Source: Peptococcia bacterium
GTDB lineage: Bacteria; Bacillota; Peptococcia; Peptococcales; SKKY01
Direction: 5' to 3'
Length of the DNA stretch: 64,000 nt
Assembly: GCA_965228015.1 (NCBI GenBank)
Contig: OZ245787.1
Coordinates: 1,588,023 to 1,652,022 of the forward strand
Shown here: positions 1 through 64,000 of the stretch, piece after piece
Layout: each line of letters opens with the position of its first letter
How positions within the stretch are numbered: the stretch's first letter is position 1
Notes under the pieces: generated by a model
Told to the model about the DNA's origin: nothing
The model's database searches: none
The model's input: the letters and a program-made list of their open reading frames with translations, nothing else
Translations under genes and position numbers: made by a program

Positions 1-354
1 GCGAAAAATTCATATTATCAAAAAAACAAACCTGAGCTGGATTGGGGTATGATGCTGGTTTTCGGAATAATTATCGGTGCATTTATAGCAGCCTTTTTAT
101 CCGGAGACTTTAATTTTCAAAAAGTACCAGTAATGCGGACAGAACGTTTTTCAGATAGCTTTCTTCTTCGATTTATTGTTGCATTTATTGGGGGAGCTTT
201 TCTTGGAGTTGGCTCAAGGTGGGCTGGTGGCTGTACAAGTGGGCACGGAATCAGCGGAACAAGTCAGCTTTCAGTACTTAGCTGGGCAGCAGCAGGTGCA
301 TTTTTTGCCGGTGGTATTGCCGTTGCCTTTATGATATTTGGATTGCCGGGGTGA
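1..354 (+). CDS. YeeE/YedE-family (sulfur-transport-like) membrane protein, 5' end probably outside the window
   Basis: Frame is open from base 1; hydrophobic helices and the family signature RWAGGCTSGHGISG; followed by a second YeeE/YedE-like ORF. Confidence 0.6.
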   Translation, partial: AKNSYYQKNKPELDWGMMLVFGIIIGAFIAAFLSGDFNFQKVPVMRTERFSDSFLLRFIVAFIGGAFLGVGSRWAGGCTSGHGISGTSQLSVLSWAAAGAFFAGGIAVAFMIFGLPG

Positions 355-358
355 TGAG

Positions 359-907
359 ATGAAGAAGAATTATGATAATAAAAATCTTCAGCTGTTTTAT
401 GGTTTAATGATTGGTATCGCTTTTGGCTTTCTTTTACAAAAAGGGGGAGTAACAAAATATGATGTAATTGTTGGTCAGTTAAGATTAATTGACTTTACAG
501 TGGTGCAAATAATTATTACGGCAATAATTGTAATAATGCTGGGAATTAGTTTCTTTTATCCCCGGGGAATTATTGAAGTAAAAACAAAAGCAGGATCAAT
601 AAAAAACTCTGTTATTGGAGGTTTAATTTTTGGTGCGGGTTTTGGACTTTTAGGCTACTGCCCTGGAATTATTGCAGGGGCAATTGGTAATGGATATTTA
701 GATGCTATGACTGGTGGACTTTTAGGCATTATTTTCGGCTCAGCCTTATTTGCTTTTATGTATCCGGAACTAAAAGAAAAGAAAATTCTCACTGAAGATA
801 AATTTAGCAAGGTTAGTTATTTTGACAAAGTAAAGGGCACTCCCTTTAAGATAACAATTCCTTTCTCCCTTATTCTTCTTGTGGTATTATTTCTTATAGA
901 AATGTAA
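359..907 (+). CDS. YeeE/YedE-family membrane protein (second member of the pair)
   Basis: ORF 338-907, likely start MKKNYDNK at 359; multi-pass membrane protein with GYCPG motif; overlaps the stop of the upstream paralogue. Confidence 0.6.
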   Translation: MKKNYDNKNLQLFYGLMIGIAFGFLLQKGGVTKYDVIVGQLRLIDFTVVQIIITAIIVIMLGISFFYPRGIIEVKTKAGSIKNSVIGGLIFGAGFGLLGYCPGIIAGAIGNGYLDAMTGGLLGIIFGSALFAFMYPELKEKKILTEDKFSKVSYFDKVKGTPFKITIPFSLILLVVLFLIEM

Positions 908-929
908 AAACGGGGGATACAAATCAGAG

Positions 930-1544
930 ATGCATATACTTGAAATTGTTGAAATACTTGGAACCATTGCTTTTGCAATGTCAGGGGCTTTTGTAGCCAT
1001 AGATAAAGAGCTGGATTATTACGGAATTGCAATATTTGCAATTGTAACCGCTACCGGAGGAGGAATAATCCGGGATATTTTGGTTAGCAAAAATGTCCCT
1101 ATATCTTTGGAAAATCCATTTTTTGCTCTTATAAGTATTGCTTCCGCAATAATTATAATCTTTTTCTACAATAAGGTCACTTCAACAAACACCAGAAAGA
1201 TAATACAATATCTTGATGCGGCAGGATTAGCTGCATTTACTGCAATTGGTGCAAGAGTGGCAATGTTTAATGGATTTGATCAGCCATATATAATTATTAC
1301 CTTTGCGGTTTTGACAGGAACAGGGGGAGGAATAATCCGGGATGTTTTTGCCCGGGAAATACCCTTTGTTTTTCGCAAAGAAGTATATGCAGTTGCTTCA
1401 ATTATAGGGGCAATAGTTTATATTCTTGCATTGGAATGGTTTGGGGCTCCAGCAGCTTTATACAGCTGTCTGGCAACCACCCTTTTTATTCGAATATATA
1501 GTATGGAAAAAGATCTGCACTTGGATTGTGTAAAAAAACATTAG
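930..1544 (+). CDS. TRIC/UPF0126-family membrane protein (YadS/YicG-like)
   Basis: 204 aa, two internal repeats each with the TGGGIIRD motif typical of UPF0126/glycine-transporter domains. Confidence 0.7.
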   Translation: MHILEIVEILGTIAFAMSGAFVAIDKELDYYGIAIFAIVTATGGGIIRDILVSKNVPISLENPFFALISIASAIIIIFFYNKVTSTNTRKIIQYLDAAGLAAFTAIGARVAMFNGFDQPYIIITFAVLTGTGGGIIRDVFAREIPFVFRKEVYAVASIIGAIVYILALEWFGAPAALYSCLATTLFIRIYSMEKDLHLDCVKKH

Positions 1545-1601
1545 AAAATCCGCCTCATATTATATGGGCGGATTTGTTTTTTTATGGTTTGCTTTTTCTT
1601 T

Positions 1602-2603
1602 TTACAAAATTTCGGGCGTTTTTAATTCCCCCAAATTCTGCAAACATACTTTCAATTTTCTTTTTTCAATTTCTTTGGAGTTCAGACCTTCATATCCTGC
1701 TTCTTTTTTCAGCTTAAGGTAGCTTTCCAGTCTTTCCTCAGAAATGGTGCTATCTTCAATACCTTTTCGAAGAGCACATCCAGGCTCACTTTTGTGAGAA
1801 CAATCTTTAAACCTGCATTCAGTGGCGAGGGCTTCAATATCTTCAAAGGATCTCGAAAGGTCAGCTTGATCAATTCCCAATTCTCTCATTCCCGGAGTAT
1901 CAATTACTACACCACCATTTGGAAGAATAAACAAATCTCTTCTTGTAGTTGTGTGGCGTCCTTTATCATCACTACGAATTTCACTGGTTTTAATTACATC
2001 TTTCCCCAGAACTTTATTAATTAAAGTAGATTTCCCAACTCCTGATGAATCAACAAAAGCTCCGGTTTTACCTTCTTTAATATATTTAAGAACCTGCAGA
2101 TGATCATCATCATTTTCCATTGAGGTTATAATAACATCAACTCCGGGAGCAACTTCCTCTACTTCCTGCAATTTTTCTGAAAGATTATCAGCAAGATCAG
2201 CTTTCGTTAAAACAATTAGGGGAACAGCCCCGCTATCCCAGGCAATAGCTAAATAGCGCTCTATTCTTCTCAAATTAAAATCATTGTTAAGAGACATGCA
2301 AATAAAAATGTAATCAATATTTGCAGCAATAATTTGAGTGATTTTTTCATTTCCCGCTGCTTTACGAGCTAACAAACTTTTTCGTGGAAGTAATTCGTGG
2401 ATTATGCCATTTTCTGCAGAATCACTTTCCCGGTCAACCATTACATAATCTCCAACAGCAGGAAAGGATGCAGGACTAGTAGCAGAAAACCGAAACTTAC
2501 CAGACGCTTCACCAGTGAGTTCCTCATTAGTCATAGCTATCTTATATAAATCTTTGTATTGGGAAATAATTCTTCCTTTAAAAAAATTTACTTCATTATT
2601 CAA
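1602..2603 (-). CDS. rsgA: Ribosome small-subunit-dependent GTPase A
   Basis: 333 aa; circularly permuted GTPase order (LTKADL before SGVGKSTLIN) and C-terminal zinc knuckle CRFKDCSHKSEPGCAL. Confidence 0.85.
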   Translation of the reverse strand: MNNEVNFFKGRIISQYKDLYKIAMTNEELTGEASGKFRFSATSPASFPAVGDYVMVDRESDSAENGIIHELLPRKSLLARKAAGNEKITQIIAANIDYIFICMSLNNDFNLRRIERYLAIAWDSGAVPLIVLTKADLADNLSEKLQEVEEVAPGVDVIITSMENDDDHLQVLKYIKEGKTGAFVDSSGVGKSTLINKVLGKDVIKTSEIRSDDKGRHTTTRRDLFILPNGGVVIDTPGMRELGIDQADLSRSFEDIEALATECRFKDCSHKSEPGCALRKGIEDSTISEERLESYLKLKKEAGYEGLNSKEIEKRKLKVCLQNLGELKTPEIL

Positions 2604-2716
2604 TTTTTTTACCTCCTGTATTTTTAAATATAATTAATTACAGTGGTAAATTACGCTCTCCAAAATACTTATATTTCTCAAAAAAATACCTCTTCTTTTA
2701 AATTTTCGATTTAATT

Positions 2717-3016
2717 TTACATCTCTTCAAGCTGATTTTCAAGGCGGTTTTCTTTGTTGCTAAATCTTAGCAATATGGCAAAAAAAGGAATTATATTAAG
2801 GAAAGGGGAAATACTCAGAAAATAAAATAAGAATTTACTTCCGCAGCTCATGTTCAAAACCTTGTTTGCATCATATATGAAAAAAATCAACATAGCTGTT
2901 GTTAAAACCCATGTATTGGGAAAGAAAAATGCAACAGCCAAAGTAAGTAGATATACAGTTATAAACTGTTTCTTTTCAGATTGAAGGTTTAGTAATTCTT
3001 CTTTAATTGAAGTCAT
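2717..3016 (-). CDS. Small hypothetical membrane protein
   Basis: 99-aa ORF with hydrophobic segments in a gap between annotated genes; no recognisable family. Confidence 0.3.
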   Translation of the reverse strand: MTSIKEELLNLQSEKKQFITVYLLTLAVAFFFPNTWVLTTAMLIFFIYDANKVLNMSCGSKFLFYFLSISPFLNIIPFFAILLRFSNKENRLENQLEEM

Positions 3017-3162
3017 TTTTATACACCTCCGGTTAATTAATATTTCTGTATTTAAAGTATAGTTCAGATATATTAGTCTGGGATTAATGAATAATTAGAA
3101 TCAGATTAGAGATTTACAACTGCTCTAAAGGGGTATTTATTAGACTAAAGGGGGAGATTACT

Positions 3163-3678
3163 TTGAAAAAAGCACTGCTTGTTATAGATATGCTAAATGA
3201 TTTTATAAATGAAAAGGGAAGTTTGTATATTGGGAAGGCTTCAAAGCTCATAGAGAATATATCTGGAAGGATTAAGGAATATCGGGATAAAGGTGATACT
3301 ATAATTTATGTAATGGATAAACATTTGGAAAATGATGAAGAATTTAATATGTTCCCATTCCATTGTATTGCTGGAGAGTGGGGATCAGAGGTAGTTCCGG
3401 AGCTTGCTCCTCAAAAGGGAGATTACCTTATTAGTAAAAGAAGATACAGTGCCTTCTTTGGGACAGATCTGGATCTTACTTTGAGGGAACTTGATATAAA
3501 AGAAATTGAACTCACTGGAGTTTGTACAAACATCTGCCTTCTTTATACTGCCGCGGATGCCAGAATGCTAAATTATGATGTTCTTTTGCATAAAGAATGT
3601 GCATCTTCCTTTGATATGGAAGCTCATAATTTTGCTTTAAAAGAAATGGATAAAACCTTGAGAGTGAAGGTGATATAA
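3163..3678 (+). CDS. pncA: Isochorismatase-family cysteine hydrolase, probable nicotinamidase
   Basis: 171 aa, TTG start after GGGGGAG RBS; VIDMLNDF and TGVCTNICLL (catalytic Cys) motifs; directly upstream of pncB remnant. Confidence 0.7.
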   Translation: MKKALLVIDMLNDFINEKGSLYIGKASKLIENISGRIKEYRDKGDTIIYVMDKHLENDEEFNMFPFHCIAGEWGSEVVPELAPQKGDYLISKRRYSAFFGTDLDLTLRELDIKEIELTGVCTNICLLYTAADARMLNYDVLLHKECASSFDMEAHNFALKEMDKTLRVKVI

Positions 3679-3682
3679 AAAA

Positions 3683-4872
3683 ATGGAAAATTACAATGCG
3701 CTGCATACAGATTATTATCAGCTAAATATGATGCAAACCTATTTTAATAAAGGACTTCATGAAAAGCGGGGAGTATTTGATATGTTTTTCCGCAAGCTTC
3801 CCTTTGGAAATGGTTTTGCGGTTTTTGCAGGATTAGAAGAAATATTAAATTATCTTGAAAACCTAAAATTTACAGAAAGTGACTTAGAATATCTAAAGGA
3901 AAAGGGCTTCGGAGAAGAGTTTTTAAATTTGCTTAGGGACTTTAAGTTTCAGGGGGATGTTTATGCTGTGAGAGAAGGTGAAATAGTTTTTCCTAATGAG
4001 CCTATTCTTACAATAGAAGGAACTATTTTTGAAGCTATGTTGGTGGATTTGACAGAACTTCCTTGGTCGAAGCTGGAAAGAGATTTGGAATTCCGGTAAT
4101 TGGAACAATGTCCCATGCTTTTGTGTAAAGCTTTGAAGATAGGAGTACCTAATGCAATAAAAGGCAGCAAAAATACTTTCAAAAAAAGGTATCAAAGTAG
4201 ACGGAATTCGTTTGGACAGCGGAGACTTGGCTTATTTGTCAAAGGAAGCAAGAAAAATGCTGGATGGAGAGAGACTTCAGGATGTAAAGATTGTAGCTTT
4301 CAGTGATTTAGATGAGAATATTATAGCTACTTTAGAGCTTCAGGGCGGGAAAATTGATACTTATACTGTGGGAACCAAAGTAATTACGGCCTACGACCAG
4401 CCTGCTTTAGGGGGAGTCTATAAGTTATCTGAGACAATAGAGGAAGGAATTAGGATTCCCAAAATTAAGGTTTCTGATAATGTAGAAAAAATTATAATCC
4501 CGGGAAGAAAAAAGCTATACAGAATTATTAACCAGGAAACAGGGAAGGCTGAAGGAGATTATATCGCAAGGTTTATTGAAGCACTCCCACCTGAAGGAGA
4601 CAATTTACTGCTATTTGATCCAATTCATACCTGGAAGAAAAAACTGTTGAAAAATATAAGGCAGTTGAGCTTCAGGAACAGGTGATGGATAAAGGAAAAA
4701 AATTAAGGAAGATCCTAATATTGAAGAGATAAAAGATTATAAAAAGAAGGCATTAAATCAATTTTGGGATGAATATAAGCGCCTGGTAAATCCTCAGGAA
4801 TACTATGTTGATTTATCTCAAGAACTTTGGGAGCTTAAAGATAAAATGATAAAAGAAAAAAGGAAAAATTAA
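3683..4872 (+). pseudogene. pncB: Nicotinate phosphoribosyltransferase, disrupted (frameshifts plus internal deletions)
   Basis: N-terminal 138 aa (HTDYYQLNMMQTYF), middle pieces AGKRFGIPVIGTMSHAFV and GVPNAIK in other frames, GIRLDSGDLAYLSKEAR block 4212-4685, C-terminal tail to 4872; total length about 80 aa shorter than typical NAPRTase. Confidence 0.75.
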
Positions 4873-5448
4873 TGGACATATTAAAAATGATTTCAGAACA
4901 ACTTAATAATGAGGAAAATTTAAAAAAATTGCAGAAAAAGCCGGAGCACAACCAAATCAGGTTAAACAGGCAGCACAACTTGGATTACCAGCAATTCTTC
5001 AGGCTCTTGGGAAAAATGCAGCAAATCCTCAAGGAGCAGCTTCTTTATCAAAGGCCCTGGAAGATCATCAAAGTGATAATGTTCTTGATGTGAGCAGTTT
5101 TTTTAGCAAAGTTGATACAAAAGATGGAGCAAAAATATTGCAGCATATTTTTTCAGAAAAATTCCCGGCAGTAGGCAGTAAGCTTGCAAATCAATCCGGC
5201 ATGGATACAGACCAGGCAATGGGTGTGTTATTTCAGCTGGCACCATTGGTTTTAGGAGCATTGGGACAGCAAAAGAAACAGGAAAATGTAGGAGTGTCAG
5301 ATCTTTCGTCAATGTTAATGGGACTGGCAAAAAACAAGCTGGTGGAAGTAATATGATGTCACAAATTACAAATCTTTTGGATGCAGATAATGACGGAAGT
5401 ATAGTTGATGATGTAACTGGATTATTAGGAAAATTTATGAAGAGATAG
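4872..5448 (+). pseudogene. DUF937-family protein with two homopolymer frame breaks
   Basis: MDILKMISEQL.. then AEKAGAQPNQVKQAAQLGLPAILQALGKN.. and ..LLDADNDGSIVDDVTGLLGKFMKR in shifted frames; breaks at the A7 run 4922-4928 and the A6 run 5329-5334. Confidence 0.6.
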
Positions 5449-5455
5449 ATTGCAG

Positions 5456-5510
5456 TTGACGTACAGTATTTTGTACAGTATAGCTTAAGTACAATAATCT
5501 GTACGAAAGG
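5456..5510 (+). promoter_or_regulatory. Putative yefM-yoeB promoter with TGTACA-type operator half-sites
   Basis: TTGACG (5456-5461), 17-nt spacer, TATAGC (5479-5484); GTACA/TGTACA motifs repeated four times across the region, including TGTACA at 5472-5477. Confidence 0.45.
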
Positions 5511-5519
5511 TGTGATTAG

Positions 5520-5786
5520 ATGAAAGCGATAAACTATACGACACTTAGAGAAAACATGAAAACTTACATGGATGAAATAACTAATGATTATGAGGTAATG
5601 GTAGTTACAAGAAAAGATAATAAGAATGTGGTTATGTTGTCAGAAGAGACATACAATAATCTTATGGAAAATATTTATGTAACAGGCAACAAAGAGAATT
5701 ATGGTTGGCTTATGAAATTCAAGAAACAGTTAGAGAAAGGTAAAGCTGAAATAAAATATCTTTATGAGGCAGATTCAGATGAATAA
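5520..5786 (+). CDS. yefM: Type II antitoxin, Phd/YefM family
   Basis: 88 aa; MKAINYTTLRENMKTYMDEITNDYEVMVVTRK..VVMLSEETYNNLMEN is a typical YefM; 8-nt overlap with the downstream YoeB reading frame. Confidence 0.85.
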   Translation: MKAINYTTLRENMKTYMDEITNDYEVMVVTRKDNKNVVMLSEETYNNLMENIYVTGNKENYGWLMKFKKQLEKGKAEIKYLYEADSDE

Positions 5787-6041
5787 TATTTTTACTGAGA
5801 ATGCCTGGGCAGACTATTTGTATTGGCAGACAGAAGATAAAAAACCTTAAAGAAAATTAATACCTTGCTTTTGGATATTTCCAGGAATGGAAATGAAGGA
5901 ATAGGTAAATTTGAACCATTGAGAGGTAATTTAGCTAGGTTTTGGAGTAGAAGGATAAATGATAAAGACAGATTAATATATAAAATTGATTCTGAAAATA
6001 TTTATATTTTAGCATGTCGATATCATTACAATGAAAGATAG
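5779..6041 (+). pseudogene. yoeB: Type II toxin YoeB/Txe family, frameshifted
   Basis: MNNIFTENAWADYLYWQTEDKK, then after a frame change at the A6 run 5839-5844: TLKKINTLLLDISRNGNEGIGKFEPLRGNLARFWSRRINDKDRLIYKIDSENIYILACRYHYNER. Confidence 0.8.
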
Positions 6042-6046
6042 TACAA

Positions 6047-6087
6047 TAAAAGTCCCACGGCCGGGGGAATAGCCGTGGGACTTTTAT
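6047..6087. terminator. Bidirectional stem-loop terminator between convergent genes
   Basis: AGTCCCACGGC (6051-6061) pairs with GCCGTGGGACT (6072-6082), with T/A runs on both sides. Confidence 0.6.
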
Positions 6088-6088
6088 G

Positions 6089-7468
6089 TTATTGTGGTGG
6101 AGATATTCTTTCCTGTGATTTATTAGGACGCTCACCAGGGGGATTTTGTTGGAATTTCTGATCATCAAAGTTTTCCGGTCTTTGGCCTCCTCTGTTGTCA
6201 GGTCCAAATCCTTGAGCCTTTGTAGTTACGCCATCTTCATTTAGATAAGTGACCATGTTTTCAATTGTAAATTCTACAACTTTATTATCTTCGGTAAAGA
6301 TAGAATATTTTTCACCACTTTTAAGCTCTGGATTGCTAAAGGCAGTAGAGTTAAAGGCTTTTGCTGACTGATGACTAATTATTACGCTTCCATCACTGTC
6401 CCGTAAAGAAATTATCGTACCTGCTTGCTGACTTGTGGAAAAGGTCATTAGCAATGAGGGTTGGGTAGAGCTTTCTCCTGCCGTCTGAGCCATTCCGGAG
6501 CTGCCAACTCCTACAATGCTTCCGCCAGAAAGGTTAAACTCTCTGCCATAATCAATAGCAGAATCACCGCCCCCGATTGGTCCGTCAACAATCACATTTC
6601 CTCCCGTCATTTCAATTGAACCATTTGAATTAAGGTCATCTCCATCAGCATTAACATAAATATCTCCGCCATGAATAGTCAGCAGGCCCCGCCTCATTTA
6701 TATTTATTCCATCATCATTTGAAACAATGTTTACAGCTCCGGCGTTTATTGTTATAAAAGGAGCTTCCAGGCCTTCTTTGGATTTTAATATATTTATATT
6801 TCCACTATTAATAGTTAAAATCCCCTTCCCTTCATCTGTTTCGTTAGTTGCACGAATTCCATCTTTCCCTGCAGATATTTCAATTGTAGCATTGGCTATT
6901 TCAACACTGTATTTTTCCGTAATAGCATCTTGAAGACTAATGATTTTTAGATCCCTCCCGTTATTTTCAAATCATCTCTGCCATTTATTCCATCATTAAA
7001 ATTAGCATTTATTTCCAAATAGCCAGGTCCAGTAATTTCCAGGCCGTCCTTACTGAAGATTGTGGACTTGGGTTCATCATCAGCATTAACTACAACGTTT
7101 TCTGTATCAGAAAGATAGTTTTTTGAGCCTTCCTGAAGATATATTGTTTTGTCTTTTGCGGCTTTAATATACACAGGAACACTGGTCTTACTGGTAATAT
7201 TTACTCCATTAAAAATTAATATGACTTGGCCATCATCAGAATCCTTGTCCACATCAACAATTATCCCTCCATCGGATATTATGCCAGATAATTCATAAGT
7301 TCCGGAAGAAGTTATTTTATGCAGATCTGTTGAGGTTAGATTAATAATTTGTTTTTCTGAGTCAATTTCAGGGTTTTTGGCCATAATGTCAGAAGTCGCT
7401 GTATTTGCACAGCCGGGCAATATTAGGATTAATATTAAAATTATCAATAAGCTGGTTAATTTTTTCAT
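6089..7468 (-). pseudogene. Carbohydrate-binding/beta-helix lipoprotein (DUF4353-like), split by two frameshifts
   Basis: N-terminal ORF 6947-7468 with lipobox LPGC and SGTYELSGII..VILIFNGVNITSKTSVPVYIK; middle segment 6700-6945 open in a third frame; C-terminal ORF 6089-6697 with GGD/GGN repeats. Confidence 0.55.
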
Positions 7469-7474
7469 ATAATA

Positions 7475-8161
7475 TTACTCTCCATTTGTATTATTTATTG
7501 TTAAGGAAATATTCAGATTCCCGTTTTTTGATCTTAATTCATCAATTAATTCCTTTTGGGAGTCAGAACTTTTTAAGACTATTGTATAAAAAAGCTCAAA
7601 AAGAGATCCGAAGTTTGAAGTTTTTACTTTATTTAACTTCCAATCGTGAAGATAACTAGTAAAGGTTTCATCAAAAAGATGGTTGTAATTCATATCCTCA
7701 GGGATAGTTATTTTAAGATTCATTTTGGGTGTAGATGACTGCCCGTAACGGGTTTTAGCAATTATTATCATAACAAGGCACAATATTAATGCGAAAATTA
7801 AAGCATAGAAAAGATAGCCCATTCCACAGACCAGTCCCACAGCAAGAGTAAAGAATACATAAGCAATATCTTTAGGATCTCCAGGGGCGCTTCTAAAGCG
7901 AATCAGGCGAAAGGCGCCGGCAAGACTAAAAGCCCGGGCAACATTATTTCCAACAAGTAATATGATTACTGCAATAATTACAGGGAGCATAATTAAAGTA
8001 ACTGGAAAGTTTTCAGCGTATCCTTCTTTTCTATGAGTTTTAATGTATACCTGGCTTATCATTAAACCAAGTGTTAAAGATGAAAGTACTACCATAAGTA
8101 TCCCCTGTAAGTTCAGATTCAGGGCTTCTGTTGAACCTAAGTTGAGGAAAGATTCAAGCAT
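7475..8161 (-). CDS. DUF4956-family membrane protein
   Basis: 228 aa, N-terminal TM helices plus soluble C-terminal domain; sits between VTC-domain and beta-helix genes, an arrangement I recall from other Firmicutes. Confidence 0.55.
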   Translation of the reverse strand: MLESFLNLGSTEALNLNLQGILMVVLSSLTLGLMISQVYIKTHRKEGYAENFPVTLIMLPVIIAVIILLVGNNVARAFSLAGAFRLIRFRSAPGDPKDIAYVFFTLAVGLVCGMGYLFYALIFALILCLVMIIIAKTRYGQSSTPKMNLKITIPEDMNYNHLFDETFTSYLHDWKLNKVKTSNFGSLFELFYTIVLKSSDSQKELIDELRSKNGNLNISLTINNTNGE

Positions 8162-8896
8162 ACTGTTTCACCTCCCGGCTGATACTGGATAAGGAAAAAT
8201 TTTGGAACTCCCTGCCGTATTTTGAGAAGGATTGAGGGAATATTTTTTCTTTAGATAACAGCTCTGCCAGCCAAAGGGGGTAAGCTCCTGAAGTTTTAAT
8301 TTTAAGTAAATACTCTTTATTCGAAATAAGAGGATTTCCAGATGCTCCATGTTTCAAATCTATATCAAATCTACGAGTGAAGATATTTTTGTCAAAGGTA
8401 AGGCGGAAATCTTTATCCTCCTTGCCGAACCAGGCAAAACGGTCATAGCTGATAAATACCTTTGGAGAAACAGGGTGCATATTTAGAAAATGACTGATTT
8501 CCTTTAGTACCTGATTATTTATGTACTCTGAAGATTCAGGCATCGTATTATTTTCAAGAAATTCTCTTGATTCTTTAAGAGATAATATAGCTCTTCTTTT
8601 GCATACAATACCTCCGATTTTCTTTTTAAGTTCTAAAAAACCTTTTCCTCATTATTTTTGATTTTTCCATAGCTTCTTAACCTAAGCTTTTCTTTATAAT
8701 ATGGCTTAGACAGGGAATGGCGTATAATCTGGTTGTCTGGAGTATCAAAATAAATATTATAAATTTTGTATGGATCTCCGCTTTCATTAAACTTATCTGA
8801 AACCATATATTTTTTAATGTGATTATTCAGAATTTGAAATTGATTTTCAGTAATCAGATATTTTTTCTCATATCTTTTAAAAGTTGTTAAAGCCAT
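8154..8896 (-). pseudogene. VTC-domain (polyphosphate-polymerase-like) protein, frameshifted
   Basis: MALTTFKRYEKKYLITENQF..YYKEKLRLRSYG, then LELKKKIGGIVCKRR.. continues in another frame; break at the homopolymer 8635-8640. Confidence 0.65.
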
Positions 8897-9004
8897 CTTA
8901 AAGCTCCTTTCTGTTTATCTTTACAAGTAAATAATAGAGCCTTAATCTGTATTTAATATGTTGGTTATGTGAAGAAATAAAAAAAGTAACCAGCATTTAG
9001 CCGA

Positions 9005-9723
9005 TTACTTTTTGAAAGTTACTATTCTTTTTTCAGATTCCTTAGTAAGAATCGCAAATAGGAGAGTGATGGATCCATAGGTTAAAACTATATCCGAAAA
9101 TTTTCCGGGATCTAAGGCTTCTTCTTCAAGACCGGCATTGAGGCCTCGGCGTAAACCCTTTCCTTCTTTTATATTGTCCTCAAAAGTAGTGGCAATCCAA
9201 TGGGAGAAATCTGAGTTAATTGTATTGCAAACTCCTGTGACAAGAAGAAATACTATTAAGGCAGCTCCTAATATTTTTCCAATTTTTGCAGGAAGTTTAA
9301 TCCTTTTGGTTATAAATCTTTTTAAATAGTTCCAGTGTAAGCCGATATGAATTCCAATTAATATTATTGCCAGGGCAGAGGCAAAATAATGAATACTTTT
9401 CCAAAGAATAATGTCTCCTTTAATATTAATAAAAACAGTTTTGGAAATCATAATACCACTGATTACGATCAGGATAAATGAAACAAACAAAAGGAAATTA
9501 ATCATCCAGCAAATTTCACTTCTAATTGGAAGCATTTTATCTGTAAGTCTAAGTGAAATATTTTTAATCCATGACCAGTTTATTATATTGTGAATAATAA
9601 AAAGACCGATTAAAAACAGCCCCAATCTCATGATACTCCATAGATACAGTTTTTTGTTATACATAGAGAAAAGCATAATGGCCATAATTATATCTAATAT
9701 TATTTTAAACCTGTTTTTTTCAT
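9005..9723 (-). CDS. Polytopic membrane protein (DUF4405-like, tentative)
   Basis: Four or more TM helices with conserved His. An ATG at 9723 after GGAG would give MKKNRFKIILDIIM only if the T7 run 9714-9720 were one base longer; otherwise the first in-frame Met is at 9685. Confidence 0.5.
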
Positions 9724-9794
9724 CCTTATCATCTCCAAAAAGGATACTTTTATTAATTTGATTATATTCCTTAATTGTGACAAAATGGTGAAGA

Positions 9795-9840
9795 AAAAAG
9801 AAAAAGGACTCAAGAATACAATTTTCTTGAGTCCTTTTTA
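9795..9840 (-). terminator. Rho-independent terminator of the GNAT-Gre gene
   Basis: AAAAAGGACTCAAGA (9801-9815) pairs with TCTTGAGTCCTTTTT (9825-9839); T-rich tail on the minus-strand transcript. Confidence 0.55.
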
Positions 9841-9854
9841 TTGGGAATAGTTTT

Positions 9855-10805
9855 TTATAAATGGAAATGCCCTGCAGCTTCTGGTTGATAAACAATTTCT
9901 TTAATGTAAATTTCTGTTTTTTCTCCAGTGGGAAGTTCCCATTCAACAGTATCTCCCTCTTTGTAACCAATCAATGCAGTTCCAATAGGTGAGAATATTG
10001 AAAGTTTGTTTTCTTCCCAGTCTGAGTCTTGGGGGAATACTAAAAAAATTTCCATTTCTTCTCCATCAAGACTAATCGGTGCTTTGGAATTCATGGTGAT
10101 TACGTTTTGAGGAAGCTCTTCTGGTGGCACAACGATGGCCTTATCCAGTTCCTTTTCCAGTTTTTTAAATAATTTTTCTTCCTTCGCTGATGTGAAAATC
10201 TCTTCATCAATAATTCTTTTAAGTCTTTCTTTGTCAAATTCTATAATATAAATTGCATCTGACACGGTGGTACCCTCCTTAATGGAAAGCAAATAATCTT
10301 CCATTGTAATTGAAAAGCTGTAAATATCGTTTTTCAAACCTTCTGACTTAAAACCTGCATTAATAAAAGCTTTAACAGATCGCAAATTTCTTTTGTCAAT
10401 TTCTGCAATAAGTCTTTCAGAACGTATTTCAAAAAAAGTAACCTTCATACTTTCTCTGATAGTACAGGGACCCAGCTTTTGTCCCCAATTATTTCGGTCA
10501 CCAATGGCAATTACAATCTCTGATTCATTTCCCTTTGTTGCCAGGCGGACAAATCCTACAGGTTCATTCTTTTTGTTATAAGCCATAAAAAAACGGCCGT
10601 TTTGGTTAAAAAAGTGAGTCAGAACTGGAAGCTGTACCCGGTTAATAACATTTTCTATATCCTCAGAGACATCTTGATCATCTGTCAGATATTTTGCAAC
10701 CTCTTCATCTTGCAGCCACTTTATTAATGTTAGCGCATTTTCCCTGGTTATTTCAGGGTATAAAAATATAGGTTCTACAATAAATGTTGGGGTGGTAAAA
10801 ACCAT
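9855..10805 (-). CDS. GNAT N-acetyltransferase fused to a GreA/GreB-C-terminal (Rnk-like) domain; the 5' end is supplied by the ISL3 terminus
   Basis: N-terminal GNAT fold (..VGFVRLATKGNESEIVIAIGDRNNWGQKLG..), C-terminal SIFSPIGTALIGYKEGDTVEWELPTGEKTEIYIKEI resembling the GreA C-domain. Codons upstream of 10771 lie inside the IS. Confidence 0.6.
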   Translation of the reverse strand: MVFTTPTFIVEPIFLYPEITRENALTLIKWLQDEEVAKYLTDDQDVSEDIENVINRVQLPVLTHFFNQNGRFFMAYNKKNEPVGFVRLATKGNESEIVIAIGDRNNWGQKLGPCTIRESMKVTFFEIRSERLIAEIDKRNLRSVKAFINAGFKSEGLKNDIYSFSITMEDYLLSIKEGTTVSDAIYIIEFDKERLKRIIDEEIFTSAKEEKLFKKLEKELDKAIVVPPEELPQNVITMNSKAPISLDGEEMEIFLVFPQDSDWEENKLSIFSPIGTALIGYKEGDTVEWELPTGEKTEIYIKEIVYQPEAAGHFHL

Positions 10806-12157
10806 TCTGACATTTATTTGCGAAAAAATACAGAGCATTGGGTAAATCCATATTAGAGAACACCCACTGTAATCTAAGGAGGAATTTACTTATGCTCTAT
10901 AATAACTATTATATTAAAAAATTAATTGGTTTTAAAGGGATAATTTTAGAACAATTAGAAACTTCTTCTGATTCAATGTCCTTTTCTTTTTCTCTGGAGA
11001 TTAAAACTCACAATTACCCCAAATGCCATCAACAAACCAATAAAGTTCATGATTACAGAATTCAAATGATAAAAGATATTTCCATCTCAGGGAAGAAAAC
11101 CTACCTTTACTATAAAAAAAGAAGGTACGTTTGTAATCACTGCAATAAAAAATTCTACGAAAAAAATGATTTTCTCCCCCGCTATCAAAGAATGACCAGC
11201 AGGCTGATAAAATACATAATTACTCGAATGAAAAATGTTTACTCTGTATCTGATATTGCCAAAGAGAATAATATTTCACCATCAACGGCTCTCAGGCTTT
11301 TTAGATTCATAAACTATTCCCTAACAAAATTGCCCGAAGTAATCTCTATTGATGAATTTAAAGGTAATGCCGGGGGCAAAAAGTACCAGTGCATATTAAC
11401 TGATCCCTAAAACAAGAAGGTACTTGATATTCTTCACGGAAGAGAACAACACATTTTATCGGACTATTTCAGGAAATTCAATGACAGGGATAAAGTAAAA
11501 TACTTCATTATGGATATGTGGCAACCTTACAAGGATATTGCTGAAACATATTTTAAAAATGCAACTATCATTATCGATAAATTCCATTTCATTAGGCAGG
11601 TCACTTGGGCATTTGAAAGAATTAGGAAAGATGAGCAAAAGAAATTTGCCAAGGAAAGGCGAAGATATTTCAAAAGAAGTCGCTCCCTTCTCTTAAAAAG
11701 AATGAAGTATTTAACTCCTGAAGAAATTGACCAGGTAAACGTTATGCTTGCTACTTCTGAGAAACTGCAAAAAGCTTATATGTTAAAAGAAAAATTTTAT
11801 AACTTTGTTGACAGCAGTGATTTAGAAAGTGCAAAAAAGAATTTGAAAGCCTGGTATATGTTTGTTATGTCCTGTGAGTTTGAAGAATTCGATAAATGCT
11901 CCAGAACCATTTTCAACTGGCAGAAATATATTCTTAATTCATTTACTTGTACTTATACTAACGGATATACAGAAGGAGTTAACAACAAAATTAAGGTTTT
12001 AAAAAGAAATGCTTATGGTGTAAGAAATTTTTGGAGATTCAAAAACAGAATAATGCACGTAATGAACTAAAAACAATTTAAAAAAGTACCGCATTTTTCA
12101 ATGCGGTACTCATGGAATCTAATCTAATTGGGTTGCTCCAACATTTGACAAAGAACC
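10771..12157 (+). mobile_element. ISL3-family insertion sequence, copy 1 (1387 bp)
   Basis: Terminal inverted repeats GGTTCTACAATAAATGTTGGGG / CCAACATTTGACAAAGAACC; near-identical inverted copy at 60260-61646. Confidence 0.85.
10838..12070 (+). pseudogene. ISL3 transposase with in-frame TAA
   Basis: ORFs 10838-11410 and 11510-12070 are in the same frame. The codon at 11408-11410 is TAA where copy 2 has CAA (..ILTDPQNKKVLDIL..). Confidence 0.8.
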
Positions 12158-12353
12158 AAAAAATAAAAGGCACCTTCATTCATACCACACATCCTTCTTG
12201 TCGTATTAAATAAAAGCCTTTCATAGAAAGTTAAAACTATGACAGTTCTTTATTAAACCCCATTATATTAATCTTTATTTAGAAATTCAAATTTAGTGGT
12301 AATAGTGTGCTATAATCAAAAAGTCGCAAGACATTAAAAATTTAGAATGAGGT

Positions 12354-13010
12354 ATGTTTATGGATAAAGAATTAAAAGCTGGAGATATTGTTCTTCTTAA
12401 AGTTGTTGATGTAAAAGAATTTGGGGCGTTTCTTGATGCGGGCCTGGAAGAGGATATTCTTTTGCCAAAAAAAGAAATGACAGGACAGGTTAAAAAGGGC
12501 GAAATATGTTTAGTTGCACTAAAAGAAAATTTAAGAACTAAAAATTTATTTGGCACTATGCATTTGTATGATTTTTTAGAAACAGAATCTCCCTACAAAA
12601 AAAATGACATGGTAAAGGGAACTGTATATAAGACAAACAAAAATATGGGTGTATTTATTGCGGTTGATGATAAGTTTCATGGTCTGATTTTGAACAAGGA
12701 ATTATATGGTAATTTTGAAATCGGTGATAATGTTGAAGTGAGGATTAAAAATGTAAGGGAAGGTGGGAAACTTGAATTGAGTACCCGTAAGCCAGCTTAT
12801 AGTGAAATAGAGGAAGATGCTAAAAAGATTGTGGACTATTTAAAAGAAAATGATGGAAAAGCAACTTTGAATGATAACAGTTCTCCAGAGGAAATTAAGG
12901 ATATTTTTAATATAAGTAAGAAAGCATTTAAACGTGCCGTTGGGCGTTTGTTAAAAGAAGGTGCCATTGAAATTACAGATAATGGAATAAAATCAAACTG
13001 GGTTGAATAA
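12354..13010 (+). CDS. S1-domain RNA-binding protein, CvfB/YitL family
   Basis: 218 aa; repeated S1-like segments (GDIVLLKVVDVKEFGAFLD, GTVYKTNKNMGVFIAVD) and C-terminal winged-helix-like ISKKAFKRAVGRLLKEGAI; TGcTATAAT extended -10 at 12308-12316. Confidence 0.7.
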   Translation: MFMDKELKAGDIVLLKVVDVKEFGAFLDAGLEEDILLPKKEMTGQVKKGEICLVALKENLRTKNLFGTMHLYDFLETESPYKKNDMVKGTVYKTNKNMGVFIAVDDKFHGLILNKELYGNFEIGDNVEVRIKNVREGGKLELSTRKPAYSEIEEDAKKIVDYLKENDGKATLNDNSSPEEIKDIFNISKKAFKRAVGRLLKEGAIEITDNGIKSNWVE

Positions 13011-13049
13011 AGAAAAAAATAGGAATATAATAAATTCCGTTAATGAGAT

Positions 13050-13137
13050 GCGGGAATGGCGGAATTGGCAGACGCGCTAGATTCAGGCTCTAGAGAGCTT
13101 TGTGCTTGTGCAGGTTCAAGTCCTGTTTCCCGCACCA
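13050..13137 (+). tRNA. tRNA-Leu (anticodon CAG), CCA encoded
   Basis: Acceptor GCGGGAA/TTCCCGC, anticodon stem CTAGA/TCTAG with loop TTCAGGC, long variable arm, T-arm GCAGGTTCAAGTCCTGT, 3' ACCA. Confidence 0.9.
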
Positions 13138-13296
13138 TTAATTAGGTATCTTTTTTGATTCCGAAAGGCTTCGAACAATTTGTCCATGTTACAGGGGAAG
13201 TCTTGTTGTATGATTATGAAGTCTTGGATATATATAAAATGCAAGTAAAAAATCTAAGCCTTGGGTGCCGAATTGGGGATTTTTTAGGAGAAAAAA

Positions 13297-14152
13297 ATGG
13301 CAAAATTAATTGTTTTTATCGACATTGAGGTTGGCGTTGATGATAAAAGAATTCATGATTTAGGTGCAGTACGTAGTGATCGAGCTACATTTCACAGCTC
13401 GTCTATACAAGAATTTTGTGCATTTATTTCCGGGTCAGAATACTTATGCGGGCATAATATCGTTCACCATGATATGAAATATATCAAGCCTCATATCACT
13501 AGTAGTTTTTTATAAATACATTGATACCCTATACCTTTCTCCATTACTTTTTCCCAAAAGACCTTATCATGCTTTGCTGAAAGATGATAAACTCCAATCA
13601 GATGAGCTTAACAATCCCCTTAATGATGCTCAAAAGTCAGAAAAGCTCTTTTATGATGAGGTAAATGCTTTTCACGCACTGTCATTTCAAATAAAGCAAA
13701 TATACGGCTGTCTTTTGTATAAATTTGAAGAATTTAAAGGTTTTTTCGAATATGTAAAATTTGTGCCGTATAATTCTAATGTAGAAAAACTCATTGCCAC
13801 CGAATTTAACGGAAAAATATGCTCTAATGCAGATATTTCACTATTAATTAGGTACTATCCCATCGAATTGGCATATGCACTTGCGCTTATAGGAAGTGAT
13901 GACTATCATCCCATTACACCGCGGTGGCTCCTTAAAAACTACCCCAAAATAGAAAATGCTATTAAATTTCTCTGTAACACTCCATGTAATAATGGATGTA
14001 GTTACTGCTCTGATGCGCTTAACATTCACAAGGAGCTTAAGAAAATATTCGGATATGATAGTTTCCGTACCTATAACGGGGAACATTTGCAGGAAAAAGC
14101 AGCTCAGGCGGCTGTTGATGGTAAATCACTGCTTGTAATGGTCAAGCATCTT
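13297..14152 (+). pseudogene. DEDD-type exonuclease / RecQ-like helicase fusion, N-terminal part (frameshifted, truncated by IS)
   Basis: MAKLIVFIDIEV..GHNIVHHDMKYI exonuclease motif; frame break at the T6 run 13506-13511; reads up to ..EKAAQAAVDGKSLLV just before the expected Walker A, then the IS3 terminus at 14153. Confidence 0.6.
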
Positions 14153-14173
14153 TGTAACACTAAGTACGGAAAA

Positions 14174-15031
14174 TCAGTTTATATTTCGTGCTTCAAATGG
14201 AGTCAGCCCTCCATTGTATGAATGAGGTCGAATGTGGTTGTACCACACATAAACATATTTATTGATAGTTTCATCTAATTGTAGGTCGGTTTCAAATTTT
14301 TGGTAGTAAATAAGCTCTGACTTAAGTGATTTATAAAATCTCTCCATTGGAGCGTTATCATATGGGCAACCTGTTTTACTCATGCTTTGCCTTATTCCTT
14401 GGCTTTTGCAGTACTCTACGAAAGCCCATGAGGTGAACTGTACCCCCTGATCTGAATGTAAGACTAACCCTTCATCTGGACTCTCTCTTTCGAGAGCTTT
14501 AGACAAGGCTTCTATTGCCAGATCTGAGTTGATTCATTTTGAGTTAACCGTTGCTATTGCTTCCCTTTTTGCTAAATCTATAATAGTACAATTATAACGC
14601 ATTTTACCGTTTGTTAATCTTATATAGGTGAAATCAGTACACCATACTTTATTTCTTTCTGTGACAGAGAAATTTTGATTAAGAATATTGGGAAATACTT
14701 TGTTCTTTTCACCTTTTACATACTTGGGCCTTTTTCTTACAGTGATTGCATGCAGGTTTAATTCCTTGTTCATATACTTATGTGTTGTTGTCTTACTAAT
14801 AAATATATTTTGCCTTGCAAGAAAAGCGACCATCCACCTATGGCCGATAATGCGTCCATTATTGTAATAAATACTTTTTATGTTTTCTTGAACTTTAGCC
14901 TTTCCTTCACGATACGTGGATTTTCTGTTCTTTAAGTAATTGTAGTACACATTCGGAGAGAGGTTGAACTTGCGGCATAACCAGCGCAATCCAAACTCAA
15001 GTTTATAGGCATCAATGAACCGATATACCAC
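14174..15031 (-). pseudogene. IS3-family transposase OrfB (DDE/rve), in-frame TGA and extra frame defect
   Basis: ..TDFTYIRL.., HSDQGVQFTS, CPYDNAPMERFYKSLK motifs; in-frame TGA between 14506 and 14534 (..VNSK*INSDLAIEAL..); the -1 frame after the slippery site closes after ..AAAFFAKEID. Confidence 0.75.
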
Positions 15032-15314
15032 TAATCGATTTCCTTTGCGAAGAATGCCGCTGCTTTTTTAGGAAGTCATTTTCCTTTTGAAGTTCCATAA
15101 GCTTCTTGTTAAGCGCTCTATATTCCTCTGGTGATATTGCGTTTTCTTTATTTTGTGGTTTTGTGTAATGACATTCTTCGCTGTATTTTTTTATCCATCC
15201 GGACATTGTTGATTTTGATACACCGTAGGTTGCAAAAAGATCACCAAGGCTTTTGCCTTTTAGATATTCACGTACAACCTCCTTCTTGAATTCTAAATCG
15301 TAATGTTTGCTCAT
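15012..15314 (-). CDS. IS3-family transposase OrfA (HTH)
   Basis: 100 aa; MSKHYDLEFKKEVVREYLKGKSLGDLFATYGVSKSTMSGWIKKY; A6G slippery motif near its 3' end. Confidence 0.75.
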   Translation of the reverse strand: MSKHYDLEFKKEVVREYLKGKSLGDLFATYGVSKSTMSGWIKKYSEECHYTKPQNKENAISPEEYRALNKKLMELQKENDFLKKQRHSSQRKSISGISVH

Positions 15315-15368
15315 TTTGTAATCCTCCTAGTTCGGGTTTATTATATATTATCCGTACTAGGTGTTACA

Positions 15369-15981
15369 ACAAGACTATACCATTACAATCAAACTATGAA
15401 GACTTTTATACAGATGAGATTGGTGCTGTATATTTTTCTACGATCCATAAATCTAAGGGCAGAGAGTTTGATAAAGTATATTTACTGTTGAGAAATATAT
15501 CTGTCACTAATAATGAAGAGAAACGAAAGTTATATATAGCAATGACCAGAGCCAAAGAATCTTTGTACATTCACTATAACACTAATATTTTCAATAAATA
15601 TTCTGTTGATAATATCATTAAAAATGAAGATACAACAGAATATGACGAACCTTCGGAAATATCTTTACAACTGACCCATAAAGATGTTATCCTTAATTTT
15701 TTAAGGATAAGAAGGAGATAATCCTAAAGCTTCGTAGTGGTGATAAACTTTTGGTATTGGGAAATTTTCTTGCTACTGAAGTAAATGGGAGAAAGGTTAG
15801 TGTGGTAAAATTCTCAAAGGCTTTTTCAGAGAAACCGGTGAATCTCAAAAACAAGGGATATGAGCCGGTCAGTGCTAATATAGCATATGTAGTTGCCTGG
15901 CAAAGAGAAGAAGATAGGGAAGAATCCGCTATTATTTTGCCGATTCTGCTTCTTGAGTATAAAGATAGCGTCAATAATTAA
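15369..15981 (+). pseudogene. C-terminal remnant of the exonuclease/helicase gene (UvrD-like C-terminal motif)
   Basis: ..GAVYFSTIHKSKGREFDKVYLL..RKLYIAMTRAKESLYIHY; frame break at the T6 run 15697-15702. The whole helicase core between Walker A and motif VI is missing. Confidence 0.6.
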
Positions 15982-16057
15982 AAATGATTTCTATGTAAAT
16001 TATATGAGTCAACTTCTACCTTTCAAATAAAAAAATAATATACTGAGAATAATAACC

Positions 16058-16095
16058 AAAGGTCTCATGATTTCTCATGAGACCTTTTTTCTTTT
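16058..16095. terminator. Stem-loop terminator between convergent genes
   Basis: AAAGGTCTCATGA (16058-16070), loop TTTC, TCATGAGACCTTT (16075-16087), followed by a T-run. Confidence 0.6.
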
Positions 16096-16100
16096 CCTTA

Positions 16101-16387
16101 TTAAACTTCTTCTACATTTACATATCCGGTATCAAAGGCAATATAGCCGGTAATTTCTTTTGCTGCTTCTTTGGGCCCTGGATAATACCAGGCAGCATTT
16201 TCACTTAACTCGGCTCCCTGAATATGATAGTAGTAAGCCAGGCTTTTCCAGGGACAGGTGGTGTGATGATCGCTTTCTTTTAAAAAGGATTTCTCTACTG
16301 CAGCTTTCGGGAAATGTGGTTACCCTCAAGAAAAATTGTATTATCTGATTTGGCAATCTCTTTCCCTTCATAGGTAGCTCTGATCAT
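16101..16387 (-). pseudogene. DUF427-family protein, single frameshift
   Basis: MIRATYEGKEIAKSDNTIFLEGNH, then after a 1-nt shift ..FPKAAVEKSFLKESDHHTTCPWKSLAYYYHIQGAELSENAAWYYPGPKEAAKEITGYIAF. Confidence 0.6.
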
Positions 16388-16404
16388 TTTAAATCACCCT
16401 ATTT

Positions 16405-18147
16405 CTATATCCTTTTTCTTGGCACATAGTGGGTGTGAAGAAGGCTATGTGCCTTTTCTCCTCCAGGTTCACCAAGATACTCTTCATATAATTTTTTGAT
16501 ATAGGGGTTTTCGTGAGATTTACGAATCTTCTTATTTTGGTCTGACTGATAAATAGCCATCTGTCTTTTTTTGATAATTTCCATATCTCCATGATGGTAA
16601 GGCTGACCACCGCCACCAATACATCCTCCTGGACATGCCATGATTTCAATAGCATCGAAGTGGGAAATCCCTTTTTGGATATCCTCAAGAAGTTTTCTGG
16701 CATTGCCAAGACCGTGGGCGATACCGATTCTTAAATTTCTCTCGCCTATTTTAACTGTTGTAGAACGAATTCCTTCCATTCCTCTAAGTTGCTTAAAATT
16801 AACTTCCTCTAGAGTTTCCTTGGTCATCCATTCATAAGCAGTACGAATTGCAGCTTCTATAACTCCTCCGGTTGTTCCGAAGATAACTGCCGCTCCAGTA
16901 CTTTCTCCCAGAATAGAATCAAAATTACTGTCTTGAAGTCTGGTGAAACTTACCCCGGCTTCAATAAGCATATGTCCCAGCTCTCTGGTGGTAATTACTA
17001 TATCTACATTATCATTATCATCCTTGGTAAGTTCTGAACGCTTAGCTTCAGCCTTTTTAGCCAGACAGGGCATTACTGAGACCATTACGATATCTTTAGG
17101 GTCGATGCCAATTTTTTCAGCGTAATAGCTTTTGGTAATTGCTCCAAGCATAATCATTGGAGATTTACAGGTTGAGGGAATGTCCAAAAGATCTGGAAAC
17201 TGGTGCTCAAAGAATTTAACCCAGGCAGGGCAGCAGCTTGTTAGCATTGGCAGAGTTCCACCATTTTCAATCCTGTTAATAAGCTCTGTAGCTTCTTCCA
17301 TAATGGTTAAATCTGCTCCAAAATTTGTATCAAAAACCGCATCGAAGTGAAGAGTCTTCAGGGCACTTACAAGTTTTCCCGTGCTTATTGTTCCAGGCTC
17401 CATTCCGAATATTTCACCAATGGCAACCCGTACTGCAGGTGCTGCCTGAACAACAACGTGTTTTTTAGGATTATTCAATGCCTGCCATACTTTAGTAGTG
17501 TTATCAATTTCAGTAAGAGCAGCCGTTGGGCATACAGCAACACACTGTCCGCAAAAAGTACAGGAAGTATCTGCCATGTCCAGATGAAAAGCGGGACCAA
17601 CAATAACGTTGAAACCTCTGTCTACTGCAGATAAAATTCCGCAGGTTTGCAGTTCGTTACAAACAGTTTCGCAACGGCGACACATTATACATTTATTAGG
17701 ATCTTTTATTAATACAAAGGAGGAGCTATCCTTTTCGTAGTGCATTTTCTCTCCAGTATAGTGAATTTCTCTGACGTTTAGATCCTGAGCCAGTTTTTGT
17801 AAATCGCAATTCAGGTTTTTGGTACAAACCAGGCAGTCGGAGGGGTGATTGGAAAGTAAAAGCTCTACAGCCATTCTTCTGGCAGAAATTGCTCTGATAG
17901 TATCTGTACGGATTACCATACCATCGGTACAAACCTCTGCGCAGGAAGGTACAAGGTTCCGTCTTCCTTCAACCTCTATTACACAAACTCGGCAGGATGC
18001 ATTTTGATTTTTTATACCAAATTCTTTCAGGTCAAGATGACACAGAGTTGGAATTTTTAGATTAACCTGGCGGGAAGCTTCCAAAATGGTTGTTCCCTCA
18101 GGGACTTGTATATGCATATCATTTATTACAATACTTAACATTTTCAT
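16405..18147 (-). CDS. hydA: [FeFe]-hydrogenase catalytic subunit (HydA/HndD type)
   Basis: 580 aa; N-terminal 2Fe-2S and 4Fe-4S Cys clusters; H-cluster motifs TSCCPAW, MPCLAKKAE, EIMACPGGCIGGGGQP. Confidence 0.9.
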   Translation of the reverse strand: MKMLSIVINDMHIQVPEGTTILEASRQVNLKIPTLCHLDLKEFGIKNQNASCRVCVIEVEGRRNLVPSCAEVCTDGMVIRTDTIRAISARRMAVELLLSNHPSDCLVCTKNLNCDLQKLAQDLNVREIHYTGEKMHYEKDSSSFVLIKDPNKCIMCRRCETVCNELQTCGILSAVDRGFNVIVGPAFHLDMADTSCTFCGQCVAVCPTAALTEIDNTTKVWQALNNPKKHVVVQAAPAVRVAIGEIFGMEPGTISTGKLVSALKTLHFDAVFDTNFGADLTIMEEATELINRIENGGTLPMLTSCCPAWVKFFEHQFPDLLDIPSTCKSPMIMLGAITKSYYAEKIGIDPKDIVMVSVMPCLAKKAEAKRSELTKDDNDNVDIVITTRELGHMLIEAGVSFTRLQDSNFDSILGESTGAAVIFGTTGGVIEAAIRTAYEWMTKETLEEVNFKQLRGMEGIRSTTVKIGERNLRIGIAHGLGNARKLLEDIQKGISHFDAIEIMACPGGCIGGGGQPYHHGDMEIIKKRQMAIYQSDQNKKIRKSHENPYIKKLYEEYLGEPGGEKAHSLLHTHYVPRKRI

Positions 18148-18159
18148 GGGGAAACCTCC

Positions 18160-20049
18160 TTATGGTTTGATAATTGCATTAAAACGGCAGGCATCATAGC
18201 AGGCACCACAGCCAATACAAAGTTCGGGATCAATAACATGTTTTTCCTTAGGTTTTCCTGAAATTGCGTCAACAGGGCAAACCCTGGCACAGGCAGTACA
18301 GCCGATACATTTTTCTTCGATTATTGAATATTTTAATAGTGCCTTACATCTTCCTGCAGGGCAGGTTTTATCAACAATATGAGTAACATACTCGTCGTAA
18401 AAATACTCCAAGGTGCTGAGAACTGGATTTGGAGCCGATTGCCCCAGCCCGCAAAGGGAGCTGTCTTTAATCATTCTGCCAAGAGTCCGAAGGCTTTCAA
18501 TATCCTCCATTTTCCCTTCCCCTTCAGAAATTCTAACAAGGATTTCGTGCATTCGTTTTGTTCCCAGACGGCAGGGTGTACATTTGCCGCAGGATTCATC
18601 TTGAGTAAATTCAAGATAAAATTTGGCAATGTCTACCATACAGTCATCTTCTTCCAGGACAATCATTCCCCCAGAGCCCATCATTGACCCAATGGCGAGA
18701 AGGCTTTCGTAGTCGATGGGGGTATCCAGATCCCGGGCAGTGATAACACCTCCGGAAGGTCCACCAGTTTGCACGGCTTTGAATTCCTTATCGTTAGCAA
18801 TGCCGCCGCCGATCTCGTAAATAATTTCCCGGAGAGTTGTGCCCATAGGAACTTCAATTAAGCCGATATTATTAATTTTTCCTGCAAGGGAGAAAACTTT
18901 CGTTCCTTTGGATTTTTCTGTACCCATTGAGCAAAACCACTGAGGTCCGTTAAGAATTATTGGTGGTATATTGGCAAAGGTTTCTACGTTGTTAACAGAA
19001 GTAGGTTTTTTCTTATACCCTTCAATGGAGGGGAAAGGAGGTTTTTTAGTTGATTCTCCCCGTTTTCCTTCCACAGAGTGGATAAGGGCAGTTTCCTCAC
19101 CGCAAACGAAGGCTCCCGCACCAAGCTTTATTTTAATGTCAAAGTTGAATCTGCTGTCAAAAATATCTTTTCCCAAAAAGCCCAGGTCGTAGGCTTCTTT
19201 GATAGCGATTTCTAGACGCTGGATTGCTAGTGGATACTCAGCACGGATATAAATAATTCCCTGAGATGCTCCGGTAGCGTAGCCGGCAATGGCCATGGCT
19301 TCCAGAACTGTGTGAGGATCTCCTTCGAGAATCGAGCGATCCATAAAAGCTCCTGGATCTCCCTCATCTGCATTACAGAAAATATATTTTTCATCAGAAA
19401 CCGGCTTTCTTGTTGCCTCCCACTTTAAACCAACAGGGAATCCACCGCCTCCACGACCTCGAAGGCCGCTGGCTTTCATAATTTCAATAACATCTTCAGG
19501 AATCATCGTTGTAAGAACTCTTCCCAGAGCCTCGTAACCCCTGTAGGCGATATACTCGAGAATGTTTTCCGGGTCAATATTTCCGCAATTTCGCAAGGCA
19601 ATCCGGTGCTGCTTTTTATAGAAGCTGATATCATGCTGTTTAGGCAGATGCTCATGAGTTTTTGGATCTTCGTAGAGAAGGCGCTTAACAATTTTATTAT
19701 TGACGATGTGTTCCTCGATCAGTTCTTCAATATCTTCCATTTTAACTTTTACATAGAAAACATCTTCAGGGTGAATTTTTATAATAGGGCCCTGGCTGCA
19801 AAAGCCGAAGCAACCTGTTTGAGAAACTAGAATTTCTTTATCCAGACCTCTTTTTTTGATTCCTTCACGGCAGGCTTCAATCATTTTTAAACTTTCAGCA
19901 GAAACACAGCCTGTGCCGCCGCAGAAAAGAATGTGACGTTTAAATTCATCCGTGGATTCGGGCACATCTTCCTCACGAAGCTTAATTTTTATAAACTCTT
20001 TGCTCTTTAATTCCCAGATCTCTTCAAGATTTTGAATTTTATTTTTCAT
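18160..20049 (-). CDS. hydB: NuoF-like flavoprotein subunit of bifurcating hydrogenase (HydB/HndC type)
   Basis: 629 aa; GLRGRGGGGFPVGLKW FMN/NADH motif, SCGKCTPCR N3 cluster, C-terminal 2x CxxCxxCxxxCP ferredoxin domain. Confidence 0.9.
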   Translation of the reverse strand: MKNKIQNLEEIWELKSKEFIKIKLREEDVPESTDEFKRHILFCGGTGCVSAESLKMIEACREGIKKRGLDKEILVSQTGCFGFCSQGPIIKIHPEDVFYVKVKMEDIEELIEEHIVNNKIVKRLLYEDPKTHEHLPKQHDISFYKKQHRIALRNCGNIDPENILEYIAYRGYEALGRVLTTMIPEDVIEIMKASGLRGRGGGGFPVGLKWEATRKPVSDEKYIFCNADEGDPGAFMDRSILEGDPHTVLEAMAIAGYATGASQGIIYIRAEYPLAIQRLEIAIKEAYDLGFLGKDIFDSRFNFDIKIKLGAGAFVCGEETALIHSVEGKRGESTKKPPFPSIEGYKKKPTSVNNVETFANIPPIILNGPQWFCSMGTEKSKGTKVFSLAGKINNIGLIEVPMGTTLREIIYEIGGGIANDKEFKAVQTGGPSGGVITARDLDTPIDYESLLAIGSMMGSGGMIVLEEDDCMVDIAKFYLEFTQDESCGKCTPCRLGTKRMHEILVRISEGEGKMEDIESLRTLGRMIKDSSLCGLGQSAPNPVLSTLEYFYDEYVTHIVDKTCPAGRCKALLKYSIIEEKCIGCTACARVCPVDAISGKPKEKHVIDPELCIGCGACYDACRFNAIIKP

Positions 20050-20052
20050 AGA

Positions 20053-20559
20053 TTAAGCTTTCTCCTTTTCCCGGTTTTTGTAGCTTTCAATAATGCCAGG
20101 AACATCTTCAGCATGAATGTGGCCGAAGGCTTTATCGTTGACCATAACTACAGGAGCCAGGCCGCAGGCCCCAATACAGCGGACGTTAGTTAGGGTGAAA
20201 AGATTGTCAGGGGTAGTTTCCCCGGTTTTGATGCCCAGAATCCGGTGAAACTCATTCATAACTTTGTCTGCCCCTTTTACGAAGCAGGCAGTACCCATGC
20301 AGATATTTATTGTATATTTCCCCCGTTTTTCTTCATTAAAGTAGGAGTAGAAGGTAACAACTCCGTAAATGTGAGCCGCAGGAAGATCCAGTTTCCGGGC
20401 TATGTAAAGCTGCAGTTCGCTGGGGAGGTAGCCAAAAAGATCCTGAGCCTTATGAAGGACCGCAATAACCTCATCCTTTTTATTCGGTAACGAATCAATA
20501 AAAGCATCAAGAACAGGGAGAAGCTCCTCCGCATTTTCCAATTTATAAACATCTTCCAT
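20053..20559 (-). CDS. hydC: NuoE-like 2Fe-2S subunit (HydC/HndA type)
   Basis: ORF 20053-20604, probable start MEDVYKLENAEE at 20559; CMGTAC..CIGACGLAPV thioredoxin-like 2Fe-2S motif. Confidence 0.85.
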   Translation of the reverse strand: MEDVYKLENAEELLPVLDAFIDSLPNKKDEVIAVLHKAQDLFGYLPSELQLYIARKLDLPAAHIYGVVTFYSYFNEEKRGKYTINICMGTACFVKGADKVMNEFHRILGIKTGETTPDNLFTLTNVRCIGACGLAPVVMVNDKAFGHIHAEDVPGIIESYKNREKEKA

Positions 20560-20677
20560 AAAATACCATCCTTCCCTTTTCAGAATAAAATATAAATTAA
20601 CCACATTCCTTAAAGTTTACCCCAAAAGGTGGTAAAATAAAAAGAAAATAACCCGCTGATTTGGGGACGTTTTGGTG

Positions 20678-21973
20678 TGATCCCCTAAAAGGGTACAGAT
20701 TAGGGACAGTAGATTTCAATAAATTAATTACATGAAAAAATCTTTTTATAGAATCTTGGAGGGACACCTCCAAGATTCTATTGTGTCCTATCATTTATAT
20801 AATGATTCATGTACTCCTCAGTTATTTCTTTTATTTCTTCAATACTTTTGAGTCTTTTTTTTGTGAAGATTAATACTTTCTGTTTTGTAATGGCTAAAAA
20901 AACTTTCCGCTTTAGCATTGTTCCAACAGTTTCCCCTTCTAGACATGCTTTGAATAGCTCCTAGGGTATTTAAATATCCTGAATATTCTTTGCTAGTGTA
21001 CTGGACTCCCTGGTCACTGTGAATAATAGTATCATTAAGGTCAAACTTTTTTGATAACTTTTCAATCGTTTTCACCGTTAGAGTAGTGTCTGGATTTTTG
21101 CTATACTCCCAGCTAACTGGTTCATTATTAAAAAGATCTAATGCGACACACAAGTATAATTTTGAATTGCGATAAGGGATGCAAGCAATATCTGTAGCAA
21201 TCTTTTTTCCAGGTTTGTCTGTTTTAAAATCTCTTCTCAGGATATTCTCTTTAATCTGCTTATCATCATGTATTTTATTCTTCTTCCTTCTGATAATTGA
21301 TCCTAGGCTGTTCTCTCTCATGATTCTTTGTATCTTTTTATGATTTACAATAGTTTTAAAAACAAATCGAAGTTCATTTTGAATCTGTCTGTATCCATAA
21401 ACTTTTTTGATTTATTATATATCTGAATAATTATTTTCTTAATTGGGACTTCTTTTTTTATTGGTTTGTTTCTGAAGTTGTAATAGGACTTTCTTTTTAC
21501 TTCAGCAATTTCACAAAGAAGTTTTACTGAATATTTAAATTCCAATACAAAGATAGCTTTATATTTTAATTCTCTGGCTTTTATTTTTTAGGTATAAAGG
21601 GTTGTAAATGTTCTAATTATTCATAATATTCAATTCTGGCTCTTAATCTCTCATTTTCTTTTTCATATTCGATTTCTCTAGCTGTTCTTGGTTGATGTTC
21701 TATTTTATCTGGCTGGCTAGTTATTTTATCAGGATCTTTTTTAGAATCTTTAGAAATAAGTCCCTTTTCTTTTAATTGTTTTTCCCAATTAAGTATATAG
21801 TTTTTTGAAGATAAATTGTACTTTGCAGTAATCTTTCTTACCCCTAGGTTGCTTTCGTAATAGTCTTTAATTACAGAGAGTTTAAATTCATTAGAATAGT
21901 TCTTTTTTATTAAAATCAGCCCCCAAAATTAGTATATCTTACTGTCCCTAATTTGTGTAACTTTTGAGGGTCA
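20678..21973 (-). mobile_element. Degenerate relative of the dominant IS3-family element (copy F)
   Basis: Ends TGATCCCCTAAAAGGGTACA.. and ..TGAGGGTCA align with the IRs of the 1.3-kb IS. The transposase frame is broken many times (fragments 20839-21321, 21345-21545) and the start codon is lost. Confidence 0.75.
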
Positions 21974-22038
21974 GACTATTTCTAAAATCAGCGCGTTATC
22001 CACAGGCAGAGAAATTTTAAGGATATGAGGATATAGAA

Positions 22039-22421
22039 ATGAGAAAAACCTATTTATATGTAATGGCGGGAGGAGCTGTAGGAGCCGCCCTTCGTTTTGG
22101 AATTGGGCAAAAAGAAATTCATATAATCGCCGACAACTTCCCTTCAGGAACGTTTATTGTGAATATTTTAAGAACCTTTATATTAGCATTTTTCTTAAGG
22201 TGGGCTTTCGATTCTGAAGTTTTCAGCAGAGACCTTCACGCCGGTGTCTCCCCGGGATTATTGGGGCATTTACAACATTTTTAACTTTATGTAAAGAATC
22301 ACCCCAATTATTACTACAGGGGGAAATCTTTTTAGTCTTTATCTATCTTATTTTGTTAGTGGTAGTGGGCTTAAGCTTCGCATGGTTAGGATTCGCTCTC
22401 TCAGGTTGGAGGCAAAAGTAA
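22039..22421 (+). pseudogene. crcB: Fluoride ion channel CrcB (first of pair), frameshifted
   Basis: MRKTYLYVMAGGAVGAALRFG..FPSGTFIVNIL, then GIIGAFTTFLT.. continues in another frame near 22250. Confidence 0.65.
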
Positions 22422-22795
22422 TGAAGATTATTTTAGTTGCCCTTGGCGGGAGTTTGGGTAGTTTAACCCGATTCAGGTTAGGGAAATTTTTTCTGGAAGA
22501 GGTTGGAATTCAATACCGATAGGAACCTTTTTTGTAAATATAACAGGAGCTTTTTTCTTGGCTTATTATCAGGTTTAGGTACAATAGGTACAGGTACAAG
22601 CGGGGACATATATATTTATAGATTTTTAGGAGATGGCTTTTTTGGAGCCTATACAACGTTTTCTACATTTATGTATGAAGGGTTCAATTTCTTTCAGGGA
22701 AAAAACAGTTAAACGCACTTGCTTACATAGGTTCAAGTATTATTTTAGAGATAATTGGTTTCACACTAGGTTTTTGGATTTCACCCTGTGGATAA
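22421..22795 (+). pseudogene. crcB: Fluoride ion channel CrcB (second of pair), frameshifted; its 3' end runs into the palindromic repeat
   Basis: MKIILVALGGSLGSLTRFRLG.., later ..GAYTTFSTFMYEG in other frames; the stop codon lies within the TGTGGATAA box at 22787-22795. Confidence 0.6.
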
Positions 22796-22817
22796 ATTGC
22801 ACTAAATAGAACTGGTC
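22784..22817. repeat. Half copy (right arm) of the DnaA-box palindromic repeat
   Basis: CCCTGTGGATAAATTGCACTAAATAGAAC, identical to the right arm of the copy at 26571-26600; the left arm is absent. Confidence 0.6.
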
Positions 22818-24115
22818 TGACCCCCAAAAATTACACAAAATTGGGACAGTAAGATATACTAATTTTGGGGGCTGATTTTAATGACAAAGAACTATTCTAA
22901 TGAATTTAAACTCTCTGTAATTAAGGAATATTACGAAAGCAATCTTGGGGCAAGAAAGATTACTGCAAAGTACAATTTATCTTCAAAAAATCTTGTTCTT
23001 AATTGGGAAAAACAATTAAAAGAAAAAGGACTTCTTCCAACAGAAGCTAAGAAAGATCCGGATAAGATAAAAATCAGATCAGATAAAATAGATTTTCCTG
23101 AGAAAACACAAAGAGAAATTGAATACGAAAAAGAAATAGAACATCTTTATGCTAAAATTGAATACTACGAACAATTAGAGCATTTACAGCCCTTTATTTC
23201 TAAAAAAACAAAAGTCAGGGAGCTAAAGTACAGAGCTATATTTGCTTTGGAATTTAAATATACAGTAAAATTTCTTTGCGAAATTGCTGGAGTAAAAAGA
23301 AAAGCCTATTGCAATTTCAGAGACAAACCAATAAAAAAAGAAGATTCCATTGAGAAAATAATTATTCAAATATATAACAAATCAAAAGGAATTTTTGGTT
23401 ACAGAAGAATAGGAAATGAGCTAAGAAATGCGTTTAAAATAGTTGTTAATCATAAAAAGATTCAAAGAATAATGCAGGAAAACAATCTCAGATCCAGAAT
23501 CAGAAGAAAAAAGAATAGGATTCAAGATGATAAACAATTCAAAGCCAATATATTAAACAGGGATTTTAAGGCAAGTCGCCCAGGAGAAAAAATAGCCACA
23601 GATATTACCTGTATTCCTTACAGAAACTCTAAGCTATATCTGTGTGTTGCCCTAGATCTGTTTAACAATGAGCCAGTAAGCTGGGAATACAGTAAGAATC
23701 CTGACAGCAAGCTGACTGTAAAAACTATTGAAAAACTTTCAAAAAAGATAGGTATTAAGAATACTGTTATCCATAGTGATCAAAGTGTTCAATACACAAG
23801 CAAAGAATATTCCAGCTATTTAAAGTCTTTAGGAGCAGTTCAAAGTATGTCCAGAAGAGGAAATTGCTGGGATAATGCGAAGATTGAAAGTTTCTTTAGC
23901 CATTACAAAACAGAAAGTATTAATCTCTACAAGAAAAGAATCAAAAGTTTTAAAGATATAAAAGAAATTACTGAAGATTACATTAAATTTTATATAAATG
24001 ACAGGACGCATAGAAACCTTGGAGGCGTCCCTCCAAGGTTTCTATAAACAGATTTTTTCATTTAATTAATTTGGTGAAATTTACTGTCCCAGAAGTGTAC
24101 CCTTTTTGGGGGTCA
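22818..24115 (+). mobile_element. IS3-family insertion sequence, dominant type, copy A
   Basis: IRs TGACCCCCAAAAATTACAC..TGGGACAGTAA / ..TTACTGTCCCAGAAGTGTACCCTTTTTGGGGGTCA (may extend 4-5 bp as TGGTC/CACCA); one of five near-identical copies. Confidence 0.85.
22881..24047 (+). CDS. IS3-family transposase, uninterrupted single ORF (388 aa)
   Basis: N-terminal HTH (NYSNEFKLSVIKEYYESNLGARKI), rve core ..ATDITCIPY.., HSDQSVQYTS, RRGNCWDNAKIESFF. Confidence 0.85.
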   Translation: MTKNYSNEFKLSVIKEYYESNLGARKITAKYNLSSKNLVLNWEKQLKEKGLLPTEAKKDPDKIKIRSDKIDFPEKTQREIEYEKEIEHLYAKIEYYEQLEHLQPFISKKTKVRELKYRAIFALEFKYTVKFLCEIAGVKRKAYCNFRDKPIKKEDSIEKIIIQIYNKSKGIFGYRRIGNELRNAFKIVVNHKKIQRIMQENNLRSRIRRKKNRIQDDKQFKANILNRDFKASRPGEKIATDITCIPYRNSKLYLCVALDLFNNEPVSWEYSKNPDSKLTVKTIEKLSKKIGIKNTVIHSDQSVQYTSKEYSSYLKSLGAVQSMSRRGNCWDNAKIESFFSHYKTESINLYKKRIKSFKDIKEITEDYIKFYINDRTHRNLGGVPPRFL

Positions 24116-24200
24116 CACCAAAGCGTCCCCTGCGGAGCTGATTTGCCTCTTTGTTTTTAATTTGTTTTATGTTATTATTTTTTAGATTGAAGGTGATATT

Positions 24201-25556
24201 ATGAGAAAAGCTGTTGTTCTTGCTGCCGGGAAAGGTACAAGAATGAAATCAAAATTGCCCAAGGTTCTTCACAAAGCCGGAGGCAGAGAAATGATTAATC
24301 AGGTTTTTGATATATTGAAAAAAATAAAGATTGATGAAATTGTTGCTGTCCTTGGTCATGGTGCAGAGCTGGTTGAAGCCAAGCTTGCGTATCCGGCCAA
24401 GGTAGTTTTGCAAAAAGAGCAGCTTGGCACCGGCCACGCAGTAATGCAGGCGGCAGATCACATTGCCCCAGGTGATGAAATTCTGGTAATCTGTGGGGAC
24501 ACTCCACTTTTCACGGAGAATACTCTCAAAGAAGCTCTGGAAATGCACCAAAACTCACAAGCATCAGTAACTATCCTTACAAGTATTTTAGAAAATCCAA
24601 AAGGATACGGAAGAATTCTTCGCAGTGAAGATGGGAAAAATGTTCTTGGAATTGTTGAAGAAAAAGATGCCACTAATGAGCAAAAAAAAATCTGCGAGAT
24701 TAATACAGGAACCCATGTCTTCGACGGAAAATTTTTAAAAGAAAATTTATTTAAAATAGACAATAAAAATTCCCAAGGGGAATATTACCTTACAGATCTT
24801 CTAAAACTGGCCAATGATTCGGGGCAAAAAACCGCCGGCTATATTTTGTCAGATTCAGGAGAAGCCCTTGGCATCAACGATAGAGAACAATTAGCAGAAG
24901 CATCTGCAATACTCCGGAAAAGAAAAATTCGTCAACTAATGCTTGATGGAGTAACTTTCATTCATCCGGAAACTGCATATATTGGCTCTCAGGTAAAAAT
25001 ATCTCAGGATGTAATTATTTATCCTAATGTTATAATAGAAGGTGAAACAGAGATTGGTGAAGATAATATCATCGGCCCCGATACTCTGATTATCGATTCA
25101 AAAATTGGTTCTGGTAACCAAATCGAGAAATCAAAAATTCTTAAAAGCACAGTAGGGTCAGAATGTAACATCGGTCCCTACGCATATCTACGTCCTGGAG
25201 CAGATATCCGGGACAAGGTAAAAATTGGAGATTTTGTTGAAATCAAAAAATCCATAATCGGTGAAGGAAGCAAAGTACCTCATCTGACCTACGTGGGAGA
25301 TGCAGATGTAGGAACCAAGGTTAATATTGGCTGCGGAACCATTACCTGTAACTACGATGGGAAAAATAAGCATAAAACAACCATGAAAGACAACTCTTTT
25401 ATAGGAAGTAACACAAATCTTGTTGCCCCAGTAACCATAGGGGAAAGAGGCTACATCGGCGCCGGTTCTACAATTACGATAGATGTGCCTGACAATCACC
25501 TGGCAATAGCCAGAGGCAGGCAAAAAAATATAAATCTAAAAAATAAAAGTAAGTAA
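24201..25556 (+). CDS. glmU: Bifunctional UDP-GlcNAc pyrophosphorylase / GlcN-1-P acetyltransferase
   Basis: 451 aa; [19 protein letters not shown]-terminal left-handed beta-helix hexapeptide repeats. Confidence 0.9.
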
Positions 25557-25579
25557 AAAATCTGGGGGGAAAAGAAGAA

Positions 25580-26527
25580 ATGGAAAAAAGGTTTAAAAAC
25601 CTGAAAATCATTACCGGAAATTCCAATCCTGAATTAGCAAAAGAAATTTGTGACTACATTGGAATCGATCTTGGTAAAAGTGAAGTAAAAACTTTCAGCG
25701 ATGGCGAGATCTCACTTTCTTTAACAGAAAGCGTAAGAGGTGCAGATATTTTTATTATCCAGCCAACAAGCAGTCCTGTAAACGACAACCTGATGGAGCT
25801 TTTGATTATGATAGATGCGGCAAGAAGAGCATCTGCAAGAAGAATCACAGCAGTACTTCCATATTACGGATACGCACGCCAGGACCGCAAAATTAAGGCC
25901 AGAGAGCCAATTACAGCAAAGCTTGTAGCCAACCTGGTTGTACAGGCAGGAGCAAGAAGAGTTCTTGGAATGGATCTACACGCTTCACAGATTCAGGGTT
26001 TTTTCGACGTTCCCTTTGATCACCTTTTAGCCGCACCAATACTTGCAGATTACTTTAAAAACATGGATTTAGAAAACACAGTAGTTGTATCTCCAGACAT
26101 GGGTGGAGTAACAAGAGCAAGAGGCCTGGCAGAAAGATTAGAGGTTCCCCTGGCAATTATTGATAAAAGAAGACCAATGCCAAATGTTTGCGAAATTATG
26201 AACCTTATTGGTGATGTTAAAGATAAGAGCGTTATCATGATTGACGATATTATCGATACAGCAGGAACAATTGTAGGAGCCGCTGAGGCTTTAAAAGAAA
26301 GAGGAGCTAAAGATATGTACATTTGCTGCACACATCCAGTTCTATCCGGACCAGCAATTGAAAGAATTCAAAACTCTTGCATTAAAGAAATGATAACAAC
26401 AAACACAATAAAGCTTCCAGCAGAAAAACATATTGATAAAATCAAAGTTTTATCCGTAGCTCCACTTATCGGTGAAGCTATTATGAGAATTCACGAAGAT
26501 TTATCAGTAAGTAAACTATTTGACTAA
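25580..26527 (+). CDS. prs: Ribose-phosphate pyrophosphokinase
   Basis: 315 aa; [12 protein letters not shown] and [25 protein letters not shown] motifs. Confidence 0.9.
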
Positions 26528-26531
26528 AATA

Positions 26532-26600
26532 GGGGAAGCTTCCATTTGGTGCAATTTATCCACAGCCTCAACCCTGTGGATAAATTGCACTAAATAGAAC
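26532..26600. repeat. DnaA-box palindromic repeat (full copy) abutting IS copy B
   Basis: GGGGAAGCTTCCATTTGGTGCAATTTATCCACAG cctcaac CCTGTGGATAAATTGCACTAAAT; perfect TTATCCACA at 26556-26564 and TGTGGATAA at 26575-26583. Confidence 0.7.
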
Positions 26601-26605
26601 TGGTC

Positions 26606-27902
26606 TGACCCCCAAAAATTACACAAAATTGGGACAGTAAGATATACTAATTTTGGGGGCTGATTTTAATGACAAAGAACTATTCTAATGAATTTAAACT
26701 CTCTGTAATTAAGGAATATTACGAAAGCAATCTTGGGGCAAGAAAGATTACTGCAAAGTACAATTTATCTTCAAAAAATCTTGTTCTTAATTGGGAAAAA
26801 CAATTAAAAGAAAAAGGACTTCTTCCAACAGAAGCTAAGAAAGATCCGGATAAGATAAAAATCAGATCAGATAAAATAGATTTTCCTGAGAAAACACAAA
26901 GAGAAATTGAATACGAAAAAGAAATAGAACATCTTTATGCTAAAATTGAATACTACGAACAATTAGAGCATTTACAGCCCTTTATTTCTAAAAAAACAAA
27001 AGTCAGGGAGCTAAAGTACAGAGCTATATTTGCTTTGGAATTTAAATATACAGTAAAATTTTTTTGCGAAATTGCTGGAGTAAAAAGAAAAGCCTATTGC
27101 AATTTCAGAGACAAACCAATAAAAAAAGAAGATCCCATTGAGAAAATAATTATTCAAATATATAACAAATCAAAAGGAATTTTTGGTTACAGAAGAATAG
27201 GAAATGAGCTAAGAAATGCATTTAAAATAGTTGTTAATCATAAAAAGATTCAAAGAATAATGCAGGAAAACAATCTCAGATCCAGAATCAGAAGAAAAAA
27301 GAATAGGATTCAAGATGATAAACAATTCAAAGCCAATATATTAAACAGGGATTTTAAGGCAAGTCGCCCAGGAGAAAAAATAGCCACAGATATTACCTGT
27401 ATTCCTTACAGAAACTCTAAGCTATATCTGTGTGTTGCCCTAGATCTGTTTAACAATAAACCGGTAAGCTGGGAATACAGTAAGAATCCTGACAGCAAGC
27501 TGACTGTAAAAACTATTGAAAAACTTTCAAAAAGATAGATATTAAGAATACTGTTATCCATAGCGATCAAGATGTTCAATACACAAGCAAAGAATATTCC
27601 AGCTATTTAAAGTCTTTAGGAGCAGTTCAAAGTATGTCCAGAAGAGGAAATTGCTGGGATAATGCGAAGATTGAAAGTTTCTTTAGCCATTACAAAACAG
27701 AAAGTATTAATCTCTACAAAAAAAGAATCAAAAGTTTTAAAGATATAAAAGAAATTACTGAAGATTACATTAAATTTTATATTAATGACAGGACGCAAAG
27801 AAGCCTTGGAGGTGTCCCTCCAAGGCTTCTATAAACAGATTTTTTCATTTAATTAATTTGGTGAAATTTACTGTCCCAGAAGTGTACCCTTTTTGGGGGT
27901 CA
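26606..27902 (+). mobile_element. IS3-family insertion sequence, dominant type, copy B
   Basis: Same IRs as copy A; splits prs from pth. Confidence 0.85.
26669..27834 (+). pseudogene. IS3-family transposase, frameshifted
   Basis: ORFs 26669-27538 and 27634-27834; the A run at 27529-27533 has 5 A where other copies have 6 (..KLSKKIDIK..). Confidence 0.8.
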
Positions 27903-27939
27903 CACCAAAGCGTCCCCTAAAAAATGAAAGGATCTTTTT

Positions 27940-28560
27940 ATGTATGTGATTGTTGGCCTGGGGAATCCCGGGAAAAAATATGAGAATACGAAGCATAATG
28001 TTGGCTTTTGGGTTATTGATGCCTTGGCTGAAAAAATGGGAATTTCCCTGGACAAGAAAAACTGTAGCGCAATTTCAGGCACAGGAATTTACCAAGGGAA
28101 AAAAGTTCTTCTTGCCAAGCCTCAAACCTATATGAACCTTAGCGGTGAGGCGGTAATTCAACTTTTGAATTACTACGACAACCTGAATGAACTTCTGATT
28201 ATCCATGACGACCTTGATCTTGCTGAAGGGGTAATCCACTTTAAGGAAGGCGGGGGACTTGCGGGACACAATGGTCTAAAATCCATTGCCCATCATCTTC
28301 ATTCCAATGATTTTGACCGCCTCCGGGTAGGAATCGGCCGTCCAGAATTTCAAAAAGTTGTAAATTATGTACTGGAGTCTTTTTCAAAAGAAAAACAAGA
28401 GTTTTTAGATGAAGCAGTAAAAGCCACCATTCCTGGCGTTGAAACCTGGCTGGAACAGGGAATCCAGAAAGCCATGAATCAATTCAACCAGAAAAAAGAA
28501 AAAGAAAAAAATAAAGAAGAAACTAAAGAAAATAAAAAAGAGACTGAAGCTAATGAATGA
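27940..28560 (+). CDS. pth: Peptidyl-tRNA hydrolase with Lys/Glu-rich C-terminal tail
   Basis: MYVIVGLGNPGKKYENTKHNVGF.., GHNGLKSI; about 25 extra residues QKKEKEKNKEETKENKKETEANE. Confidence 0.9.
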   Translation: MYVIVGLGNPGKKYENTKHNVGFWVIDALAEKMGISLDKKNCSAISGTGIYQGKKVLLAKPQTYMNLSGEAVIQLLNYYDNLNELLIIHDDLDLAEGVIHFKEGGGLAGHNGLKSIAHHLHSNDFDRLRVGIGRPEFQKVVNYVLESFSKEKQEFLDEAVKATIPGVETWLEQGIQKAMNQFNQKKEKEKNKEETKENKKETEANE

Positions 28561-31500
28561 GATGAGTACCCAAGTGGATTTCCGCCAATTCTTAAGCCTG
28601 GAAAAACTGGATCAGCGACTTCTTAATCTGCCAAAACACACCTTGATTTATGGTTTAGATGACCATAAAAAAGCAATTTTGGCAGCTTTGTTATGGTCAA
28701 AATCAGGAATATTTATATTCAAAAATGAAAAGAAAACAAAATATTTTCTGGAAAAGTTCCAGGAAACCGGCGTGGGAAGCTGCTACTACTACCCAGCGGA
28801 AGAGCGAATTCCCTTTGAAGTATTCGCCAAAAGTAAGGATATCGAAAGCCAGAGAGCGGAAGTTCTAACCCGCCTGGCAAACGACGAAAAAATTATTGTC
28901 TTCGCCAGCATTCAGGCTATCCGTCGCAAACTCAACCCCCTGGCAGACTACAAAAAACATTATACAACTAAAAACCGGAGACACCCTGGATCTGAAGGAT
29001 TTCACATCCCACCTTATTCAGGCCGGCTTTGAGCGGAAAGAAATGGTAATAAAGCCAGGAGATTTCAGCATCCGCGGGGGAATCATCGACATTTTCCCTG
29101 TAATTTCTAACAATCCCCTAAGAATCGAACTTTTTGATGACGAAATAGATTCCATCAGAACCTTTGATCTGAACCCTCAAAAATCCTTTGAGAAAACAAA
29201 CCAGATTCTTGTTGGACCCACCAGGGAGTTTATTTGTCCCACCCTCACGGAAGTTCCCCAGGCTCTGGAGAAAGATTACCGGGAACAGCTAGCCCGCTAT
29301 GAGGAATCAGAAAGAAAAAATGACACCCTGAATTTCAAAAATGCAGCTTTGAATTTCAAAAACTTCTACGGGCAAATTAAAGAAAAAATACAAAATAACC
29401 TGTGCGTTAATGAAGAAGAGTATCTTTATCACTACCTCTTCTCCCAGGATACGACGATTCTGGACTATTTCCCAAACAATGCCCGAATCTACATTGATGA
29501 ACCAAAAAGAGTTATCTCCGCCCTGGAGCTTTTGGAAAAAGAAGAAGGAAAAATTTACACAGACCTCCTGAAAAAAGGTCGGGTTTTAAAATATCAGCAA
29601 AAAATTTACAGCACAATAGAAGAACTTGCCCCAATTTTTAAAGAAAAAGAAACTGTTTTCATGGCACTCCTTCCAACATCAGGAGCCTTTGAAATACCTT
29701 TTTCCCAGCGAATTAACGGAGATTTTCTTGGAGACGCAATTCCCTTCTTCAACAAGACAGACCATCTTTTTCGCTTTATGGAAGACAAAACAAAAAAGGC
29801 TACCGCACAATTCTGGCCATCCACAGCAAAGGAAACCGGGAAGCTCTAATTAAGGAAACTCATCACTATAAAACAACAATATCCGATTTTAAAAACCAGC
29901 AGGAATCGGGAATATATTTTGCTCACCTGAACCTGGAAAAAGGTTTTGAAGATAAAAAAGGCAAGACCCTCTTTATTACGGAACTGGATATTTTCAACAA
30001 GAAAAAGAAAAAACCCGCCAGATTTATAACAAAGATGCAGAGCGTATCGGCTCCGTTTTCGAGCTGGAAATTGGGGATTTTGTGGTTCACTCATCCCACG
30101 GTATTGGCCAGTATTTCGGCATCAACACCCTAGAAGTGGAGGGAATAAAAAAAGATTACCTTCTTATTAAATATAAAGGGGAGGACAAACTTTACGTCCC
30201 GGTTGAGCAGGTTCACAATCTTCAAAAATTTATAGGCAGTGAGGAAAAACGCCCTAAGCTAAACAAACTTGGAGGCAGCGAATGGCAGCGTACTAAAGCA
30301 AAAGTTCAAAAATCTATTGAAGATATGTCTGAAGAGCTTCTTGAACTTTATGCCCAGCGTACAATGAACCAGGGATTTGCCTTTTCTCCAGATGATTTTA
30401 TGCAGCAGGAGTTTGAAGATAACTTCCCCTACGAAGAAACTCAAGATCAGCTTCGTGCCATTATGGAAATCAAAAAAGATATGGAAAATCCAACTCCAAT
30501 GGATCGTCTCCTTTGCGGCGACGTAGGATACGGAAAAACTGAAGTTGCAATGAGAGCAGCCTTTAAAGCAGTGCGGGACAGCAAGCAAGTGGCAGTCTTG
30601 GTGCCTACAACAATTCTGGCAGAGCAACACTTTCAGTCTTTCAGCAAACGATTTGAAGGATTTCCTGTAAAAGTTGAAGTACTAAGCCGATTTAAATCAC
30701 CGAAGGAAGAAGTGGAGATTAAGGAAGACGCAGCCAAAGGTAAGGTGGACATCCTTATCGGCACCCACAAGCTCCTCTCCAACACCTTGAAATTTAAGGA
30801 TTTAGGACTTCTAATCGTAGATGAAGAGCAACGCTTTGGGGTAAAAGATAAAGAAAAAATTAAGCAAATAAAAGCATTTGTGGACGTTCTCACACTATCA
30901 GCAACCCCAATACCCAGAACACTGCAAATGTTTCTGGCAGGACTTAGGGATATGAGCTTAATTGAAACACCACCAAAAAACCGTTATTCAATTCAAACCT
31001 TCGTAGTAGAAAAAACGATGAACTTTTAAGAGAAGTCATTCTTCGTGAGCTTGGAAGAGAGGGACAGATTTTCTACGTTCAAAACCGGGTTCACGACATC
31101 TATTTAGAAGCAGGGAAGCTGATGGAAACGGTTCCAGAAGCCTCCTTCGCCGTTGCCCACGGTCAGCTTAAGGAACATGAACTGGAAAAAACAATGATCG
31201 AATTTATGGAAAAAGAAAAAGACTGTCTTGTCTGCGCCACTATCATCGAAACCGGTCTGGACATTCCCAACGTTAACACTCTGATAGTGGACGAAGCTGA
31301 TAAATATGGTCTCTCCCAGCTTTATCAGCTTCGAGGCAGGGTAGGCCGCAGTGAAAGGGTTTTATCTGCCTCACATACAAGGCAGATAAAACCCTTTCAG
31401 AAAACGCTGAAAAGCGTCTGAAAGCTATCAAAGATTTCGCCGAACTGGGATCCGGCTTTAAAATTGCCATTCGTGACTTGGAAATCCGGGGTGCGGGAAA

Positions 31501-32094
31501 TCTTCTGGGCAAGGAACAGCACGGACACCTTGATGCCATCGGCTTCGCCCTTTACACTCAGATGCTTCAGGAAACTATTCAGGATCTGAAAATTAAAAAG
31601 AAAAAAGAAGCAGGAGAGTTTACTCAGGAAGATGCAATCAAGAGTAGAGACAGGGAGCAGGAAATATCTCTGCCCATCAGCGCCCTTATCCCGGAAGAAT
31701 ATATTCGGAACCACGGCCTGAAACTGGAGTTCTATCAGAAAATTAAAATGCCCCAACAGAGGATGTTCTTATAGATGTCACCGACGAGCTTATTGACCGT
31801 TTTGGAGATTTCCCCGAAGAAGTTGCCAACCTCATTTCTCTTGGTGAGATCCGCATTAAAATGGAAAAGCTGGGAATTTCATCTCTGAAATTGAAAAATA
31901 ACACTCTGGAGTTTCTAATTTCAATAGATGCCTCCCTGGATCCTAAAACAATTTTAAAACTTTCTGAAAACTTTAAGAATCAAGTGTCATTTAAGGATGA
32001 CAATGGTTTTATGATAAGATATAGTATAAAATACACCAATAAAGAAGAACTTCTGAGATACATAGAAGATTTTCTAAAACATTTAGGAGGCTAA
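28553..32094 (+). pseudogene. mfd: Transcription-repair coupling factor, full length but broken by six frame changes
   Basis: Pieces 28553-, 28896-, 29798-, 30082-, 31122-, 31478-, 31861-32094 together cover about 1170 aa ([58 protein letters not shown]). Breaks at A runs 28952-57, 29792-97, 30008-13, 31010-15, 31354-56, 31745-48. Confidence 0.85.
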
Positions 32095-32098
32095 TTTA

Positions 32099-33061
32099 AT
32101 GATTAGACAGGTACAAAAAATTCAAAAAAAATCTTCCCTGCTATTTCTTGCAGGGGCGTTGATTCTTATCCTTACACTTTCAGGATGCTCCGGCTCAGCT
32201 GGCAGCGACAAAATTTTAGCAAATGTTAACGAAACTGATATTACAGAAAGTCAGTTTAATCAAAGATTCAACATAATTGCAGGTCAGTACGACTTCGACC
32301 CGAATAATGCAGAGCACATGGCTTACCAGGAAGAATTAAAAACACAAATTTTAAACAGCATTATTGATGAAGCTGTTCTTCTTGAAGAAGCAGCAAAAAA
32401 AGGCTTAACAGTGGAGGCTCAGGAAATTGAAGACGAAATTGCAATGTATAAGTCAAGTTTCAGTTCTCAAGATGAGTTTAAAAAATATTTAAGTGATTAT
32501 TTAAAGCTAACGGAAGATGAATTTAGAAATATTCTTCAAAATGACCTTCTTGTTTCCAAGCTTTATGAAGAAGTGGCCGGAGAAATTAATTCAACAACAT
32601 CTTCACTAAGAGAATATTTTGATAATAACAAAGATCTTTTTGTAAAAGGTGAGGAAGTATCTGCGACTCATATTTTAGTGGAAACAGAGGAAGAAGCAAA
32701 AAAAATTATTGAAGAAATTAATGGCGGTGCAGATATGAACCAGCTGGCTGCAGATAAATCTACAGATCCAACAGCTAAGGATAACAAAGGGGAGCTAGGT
32801 TATTTTGGTAAAGGCAGAATGGTTCCTGAGTTTGAAAATGTAGCTTTTGCCATGGAGCCTGGGGAGTTTTATCCTGAACCAGTAAAAAGTCAGTTTGGAT
32901 ACCATGTAATCCGCTTAAATGACAAAATTGAGGGAGAAGATATTTCCTTCGCAGATGTGGAAGAGGAAATTAAATTTTATCTGATAGAGGAAGAAAGAAA
33001 CAAAGCTTTTTCTGACTATATTGATGAACTAAGAAGCGCAGCAACAATAGAAATAAAGTAA
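32099..33061 (+). CDS. Parvulin-type peptidyl-prolyl isomerase lipoprotein (PrsA/SurA-like)
   Basis: 320 aa; lipobox LTLSGCSG; rotamase motif SATHILV..GELGYFGKGRMVPEFE..FGYHVIRL. Confidence 0.8.
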   Translation: MIRQVQKIQKKSSLLFLAGALILILTLSGCSGSAGSDKILANVNETDITESQFNQRFNIIAGQYDFDPNNAEHMAYQEELKTQILNSIIDEAVLLEEAAKKGLTVEAQEIEDEIAMYKSSFSSQDEFKKYLSDYLKLTEDEFRNILQNDLLVSKLYEEVAGEINSTTSSLREYFDNNKDLFVKGEEVSATHILVETEEEAKKIIEEINGGADMNQLAADKSTDPTAKDNKGELGYFGKGRMVPEFENVAFAMEPGEFYPEPVKSQFGYHVIRLNDKIEGEDISFADVEEEIKFYLIEEERNKAFSDYIDELRSAATIEIK

Positions 33062-33095
33062 TTATTTTTGAATTGAAGTAACAGGGGAGATCACC

Positions 33096-34673
33096 TTGCA
33101 AAAAAAATCATTTATAAAAGGTGCTTTAATCTTAAGCGCCGCGGGGATCCTGAGCAAAACACTGGGAGCAGTATACAGGATTCCCTTTGCTCGTATAATA
33201 GAGGGAGAGGGATTAGGCATTTACCAGATGGCCTATCCCTTTTATACGTTAATACTGGCGGTGTCCACTGCGGGAATTCCTTTGGCCGTGTCCAAACTTA
33301 TTTCCGAAAGGGAATGTCAAGGAGATTATGATGGGGTTCGAAAAGTTTTCCGCCTTTCTCTAATTGCTCTCACCGCCTTCGGTATTTTGGCATCGGGACT
33401 CCTTTTCCTTTCCGCAGACTGGATTTCCATCAACATTTTAAAAGAGCCGAGGGCAGCCCTAAGCTTAAAAGCAATAGCTCCAGCAATTCTTTTTACCTCA
33501 GTAATAGCAAACTTCCGGGGTTTTTTCCAGGGACATCAGCGCATGACACCAACGGCAGTTTCTCAGGTGCTTGAGCAATTTGTCAGAGTAGATACAGTCT
33601 TCATCGCTACCTGGTTTCTTCTGGATAAAGGCCTGGAGCTTACTGCAGCAGGGGCAAGTTTTGGAGCCAGTACAGGATCCTTCGCAGCCTTAGTGGTAAT
33701 AATTTTAATTTATATGTTCTCCAGGGAAAGAAAAGAAACATCCCAGACTTGTAATGAAGAAAAAAGCGGGGACTTATTTAAAAAAATTGTCCAGTTGGCA
33801 ATACCCATCACAATCGGAGCCTTGGTTCTTCCTTTAATGCAGATTATGGATACTTTTCTAGTTCCTGGAACTTTACAAAAAGCGGGTGTTGAAGCCGCCC
33901 GGGCAACAGATTTATTCGGTCGGCTTTCCGGAATGGCAGGATCAATCATCAACCTGCCCTTTATGGTAACAACAAGTTTAGCGGCATCTCTGGTTCCATC
34001 GATAAGTGAGAAAATTAAGCTTGGATTGGAAAAGGAAGTGCAAACCCTATTAAGCAGCGGATTCAAATTAGCTGCGGTTATCGTACTTCCCGCAACAGCT
34101 GGGCTGATGGTTTTATCGGAGCCAATAATGACCATGCTTTTTAAAGAGCCGGAGGCGGGATCAGCACTTCTGTGGATGGCGCCAACAGTTCTGGCAATCG
34201 GAGCATATCAGGTTGCCTCTGGGACACTTCAAGGCTACGGAAAGGTAATGGTTCCAGTTGTCAGTTTAGTTTCCGGAGCTACAATAAAGGCGGTTCTTAC
34301 CTATTTCCTTATAATCAAAGGAATGGGAATCGAAGGGGCAGCCTTGGCAACAGTAATCGGCTACCTGGCGGCAGCAGGAATAAATATTCATATAATGAAC
34401 AAATTTACCGGAAAAAGCTGGTTTTCATTCCAGGAACACTTAACTAAGCCCTTTAGCGCAGTTTTGATGATGTCAGTGGCGGCAATTTTTTTCCACCGCA
34501 TTTTTATCTTTGCAGGAAATTCTATGGCAACCCTGGCAGCAATATCCTTAGCCGGAGTAGTCTACCTTTTGGTTTTGGTTAAAATCAAAGGAATCAAGGA
34601 AGAAGAAATCCAGCAAATGCCAAAATTCGGGGAAAAACTGGTAAAGATTGGTAAAAAGGTGAAATTATTATGA
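33096..34673 (+). CDS. MOP-superfamily polysaccharide/lipid-II flippase-like protein (SpoVB/YabM/MurJ-like)
   Basis: 525 aa, about 14 TM helices, TTG start; position between mfd and mazG matches Bacillus yabM. Confidence 0.7.
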   Translation: MQKKSFIKGALILSAAGILSKTLGAVYRIPFARIIEGEGLGIYQMAYPFYTLILAVSTAGIPLAVSKLISERECQGDYDGVRKVFRLSLIALTAFGILASGLLFLSADWISINILKEPRAALSLKAIAPAILFTSVIANFRGFFQGHQRMTPTAVSQVLEQFVRVDTVFIATWFLLDKGLELTAAGASFGASTGSFAALVVIILIYMFSRERKETSQTCNEEKSGDLFKKIVQLAIPITIGALVLPLMQIMDTFLVPGTLQKAGVEAARATDLFGRLSGMAGSIINLPFMVTTSLAASLVPSISEKIKLGLEKEVQTLLSSGFKLAAVIVLPATAGLMVLSEPIMTMLFKEPEAGSALLWMAPTVLAIGAYQVASGTLQGYGKVMVPVVSLVSGATIKAVLTYFLIIKGMGIEGAALATVIGYLAAAGINIHIMNKFTGKSWFSFQEHLTKPFSAVLMMSVAAIFFHRIFIFAGNSMATLAAISLAGVVYLLVLVKIKGIKEEEIQQMPKFGEKLVKIGKKVKLL

Positions 34674-35496
34674 GTGAAATTAATTCAATAACAGGTAAAC
34701 TTTCAGAAACTGGCAAAAAGATCAGTTTTGAAGATCTGGGGAAAATTATAGATCAACTCCTTGGGGAAGATGGTTGTCCCTGGGATAAAGAGCAAACCCA
34801 TGAATCCCTTAAACGTTATTTAATAGAAGAATCTTACGAAGTTCTGGAAGCAATTGACGACAATGATCCGGAAGGATTAAAGGAAGAACTGGGAGATGTG
34901 CTCCTGCAAATCTTTTTCCATGGCAAGCTTGCTGAAAAAGCAGGAACCTTCACAATGGAAGATATCACCGACACAATCTCCAAAAAACTAACCCGTCGTC
35001 ATCCCCATGTATTCGCAACAACTGAAGTTGAAGATGCAGAAGAAGTTACCAGGAACTGGGATGAAATAAAGAATCAGGAAAAGTTTGAAAAAATATCAGC
35101 TACGAAAGCATGCTGGATAAAGTTCCGAAAAATCTTCCATCCTTACTTGAGTCCTTGAAAATTCAGGAAAAAGTTGGCAAGGTTGGTTTCGACTGGGACA
35201 CCATAGAGGAAGTTGCAGAAAAAGTCCGGGAAGAGGAAGAAGAACTTAAAGAGGCAATTCAAATTGGAGATCAACAGAAGATCGAAGAGGAATTTGGGGA
35301 TCTTTTATTTACTCTTGTAAGCATCGGACGTTTCCTCAATTTAGACCCAGAGGAGTCTCTTTTTAAAGCAAATAACAAATTTCGAAGAAGATTTCGCTAT
35401 ATTGAGGAAAATTTTCGGGATAAAAGTCTAGAAATAGCCAAAAAAAACAGAAAAAGTATGGAAAAACTATGGAAAGAATCAAAAAAAAATGTATAA
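34670..35496 (+). pseudogene. mazG: MazG nucleoside-triphosphate pyrophosphohydrolase, single homopolymer frame break
   Basis: Two MazG domains (GCPWDKEQTHESLKRYLIEESYEVLEAI; EELKEAI..EEFGDLLFTLV); ORFs 34670-35158 and 35110-35496 join if the A6 run 35088-35093 gains one base. Confidence 0.8.
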
Positions 35497-35606
35497 TAAG
35501 ACAAGAACAAGAGATACATATTTTTTGGGATATGATGTAACTACATATTAAATTGTGGTTAGTCAAAAAAGCCTTTGAAATTAAGGTGAATATAGGAGGG
35601 TTTATT

Positions 35607-35882
35607 TTGAACAAAGCGGAATTATTACAAAGTGTTGTTGAAAAGACAGATCTTAAGAAAAAAGATGTAGAGAAGGTTGTTGCAGCGTTATTTAAAACTA
35701 TCGAAGAAGAAATGGTTAAAGGCGAGAAAGTTCAGTTAGTTGGATTCGGTACTTTCGAAGTTAGAGAGCGCGCTGGAAGAACTGGACGTAACCCAAGAAC
35801 TGGGGAAGAAATTACAATTGAAGCGGCAAAAGTACCAGCTTTCAAAGCAGGTAAAGCTTTGAAAGACGCAGTAAACAAATAA
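35607..35882 (+). CDS. hup: DNA-binding protein HU
   Basis: TTG start after AGGAGGG; [48 protein letters not shown]. Confidence 0.9.
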
Positions 35883-35886
35883 GCAA

Positions 35887-35917
35887 AAGAGCCTCTCATC
35901 TGGGAGGCTCTTTTTTT
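35887..35917 (+). terminator. Rho-independent terminator after hup
   Basis: AAGAGCCTC, loop, GAGGCTCTT, followed by a T7 run. Confidence 0.7.
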
Positions 35918-35926
35918 AAAGGCGGA

Positions 35927-36000
35927 GGGGATGTTTCTATTTTGATCGCGTTTTCCACAGGATAGCCCCTGTGGAAAACGCGATCAAAATAGAACTGGTC
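35927..36000. repeat. DnaA-box palindromic repeat (full copy) abutting IS copy C
   Basis: GGGGATGTTTCTATTTTGATCGCGTTTTCCACAG gatagcc CCTGTGGAAAACGCGATCAAAATAGAAC; boxes TTTTCCACA at 35951-35959 and TGTGGAAAA at 35970-35978. Confidence 0.7.
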
Positions 36001-37297
36001 TGACCCCCAAAAATTACACAAAATTGGGACAGTAAGATATACTAATCTTGGGGGCTGATTTTAATGACAAAGAACTATTCCGATGAATTTAAACTCTCTG
36101 TAATTAAGGAATATTACGAAAGCAATCTTGGGGTAAGAAAGATTACTGCAAAGTACAATTTATCTTCAAAAAATCTTGTTCTTAATTGGGAAAAACAATT
36201 AAAAGAAAAAGGACTTCTTCCAACAGAAGCTAAGAAAGATCCGGATAAGATAAAAATCAGATCAAATAAAATAGATTTTCCTGAGAAAACACAAAGAGAA
36301 ATTGAATACGAAAAAGAAATAGAACATCTTTATGCTAAAATTGAATACTACGAACAATTAGAGCATTTACAGCCCTTTATTTCTAAAAAAACAAAAGTCA
36401 GGGAGCTAAAGTACAGAGCTATATTTGCTTTGGAATTTAAATATACAGTAAAATTTCTTTGCGAAATTGCTGGAGTAAAAAGAAAAGCCTATTGCAATTT
36501 CAGAGACAAACCAATAAAAAAAGAAGATTCCATTGAGAAAATAATTATTCAAATATATAACAAATCAAAAGGAATTTTTGGTTACAGAAGAATAGGAAAT
36601 GAGCTAAGAAATGCGTTTAAAATAGTTGTTAATCATAAAAAGATTCAAAGAATAATGCAGGAAAACAATCTCAGATCCAGAATCAGAAGAAAAAAGAATA
36701 GGATTCAAGATGATAAACAATTCAAAGCCAATATATTAAACAGGGATTTTAAGGCAAGTCGCCCAGGAGAAAAAATAGCCACAGATATTACCTGTATTCC
36801 TTACAGAAGCTCTAAGCTATATCTGTGTGTTGCCCTAGATCTGTTTAACAATGAGCCAGTAAGCTGGGAATACAGTAAGAATCCTGACAGCAAGCTGACT
36901 GTAAAAACTATTGAAAAACTTTCAAAAAAGATAGATATTAAGAATACTGTTATCCATAGCGATCAAGGTGTTCAATACACAAGCAAAGAATATTCCAGCT
37001 ATTTAAAGTCTTTAGGAGCAGTTCAAAGTATGTCCAGAAGAGGAAATTGCTGGAATAATGCGAAGATTGAAAGTTTCTTTAGCCATTACAAAACAGAAAG
37101 TATTAATCTCTACAAGAAAAGAATCAAAAGTTTTAAAGATATAAAAGAAATTACTGAAGATTACATTAAATTTTATATAAATGACAGGACGCAAAGAAAC
37201 CTTGGAGGTGTCCCTCCAAGGTTCTATAAACAGATTTTTTCATTTAATTAATTTGGTGAAATTTACTGTCCCAGAAGTGTACCCTTTTTGGGGGTCA
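36001..37297 (+). mobile_element. IS3-family insertion sequence, dominant type, copy C
   Basis: Same IRs; lies between hup and the S4-domain gene. Confidence 0.85.
36064..37251 (+). CDS. IS3-family transposase, uninterrupted ORF (395 aa)
   Basis: Full-length with HSDQGVQYTS and RRGNCWNNAKIESFF. A 1-nt difference near the 3' end lengthens the tail relative to copy A. Confidence 0.85.
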   Translation: MTKNYSDEFKLSVIKEYYESNLGVRKITAKYNLSSKNLVLNWEKQLKEKGLLPTEAKKDPDKIKIRSNKIDFPEKTQREIEYEKEIEHLYAKIEYYEQLEHLQPFISKKTKVRELKYRAIFALEFKYTVKFLCEIAGVKRKAYCNFRDKPIKKEDSIEKIIIQIYNKSKGIFGYRRIGNELRNAFKIVVNHKKIQRIMQENNLRSRIRRKKNRIQDDKQFKANILNRDFKASRPGEKIATDITCIPYRSSKLYLCVALDLFNNEPVSWEYSKNPDSKLTVKTIEKLSKKIDIKNTVIHSDQGVQYTSKEYSSYLKSLGAVQSMSRRGNCWNNAKIESFFSHYKTESINLYKKRIKSFKDIKEITEDYIKFYINDRTQRNLGGVPPRFYKQIFSFN

Positions 37298-37329
37298 CAC
37301 CAAAGCGTCCCCTGAAGGAGGTGGGCGGC

Positions 37330-37572
37330 TTGCGCCTTGACAAGTTCTTGAAAGTCTCCTGGATCATTAAACGTAGAACTGTTGCTAAGGAAGTCTGTGA
37401 CAATGACCGGGTAAAAATAAATGACAGACCGGCGAAAGCTGGCTCAGAAGTAGCCCCTGGGGATATCGTTGAAATTCGCTTCGGGGATAAAATTGTAAAA
37501 TTTCGGGTACTTATAGTAAAAGACCACGTTTCTCAAAGTGAAGCTCCCGAGCTTTACGAATCTTTGCAATAA
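37330..37572 (+). CDS. S4-domain RNA-binding protein (YabO/Hsp15-like)
   Basis: TTG start 8 nt after GAAGGAGG; LRLDKFLKVSWIIKRRTVAKEVCDNDRVKINDRPAK. The upstream part of ORF 37288-37572 lies in the IS flank and is probably not translated. Confidence 0.75.
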   Translation: MRLDKFLKVSWIIKRRTVAKEVCDNDRVKINDRPAKAGSEVAPGDIVEIRFGDKIVKFRVLIVKDHVSQSEAPELYESLQ

Positions 37573-37591
37573 AATTTAGGAGGTAGTTTTT

Positions 37592-37915
37592 ATGGCCAGC
37601 CAGGATAGAAAAAATCTTCAGGTTATTCAGGGACAAAAAAACAGAATAACACTAAAAAAATCCATTATCATCATCTGTATCCTTCTCCTGGTATTTTTCT
37701 CTGGGCAGCGCTTTATAAAAATCTATCAGCAAAAACAGGTTATCGACGAGCTGAAAATGCAACTGGAAAATGAACGAATCCGCAACACCCAGCTGGAAAA
37801 AGAAATCGAAAAAATTCAAAGTCCAGAGGGAATTGAACGCATCGCCAGGGAGCAGCTTGGCCTGGTAAAGGAAAACGAAATTTTAATTAAACCAATAACA
37901 GTGGAGGAAAAATAA
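37592..37915 (+). CDS. Septum formation initiator (FtsB/DivIC family)
   Basis: 107 aa, single TM plus coiled coil (..ELKMQLENERIRNTQLEKEIEKIQSPEGIERIAREQLGLV). Confidence 0.75.
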   Translation: MASQDRKNLQVIQGQKNRITLKKSIIIICILLLVFFSGQRFIKIYQQKQVIDELKMQLENERIRNTQLEKEIEKIQSPEGIERIAREQLGLVKENEILIKPITVEEK

Positions 37916-38820
37916 TGAAGGCAGCTATGGATATCGGCACCAACAGCACCCGCCTTTTGATAGCCACTCCCGAAAAAATAATTCACCAGGAAACCACCAT
38001 AACCCGCATTGGGGAAGGGCTAAAGGAGCATCAGCGTATTCAGGATGAGCCTTTAGCCAGAACGATTGTGGTTTTAAAAAAGTATAAACAAATTCTTACT
38101 GATTATGCCTTAGATGAACCAGGCAGCCATTTTCTTGTTGCCACCAGTGCTATGCGGGATGCCCTAAATAAGGATGAAGTTGTTGCCAAAATAAAAACGG
38201 AAACAGGATTTCGGGTTGAAATTATCAGCGGAAAACGTGAAGCGGAACTTAGCTATCTGGGAGCCACGGGAGATTTTCTTGGCAGAAATGTCGTTATAGA
38301 TATTGGGGGAGGCAGCACTGAAGTGATTTTTCAGGAAGAAAATTTTGATGAAAACTTTCAGGAGCCTAACTTTCAATCTGGCAGAACTGTTTTCACCAGC
38401 ACAAATTTAGGTGGAGTTCGCCTTAAGGAAGACCCGGAGCTTTGCAAAAAAGAAAAAATCGCTAAGCTTTTTGCAGAGAAAATCCCTTCTAATAAAAATT
38501 TTCAAGACAGCAGTCTAATTGGAGTGGGTGGAACAATAACAACCATCGCCACAGTTAAACTTGCCCTTGATGAGTACCAGTGGGAAAAAATCCACGGGCT
38601 AAAGATGACCCTGGATAAGATAAAAAGTATCCATGAAAAATTAAAAGCCCTTCCCCTGGAAGAACGGAAAAAAGTTCCTGGACTCCAGCCTGAAAGGGCA
38701 GATATTATTATATATGGAACAAAAATTTTGATTACATTTATGGAAAAGTACGAATTTAGGGAAATCACAGCTTCAGATAAAGATTTGCTTTTCGCCCTTA
38801 TCTCAATTTCTGAAAATTAA
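37915..38820 (+). CDS. Ppx/GppA-family phosphatase
   Basis: 301 aa; MDIGTNSTRLL.., DIGGGSTE, GVGGTITT actin-fold ATPase motifs. Confidence 0.8.
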   Translation: MKAAMDIGTNSTRLLIATPEKIIHQETTITRIGEGLKEHQRIQDEPLARTIVVLKKYKQILTDYALDEPGSHFLVATSAMRDALNKDEVVAKIKTETGFRVEIISGKREAELSYLGATGDFLGRNVVIDIGGGSTEVIFQEENFDENFQEPNFQSGRTVFTSTNLGGVRLKEDPELCKKEKIAKLFAEKIPSNKNFQDSSLIGVGGTITTIATVKLALDEYQWEKIHGLKMTLDKIKSIHEKLKALPLEERKKVPGLQPERADIIIYGTKILITFMEKYEFREITASDKDLLFALISISEN

Positions 38821-40633
38821 TCAGCCAATAACACAAACACTTCCTTCTTGCTCCTTGCAGAGGGATTTTATTTTCCCCGCCGCCTCGCTAAGTTCAAAAA
38901 CACTGCGATACTGCCCGGACTTCCCGTAAACCAGGGCGATAGATAATGAGGTCAAATTAAAACGCTGTTTTTTCCCTTGCCGGTTTTTCTCATAAAAATA
39001 TCCAAGTTTAATATCATCTTCAGGGAAGAAAACTCTTTTCTCCTTCTCAAAATTTTTAATAATATTTTCCGCCAAGGCCTTCCTCTCCGGAATGCTTCCA
39101 GGTAAAGTTATTACAAAATCATCCCCGCCGATATGCCCGATAAAAGCAGAGTTTCCTTTCAAATTGCAAATATTATCCAGCTGATTTTTGGCAATCTGCC
39201 CCGTGAGGGAAATTAATAAATCCCCACGCTCAAATCCATACTTGTCGTTAAAAGGCTTAAAATTGTCCAGATCTAGATACAAAACGCAGTAATCTAAGAC
39301 ATTCCTGAAGATTTTTTTCGATCATAATGTTTCCCGGAAGCCCTGTCAGAGGGTTAGAATGCCGGGCGATACTCAGTTCGATCTGACTGGTTTTTTCCAG
39401 CAAATCTTTAATTGTCACCACACCGAAGTAGGATCCATCCCGAATAATAATTATGTGATCATAAATACTCTCATTATCCCGGTTCATACTTGTGCGGGAA
39501 ACATCCCGGATAGGCATATTGTAATCCAAAATCATGGGAGCAGAATCCATCAGTCCGGCAACATTTTTCTTCAGAAAAAGTTCCAATCCATATTGGCGGC
39601 CAATCAGGAAATAAAACTTGTTACGCATAACCAATCCCATAGGACGGCCATCTTCTAAAACAGGTATTCCTAATATTTCTGGATGAGAGCGGAAGATTTT
39701 ATCTAAATCATGACCTTGAGCGTTAGTACCTACTGTAATTTCAGCTTTTACTATACTTCCAACATTTATATCCAGTAGAAAACACTGGGATGAACTCTGA
39801 CAATTTAGATCAGCCAAAAGTTTGATTTGATTTTGGGAGTCTTTGTTTAAGATAAAATCTGTCTGAGAAGGCCGTTTAAGAAAATACCCCTGGCCGTAAT
39901 CTACTCCAATGCGAATTAAAGTTTCCAGTTCGTCAAGAGTTTCGATACCCTCGGCAATCATTTTTATCCCGCTGGACTGGCAGAAACTTTTAAAAGTTTT
40001 CAAAAGAGACTGTTTTGTAAGATCCTTGTCGATGTCCCGAACCAGAGCCATATCAATTTTCAAAAACTCTGGGCGGGTTGCCACCAGCATACTTAAATTA
40101 GAGTAGCCAGTGCCTACATCATCAATAGCAATCTGATAGCCCTGCTCCCGGTAATTTTTCAATGCAGTAGCGTAAAGATCTTGATAAGCCACAGAATTGT
40201 GCTCTGTAATTTCAAAAACAACATTTTTTGCAGAAATGCCATATTCCTCCAAAGATTTTTTGGTTAGGCCGGATTGATATTTAGAGTCGTTAAAAATATC
40301 TGCATCTACATTAATAAAAAGAAGTTGCCCCTCCTGCAAAAAGCTCCGGGAGTTTTCCAACGCCTGCTGACGGCAAAGATACTCAATATCCCAAAGAAAA
40401 TCATTTTCTTTAGCGTAAGCCAGAAGAGCAAGAGGAGACTCAAAATCAGAACCCTCAGGTCCCCGGCTTAAAGCCTCGTAACCTAAAATCTCACCATTTT
40501 TTAAAGAAACAATAGGTTGGAAAAGAGATTTAATATTTTTTTGATTAAGAATTCTTAAAAATTCGTAATAACGTTTATATATTGTTGTATAATTTATCAT
40601 ATGAGACAATTTTCTCATCATCCTGCAAATCAC
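38821..40633 (-). pseudogene. EAL - CBS - GGDEF signalling protein, split by a frameshift before the GGDEF domain
   Basis: ORF 39257-40633: EALSRGP.., ..DDVGTGYSNL.., CBS pair, ..NPLTGLPGN. ORF 38821-39282: YLDLDNFKPFNDKYGFERGD..GHIGGDDFVI (GGDDF variant). The junction near 39285 is not at a homopolymer. Confidence 0.75.
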
Positions 40634-40707
40634 CCTGAATTTATTCTAGAGAAAGCAGAATGAATTAAAGTTAAATTATTGTTATTTTTATGTTAAGGGG
40701 AATTAAG

Positions 40708-42417
40708 ATGTACAAAGCAGTAGAAAAAATTATCCGCAGAAAATGGGACACGTCCCTTGGAATGAAAAGGGGAAACGGTTGCGAACACGGAAACATCCCC
40801 AGCGCAAGTGATGCAAGCGGGGACACTTCTAGAGATGTGAAAATTTCCAGAGTTGAGGGAAGTTCCCCCCCACCCGTTATCATTTTAGGCCTTTCAGGTG
40901 GTCCCGATTCCATGGCCCTTTTCCATATATTAAATAAATTAAGGGAAAAATATTCCTTTAAACTTGTTGCGGCTCACGTGAACCACATGTTCCGGGGAGA
41001 AGAGGCGGATGAGGAAGAAGCCTATCTGCAAAAAATGGTTAAAGAACTTGTCTCTCAGTCAGATGCCGGCTTGACCATTGAAACTCTTCGAGTGGATGTA
41101 AAGAAAATCGCTCAGGAAAGAAAACTTTCTAATCAGGATGCCGGACATCAGGTGCGGAAAGAATTTTTTCAGATGCTTAGTAAAAAATATGATGCAGATT
41201 ATGTTTTTCTCGCTCATCATCAAGATGACCGGGTTGAGAGTTTTTTTCTTCATCTTCTTCATGGCGCCGGAGTTCAGGGCTTAACGGCTCTTTCGAAAGT
41301 GGAGAATTACGGTGAAGATGGAAGCGGGTTGAAAGTAATCAGGCCATTAATAGGATTTTCCAAGGATGAGATTCTTAAATTTTGCCAGGAGCAGGGGATT
41401 TTCTATTTCAAAGATCCCAGCAATGAAAAGGCTTTGTACAATAGGAATAAAATTCGCTTGGAACTGATACCCCAGCTGGAGCAAGAATATAATCCGAAGA
41501 TTAAGGATGTAATTCTTCGCAGTGTGGAGATTCTTGAAGACGAAGATGCTTTTTTGAATGATGTAGTTCAGGAAAAGTACCAAGAGCTTGTTCGGGAGAA
41601 TTTTTCAGAGGAAGTGGCGCTGCTACTTTTAGATAAGAAAGAATTCCAAAAATTTCATAAAGGAATCCAACAGCGCCTTGTGATAAAGATTTTAAATAAA
41701 TTAGCTCCAGGAGAAGTCGGATATAACTTTGAAAAGATTGAAAAAATCCTGGAGCTTTTAAATGAAGAAAAAGGGCAGCGAAGGTACAAACTTTCCCACA
41801 ACTCCTGGCTGGAAGTGGGCTACGAGGAAGGAAAGTTTGTGCTGTATCCTCAACGGGAATCAGCTGAAAATGTCGAGGATGCAGGAAGCCATTTCGATTT
41901 TGACGTGGACATCGAAATGGACATCCACGTCGATGTCCATTTCGATAAAATCGAAATGGAAGGCCCCCTCACCTTTCAGGCCGGGGGCCAAAGCTTCACC
42001 TTCGCTGCTGTCGCAGCTGGGACGCTTCCATTCTCAGCGGGTTTTTCACATCCCCAACCTTGTGGAAAACCCGCGGAAAAAAGAAGCGTCCCAGCTTCCG
42101 CGCTGATTTTTGCTCCGGGGAAGCTTACCCTCCGCACCCGTCGGGATGGGGATGTCATTAAACCCGCCGGGGGGAAGACTAAAAAGCTGAAGAAATTTTT
42201 TATGGAGAAAAAAATTCTTCAAAATGAGCGGGACAAGATCATCCTCCTGGCCTCCGGCAAGGAAATCATCTGGATCCCCAACATGGTCATCTCCCAAAAC
42301 TATCTTCCGGAAAATCCTGCAGATTGTGTCTCTAATAAAAACAATCTTGAACAGAGTGGAAAAAAAATGTTAAAAGTCTTCTGGAGGGGGAAAGAGAGTT
42401 TGAAAAATAGCCCCTGA
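40708..42417 (+). CDS. tilS: tRNA(Ile)-lysidine synthetase with repeat-derived insertions
   Basis: PP-loop LSGGPDSMAL, HHQDDRVESF, C-terminal RTRRDGDVIKPAGG..KKLKKFF; about 100 aa longer than usual because of inserts at about 40745-40875 and 41880-42140. Confidence 0.85.
   Translation: MYKAVEKIIRRKWDTSLGMKRGNGCEHGNIPSASDASGDTSRDVKISRVEGSSPPPVIILGLSGGPDSMALFHILNKLREKYSFKLVAAHVNHMFRGEEADEEEAYLQKMVKELVSQSDAGLTIETLRVDVKKIAQERKLSNQDAGHQVRKEFFQMLSKKYDADYVFLAHHQDDRVESFFLHLLHGAGVQGLTALSKVENYGEDGSGLKVIRPLIGFSKDEILKFCQEQGIFYFKDPSNEKALYNRNKIRLELIPQLEQEYNPKIKDVILRSVEILEDEDAFLNDVVQEKYQELVRENFSEEVALLLLDKKEFQKFHKGIQQRLVIKILNKLAPGEVGYNFEKIEKILELLNEEKGQRRYKLSHNSWLEVGYEEGKFVLYPQRESAENVEDAGSHFDFDVDIEMDIHVDVHFDKIEMEGPLTFQAGGQSFTFAAVAAGTLPFSAGFSHPQPCGKPAEKRSVPASALIFAPGKLTLRTRRDGDVIKPAGGKTKKLKKFFMEKKILQNERDKIILLASGKEIIWIPNMVISQNYLPENPADCVSNKNNLEQSGKKMLKVFWRGKESLKNSP
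42019..42092. repeat. IS-free copy of the DnaA-box palindromic repeat, inside the tilS ORF
   Basis: GGGACGCTTCC attctca GCGGGTTTTTCACA tccccaac CTTGTGGAAAACCCGC ggaaaaaa GAAGCGTCCC; outer 10-bp and inner stems pair. Confidence 0.7.
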
Positions 42418-42503
42418 TGTGATAAAGTCTATTAGTATCTTTATAAATAGTTAAAAAAGTAATAAATAGCAAAAAACGATTTCAACTTGGAAGGAGAGCG
42501 TTC

Positions 42504-44429
42504 GTGAACAGAGTTTTTAAGAATCTGGCAATTTACTTATTAATAGTTTTAATTGCTGTAACTGCTTTACGGCTGACTACAACTCCTGAGGTTCAGGCTG
42601 CCCCTTTTGGCGCTTTCTCTGAATTTATGGATGCTGCTGAGGCAGGTCAGATCAAGCAGGTTAAAATAGTCACCGAGGATAATTACCAGAAAATAGATGG
42701 AGTAACAACCGACGACAGAAGTTTTTCTATAGAAGCCCCCAAGGGTTATAACGGCCTAATCGATGTAATGCGTGAAAATAAAGTTATTATCGACCAAGAG
42801 CCAACACCAGTACCACCACTGTGGTTGAGCATTATCACCAGTCTTCTGCCAATCTTGCTGATTGTAGGAATATTTTTCTTCGTTATGCAGCAAGGTCAGG
42901 GTGGCGGCGGCCGTGTTATGCAATTCGGCAAAAACAGAGCCAAACTTCAATCTGAAGATAAAGTCAAAGTTACATTTAAAGATGTTGCCGGTGCAGATGA
43001 GGTAAAAGAGGAACTGGAGGAAATTGTTGAGTTTCTTAAAACACCCAAAAAGTTCGTCGCCCTGGGAGCAAAAATCCCCAAAGGTGTCCTTCTTTTCGGA
43101 CCTCCGGGAACAGGTAAAACCTTACTTGCCAGAGCTGTAGCAGGAGAAGCAGGGGTTCCTTTCTATACAATAAGTGGTTCCGATTTCGTGGAAATGTTTG
43201 TTGGTGTAGGGGCATCCCGTGTTAGAGATTTATTCGAACAGGCTAAAAAAACATCACCTTGTATAGTATTTATAGATGAAATCGACGCCGTTGGTCGTCA
43301 AAGAGGCGCAGGTCTTGGGGGTGGTCACGATGAGAGAGAACAGACTTTGAACCAGTTATTGGTAGAGATGGATGGTTTCGATGCTAATCAAAGCGTTATC
43401 GTAATCGCAGCAACAAACAGACCTGACATCCTGGATCCAGCCCTACTAAGACCGGGAAGATTTGACAGACAGGTTACTGTAGATCGCCCTGATGTTGTTG
43501 GCAGGGAAACAATTTTGAAAGTTCACATGAGAAACAAGCCAATTGCTGAAGATGTTGACACAAGGATTCTTGCTAAAGGAACGCCAGGCTTCACAGGGGC
43601 AGATCTTGCCAACTTGGTAAACGAAGGTGCCTTGCTTGCAGCGAGAAAAGGATTGAAAAAAATCCATATGAAGGAACTTCAGCAGTCAATTGAAAGAGTA
43701 ATCGCCGGACCAGAGAAAAAATCCCGGGTTATCAGCGAATATGAAAAAAATATCGTAGCTTATCACGAAACAGGCCACGCCCTGGTTGCAGCAAAGCTGG
43801 AGCACGCAGATCAGCTGCACAAAGTTACTATTATTCCAAGGGGAAGAGCTGGTGGATATACACTATTCCTGCCTAAGGAAGATGCAAATTACGTAACCAG
43901 AAGCCAGCTTATTGATAAAGTAACCACTCTTCTTGGAGGGCGGGTTGCAGAGCAGGTAGTTCTTAAGGAAATCAGCACAGGAGCATCAAATGACCTGGAA
44001 AGAGCCACAGAAACTATTCGCAGAATGATCACTGAGTGGGGTATGTCCAAAGAACTTGGTCCAATGACCTTTGGTAACAAAAAGGATCAGGTATTCCTGG
44101 GCAGAGATATCGCCAGAGACAGAAATTACTCCGAAGCCGTTGCTTTTTCTATAGATAAAGAAGCCAGAGCGATGATCGAAGAGTGTTATCAGAAGGCAGA
44201 GAAGATTCTTACAGAGAATATGGACGCCCTGGTTCTTATCGCCGAAACTCTTAAAGAAAGAGAAACCATTGACGCCAAAGAATTCTTTGCGCTGATGGAA
44301 GGCAAGGACGACGTTTTTGAAGAAGTAGACAGAATCGAAAAAGAAAGATATCAACAAACACCAGCAGAGGAAAAACTTCCTGGGGATGAAGTTGTCCCGG
44401 AAGATCCTATAGAGAAAAAAGAAGAGTAA
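42504..44429 (+). CDS. ftsH: ATP-dependent zinc metalloprotease FtsH
   Basis: 641 aa, GTG start after GGAAGGAG; [16 protein letters not shown], zinc site HETGHAL. Confidence 0.95.
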
Positions 44430-44498
44430 GAAAAAAGTAAAAAAATAAAAAGTAAAGAAATTTATTTTTAAACAAAAATTTTGGAGGTCGAAGATAAG

Positions 44499-44948
44499 AT
44501 GGAAAAAACTTTTCTAATGATTAAGCCAGACGGGGTACAAAGAGGTCTGGTTGGAGAAATCGTTAAAAGATTCGAAGCAAAAGGATTCAAAATGTTAGGA
44601 ATGAAATTAATTCAGGTTTCAGAAGAGCTTGCTGGAAAACACTATGCAGAGCATGTTGGCAAACCATTCTACCCAGGATTGATTGAATACATTACATCAG
44701 GGCCAGTTTTTGCAATGTGTTTCGCTGGAAAAAATGTAGTAGCTGAAGCAAGAAAAATGATGGGAAGCACTAACCCAGCAGATGCAGCACCAGGAACAAT
44801 CAGAGGAGACTTCGGCCAAGATATCGGCAGAAACATCATCCACGGATCAGACAGCGTAGAGAGCGCAGAAAAAGAATTAGCAGTATACTTCGATCCATCA
44901 GAAATTTTAGACTACGACTACCTGCCAGAAAAATGGTTGTTCGAGTAA
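44499..44948 (+). CDS. ndk: Nucleoside diphosphate kinase
   Basis: [21 protein letters not shown].., NIIHGSDS active-site His. Confidence 0.9.
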
Positions 44949-44979
44949 AAAAGACCGCTGATTAGGGGACAGTTTGGTG

Positions 44980-46277
44980 TGACCCCCAAAAAGGGTACAC
45001 TTCTGGGACAGTAAATTTCACCAAATTAATTAAATGAAAAAATCTGTTTATAGAAGCCTTGGAGGGACACCTCCAAGGCTTCTTTGCGTCCTGTCATTAA
45101 TATAAAATTTAATGTAATCTTCAGTAATTTCTTTTATATCTTTAAAACTTTTGATTCTTTTCTTGTAGAGATTAATACTTTCTGTTTTGTAATGGCTAAA
45201 GAAACTTTCAATCTTCGCATTATCCCAGCAATTTCCTCTTCTGGACATACTTTAAACTGCTCCTAAAGACTTTAAATAGCTGGAATATTCTTTGCTTGTG
45301 TATTGAACACCTTGATCACTATGGATAACAGTATTCTTAATATCTATCTTTTTTGAAAGTTTTTCAATAGTTTTTACAGTCAGCTTGCTGTCAGGATTCT
45401 TACTGTATTCCCAGCTTACCGGTTTATTGTTAAACAGATCTAGGGCAACACACAGATATAGCTTAGAGTTTCTGTAAGGAATACAGGTAATATCTGTGGC
45501 TATTTTTTCTCCTGGGCGACTTGCCTTAAAATCCCTGTTTAATATATTGGCTTTGAATTGTTTATCATCTTGAATCCTATTCTTTTTTCTTCTGATTCTG
45601 GATCTGAGATTGTTTTCCTGCATTATTCTTTGAATCTTTTTATGATTAACAACTATTTTAAACGCATTTCTTAGCTCATTTCCTATTCTTCTGTAACCAA
45701 AAATTCCTTTTGATTTGTTATATATTTGAATAATTATTTTCTCAATGGAATCTTCTTTTTTTATTGGTTTGTCTCTGAAATTGCAATAGGCTTTTCTTTT
45801 TACTCCAGCAATTTCGCAAAGAAATTTTACTGTATATTTAAATTCCAAAGCAAATATAGCTCTGTACTTTAGCTCCCTGACTTTTGTTTTTTTAGAAATA
45901 AAGGGCTGTAAATGCTCTAATTGTTCGTAGTATTCAATTTTAGCATAAAGATGTTCTATTTCTTTTTCGTATTCAATTTCTCTTTGTGTTTTCTCAGGAA
46001 AATCTATTTTATCTGATCTGATTTTTATCTTATCCGGATCTTTCTTAGCTTCTGTTGGAAGAAGTCCTTTTTCTTTTAATTGTTTTTCCCAATTAAGAAC
46101 AAGATTTTTTGAAGATAAATTGTACTTTGCAGCAATCTTTCTTACCCCAAGATTGCTTTCGTAATATTCCTTAATTACAGAGAGTTTAAATTCATCGGAA
46201 TAGTTCTTTGTCATTAAAATCAGCCCCCAAGATTAGTATATCTTACTGTCCCAATTTTGTGTAATTTTTGGGGGTCA
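44980..46277 (-). mobile_element. IS3-family insertion sequence, dominant type, copy D (inverted)
   Basis: Same IRs; same transposase lesions as copy E (shared nonsense codon and NKPVSW variant); palindromic repeat on its left-end (inner) side. Confidence 0.85.
45048..46214 (-). pseudogene. IS3-family transposase with nonsense codon
   Basis: ..SLGAV*SMSRRGNCWDNA: TAA replaces the CAA of other copies; ORFs 45252-46214 and 45048-45248. Confidence 0.8.
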
Positions 46278-46349
46278 GACCAGTTCTATTTAGTGCGGGC
46301 TATCCACAAGAGTTACCCTGTGGATAGCCCGCTGATTTTGGAAGCGTCC
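46278..46349. repeat. DnaA-box palindromic repeat (mirror image of 53461-53531), with a 9-bp duplication at its outer end
   Basis: GTGCGGGCTATCCACAAGAGTTACCCTGTGGATAGCCCGCTGATTTTGGAAGCGTCC; boxes at 46300-46308 and 46319-46327. GAAGCGTCC (46341-46349) is repeated at 49551-49559. Confidence 0.7.
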
Positions 46350-46511
46350 GTTAGTGTAAAATAATTATGGGTAAAAAAACAAAAAAATATTAGAGCAACT
46401 CCTTATGTTACAATTAAATCGCTAAACCAAATCGCAAAAAAGGAGAAACTCTAATGAATAATAGGGGGGTGCGGACAAAAACCTGGACTAAAAATACAGG
46501 AGGATGTCCAT

Positions 46512-47288
46512 ATGTATTCCTACGAAGAAAAAATTAAAGCTGTAAAATTATTAATTAAATATGACAAATGTTATGCACAAGTAATGCGGGAGTTAGGATA
46601 CCTAGATAGAAAATCCCTAACGGCGTGGTACAAACAATATTTAAGTAATGGTGACTTAATTAAAGAATGTGAAAGAAAAGCAAAATTTTCTGAAGAAGAA
46701 AAATACAGAGCTGTTAATCATTATTTAGAACACGGAAAATGTGTACGACGCACTACAAGAATTCTTGGATATCCAAGCAGACCTACTCTTGATAAATGGA
46801 TACTAGAATTGGTGCCTGAACAAAAGAAATATTGTCGCTCAGGTAACGCATTGATAAAATATACTCGTGAACAAAAAGAAGCAGCAGTTATAGCTTTATG
46901 CTCACGGGAAAAATCGGCCAGAGAAGTAGCGAATGAAATTGGCATTACCTGTGAGAGGCTTTATAGTTGGAAAAATCAGCTTCTAAAAAAAGGGTGGAAT
47001 AGGACAATGCCAAAAAAAGATAAAGTATCCCCAAAAGTGAAAACTAATATTAGTGATGATCAAGCAAAATTATTATTAAAAGAAAAAGATGTTCTTTTAA
47101 AACAAGTGGAAGAATTAAAAAAGGATATATATCATCTTCAGTTAAAAAGAGATATTTTGGAAAAAGCAGCAGAAATAATAAAAAAAGATAAGGGCATTAG
47201 CATAAAAACACTTTCTAATAGTGAAAAAGCCATGGCGATTAATGCCCTAAGAGAGAATTTTTTTAAAAGATTTATTGATAATTCTTAA
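46512..47288 (+). CDS. IS3-family transposase, N-terminal part (HTH and leucine zipper)
   Basis: 258 aa; two HTH-like segments, coiled coil ..LLKQVEELKKDIYHLQLKRDILEKAAEIIKK. Confidence 0.75.
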   Translation: MYSYEEKIKAVKLLIKYDKCYAQVMRELGYLDRKSLTAWYKQYLSNGDLIKECERKAKFSEEEKYRAVNHYLEHGKCVRRTTRILGYPSRPTLDKWILELVPEQKKYCRSGNALIKYTREQKEAAVIALCSREKSAREVANEIGITCERLYSWKNQLLKKGWNRTMPKKDKVSPKVKTNISDDQAKLLLKEKDVLLKQVEELKKDIYHLQLKRDILEKAAEIIKKDKGISIKTLSNSEKAMAINALRENFFKRFIDNS

Positions 47289-48084
47289 CATGGCAAAAAG
47301 TAGCTATTTTTATCAGGATTTTGTATTAAGTAAAGAAGATAAATATTCCAGTTTACGTAATAAAATTAAAGAAGTTTTTATTGAATCTTCAAAACGTTAT
47401 GGTTATCGAAGAATTCATTCAGTTATAAAGAAAACCGGTATAATTATTTCAGAAAAAATTGTTAGAAGAATTATGAAAGAAGAGAAACTTTCAATACCAG
47501 GCATTAAGAAAAAGAAATACAACTCATATAAAGGTGAGATAAGCCCTGTAATGCCAAATTTGTTGAAACACAATTTTCATGCTGATAAACCAAACCAGAA
47601 GTGGCTAACAGATCTAACCGAGTTCCATATTCCTGCCGGGAAAATATATCTTTCTCCAATTATTGACTGCTTTGATGGGCTGCCAGTCAGTTGGAGTATT
47701 GGAACCTCTCCTGATGCCACATTGGTAAATACAATGTTAGACAAAGCCATCAGCACTTTAAATAAAAATGAAAGACCTATAGTACATACAGATCGTGGAG
47801 CACACTATCGTTGGCCTGGCTGGATTGAGAGAATGAAAAAAGCTCATCTTGTTCGTTCTATGTCAAAGAAAGGTTATTCTCCAGATAATTCTGCATGCGA
47901 GGGTTTCTTTGGCAGAGTAAAAAACGAAATGTTTTATGGATATTCATGGAAAGAAGTCACAATAAAACAATTTATTGAAATATTAGATGAATATTTAAGG
48001 TGGTATGCAGAAAAAAGAATTAAAATTTCCTTTGGGGGAATGAGTCCATTGACTTATAGAAAAAGCTTAGGTTTAATTGCTTAG
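47275..48084 (+). CDS. IS3-family transposase, catalytic part (rve/DDE)
   Basis: ..WLTDLTEF.., HTDRGAHY, YSPDNSACEGFFGRVKNE. It lies in the +1 frame relative to the upstream part and would fuse if the T7 run 47258-47264 were T6. Confidence 0.75.
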   Translation: MIILNMAKSSYFYQDFVLSKEDKYSSLRNKIKEVFIESSKRYGYRRIHSVIKKTGIIISEKIVRRIMKEEKLSIPGIKKKKYNSYKGEISPVMPNLLKHNFHADKPNQKWLTDLTEFHIPAGKIYLSPIIDCFDGLPVSWSIGTSPDATLVNTMLDKAISTLNKNERPIVHTDRGAHYRWPGWIERMKKAHLVRSMSKKGYSPDNSACEGFFGRVKNEMFYGYSWKEVTIKQFIEILDEYLRWYAEKRIKISFGGMSPLTYRKSLGLIA

Positions 48085-48108
48085 GTCCAAAAAAACGTCC
48101 ACACCCCC

Positions 48109-49489
48109 ATATTATACATGAAATTGCAACTAAAATCAGTAAAGAAATAGCAGAAAATATGGAAACAACTTTAATTGAGGGAAATAATATATCTGAATTC
48201 ATTTTAAAAACCAAAAAAATGCTGGATGAAGTTGGGGTTGCAATTACAGAAAAAGTACTTGAAACTGTAGATATTTTAGTTAAAAAAGATTGTGCAAGAA
48301 AAAGAGACTGGAAAATAAAGGAAACAAAGTCGAAGAAAAGTTTGGCGACGATATTTGGTGAAGTAACCTATAAAAGAACGTATTATGTTTATAAAATTAC
48401 CGGTGAATATAAATACTTATCTGATGAAGCTGTTGGTATTGAAGCAAATGACAGAATGGATATATTGCTAGAATCAATGTTAATAGAAGAAGCAATAGAG
48501 ATACCATACAGAAAAAGTAGCGAAAAAATATCGAAGAATGTATATCTTACTAGTCAAACAGTAATGAATTCTATTAGAAAGCTTAAAGATATTTCTAATC
48601 ATGCAGCACCAGTGAAAAAAACTGATTCTCAAGCTAAGATTTTGTACATCGAAGCTGATGAAGATCATGTTTCACTTCAAAGAGGAACATGTGCCGAACC
48701 TAGATTAATTTATGTTCACGAAGGTAAGTGAAAGGTAAGTAAAGATAGATATGAATTAATAAATCCCAGATACTTTAGTGGTCTCTACCAAGATAGTGCT
48801 GATTTATGGCTTGAAGTAGCTGATTATATTGATAGCAACTATGAAGAAGAAACTATCGAAAAGATATATTTATCAGGAGATGGAGCCAACTGGATAAAAC
48901 AAGGCAAAGAATGGATTAAAGATAGTATCTATGTTTTAGATAGATACTATTTGTCGAAATATATAAAGAAGGCAACTGCTCATATGAAAGGCACACACCA
49001 AATGATGTGGTATTACATAAATACGAAAAGGAAAGATTTCGTAAAAGATTTATTCAAAGCAATAATTGAAGAAACAGAATCAGAAACAAAAAATAGAAGC
49101 AATAAAAGATGCTAGAAGTTATGTGTTAAATAATTGGGAAGGTATAATGAATCAATATGACCCGGATTATATAGGCTGTAGCACAGTAGGCCATATTAGT
49201 CATATATTATCTGCAAGATTAAGTTCAAGGCCTCTAAGCTGGTGCAGAGAAGGTGTTGATCAAATGTCACGTCTGAGGGCTTTTAAGGCTAATTCAGGTA
49301 ATGTATATGATTTAGTAAAAGAAAGAAGCAAGAAAAACAGAAACAAGAATCATAAAATTAGAAAGCCGTGTTATAAAAAAAGCTACGAACCTAATATCAG
49401 ATGAGAAATTCGGTAATGTGCCAGTAGTTTTAATTGGCAAGAGAACTTGGAAAAGAGAATTATTTAAAAGGATAGCGAGTGCGATTTAG
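48109..49489 (+). pseudogene. ISLre2-family transposase, main part (first three codons at 46454-46463); nonsense plus frameshifts
   Basis: ..RKRDWKIKETKSKKSLATIFGEVTYKRTYY..; in-frame TGA at 48730 (..VHEGK*KVSKDRYELINPRYF); frame changes near 49090 and at the A7 run 49375-49381. Confidence 0.7.
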
Positions 49490-49566
49490 CACGTAATACA
49501 TACAAGGAGTTTTTTTATTCTTTTAAAACCCATAATTAATTGACACGATCGAAGCGTCCCCTCCGC

Positions 49567-49594
49567 TTGATTACCTGAAAAAAAATGGTATAAT
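49567..49594 (+). promoter_or_regulatory. Putative sigma-A promoter of prfA-prmC
   Basis: TTGATT (49567-49572), 16-nt spacer, TGgTATAAT extended -10 (49589-49594 hexamer). The -10 sits in the loop of hairpin ACCTGAAAAAA/TTTTTTCAGGT. Confidence 0.5.
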
Positions 49595-49644
49595 TTTTTC
49601 AGGTAAATTTAATATATTTTAATTATTAAGGTGGAATTTATAAA

Positions 49645-50721
49645 ATGTTTGACAGACTGGAAGCAATTGAAAAGAAATATGATGAACTGAATGAGTTGAT
49701 GAGCGACATAAACGTCATTAACAACCACAGCGAGCTGCAAAAATATGCCAGGGCCCAATCCGCCCTGTCCGATACAGTAAACGCTTACCGCGCATATAAA
49801 AAAGTAATCGAAAGCCTTCAAGAATCTAAAGAAATGCTTAAAGACAAACTGGATCCTGACATGAAGGAAATGGTGGAGATGGAAATCGAAGAGCTTGCCG
49901 AGAAGAAAAAAGTTCTCGAGGAAGAGTTGAAGATCCTTCTTCTCCCCAAAGATCCTAACGACGAGAAGAACGTTGTTATGGAAATCCGCGCCGGCGCCGG
50001 CGGCGACGAGGCTAGCCTCTTCGCCGCCCATGTTTTCCGCATGTACTCCCGTTACGCGGAAAACATGGGCTGGAAAGTTGAGATCCTGAACACCAGCTGG
50101 ACCGGCGTGGACGGAATCAAGGAAGTCAGCTTCCTCATCTCCGGCAACAAAGTTTACAGCTTCTTAAAATATGAAAGCGGCGTGCACAGAGTTCAACGTG
50201 TTCCCGACACAGAATCCCAGGGACGTATCCACACCTCCACAGCAACAGTTGCAGTTTTACCAGAAGCTGAAGATGTTGAAGTGAAAATCGAAGCCAACGA
50301 CATCCGCGTGGATGTGTTCTGCTCCAGCGGCCCGGGTGGACAATCTGTAAACACAACCCAGTCCGCAGTCCGCATCACCCACATTCCCACAGGCATCAGC
50401 GTATCCTGTCAGGATGAAAAATCTCAGCACAAAAACAAAGACAAAGCTATGAAAGTTCTTCGCGCCCGCCTTTTTGAAAAAGCTCAGGAAGAAGCCGCTG
50501 GAGAAATGGCCTCAGCCCGCAAGAGCCAGGTAGGCACAGGAGACCGCAGCGAGCGCATCCGCACCTATAACTATCCTCAAGGTAGAATGACGGATCACAG
50601 AATCGGCCTCACCCTCCACAAGCTGGACAACATCCTCCTTGGAGATCTTGATGAAGTAGTCAACGCCCTGATCACCTACGATCAGGCTGAAAAATTAAAG
50701 GACGCAGGTAAAAATGACTGA
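49645..50721 (+). CDS. prfA: Peptide chain release factor 1
   Basis: 358 aa; PEAEDVEV.., [14 protein letters not shown] motif. Confidence 0.95.
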
Positions 50722-51715
50722 TAAAAAGGTTTCATCCATCCTCCGGGAAATTGGTGGCGACAACCAAGGCCTCACTCAGGATGAGATTAACGACCTCCGC
50801 TACATTCTGGCCCACATTTTGGACACAGAAAAAGCCCGACTTATACTTTACACGGACCGGGAGCTCACAGATAGTCAGTTTCAGCAATGGCAGGACGCCC
50901 GCATTAAGCTGATTCAGCAAAAAATCCCCGTTCACTACATTATAAATACAAAAAACTTTATGGGATTAGACTTTTTCGTCGACGAGAGGGTGTTGATCCC
51001 TCGTTTTGATACAGAAATTTTGGTGGAACAAGCCATGTTGGAGATAAAAAAGCTAAGGGATCTCGAAGAATTTTCTGAAGATTCCCTAGTCAGGGATATA
51101 GATAGGAAGATCAGAGTTCTAGAGCTTTGCACTGGAAGCGGTGCTATTCCAATAAGTTTGATTCATTACCTTGCAAATGATTCTGCCGACAAACCTATGC
51201 CGGGTATCCAAATTATGCCTTTAGAAATTACGGCTATAGACATCAGTCAAGATGCCCTTGATGTTGCAGATGTTAATAAGAAGAAACTTTTGTCTCCCGG
51301 GGAGCAAAAGCAGCTAAAGTTCATCCACAGCGATCTTTTTGAAAACGTCCCCCGACGGAACTCTCATCCGGAATCTCAATCGAGTCCGGATGAGAGTTTT
51401 TCTTCCGGCACTGGCTATCATCTAATTATCGCCAATCCCCCTTACGTGATTCACCAGGAGTACGAGGCTCTGGATGAAAAAGTAAAAAAAGAACCCTTCG
51501 GCGCTCTTGTCGCCGAAGAGGATGGACTTTTTTTCTACGAAAAAATCCTCTCCCAGGCCCGGGACTATCTACATCCGGACCAGGGTGTAATCCTATTCGA
51601 AATAGGAAGCCTGCAAGGCCCCGCCCTGCAGGCAATGACTGCCGCCAATGGCTACCAGGAGTGCACCATCATTCCCGACTACGCAGGGCACCCCCGGGTA
51701 GCCATAATACGCTGA
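50714..51715 (+). CDS. prmC: Release-factor glutamine N5-methyltransferase with an extra palindrome-encoded segment
   Basis: 333 aa; [13 protein letters not shown] motif, IIANPPYV catalytic motif; about 20 extra residues [20 protein letters not shown] just before NPPY. Confidence 0.85.
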
Positions 51716-51729
51716 TTCTGGGACGTTTC

Positions 51730-53460
51730 GAGACCAGTGAAAAAGTCTTTCTTTAAAAGAAGATTCTTCCCTTTTCAGCAAAATAAGACTATTTTTTTAA
51801 ATTCCAAATTTGATTTAAAAAATTGCACTCTAAAGAGGATAGTATTGATGCTATCCTCTTTATGTTTACCGCAATTGCTGCCAGCTTCGATTGAACAGAC
51901 ACACTTAAGAGACCATATCCTCTTGCACGACATAGTCCGTGAAATCTTTTTAGCTCGGCATTCTTGCCTTCAATGCTTGCTCTCTTCTTGTACTTTTCTT
52001 TAAACTCTTCCGTTTTTTGTTCTTAAGATATTTCATAATATTCTCCAGTATTTAAACCAGTTGTGAAAATTTCTCGTGCTTTTTTACCAGCACATTGATC
52101 ATGCTTTGGGCAATTTTTACACTGCTTTGCTTCAAAATAATAATTGTAATATCCATAGCCTAAAGAATAAAATGTTTCTTTCCTTTTAAAATATCTCTTT
52201 TTTACACTTATGTTTCCTTGGCTACATTCCCATTCGTCCGAATCTTTGTTGTATGAAAATCCATTTTCATCAATTCTGTAAGCTGACCCACTTGCTGGAA
52301 TAAAGGCTTTTGCTTTTAATTCCTTTATTGAATCTAAAATGTTTTTTCTGAAATAAGCTTTGTCTCCATATACTTCTTTTACAGAAACTCCTGCTTTTAT
52401 GGTCTCTTCAAGCATTTCCTCTGTTAAATCTCCATCAGTATATACCCCATCTCCGGTTCTAACGCAGGTAATTAATCTTTCTTCTGTAGTCATAATAAAT
52501 TCTGTTTTATAGCCAAAAAAGTCTTGGCTTTTACTTTTTCTGCCAACACGAGCATCTTCATCTATTAATGAACGTACTCCTTTTTGATTTATGAACTTGG
52601 GATCATTTAATATATTTTTAGCTTTTTCAATAATAGAATTGGTTTTGAGTAGCTCTGTATTTTTTCTGCTTCATAGATTACTTTTTCTAAGTAATCTATC
52701 ATTACTGCTTTTGCTTCTTTATGGTCTTCAATCTCCTTGTACTCTGGAACATCAGGAAGACCGGGTAGTTTTTCTTCTGTTTCTTCTTCATATGTATTTA
52801 TAATTTTTTAGCAAGATGTTTCGTTAATCTTTCCGGGGTTTTTATTGTATTGGCTTCTATATGTGTAGCACCAATACTTACACTATTTCCTTCAATAATT
52901 TTTTGTTCAACACATTGGCGAATAATTTCTGTAATAATTTCATCTAATGTGGAGTTTTGAAGTCTTTGGGTTCTGAATTTTGAGAGGAGACTTTTATCTG
53001 GGAGGGATTCTTCGGGATTGATTCCTAAAAAATACATATATGCTAAATTAAGTTCTGCTTCCTGTATAACCTTTTCGTCAGAAAGGTTATACAGGAAGCT
53101 GCAGGAAAAGAAGTTTACACATTAATTCTGGTTCTTTGGCTGGTCTGCCAAAAGTTTTGCAGTAGCTGTTTTTCCAATAATTTATTAATAAAGCTGAAAT
53201 TTACTACAGATTCTATTCTTTTTAATATATGATTTTCAGGTATTTTATTATATAATTGTAAATATAAAGAAATTTGCTTTGATTTTAATCTAAGCATAAA
53301 AAGCCCACCATTTTGGTTTATTTTGTTTTGGTAGATAAATTATACCATAAAAAGGTGGGCTTTTTTCTGTTTTCTTAGATATATCAACGCTTTCAGCTTT
53401 TTTAGTATAAAAATTTGTCCTTCACCTTTAACTTAAAGAAAGGCTTTTTCACTGGTCTCG
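51730..53460 (-). mobile_element. IS1182/IS5-like element, heavily degenerate
   Basis: IRs CGAGACCAGTGAAAAAGTCTTTCTTTAA / TTAAAGAAAGGCTTTTTCACTGGTCTCG. Flanks are inverted copies of a CGCTGATT..GGACG motif, so the true IRs may be longer. Confidence 0.65.
52023..53297 (-). pseudogene. IS1182-family (DUF772 N-terminal, DDE) transposase fragments
   Basis: Fragments 53115-53297 (..LYNKIPENHILKRIESVVNFSFI), 52798-53037, 52023-52493 (..YGDKAYF.., Cys-rich ..KQCKNCPKHDQC); the C-terminal part downstream is also broken. Confidence 0.65.
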
Positions 53461-53531
53461 GACGCTTCCAAAATCAGCGGGCTATCCACAGGGTAACTCT
53501 TGTGGATAGCCCGCACTAAATAGAACTGGTC
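53461..53531. repeat. DnaA-box palindromic repeat abutting IS copy E
   Basis: GACGCTTCCAAAATCAGCGGGCTATCCACAG ggtaactc TTGTGGATAGCCCGCACTAAATAGAAC; boxes at 53482-53490 and 53501-53509. Confidence 0.7.
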
Positions 53532-54829
53532 TGACCCCCAAAAATTACACAAAATTGGGACAGTAAGATATACTAATCTTGGGGGCTGATTTTAATGACA
53601 AAGAACTATTCCGATGAATTTAAACTCTCTGTAATTAAGGAATATTACGAAAGCAATCTTGGGGTAAGAAAGATTGCTGCAAAGTACAATTTATCTTCAA
53701 AAAATCTTGTTCTTAATTGGGAAAAACAATTAAAAGAAAAAGGACTTCTTCCAACAGAAGCTAAGAAAGATCCGGATAAGATAAAAATCAGATCAGATAA
53801 AATAGATTTTCCTGAGAAAACACAAAGAGAAATTGAATACGAAAAAGAAATAGAACATCTTTATGCTAAAATTGAATACTACGAACAATTAGAGCATTTA
53901 CAGCCCTTTATTTCTAAAAAAACAAAAGTCAGGGAGCTAAAGTACAGAGCTATATTTGCTTTGGAATTTAAATATACAGTAAAATTTCTTTGCGAAATTG
54001 CTGGAGTAAAAAGAAAAGCCTATTGCAATTTCAGAGACAAACCAATAAAAAAAGAAGATTCCATTGAGAAAATAATTATTCAAATATATAACAAATCAAA
54101 AGGAATTTTTGGTTACAGAAGAATAGGAAATGAGCTAAGAAATGCGTTTAAAATAGTTGTTAATCATAAAAAGATTCAAAGAATAATGCAGGAAAACAAT
54201 CTCAGATCCAGAATCAGAAGAAAAAAGAATAGGATTCAAGATGATAAACAATTCAAAGCCAATATATTAAACAGGGATTTTAAGGCAAGTCGCCCAGGAG
54301 AAAAAATAGCCACAGATATTACCTGTATTCCTTACAGAAACTCTAAGCTATATCTGTGTGTTGCCCTAGATCTGTTTAACAATAAACCGGTAAGCTGGGA
54401 ATACAGTAAGAATCCTGACAGCAAGCTGACTGTAAAAACTATTGAAAAACTTTCAAAAAAGATAGATATTAAGAATACTGTTATCCATAGTGATCAAGGT
54501 GTTCAATACACAAGCAAAGAATATTCCAGCTATTTAAAGTCTTTAGGAGCAGTTTAAAGTATGTCCAGAAGAGGAAATTGCTGGGATAATGCGAAGATTG
54601 AAAGTTTCTTTAGCCATTACAAAACAGAAAGTATTAATCTCTACAAGAAAAGAATCAAAAGTTTTAAAGATATAAAAGAAATTACTGAAGATTACATTAA
54701 ATTTTATATTAATGACAGGACGCAAAGAAGCCTTGGAGGTGTCCCTCCAAGGCTTCTATAAACAGATTTTTTCATTTAATTAATTTGGTGAAATTTACTG
54801 TCCCAGAAGTGTACCCTTTTTGGGGGTCA
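53532..54829 (+). mobile_element. IS3-family insertion sequence, dominant type, copy E
   Basis: Same IRs; identical ORF translations and the same nonsense codon as copy D. Confidence 0.85.
53595..54761 (+). pseudogene. IS3-family transposase with nonsense codon
   Basis: TAA at 54555-54557 in place of CAA; ORFs 53595-54557 and 54561-54761. Confidence 0.8.
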
Positions 54830-54922
54830 CACCAAAGCGTCCCCTCCGCTTTGCAAAAAATTTACATTAATTAATTTGCCTTGTATAGTCTTAATTGATA
54901 AAATATCCGAGTAAATTTAATT

Positions 54923-55879
54923 ATGAAAGAAGAGAAAAATTTGAACTTTAAAAACATTAAAAAAAGATATATTGTTCTTGCTTCAATTTTGTTCATCGCC
55001 CTGGTTATCAACTTCACACTCCTGGGCACATCTCAGCTTAGCGACAAAAAAATGAACAAGGATCAAACTGATCCAGCCCTCTCCCCTGAGGAGCAGGCGG
55101 TGAAAGAATTTGCCAACGCCGGGGTATTTGGAGAGTACGACGTTCTCCTTCTTGGAATCGACTCCCGCACAGAGCGTGGCCTGGAAGCAGAGATAACAGC
55201 AAAAAGTTACCGTACCGACACTATGATTCTGGCAACCTTGGACATTAAAAACAAAAAAGCAAAATTAATTTCCATTCCCAGGGACACGAAAGTTAAAGTA
55301 AAAGGAAACTACAACAAAATTAACGCTGCCTTCGTTTATGGGGGAATTGAGTTAGCAAAAGAAACAGTTGAAAATTTCGCCGGAGTCCGCATTGACCGCA
55401 CCATGGTCGTTGACTTCCAAAGCTTAGTAAAATTTGTCGACCTTCTTGGTGGCATTGAAATAGATGTTCCAGTTCGTATGTACCGCCCAACAGAAGAAAT
55501 TGACCTTCAGTCTGGCCTTCAGGTTCTAAACGGCCACGACGTCCTTGCCTATTCCCGTTATCGGGGAACCCCGGGTGGAGATATCGACCGTGCTGGCCGC
55601 CAGCAGGAGGTTATTCAGGCATTAATGAAGGAAATCATTTCAGTTAAAGGAGTATCCATGATCCCCAGTCTTTACAAGACAATGAAGGAAAACATGGTTA
55701 CAGATATTCCTTTAAAAGAGTTAATGACCCTGGGCAAGCTTGCCCCTCAGATTTTAAACAACGGTCTTGAAACAATGGTAGTTCCCGGCCGCAACGCCCT
55801 AATCGAAGGAATATGGTTCTGGGAAGCGGATAAAAAAGCTTTTTTAGAAATGCTCCAGGGTACAAATGAACCCCAGTAA
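54923..55879 (+). CDS. LytR-CpsA-Psr (LCP) family cell-wall polymer transferase
   Basis: 318 aa; N-terminal TM, GIDSR..RTDTMILATL..ISIPRDT..INAAFVYGG. Confidence 0.85.
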   Translation: MKEEKNLNFKNIKKRYIVLASILFIALVINFTLLGTSQLSDKKMNKDQTDPALSPEEQAVKEFANAGVFGEYDVLLLGIDSRTERGLEAEITAKSYRTDTMILATLDIKNKKAKLISIPRDTKVKVKGNYNKINAAFVYGGIELAKETVENFAGVRIDRTMVVDFQSLVKFVDLLGGIEIDVPVRMYRPTEEIDLQSGLQVLNGHDVLAYSRYRGTPGGDIDRAGRQQEVIQALMKEIISVKGVSMIPSLYKTMKENMVTDIPLKELMTLGKLAPQILNNGLETMVVPGRNALIEGIWFWEADKKAFLEMLQGTNEPQ

Positions 55880-55898
55880 ATAGAAAGCAGGTGCTGTT

Positions 55899-56981
55899 TT
55901 GTCTGATTTAAGCAGAATGGATCGCAGAAAAAAACCTCAAAAATCAACTGAGGAAAGAAACGCCATAATTGAAGAACTTGTCAGAGACAGAGAACCAGGG
56001 GCGCCACAAGCTCCTAAGCGGAAGCCTAAGCCAAAAAAATCCACAGTGGCTCGTAACGTAATTTTGTCCATCCTAGCTGTGTTAATCCTCTTCACAGCAT
56101 TTAAAGTATATAACTTCGTAAAATCACCACTAAACGAAGCTGAACCACCAGAAACCAAGCTGGAAGAACCAACAGAGCCAACAGCTCTAGCAGAGGATGA
56201 CGAGTTCGCCAAAAAGAGAGTCAATATTCTTGTTCTTGGCATAGATGAAAGAGAAGGAGAACCAGCTCGGGCGGATACAATTATTTTAGCCAGCCTTTTC
56301 CCTGAGGAAAGACAAGTTAAATTATTGTCCATACCCAGAGACACCCGACTCCTTATTCCAGGACACGGTAATGACAAAATTAATCACGCCCATGTTTACG
56401 GAGGCATCAAACTGGTTAAAAGCTCAGTGGAAGAATTTACAGGCATTCCTATAGACTATTGCGTAGAAACAAACTTCCAGGGCTTTATTAATATGATAGA
56501 TATGCTTGGAGGGGTTTCCCTTAACGTTGAGAAAAAAATGTATAAGCCATTAGAAAACATTGATCTGGAGCCAGGACTTCAAACCCTTAACGGTTACGAT
56601 TCCCTAGCTTATGTTCGTTACAGAGATGACGGTATGGGAGATATTGGCCGTATTGGCAGACAGCAAAACTTCATTAAAGTTCTTGCAGAAAACACAATCA
56701 GAACCAGTAATGTAACCAAGATTCCTGAGTTAGTGGATGAAATGAAAAAATATGTAAAAACTGATTTAAGTATTATGGATATGATTACCTATGCAACAAG
56801 ATTCGCAAAAATAGATCCCACAGATCTTGAAGGATATCAGGTACCTGGTTTCAGTGGTATGCAGAATGAAGTAAGCTACTGGATTCCAGACCTTAATGCT
56901 ACTAAAAAGATAGTGGACAAAATGAAAAGACCTACAGTAAAGGAAGTTGCTGATGGAGAAGGTACAAATACTGGGAATTAA
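55899..56981 (+). CDS. LCP family protein (second paralogue)
   Basis: 360 aa; basic N-terminus, TM, GIDEREGEPARADTIILASL..LSIPRDT..INHAHVYGG; start codon uncertain (TTG at 55899 or ATG at 55917). Confidence 0.8.
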   Translation: MSDLSRMDRRKKPQKSTEERNAIIEELVRDREPGAPQAPKRKPKPKKSTVARNVILSILAVLILFTAFKVYNFVKSPLNEAEPPETKLEEPTEPTALAEDDEFAKKRVNILVLGIDEREGEPARADTIILASLFPEERQVKLLSIPRDTRLLIPGHGNDKINHAHVYGGIKLVKSSVEEFTGIPIDYCVETNFQGFINMIDMLGGVSLNVEKKMYKPLENIDLEPGLQTLNGYDSLAYVRYRDDGMGDIGRIGRQQNFIKVLAENTIRTSNVTKIPELVDEMKKYVKTDLSIMDMITYATRFAKIDPTDLEGYQVPGFSGMQNEVSYWIPDLNATKKIVDKMKRPTVKEVADGEGTNTGN

Positions 56982-57696
56982 TATTGCCAAAGTTTCCTTT
57001 GATGAAGCAGTGGAAAATATTGCCCATTATATAGAAGAAAAAAATCCAGTGCAGATTGTTACCGCCAACGCAGAGATAGTTTATGCAGCCAGCCGGGAAC
57101 AAAAGCTAAAAGAAATCGTCAATAATAGTGTAATGGTCACTGCCGATGGTATCGGTGTTGTCCATGCAGCAAAAATAAAAGGGGAACCAGTCCCCTGCAA
57201 ACTTGCAGGAGTAGAGCTTACAGAGAAGCTTGTAGCCCTCTCCGGCCAAAGGAACTGGAGTATCTATTTTCTTGGAGGTGCTCCCGGAGTTCCGGAAAAC
57301 GCAAAGGAGAATCTTTTACAAAAGCATCCTGATGCAAACATCACAGGAACCTGTAACGGGTATTTCACCCAGGAAGATGAAGATGAGATTCTTCAGGACA
57401 TCATATTAAAGAAGCCGGACATTCTATTCGTTGCTCTGGGTTTTCCTAAACAGGAACAATGGATAGCAAAGCACAAAGACAATTTGAAAGTACCTGTTTC
57501 CATTGGAGTAGGGGGCAGCCTGGATATTTTTTCCGGGAATAAAAAAAGAGCACCCATCCTGGTGCAAAAACTAGGCATAGAATTTCTCTACAGATTCCTT
57601 CAGGAACCCAGTAGGTTCAAGAGATATCTCGCACTGCCAAAGTTTATTTTTGCATTTTTTTACATGATGTTTTTAAATTTCCTCCAAAGAGGGTAA
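56953..57696 (+). CDS. tagA: WecB/TagA/CpsF-family glycosyltransferase
   Basis: MEKVQILGINIAKVSFDEA..; YFLGGAPGV.., FVALGFPKQEQW; overlaps the LCP stop. Confidence 0.8.
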   Translation: MEKVQILGINIAKVSFDEAVENIAHYIEEKNPVQIVTANAEIVYAASREQKLKEIVNNSVMVTADGIGVVHAAKIKGEPVPCKLAGVELTEKLVALSGQRNWSIYFLGGAPGVPENAKENLLQKHPDANITGTCNGYFTQEDEDEILQDIILKKPDILFVALGFPKQEQWIAKHKDNLKVPVSIGVGGSLDIFSGNKKRAPILVQKLGIEFLYRFLQEPSRFKRYLALPKFIFAFFYMMFLNFLQRG

Positions 57697-57834
57697 ATTA
57701 AAAGCATAATACTCTTGATTTTTACTGAAATAATAGTAAAATTTATGTTTGAAGGATATTAAAGGGGCCACGCCCTTGGTATAAAAGCACCAAAGTTGGC
57801 ATAGCTATTCTTTTTACAGTAATTCCCTGAATTA

Positions 57835-57862
57835 TTGACAAAATGAGTATCTGTGCTAAAAT
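57835..57862 (+). promoter_or_regulatory. Putative strong promoter for the S-layer-like gene (about 280-nt leader)
   Basis: TTGACA (57835-57840), 16-nt spacer, TGcTAAAAT (hexamer 57857-57862). The leader contains hairpins AGCCC..GGGCT and TTGGCC..GGCCAA just before the AAGGAGGG RBS. Confidence 0.5.
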
Positions 57863-58145
57863 AGGTCAAGAACAAAATATCTCATCCTGACGTTTTTGAC
57901 CAGCCTCACTTATGATAGAAAATATTCGTCATGTTATATACTAACTGTTAATGGCGGGTAAGCGATTTACATTGATATATTGTGAATTTTCTTTTTCTTG
58001 AGAGGAGGGGATAGGCCACTACCAAGTGTAGCCTGGGGTTATCTACATAAGGCTGAGACAAAAGAAACCCGTAGTAAAGCACATTAAAAAAAGCCCACAA
58101 AGGGCTTGGCCAAAACGGCCAAATAATTTAAGGAGGGAATTTATT

Positions 58146-60242
58146 TTGAATAAGAAACTTATAGCGATTCTTACATTGGTTATGTTTGCATTAACATTAC
58201 TACCAATGGGCGCATTCGCAGCAACAAAAAATACAGTTATCGGTGGAGTTCCAAATATTTCAAGTACAACTGCACCATTAACTACTGTTAGTTTATCTAC
58301 TATTAGAATTGATGAAGATGTAGTTGGCAACATGAAAGCTGGAGATACTCTAGTGTTGACATTACCAAGTGGCGTAGAGTGGGGTAACCTTATTGCAGGA
58401 CCAGCTCCAGATGCAGTTATAGCTTTTGATGTTGATGGAGATACTTTTGCTATTGCTTCACAAACTATTCCATCTGCTAGAGTAATGAACGTTGTATTAG
58501 GCGCTAGAGCTGCAGGTGCTGGCCCAGCTGTTATGACAATTACTACACCAGTATTTATTAAGTCAGTTGGAACTGGTGACATTGTTGTAAATATTGAATC
58601 TCCAGGAACAGGTATTACTGAAGGTGATATGGTTATTGGTAGATTTGTAAGTGGAGCAGCTAGTGTAAGAATGCTTTCTACTCCAACTAAAAGTGAAGGA
58701 TCACAAAATTTTGGTTTAATCAGAATTACTGAAAACTCAATTGGCCAATTAAATGGTAAAACAATTAGAATGAAACTTCCATCAGGTTTTAAGTGGACGG
58801 CTTCTCCAGCGATTAGTTTTTCTAACATTGGAACAACAACAATTGCTGACGGCGGAGCAGTTTATCCTACAAATGATATTACTTTAACTTTCACAGTGCC
58901 AGCAGGACCACAAGCGATTATTGACTTAACTGCTCCAATCACTGTTGAGTCTGGCGCAAGAGTTGGTGACATTGAAGTTTTATTTAGTGGAACTGCAGAT
59001 GTATCTGGTTCAATCGTAGTTGGTAAATATGGTGAGTTTGGCGTTAATGTAACAGTTGCTGCCGCTGAAGAAGTAATTTCTGGTAAAGATTCACAAGAAA
59101 TTGCTGATTTAAAAATTAAGGATCAAATTGCTGGTAGCTTGATTAACGGTAGAACTTTTAGAATGACATTACCTGAAAACACTAGATGGTCTGCTGTTCC
59201 TACTGTTACAGGTATTAGTGGTAATTTAGTGGCTGGAGCGTTATCAAATGATAACAGAACAGTTACTTATACTGTTGCAGCAGCTGGCACTACTGAATTT
59301 GATATTAAGAATGCTAATATTGATGTAGCAGCTAATTACTCAGGAGATATTAATGTTGAAATTACAGGAACTGCAGGAGCTTCTGGGAAATTCTTAGTTG
59401 CTAAAGCTGTTAAGCAAGTAAGTGCTCAAACAAGCCCTGTTGATCTTAAAATTGGCCGTCAAGAACAAGTTATTGGAGATATTTATGTAGTTGAAGGGGC
59501 TAAAGAAGCTTTAAGAGCATCAAGTAGTCTTGCTGCAATTGATAGAACATTAACATTAAGATTACCTGCTGGTTTTTCTTGGTCAGCAGCAACTGTAGAA
59601 GTTGTAGAAGGTAATGTTGGTGTTGATTCATGGATTCATGACTTTAGAAGGCTTGATATCGTTCTTTCTGGTGAAAGTACTACTCCTTCAAAAATTAAAG
59701 TAACTGGAGCAAAAGTTTCAGCTGATAGAACTGTTCCAGAAGGCGATGTAAATGTTGCTGTTCAGGGTGGAGCGGTAATGCAAAATGCTGTCGCGTTTAC
59801 AAATGTTACTAATATGGGAACTTACTCTGTTGCTACAGTTGTAACTCCAGCTGCAGATGGTACAGTTAAGCCAGTTGTTATGACAGTTGGTTCTACAGTT
59901 TACACTATTTCAGGTGTTGAAATGACTATGGATGTTGCTCCATACATTAAAGATACTAGAACTTACTTCCCAGTTCGTTATGTTGCTCAAGCTTTAGGAA
60001 TTACAGCTGACAATGTAGTTTGGGATGGCGCTCAAAGAACAGTTACAATTTTTAGAGCTAACAGAATTGTTCAAGTTACAATCGGATCTACTACAATGTT
60101 AGTAAACGGCGTTCCTTTAACAATGGATGCAGCTCCAGAAATTACAGCTGAAAGAACAATGCTTCCAATCAGATTCGTTGCTCAAGGTTTAGGAGTAAAC
60201 GTAAACTGGGATGCAGCTACACAAACTGTAACTTTAAACTAG
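58146..60242 (+). CDS. Secreted S-layer-like surface protein: four about 131-138-aa modules plus two copper-amine-oxidase-N1-like (stalk) domains
   Basis: TTG start after AAGGAGGG; signal peptide ..LLPMGAFA/AT; recurring ..LP.G..W motif at residues 73, 211, 342, 473; C-terminal repeats ..MDVAPYIKDTRTYFPVRYVAQALG.. and ..MDAAPEITAERTMLPIRFVAQGLG.. Confidence 0.75.
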   Translation: MNKKLIAILTLVMFALTLLPMGAFAATKNTVIGGVPNISSTTAPLTTVSLSTIRIDEDVVGNMKAGDTLVLTLPSGVEWGNLIAGPAPDAVIAFDVDGDTFAIASQTIPSARVMNVVLGARAAGAGPAVMTITTPVFIKSVGTGDIVVNIESPGTGITEGDMVIGRFVSGAASVRMLSTPTKSEGSQNFGLIRITENSIGQLNGKTIRMKLPSGFKWTASPAISFSNIGTTTIADGGAVYPTNDITLTFTVPAGPQAIIDLTAPITVESGARVGDIEVLFSGTADVSGSIVVGKYGEFGVNVTVAAAEEVISGKDSQEIADLKIKDQIAGSLINGRTFRMTLPENTRWSAVPTVTGISGNLVAGALSNDNRTVTYTVAAAGTTEFDIKNANIDVAANYSGDINVEITGTAGASGKFLVAKAVKQVSAQTSPVDLKIGRQEQVIGDIYVVEGAKEALRASSSLAAIDRTLTLRLPAGFSWSAATVEVVEGNVGVDSWIHDFRRLDIVLSGESTTPSKIKVTGAKVSADRTVPEGDVNVAVQGGAVMQNAVAFTNVTNMGTYSVATVVTPAADGTVKPVVMTVGSTVYTISGVEMTMDVAPYIKDTRTYFPVRYVAQALGITADNVVWDGAQRTVTIFRANRIVQVTIGSTTMLVNGVPLTMDAAPEITAERTMLPIRFVAQGLGVNVNWDAATQTVTLN

Positions 60243-60259
60243 TCTAACTAGTCCAAAAA

Positions 60260-61646
60260 GGTTCTTTGTCAAATGTTGGGGTAACCCAATTAGATTAGAT
60301 TCCATAAGTACCGCATTGAAAAATGCGGTACTTTTTTAAATTGTTTTTAGTTCATTACGTGCATTATTCTGTTTTTGAATCTCCAAAAATTTCTTACACC
60401 ATAAGCATTTCTTTTTAAAACCTTAATTTTGTTGTTAATTCCTTCTGTATATCCGTTAGTATAAGTACAAGTAAATGAATTAAGAATATATTTCTGCCAG
60501 TTGAAAATGGTTCTGGAGCATTTATCGAATTCTTCAAGCTCACAGGACATAACAAACATATACCAGGCTTTCAAATTCTTTTTTGCACTTTCTAAATCAC
60601 TGCTGTCAACAAAGTTATAAAATTTTTCTTTTAACATATAAGCTTTTTGCAGTTTCTCAGAAGTAGCAAGCATAACATTTACCTGGTCAATTTCTTCAGG
60701 AGTTAAATACTTCATTCTTTTTAAGAGAAGGGAGCGACTTCTTTTGAAATATCTTCGCCTTTCCTTGGCAAATTTCTTTTGCTCATCTTTCCTAATTCTT
60801 TCAAATGCCTAAGTGACCTGCCTAATGAAATGGAATTTATCGATAATGATAGTTGCATTTTTAAAATATGTTTCAGCAATATCCTTGTAAGGTTGCCACA
60901 TATCCATAATGAAGTATTTTACTTTATCCCTGTCATTGAATTTCCTGAAATAGTCCGATAAAATGTGTTGTTCTCTTCCGTGAAGAATATCAAGCACCTT
61001 CTTGTTTTGGGGATCAGTTAATATGCACTGGTACTTTTTTACCCCCGGCATTACCTTTAAATTCATCAATAGAGATTACTTCGGGCAATTTTGTTAGGGA
61101 ATAGTTTATGAATCTAAAAAGCCTGAGAGCCGTTGATGGTGAAATATTATTCTCTTTGGCAATATCAGATACAGAGTAAACATTTTTCATTCGAGTAATT
61201 ATGTATTTTATCAGCCTGCTGGTCATTCTTTGATAGCGGGGGAGAAAATCATTTTTTTCGTAGAATTTTTTATTGCAGTGATTACAAACGTACCTTCTTT
61301 TTTTGTAGTAAAGGTAGGTTTTCTTCCCTGAGATGGAAATATCTTTTATCATTTGAATTCTGTAATCATGAACTTTACTGGTTTGTTGATGGCATTTGGG
61401 GTAATTGTGAGTTTTAATCTCCAGAGAAAAAGAAAAGGACGTTGAATCAGAAGAAGTTTCTAATTGTTCTAAAATTATCCCTTTAAAACCAATTAATTTT
61501 TTAATATAATAGTTATTACAGAGCATAAGTAAATTCCTCCTTAGATTACAATGGGTGTTCTCTAATATGGATTTACCAATGCTCTGTATTTTTTCGCAAA
61601 TAAATGTCAGAATGGTTTTTACCACCCCAACATTTATTGTAGAACC
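60260..61646 (-). mobile_element. ISL3-family insertion sequence, copy 2 (inverted relative to copy 1)
   Basis: Same IRs and length (1387 bp) as 10771-12157. Confidence 0.85.
60347..61625 (-). pseudogene. ISL3 transposase with one frameshift and one nonsense codon
   Basis: The T run 61035-61040 corresponds to A6 where copy 1 has A5; TGG to TAG at about 60809 (..FIRQVT*). Both differ from the copy 1 lesion. Confidence 0.8.
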
Positions 61647-61695
61647 GTTTTTGTGCTATAATTAAAATATATATATTTATATTGGAGGTCCTAAA

Positions 61696-62123
61696 ATGAA
61701 ACATCTTGATGTTCTTGAAATAAAAAAATACTTCCCCATCGATATCCGTTTTTGCTTATAGATAAAATAATAGATTTTGAAGAAGATAAATCGATTATCG
61801 GGACTAAAAATGTTACTGTTAATGAAGAATTCTTTAATGGTCATTTTCCTGATCATCCAGTTATGCCGGGAGTATTAATAATTGAAGCTTTAGCTCAGAC
61901 CGGGGCTGTATTAGTACTAATGAAACCGGAGAATAAAGGTAAAATTGCATTTTTTGCTGGAATTGATAATGTGAGATTTAAAAGACAGGTTGTTCCAGGG
62001 GATCAATTAAAATTAGAAGTAGAAGTTATTAAGCTTAAGTCATCAGTTGGCAAATGTAATGCCAAAGCAACAGTAGATGGAGAAGTTGTTTGCCAGGGAG
62101 AACTAATGTTCATGATTAATTAA
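61696..62123 (+). CDS. fabZ: 3-hydroxyacyl-ACP dehydratase FabZ (5' end out of frame at a homopolymer)
   Basis: ATG after GGAGG gives [11 protein letters not shown]. The canonical [19 protein letters not shown] follows only if the A7 run 61722-61728 is A8. The rest is typical ([19 protein letters not shown]). Confidence 0.75.
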
Positions 62124-62212
62124 TTTGTTCACATTTAAAGATTGAATTTATTATTATAATAATATATAATTAGCAATTGATTGAGAGAGTTTTTTACTGG
62201 GAAGGGATAATA

Positions 62213-63268
62213 ATGGATTTTAGATATTTTGAAGGAATTATAATTGCTTATTTACTTGTTATTTTAATAGTTCCTTTTGTAATAAGATTTGCTTATAGAA
62301 TTGGTGCTGTTGATAAACCCTGTGAACGGAAGGTTCATTGTGTCCCCGTACCTAGAATAGGTGGATTGGCTATATATTTAGGGTATATTATTTCAGTATT
62401 CTTCTATTTCCCTGACAGTGAAATTAAAACAGGGATTATTGTAGCTAATACGATAATTGTTATTTTAGGTATTTTAGACGATTTATATAATATTTCACCT
62501 AAACAAAAGCTTGCTGGACAAATTTTTGCAGCTATTTTATTAACAATGTACGGCGTAAAGATTGGTTTCTTAACTAATCCTTTTGGAGGAACAATATTTC
62601 TAGGTTACCTGGCTGTTCCATTAACGGTTTTCTGGATTGTAGGAGTTACTAATGCAGTAAATCTTATTGATGGTCTTGATGGCCTTGCTGCAGGGACATC
62701 TGCAATATCAGCATTAGTACTAGCACTTGTTGCTTTTTCCCAGAGCTTAAGTAGCATAGGTTTATTAGCCTTATTATTAGCTGCTTCAAGCAGTGCATTT
62801 TTGTTATACAATTTTAATCCGGCCAAAATATTTATGGGAGACACAGGCTCAATGTTATTAGGTATGAACCTGGCTGTAATTTCAGTTATGGGTGTAACAA
62901 AGAGCATTGCTGTTCTTTCTATATTTGTTCCGATAATAATATTAGGAGTACCACTTTTTGATACACTTTTTGCAATTATTAGAAGGTTCCAGAACAATCA
63001 GCCAATTTTTAAAGCAGATAAAGAGCATTTACATCATTGTTTGTTGAACAAAGGATTGTCCCATAAAAAAACAGTTCTTTTAATATACTGTATCAACATT
63101 ATTCTTGGTATTTCGGCAATACTTCTTTCTAACTTAACCAAGAACCAAGGTATGGTTTTGGTAACTGTGCTTTCTGTAGTTATTTATTTAGGAGCCCAGA
63201 GTCTTGGAGTGCTAAAGCAAATTGAAGTGCAGAATATATTTTACAGGTTCTTAAAAGTAAAAAAATAG
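62213..63268 (+). CDS. MraY-family UDP-HexNAc:undecaprenyl-phosphate HexNAc-1-P transferase (WecA/TagO-like)
   Basis: Probable start MDFRYFEG; 10-11 TM; NAVNLIDGLDGLA and FMGDTGS motifs. Confidence 0.8.
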   Translation: MDFRYFEGIIIAYLLVILIVPFVIRFAYRIGAVDKPCERKVHCVPVPRIGGLAIYLGYIISVFFYFPDSEIKTGIIVANTIIVILGILDDLYNISPKQKLAGQIFAAILLTMYGVKIGFLTNPFGGTIFLGYLAVPLTVFWIVGVTNAVNLIDGLDGLAAGTSAISALVLALVAFSQSLSSIGLLALLLAASSSAFLLYNFNPAKIFMGDTGSMLLGMNLAVISVMGVTKSIAVLSIFVPIIILGVPLFDTLFAIIRRFQNNQPIFKADKEHLHHCLLNKGLSHKKTVLLIYCINIILGISAILLSNLTKNQGMVLVTVLSVVIYLGAQSLGVLKQIEVQNIFYRFLKVKK

Positions 63269-63278
63269 ATTTGAGTTC

Positions 63279-63308
63279 AAAGCCTTGCTTAAATGCAGGG
63301 CTTTTTTG
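63279..63308 (+). terminator. Rho-independent terminator
   Basis: AAAGCCTTGC, loop, GCAGGGCTTT, followed by a T-run. Confidence 0.6.
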
Positions 63309-63428
63309 ATTCATAAATTAATTAATTGGGTAAAAAAAGTTAACTTATTGTAACAAGGATTGACATGTATTGACTAGCGGGTCATAATTGTTTTTAGTTA
63401 TTACATACATAAAAGGGGAGCAAAATAA

Positions 63429-64000
63429 TGAAGAAAAAGCAACTGTATAAAAGTATAGTAATATTATTAATATTTAAGTTTATTAGTTCCGGTTTTAGGA
63501 TTAGCAGAAGAAACAGAAGCAAAAAAATATACTCTTGATAAATTAGTTCAATTAGGTTTAAAAAACAATCCTTCAGTAAAAAGTGCGGAATATAAAATTG
63601 AAAGTGTTGATATAACTAGGGAGAGAGCAAATATAAACTTAAATTTTATTCCAGCTGCTCAGTTCTTCACACCACCGGCACCTTTGGTTCAATATCAACA
63701 AGTTGTAGCATATGAGACAGCCTACAGTAATGCAAAAGATAATTTGCAAATTGAGATAGATTCAACAAAACGTGATGTGATAAAAAAATACCAGGCTGTG
63801 TTGAATATTAAAGAAAACTACAATGTTTTATTGAAAGATTTAGAGTACAAAAGATCTCTTATGAATATTTTTATTTTGAAAAAGAATATGGGAATGATAA
63901 ATGATATTGAAAATAATGCTTCAATCCAAACATATAATATTGCAAAAAATGCTCTTGATCTTAAAAAGAATGAGCTGAATAAAGCTTATGCAAATTTAAA
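63429..64000 (+). pseudogene. TolC-like outer-membrane-efflux-family protein, 3' partial, frame break in the signal peptide region
   Basis: MKKKQLYKSIVILLIFK.., then in the next frame ..VLGLAEETEAKKYTLDKLVQLGLKNNPSVKSAEYKIESVDITRERANI.. open to the window end. Confidence 0.5.

Follow-up and report, generated by a model that had tools for sequence, protein, structure and literature searches.

The heads of a palindromic repeat of the REP/REPIN type appear to serve as a sequence-specific landing site for three insertion sequence (IS) families, namely a dominant IS3 element, an IS1182-like element and an ISLre2 element, a reading to which we assign a probability of roughly 0.8. It is based on a 64-kb stretch of the chromosome of a Peptococcia bacterium (hereafter the window) and on further loci of the same strain. 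The first-pass annotation had noted that three IS families adjoin one palindrome type, and all three indeed hit this type of head. It had regarded the palindromes as landing pads; this idea stands up to each of the checks that it had suggested, but the target is the 7–10-nt outer head GGGGACGCTT rather than the centre of the palindrome.

The palindrome belongs to a host repeat of the REP/REPIN type. One unit consists of a head of 10–12 nt (GGGGACGCTTCC), a short spacer and an arm ending in ATCCACAG. Two inverted units, in the order GGGGACGCTTCC, arm ending in ATCCACAG, loop and mirror image, give a REPIN-like hairpin doublet of about 75 nt, and single units are present too. We identified 12 repeat arms in the window and more arms at other loci of the strain. 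AAGCGTCCCC (≤1 mismatch) occurs 12 times with 1.5 expected, a count reached in 0 of 100 shuffles, and AATCAGCG occurs 8 times with 1.4 expected; the reconstructed repeats show folding z-scores of -5 to -10. In a small hairpin that displays the head, the CGCTGATT motifs make up the outer stem. Most copies are located at gene ends, one is found in frame within tilS, and others overlap the prmC stop codon or the 3' end of an aminotransferase gene. Singlets as well as inverted hairpin doublets, mostly at gene ends and without target duplication, are likewise typical of the REP/REPIN sequences mobilised by RAYTs (Y1, HUH). In classical REPs, found in gammaproteobacteria, a GC-rich hairpin comes after a GT(A/G)G head (PMC2817692); in the repeats described here, by contrast, GGGGACG(C/G)TTC is conserved and frequently placed within the hairpin loop. 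With about 75 nt, terminal inverted repeats and many copies the repeat also resembles DDE-derived MITEs. We rejected this assignment, as no consistent direct repeat flanks the ends of 13 copies; unlike MITEs, the repeat also occurs as single arms, and no autonomous element with matching ends was seen.

The dominant element is a member of the IS3 family. NCBIfam model NF033516 matches the intact proteins of the dominant and of a second, nested element with 294 and 282 bits (cut-off 160), and the dominant element has TG..CA inverted repeats (18–40 bp, TGGT(C/G)TGACCCCCAAAAA, ends TGGTC..CACCA) and a 3-bp duplication. The palindrome had been described as flanking copies D and E, which is correct for both but too narrow, since it adjoins all six window copies (A, B, C, X, D and E). 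The boundaries of D and E also had to be shifted, as their inverted repeats start 5 nt further out (Table 1). The association extends to other loci of the strain: 13 of 13 distinct copies, the six above plus those at L006, L009, L011, L132, L134, L135 and L138, abut (A)A(G/C/A)CGTCCCC in heads, the additional loci coming from long-read contigs of the strain that are fold-back chimeras and valid for local junctions only. All 13 sit at a single nucleotide position of the outer head, GAAG|CGTCCCC (bar, junction), with the head on the IRR side in 12 of 13 copies and in the opposite orientation at L009. Perfect 3-bp duplications track the local head variant, AAA in A, AAC in D and AAG at L132 and L138; at L006 and L135 the left-hand AAG alone was recovered. 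Five copies (B, C, X, E and L011) show an imperfect duplication with AAC on the left and AAG on the right, which counts against targeted insertion. Copy A, a relative with about 80% identity, occupies the same target position.

Table 1. Positions of repeats and insertion sequences in the window.
Feature	Position	Strand	Remarks
REP head and outer stem (CGCTGATT-T-GGGGACGTTT) by copy A, upstream of hydC	20654..20672	.	TTT 20670-20672 is one copy of the 3-bp duplication
Copy A, diverged relative of dominant IS3	20673..21978	-	
REP singlet body of A (TTTCTAAAATCAGCGCGTTATCCACAG)	21979..22005	.	
REP singlet arm (CTGTGGATAAATTGCACTAAATAGAAC) left of copy B	22786..22812	.	overlaps 3' end of second crcB-like gene
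Copy B, dominant IS3	22813..24120	+	head remainder AAGCGTCCCC 24121-24130
REPIN at site C	26532..26600	.	intact left head, 17-bp hairpin, spacer; IS-free orthologue in MAG
Copy C, dominant IS3	26601..27907	+	head remainder 27908-27917
REPIN at site X	35927..35995	.	left head GGGGATGTTTC, hairpin GATCGCGTTTTCCACAG/CTGTGGAAAACGCGATC; IS-free orthologue in MAG
Copy X, dominant IS3	35996..37302	+	intact single 395-aa transposase ORF 36064-37251; head remainder 37303-37312
Sole IS-free complete REPIN of the window	42018..42093	.	in frame within tilS (40690-42417)
REP head and outer stem (CGCTGATT-A-GGGGACAGTT) after ndk	44956..44974	.	GTT 44972-44974 is one copy of D's perfect 3-bp duplication
Copy D, dominant IS3	44975..46282	-	
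REPIN D body	46283..46349	.	GTT duplication, spacer, hairpin GCGGGCTATCCACA..TGTGGATAGCCCGC, second head cut by ISLre2
ISLre2-family element	46350..49550	+	1553 bp without guest; transposase gene decayed; GAAGCGTCC at 46341-46349 and 49551-49559
Second IS3-family element, nested after codon 3 of ISLre2 transposase gene	46464..48108	+	orfA 46512-47288, orfB 47275-48084; ATA 46461-46463 and 48109-48111
Outer stem CGCTGATT (holds prmC stop codon) and head GGGACGTTT	51710..51728	.	GACGTTT 51722-51728 is one copy of the IS1182-like duplication
IS1182-family element	51729..53460	-	inverted repeats CGAGACCAGTGAAAAAG; transposase gene fragmented
REPIN E body, same as that of D	53461..53526	.	GACGCTT 53461-53467 is second copy of the IS1182-like duplication
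Copy E, dominant IS3	53527..54834	+	head remainder AAGCGTCCCC 54835-54844

The IS1182-like element was assigned by its DDE transposase type and its perfect 17-bp inverted repeats. NF033551 is the best match for four fragments (model positions 87–487), all of which stay below the full-length cut-off, and the fragments match Pfam DUF772/DDE_Tnp_1. All three copies or ends seen abut GACGCTT of the head. The junction ..CACTGGTCTCG|GACGCTTCC at 53460/53461 had been recognized before, yet no duplication was given for it; one of 7 bp is present, with perfect GACGCTT on both sides in the L009 copy and GACGTTT versus GACGCTT in the window. The related motif CGCTGATT-N-GGGGAC(G/A)(T/G)TT was found where it had been reported, with an IS end adjoining each of its three occurrences. 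IS1272, a member of the IS1182 family, targets hairpins (PMC4923244), and like IS1272 and TnSha1 the element described here enters hairpin-capable sequence. IS1272, however, shows no primary-sequence preference, deletes part of its target and leaves no duplication, whereas here GACGCTT is duplicated at each copy.

The ISLre2 element carries a transposase of the PF06782 (UPF0236) type, inverted repeats and a 9-bp duplication; NF033529 is the best match for the fragments, which score under its full-length cut-off because the gene is broken. The duplication, GAAGCGTCC, was read correctly in the first-pass annotation, agrees with the size expected for the family (PMC8024623) and lies in the same head that is the target of the dominant IS. 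A second ISLre2 copy (L135) is located outside any repeat, so that the preference of this family is seen in one of two cases. The insertion of a second IS3-type element into the ISLre2 transposase gene, with an ATA duplication, was likewise borne out: in-silico excision yields ATG AAT AAT ATT ATA CAT GAA ATT GCA ACT AAA ATC AGT AAA GAA, i.e. MNNIIHEIATKISKE. The inverted repeats of this nested element run GGGGG(G)TG(C/T)GGAC and begin with G; the TG..CA ends apply to the dominant element only, and 3-bp duplications are found in both.

In total, 8 of the 12 repeat heads in the window are occupied by an IS, and 8 of 11 window insertions fall into head sequence that makes up about 120 nt of the 64 kb. 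Neither ISL3 (two window copies) nor the nested second IS3 type is inserted in a head. When the insertions are removed in silico one after the other, a complete palindromic repeat reappears, which folds into a long hairpin. Empty sites were found in a relative, an uncultured Eubacteriales MAG (contig CAZNNQ010000004.1) that is collinear with the window from 24.3 to 43.2 kb at 85–97% protein identity and carries about 11 repeat doublets in 64 kb. At precisely the positions that correspond to copies C and X, it has uninterrupted, IS-free ..GGAAGCGTCCCC.. repeats. In all, 13 of 13 copies of the dominant element sit in the repeat at one position, and two of these sites are matched by an empty orthologous repeat, as expected for a REP-targeting IS.

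The palindrome or half of it is found at a fixed distance from the left end of every window copy, and one could take it for an extended end of the dominant IS, or CGCTGATT for the end of the IS1182-like element. This has next to no probability: IS-free copies in tilS and in the relative MAG exist, the empty sites refute it, and the dominant IS has inverted repeats of its own. CGCTGATT as terminal repeat of the IS1182-like element is ruled out by the L009 copy, which has a different outer flank (GCGCTAAAAAGGGGACGCTT|) without this motif, and by the motif adjoining IS3 copies A and D as well. We also consider it unlikely that repeat and IS travel together, the repeat or half repeat being mobile and the IS its cargo, moved by a RAYT-type enzyme and not by targeted IS3 transposition. 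Such co-movement would fit the identity of D and E over 1387 nt, which includes the whole repeat and stops exactly at the repeat ends, the identical right arm, spacer and IS of B, C and L011 at three loci, the junctions of A, B, L011 and L138, which all start at C|CTGTGGATA, and the very high IS occupancy of repeats in the strain. However, sites C and X of the relative hold the repeat without the IS, the hairpin stems are highly divergent between loci while the IS bodies differ by about 1% only, the perfect duplications fit the local head variants, and the IS at L009 abuts a head alone. Single units, or partner arms lying at a distance, account for the apparent half repeats, as at L011, where the left arm lies about 170 nt upstream.

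B, C, L011, D and E have 14 nt of left flank (GCACTAAATAGAAC) in common despite their differing hairpin stems, which plain transposition does not predict and which needs either gene conversion or joint movement of flank and IS. The copies are also mosaics that violate the four-gamete test; together with the identity of D and E up to the repeat ends this indirectly supports the earlier suggestion of a recombination hot spot. Nevertheless, ectopic gene conversion via repeat homology on both sides, instead of site-specific integration by the transposase, is improbable as the main route of IS spread among repeats, even more so than co-movement. The mosaics and the common left flank past the IS end would suit it, and a donor-derived left junction would account for the imperfect AAC/AAG pairs at five copies. 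Yet the right-side homology extends over 10–17 nt only, copies A, D, L132 and L138 show perfect variant-tracking duplications, the 20%-diverged copy A and 41–53%-identical relatives in other organisms use the same target, and the IS1182-like and ISLre2 elements leave their own characteristic duplications in the same head.

In the head GAAG|CGTCCCC, the dominant IS3 integrates between the G and the C, and its left end nearly always faces the repeat body. GACGCTT (7 nt) is duplicated by the IS1182-like element and GGACGCTTC (9 nt) by ISLre2, so that the starts of the three staggered cuts differ by no more than one base. The order of events may have begun with two repeats, located after ndk and after prmC, respectively. 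Four separate heads would then have been entered by IS3 copies D and E, by ISLre2 and by the IS1182-like element, the second IS3 type would have entered the ISLre2 transposase gene, and gene conversion between IS copies would finally have made D and E alike as far as the repeat ends.

The target is conserved in other organisms. An IS with 53% identity is flanked by AAAGAAC|..|AACCGTCCCC at no fewer than four loci, and relatives of the IS3 transposase in JGI data (41–50% identity) by ..|AACCGTCC, ..|CTTCGTCCC and ..|AACCATCCC; among 77 more distant IS3 elements none had the motif at its end. This conservation among 41–53%-identical transposases points indirectly to a specificity set by the transposase. 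Two other organisms carry a near-identical motif, GGGGACGGTT, as inverted hairpins flanking a RAYT (Y1 transposase) gene, homologues of which are named REP-associated tyrosine transposase. A RAYT-type Y1 transposase may have spread the repeat, a link seen in those organisms and not in this genome: no RAYT gene was found in about 200 kb of this strain's sequence (genome 1.9 Mb). A pattern scan with one genome per species gave more than 119 palindromes with a GGGGACG(C/G)TTC head versus about 17 expected, in Acidobacteria, Lentisphaerae, Planctomycetes, Proteobacteria, Lachnospiraceae and others, and the stems around the motif often co-vary.

IS1397 enters the loop of the palindromic unit, and for IS1397 and ISKpn1 it was shown experimentally that the transposase determines specificity. 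By analogy, the transposases themselves would read the head here. The site in this strain is the outer head, and the transposase of about 395 aa is encoded by a single unbroken ORF, unlike in the IS1397 group. Shared with IS1397, ISKpn1 and ISPsy8 are the IS3 family, the fixed position of all copies in a REP-type repeat, the short duplication and a specificity kept among related elements (PMC1525189); unlike these, our element comes from a Clostridia-like host group, uses another repeat class and is known from its sequence alone. REPs are targets of IS3, IS110, IS4, IS256 and IS5 elements (PMC1525189). We tentatively suggest, as a possibility somewhat short of even odds, that a REP superfamily present in many bacterial phyla could have GGGGACG(C/G)TTC as its recognition head and be linked to a single, widely distributed RAYT clade (perhaps 'Group 1' of Bertels et al. 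2017). A dedicated IS3 lineage could have co-evolved as a parasite of that head, and the head, as a hairpin loop or the base of a cruciform, could itself be prone to insertion, which would lead unrelated DDE transposases to converge on it. That REP repeats act as insertion hot spots is known, and the repeats of this strain add a clear new case, comparable to the targets of REP-specific elements such as IS1397.

All six window copies of the dominant IS3-family element (A, B, C, X, D and E) adjoin the head, i.e. the ~10-nt outer part, of a palindromic repeat of REP/REPIN type, their target reading GAAG to the one side of the insertion and CGTCCCC to the other. The element is bounded by the inverted repeats TGGT(C/G)TGACCCCCAAAAA. 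Directly beyond its right end we found AA(G/C/A)(C/T)GTCCCC in 6/6 copies, and beyond its left end, again in all six, a stem half (arm) CTGTGGA-N7-10 followed by the spacer (A)AAATAGAA(C/G). At C, X, D and E the left-side arm pairs with a perfectly complementary arm, after which comes an inverted second head GGGGA(A/C/T)G(C/T)TTC(C); the stems vary by locus yet keep their complementarity. An arm-profile search of the window yielded 12 arms and no other convincing match. Eight of the 12 window heads carry an IS, and 8 of the 11 IS insertions fall within head sequence, which makes up ~120 nt of the 64,000; for this, random placement has by our arithmetic a probability of <1e-15. The dominant transposase, like its homologues P0003-P0017, is a single ~395-aa ORF that spans the full length of the IS3 model and lacks the usual orfA/orfB frameshift, and the same holds for 50%-identical relatives. 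Its other copies in the strain are ORFs of 125-428 aa, a spread that may reflect homopolymer errors of long-read assembly rather than decay.

Coordinates of insertion sequences, repeats and genes (window positions unless a fetched locus is named)
Feature	Position	Strand	Remark
IS3 copy A	20673-21978	-	~80% identity to other copies
IS3 copy B	22813-24120	+	
IS3 copy C	26601-27907	+	stem GTGCAATTTATCCACAG
IS3 copy X	35996-37302	+	stem GATCGCGTTTTCCACAG
IS3 copy D	44975-46282	-	stem GCGGGCTATCCACAG
IS3 copy E	53527-54834	+	stem GCGGGCTATCCACAG
Dominant transposase	36064-37251		
ISLre2-type element	46350-49550		GAAGCGTCC at 46341-46349 and 49551-49559
Nested IS3 type	46464-48108		ATA at 46461-46463 and 48109-48111
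IS1182-like element	51729-53460		
ISL3-family elements	10771-12157 and 60260-61646		
crcB-like gene pair	21979-22812		
prmC stop in repeat	51710-51717		TGA inside CGCTGATT
Aminotransferase gene end in repeat	L011 4066-4104		
REPIN in tilS	42018-42093		ORF 40690-42417
Counterpart of tilS REPIN, related MAG	L045 1099-1172	-	ORF 795-2285
Orthologous repeats, diverged stems	26532-26600		L061 5686-5758
Orthologous repeats, diverged stems	35927-35995		L045 5662-5735

The first-pass annotation had claimed that elements of three IS families meet at one palindrome type between 46278 and 53531, one element being nested inside another, and rereading of 46000-54000 with recomputed ends bore this out. The ISLre2-type element is indeed enclosed by a 9-bp duplication, and in-silico excision of the second IS3-type element inside it rejoins ATGAATAATA to TTATACATGAAATTGCAACTAAAATCAGTAAAGAA, with the restored reading MNNIIHEIATKISKE. 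The IS1182-like element lies beside the motif as described, its end being ..CACTGGTCTCG followed by GACGCTTCC. The family assignments held as well: the NCBIfam IS3 model (cut-off 160) gave 294 bits for the dominant and 282 bits for the nested type, the best models for the broken genes were ISLre2 and IS1182, and Pfam hits on the IS proteins were rve/HTH_21, UPF0236 and DUF772/DDE_Tnp_1. The short motifs CGCTGATT-N-GGGACGTTT noticed earlier at IS junctions are real and correspond to the outer stem plus head of repeat units cut by an IS. Both AAGCGTCCCC (12 occurrences in the window with at most 1 mismatch, 1.5 expected) and AATCAGCG (8 occurrences, 1.4 expected) are far above chance frequency. 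The stop codon of prmC lies in repeat sequence, as do the last codons of an aminotransferase gene at another locus of the strain; the repeats thus reach into the 3' ends of coding regions.

Further loci of the strain, whose genome is a 1,898,514-bp NCBI contig, came from ENA assembly ERZ25074352, in contigs that match the window at 100% identity and, being fold-back chimeras, were used for local junctions only. Every strain-matching contig (L001-L012, L132-L138) is such a palindromic chimera centred near an IS copy, and the fold-backs look like an assembly or read artefact and not like real inversions. Seven further dominant-IS copies were found (L006, L009, L011, L132, L134, L135 and L138), all seven adjoining the same head, and the association proposed for the window thus recurs when IS families beside the repeat are tabulated beyond it (13 dominant-IS copies, ERZ25074352 loci included). 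The right IS end lies against AAGCGTCCCC in 12/13 copies, L009 alone being reversed. Perfect 3-bp duplications matching the local head variant were present at A (AAA), D (AAC), L132 and L138 (both AAG), while at L006 and L135 the left-hand AAG alone was recovered. All three copies or ends of IS1182-like elements are located in a head, with a perfect 7-bp duplication in L009 (GGGGACGCTT before and GACGCTT after the IS), a further end in L135, and GACGTTT/GACGCTT in the window. For ISLre2 this is true of one of two copies, the second (L135) lying outside the repeat, and for ISL3 and the nested IS3 type of 0/3 and 0/1, respectively. The two ISL3-family elements of the window, neither in a REP head, are 99% identical and inverted with 48 kb between them, and are a substrate for a large inversion. 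An exact IS-end scan of one genome per species gave 0 matches, so the species representative lacks the dominant IS. No record matched prfA, the copy-B transposase or the protein P0001 exactly.

Compared on a single strand with AAATAGAAGCGTCCCC as reference, the duplicated bases are AAG for IS3, AAGCGTC for the IS1182-like element and GAAGCGTCC for ISLre2, with staggers of 3, 7 and 9 nt, the last being the rule of the ISLre2 family (PMC8024623). In this alignment one cut of all three elements therefore falls within one base. Stepwise reconstruction of the pre-insertion sequence showed that, after excision, the repeats at D and E form long hairpins of two helices (-24 and -29 kcal/mol, z = -5.2 and -7.8), the outer helix consisting of the heads. 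On the left side of E an alternative local hairpin, CGCTGATT-ct-GG-GACGCTT-CC-aa-AATCAGCG, holds the 7 duplicated bases in its loop (z = -4.6) and explains the CGCTGATT-N-GGGACGTTT motifs. A fixed 7-nt loop (GACGCTT) with local stem is not claimed as the general target, as it occurs in only ~17% of cross-phylum matches and some copies here; since not all repeats of this genome take the loop form, we treat the target as a sequence and not as a proven structure.

Scanning one genome per species with the pattern GGGACGCTTC-N40-70-GAAGCGTCCC, we found two MAGs that carry the same CCACAG-type repeat. One of them is the uncultured Eubacteriales isolate SRP274231_co1_216, whose contig CAZNNQ010000004.1 shows collinearity with 24.3-43.2 kb of the window (85-97% protein identity). 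In this genome, the orthologous sites of C and X are uninterrupted repeats (..GGAAGCGTCCCC.., alignments A1 and A2), whereas the window has ..GAAC, the IS and AAGCGTCCCC.. at the same positions. These are classical empty sites, and the IS therefore entered pre-existing repeats. The palindrome as an extended IS end is rejected by the repeats that exist without IS at these sites, and an 'inside-out' reading, in which the arms are abutted IS ends, by the homology, which goes no further than the GGGG/CCCC ends and gives way there to unique host flanks. The tilS repeat is IS-free in both genomes. It is a complete REPIN lying in frame between the PP-loop and TilS_C domains and translated through in both (..GTLP....CGK..RSVP..), similar to the in-frame palindromic elements of Rickettsia. 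Two orthologous repeat pairs have strongly diverged stems; in the window repeats both arms are altered jointly and still perfectly complementary over 17 bp, which suggests that one arm is corrected from the other or that the hairpin is under selection.

Five copies (B, C, X, E and L011) have AAC to the left and AAG to the right of the IS. The base directly to the left is C in six copies (GAAC) and G in four others, as in the empty target, and this C could stem from gene conversion from a D-like copy or from carry-over of a donor base. GCACTAAATAGAAC on the left is common to B, C, L011, D and E despite their differing stems, and the sequences of D and E show no difference over 1387 nt, as far as the repeat ends. 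Repeat and IS may have moved together at D/E, but such co-movement is contradicted at C and X. The 31 variable sites of the IS copies form blocks that violate the four-gamete test, which shows that gene conversion does occur among the copies. It can run on into the homologous repeat, and we consider it the most likely cause of the AAC/AAG mismatch, the shared GCACTAAATAGAAC flank and the D/E identity. What look like 'half palindromes' at four loci (A, B, L011 and L138) are either lone units or arms whose partner lies far off: at L011 the left arm is located ~170 nt upstream, within the 3' end of the aminotransferase gene, and the two crcB-like genes lie between the arms at A and B. Both genes show apparent frameshifts, and the single arms around them face each other, the head of each holding one of the inverted copies A and B, as if a single, very long repeat had the pair in its 'loop'.

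Copy A uses the same site although it is 20% diverged. Among 80 JGI metagenome loci encoding IS3 relatives, 3 are inside the clade (41-50% identity) and 77 are more distant. The right flanks of the three clade members read AACCGTCC, CTTCGTCCC and AACCATCCC, one of them with AATAGAAC on the left, while the motif was found at the IS end in 0/77 of the more distant elements. Kept in copy A and the clade relatives and absent from distant IS3 elements, the target points to site specificity as a heritable property of the dominant-IS transposase lineage. For IS1397 and ISKpn1, specificity of this kind is attributed to the transposase lineage by experiments cited in PMC1525189.

Regarding the nature of the repeat, no target duplication was found around the repeats, Rfam at gathering and permissive thresholds returned generic hairpin (miRNA-precursor) noise alone, and a full-text literature search for the motif gave unrelated primers alone. 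No autonomous element bounded by repeat arms was found, distant arms having host genes alone between them (e.g. a SIMPL-like gene in L106). The IS of P0004, a 53%-identical relative of the dominant IS from other metagenomes, is in all copies flanked by ..AAAGAAC on the left and AACCGTCCCC.. on the right, with a perfect AAC duplication (at least 4 loci), and in three contigs lies 15 nt downstream of a Y1_Tnp gene. This gene lies between two inverted copies of a small hairpin with GGGGACGGTT, upstream AAGCACT-GGGGACGGTT-ATTTTTGCTT and downstream, on the other strand, AGTGCACC-GGGGACGGTT-CTTTATGCTT, which is the canonical arrangement of REPs and their associated Y1 transposase (RAYT); NCBI and JGI name homologues of the protein REP-associated tyrosine transposase or RayT. 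In a second case, a Lutispora RAYT has GGAAGCAATG-GGGACGGTT-CTTTTTGCTTCC upstream and a perfect doublet downstream. With two RAYT genes bearing the motif in their flanks, the GGGGACG(C/G)TTC head is thus a hallmark of the REPs of that RAYT clade, in contrast to the GT(A/G)G head of classical REPs described in gammaproteobacteria (PMC2817692). By analogy with these other organisms, the window repeats would best be called REP singlets (one unit) and REPIN-like doublets (two inverted units) of the same class. RAYT 'Group 1' spans 21 classes including Clostridia (Bertels et al. 2017, PMC5581495), and we infer that the RAYT clade of these repeats belongs to it. No RAYT gene was found in the strain sequence examined (window and ERZ25074352 loci), and among all fetched loci a RAYT profile matched a single gene, in L072; with 170 nt between it and a motif, this is too weak to count.

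A cross-phylum scan yielded >119 palindromes with the head against ~17 expected from a uniform model, although chance sharing of a 10-mer is likelier than this model implies because palindromic repeat families are so numerous. In 63% of the matches position -1 is G; C occurs at +10/+11, and the flanks are complementary, A-rich and T-rich. The head may thus mark palindromic repeats in many phyla, for which the scan is suggestive. Among the GTDB loci (L013-L131, e.g. L020, L035, L041, L067 and L130), repeats from many phyla share a 10-12-nt head GGGGACGCTTC(C) and have unrelated interiors, often with short complementary stems around the head, which then forms a hairpin loop. Some Bacillota MAGs carry tandem arrays with GGGGACGCTTCTCAC every 24 nt.

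REPs are established insertion hot spots for IS3, IS110, IS4, IS256 and IS5 elements (PMC1525189), and hairpin targeting by an IS1182-family element is established as well (PMC4923244). New are the host group and repeat class, the convergence of three IS families, two of them outside the PMC1525189 list, on the same few bases, and a target that is conserved across a deep IS3 clade. The locus represents a precise base-level case of several transposase families meeting at one short host-repeat site, adds IS1182 and ISLre2 to the families reported at REPs, and defines a REP class that differs from the classical GTAG type of gammaproteobacteria by its GGGGACG(C/G)TTC head. An IS3 transposase of such high site specificity, with a defined target of 10-16 nt, could also be of practical interest. 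The dense, inverted and near-identical IS copies seeded at the repeats (D/E around prfA-prmC, A/B around crcB) are substrates for inversion and gene conversion, and the repeats therefore shape the stability of this IS-laden 1.9-Mb genome.
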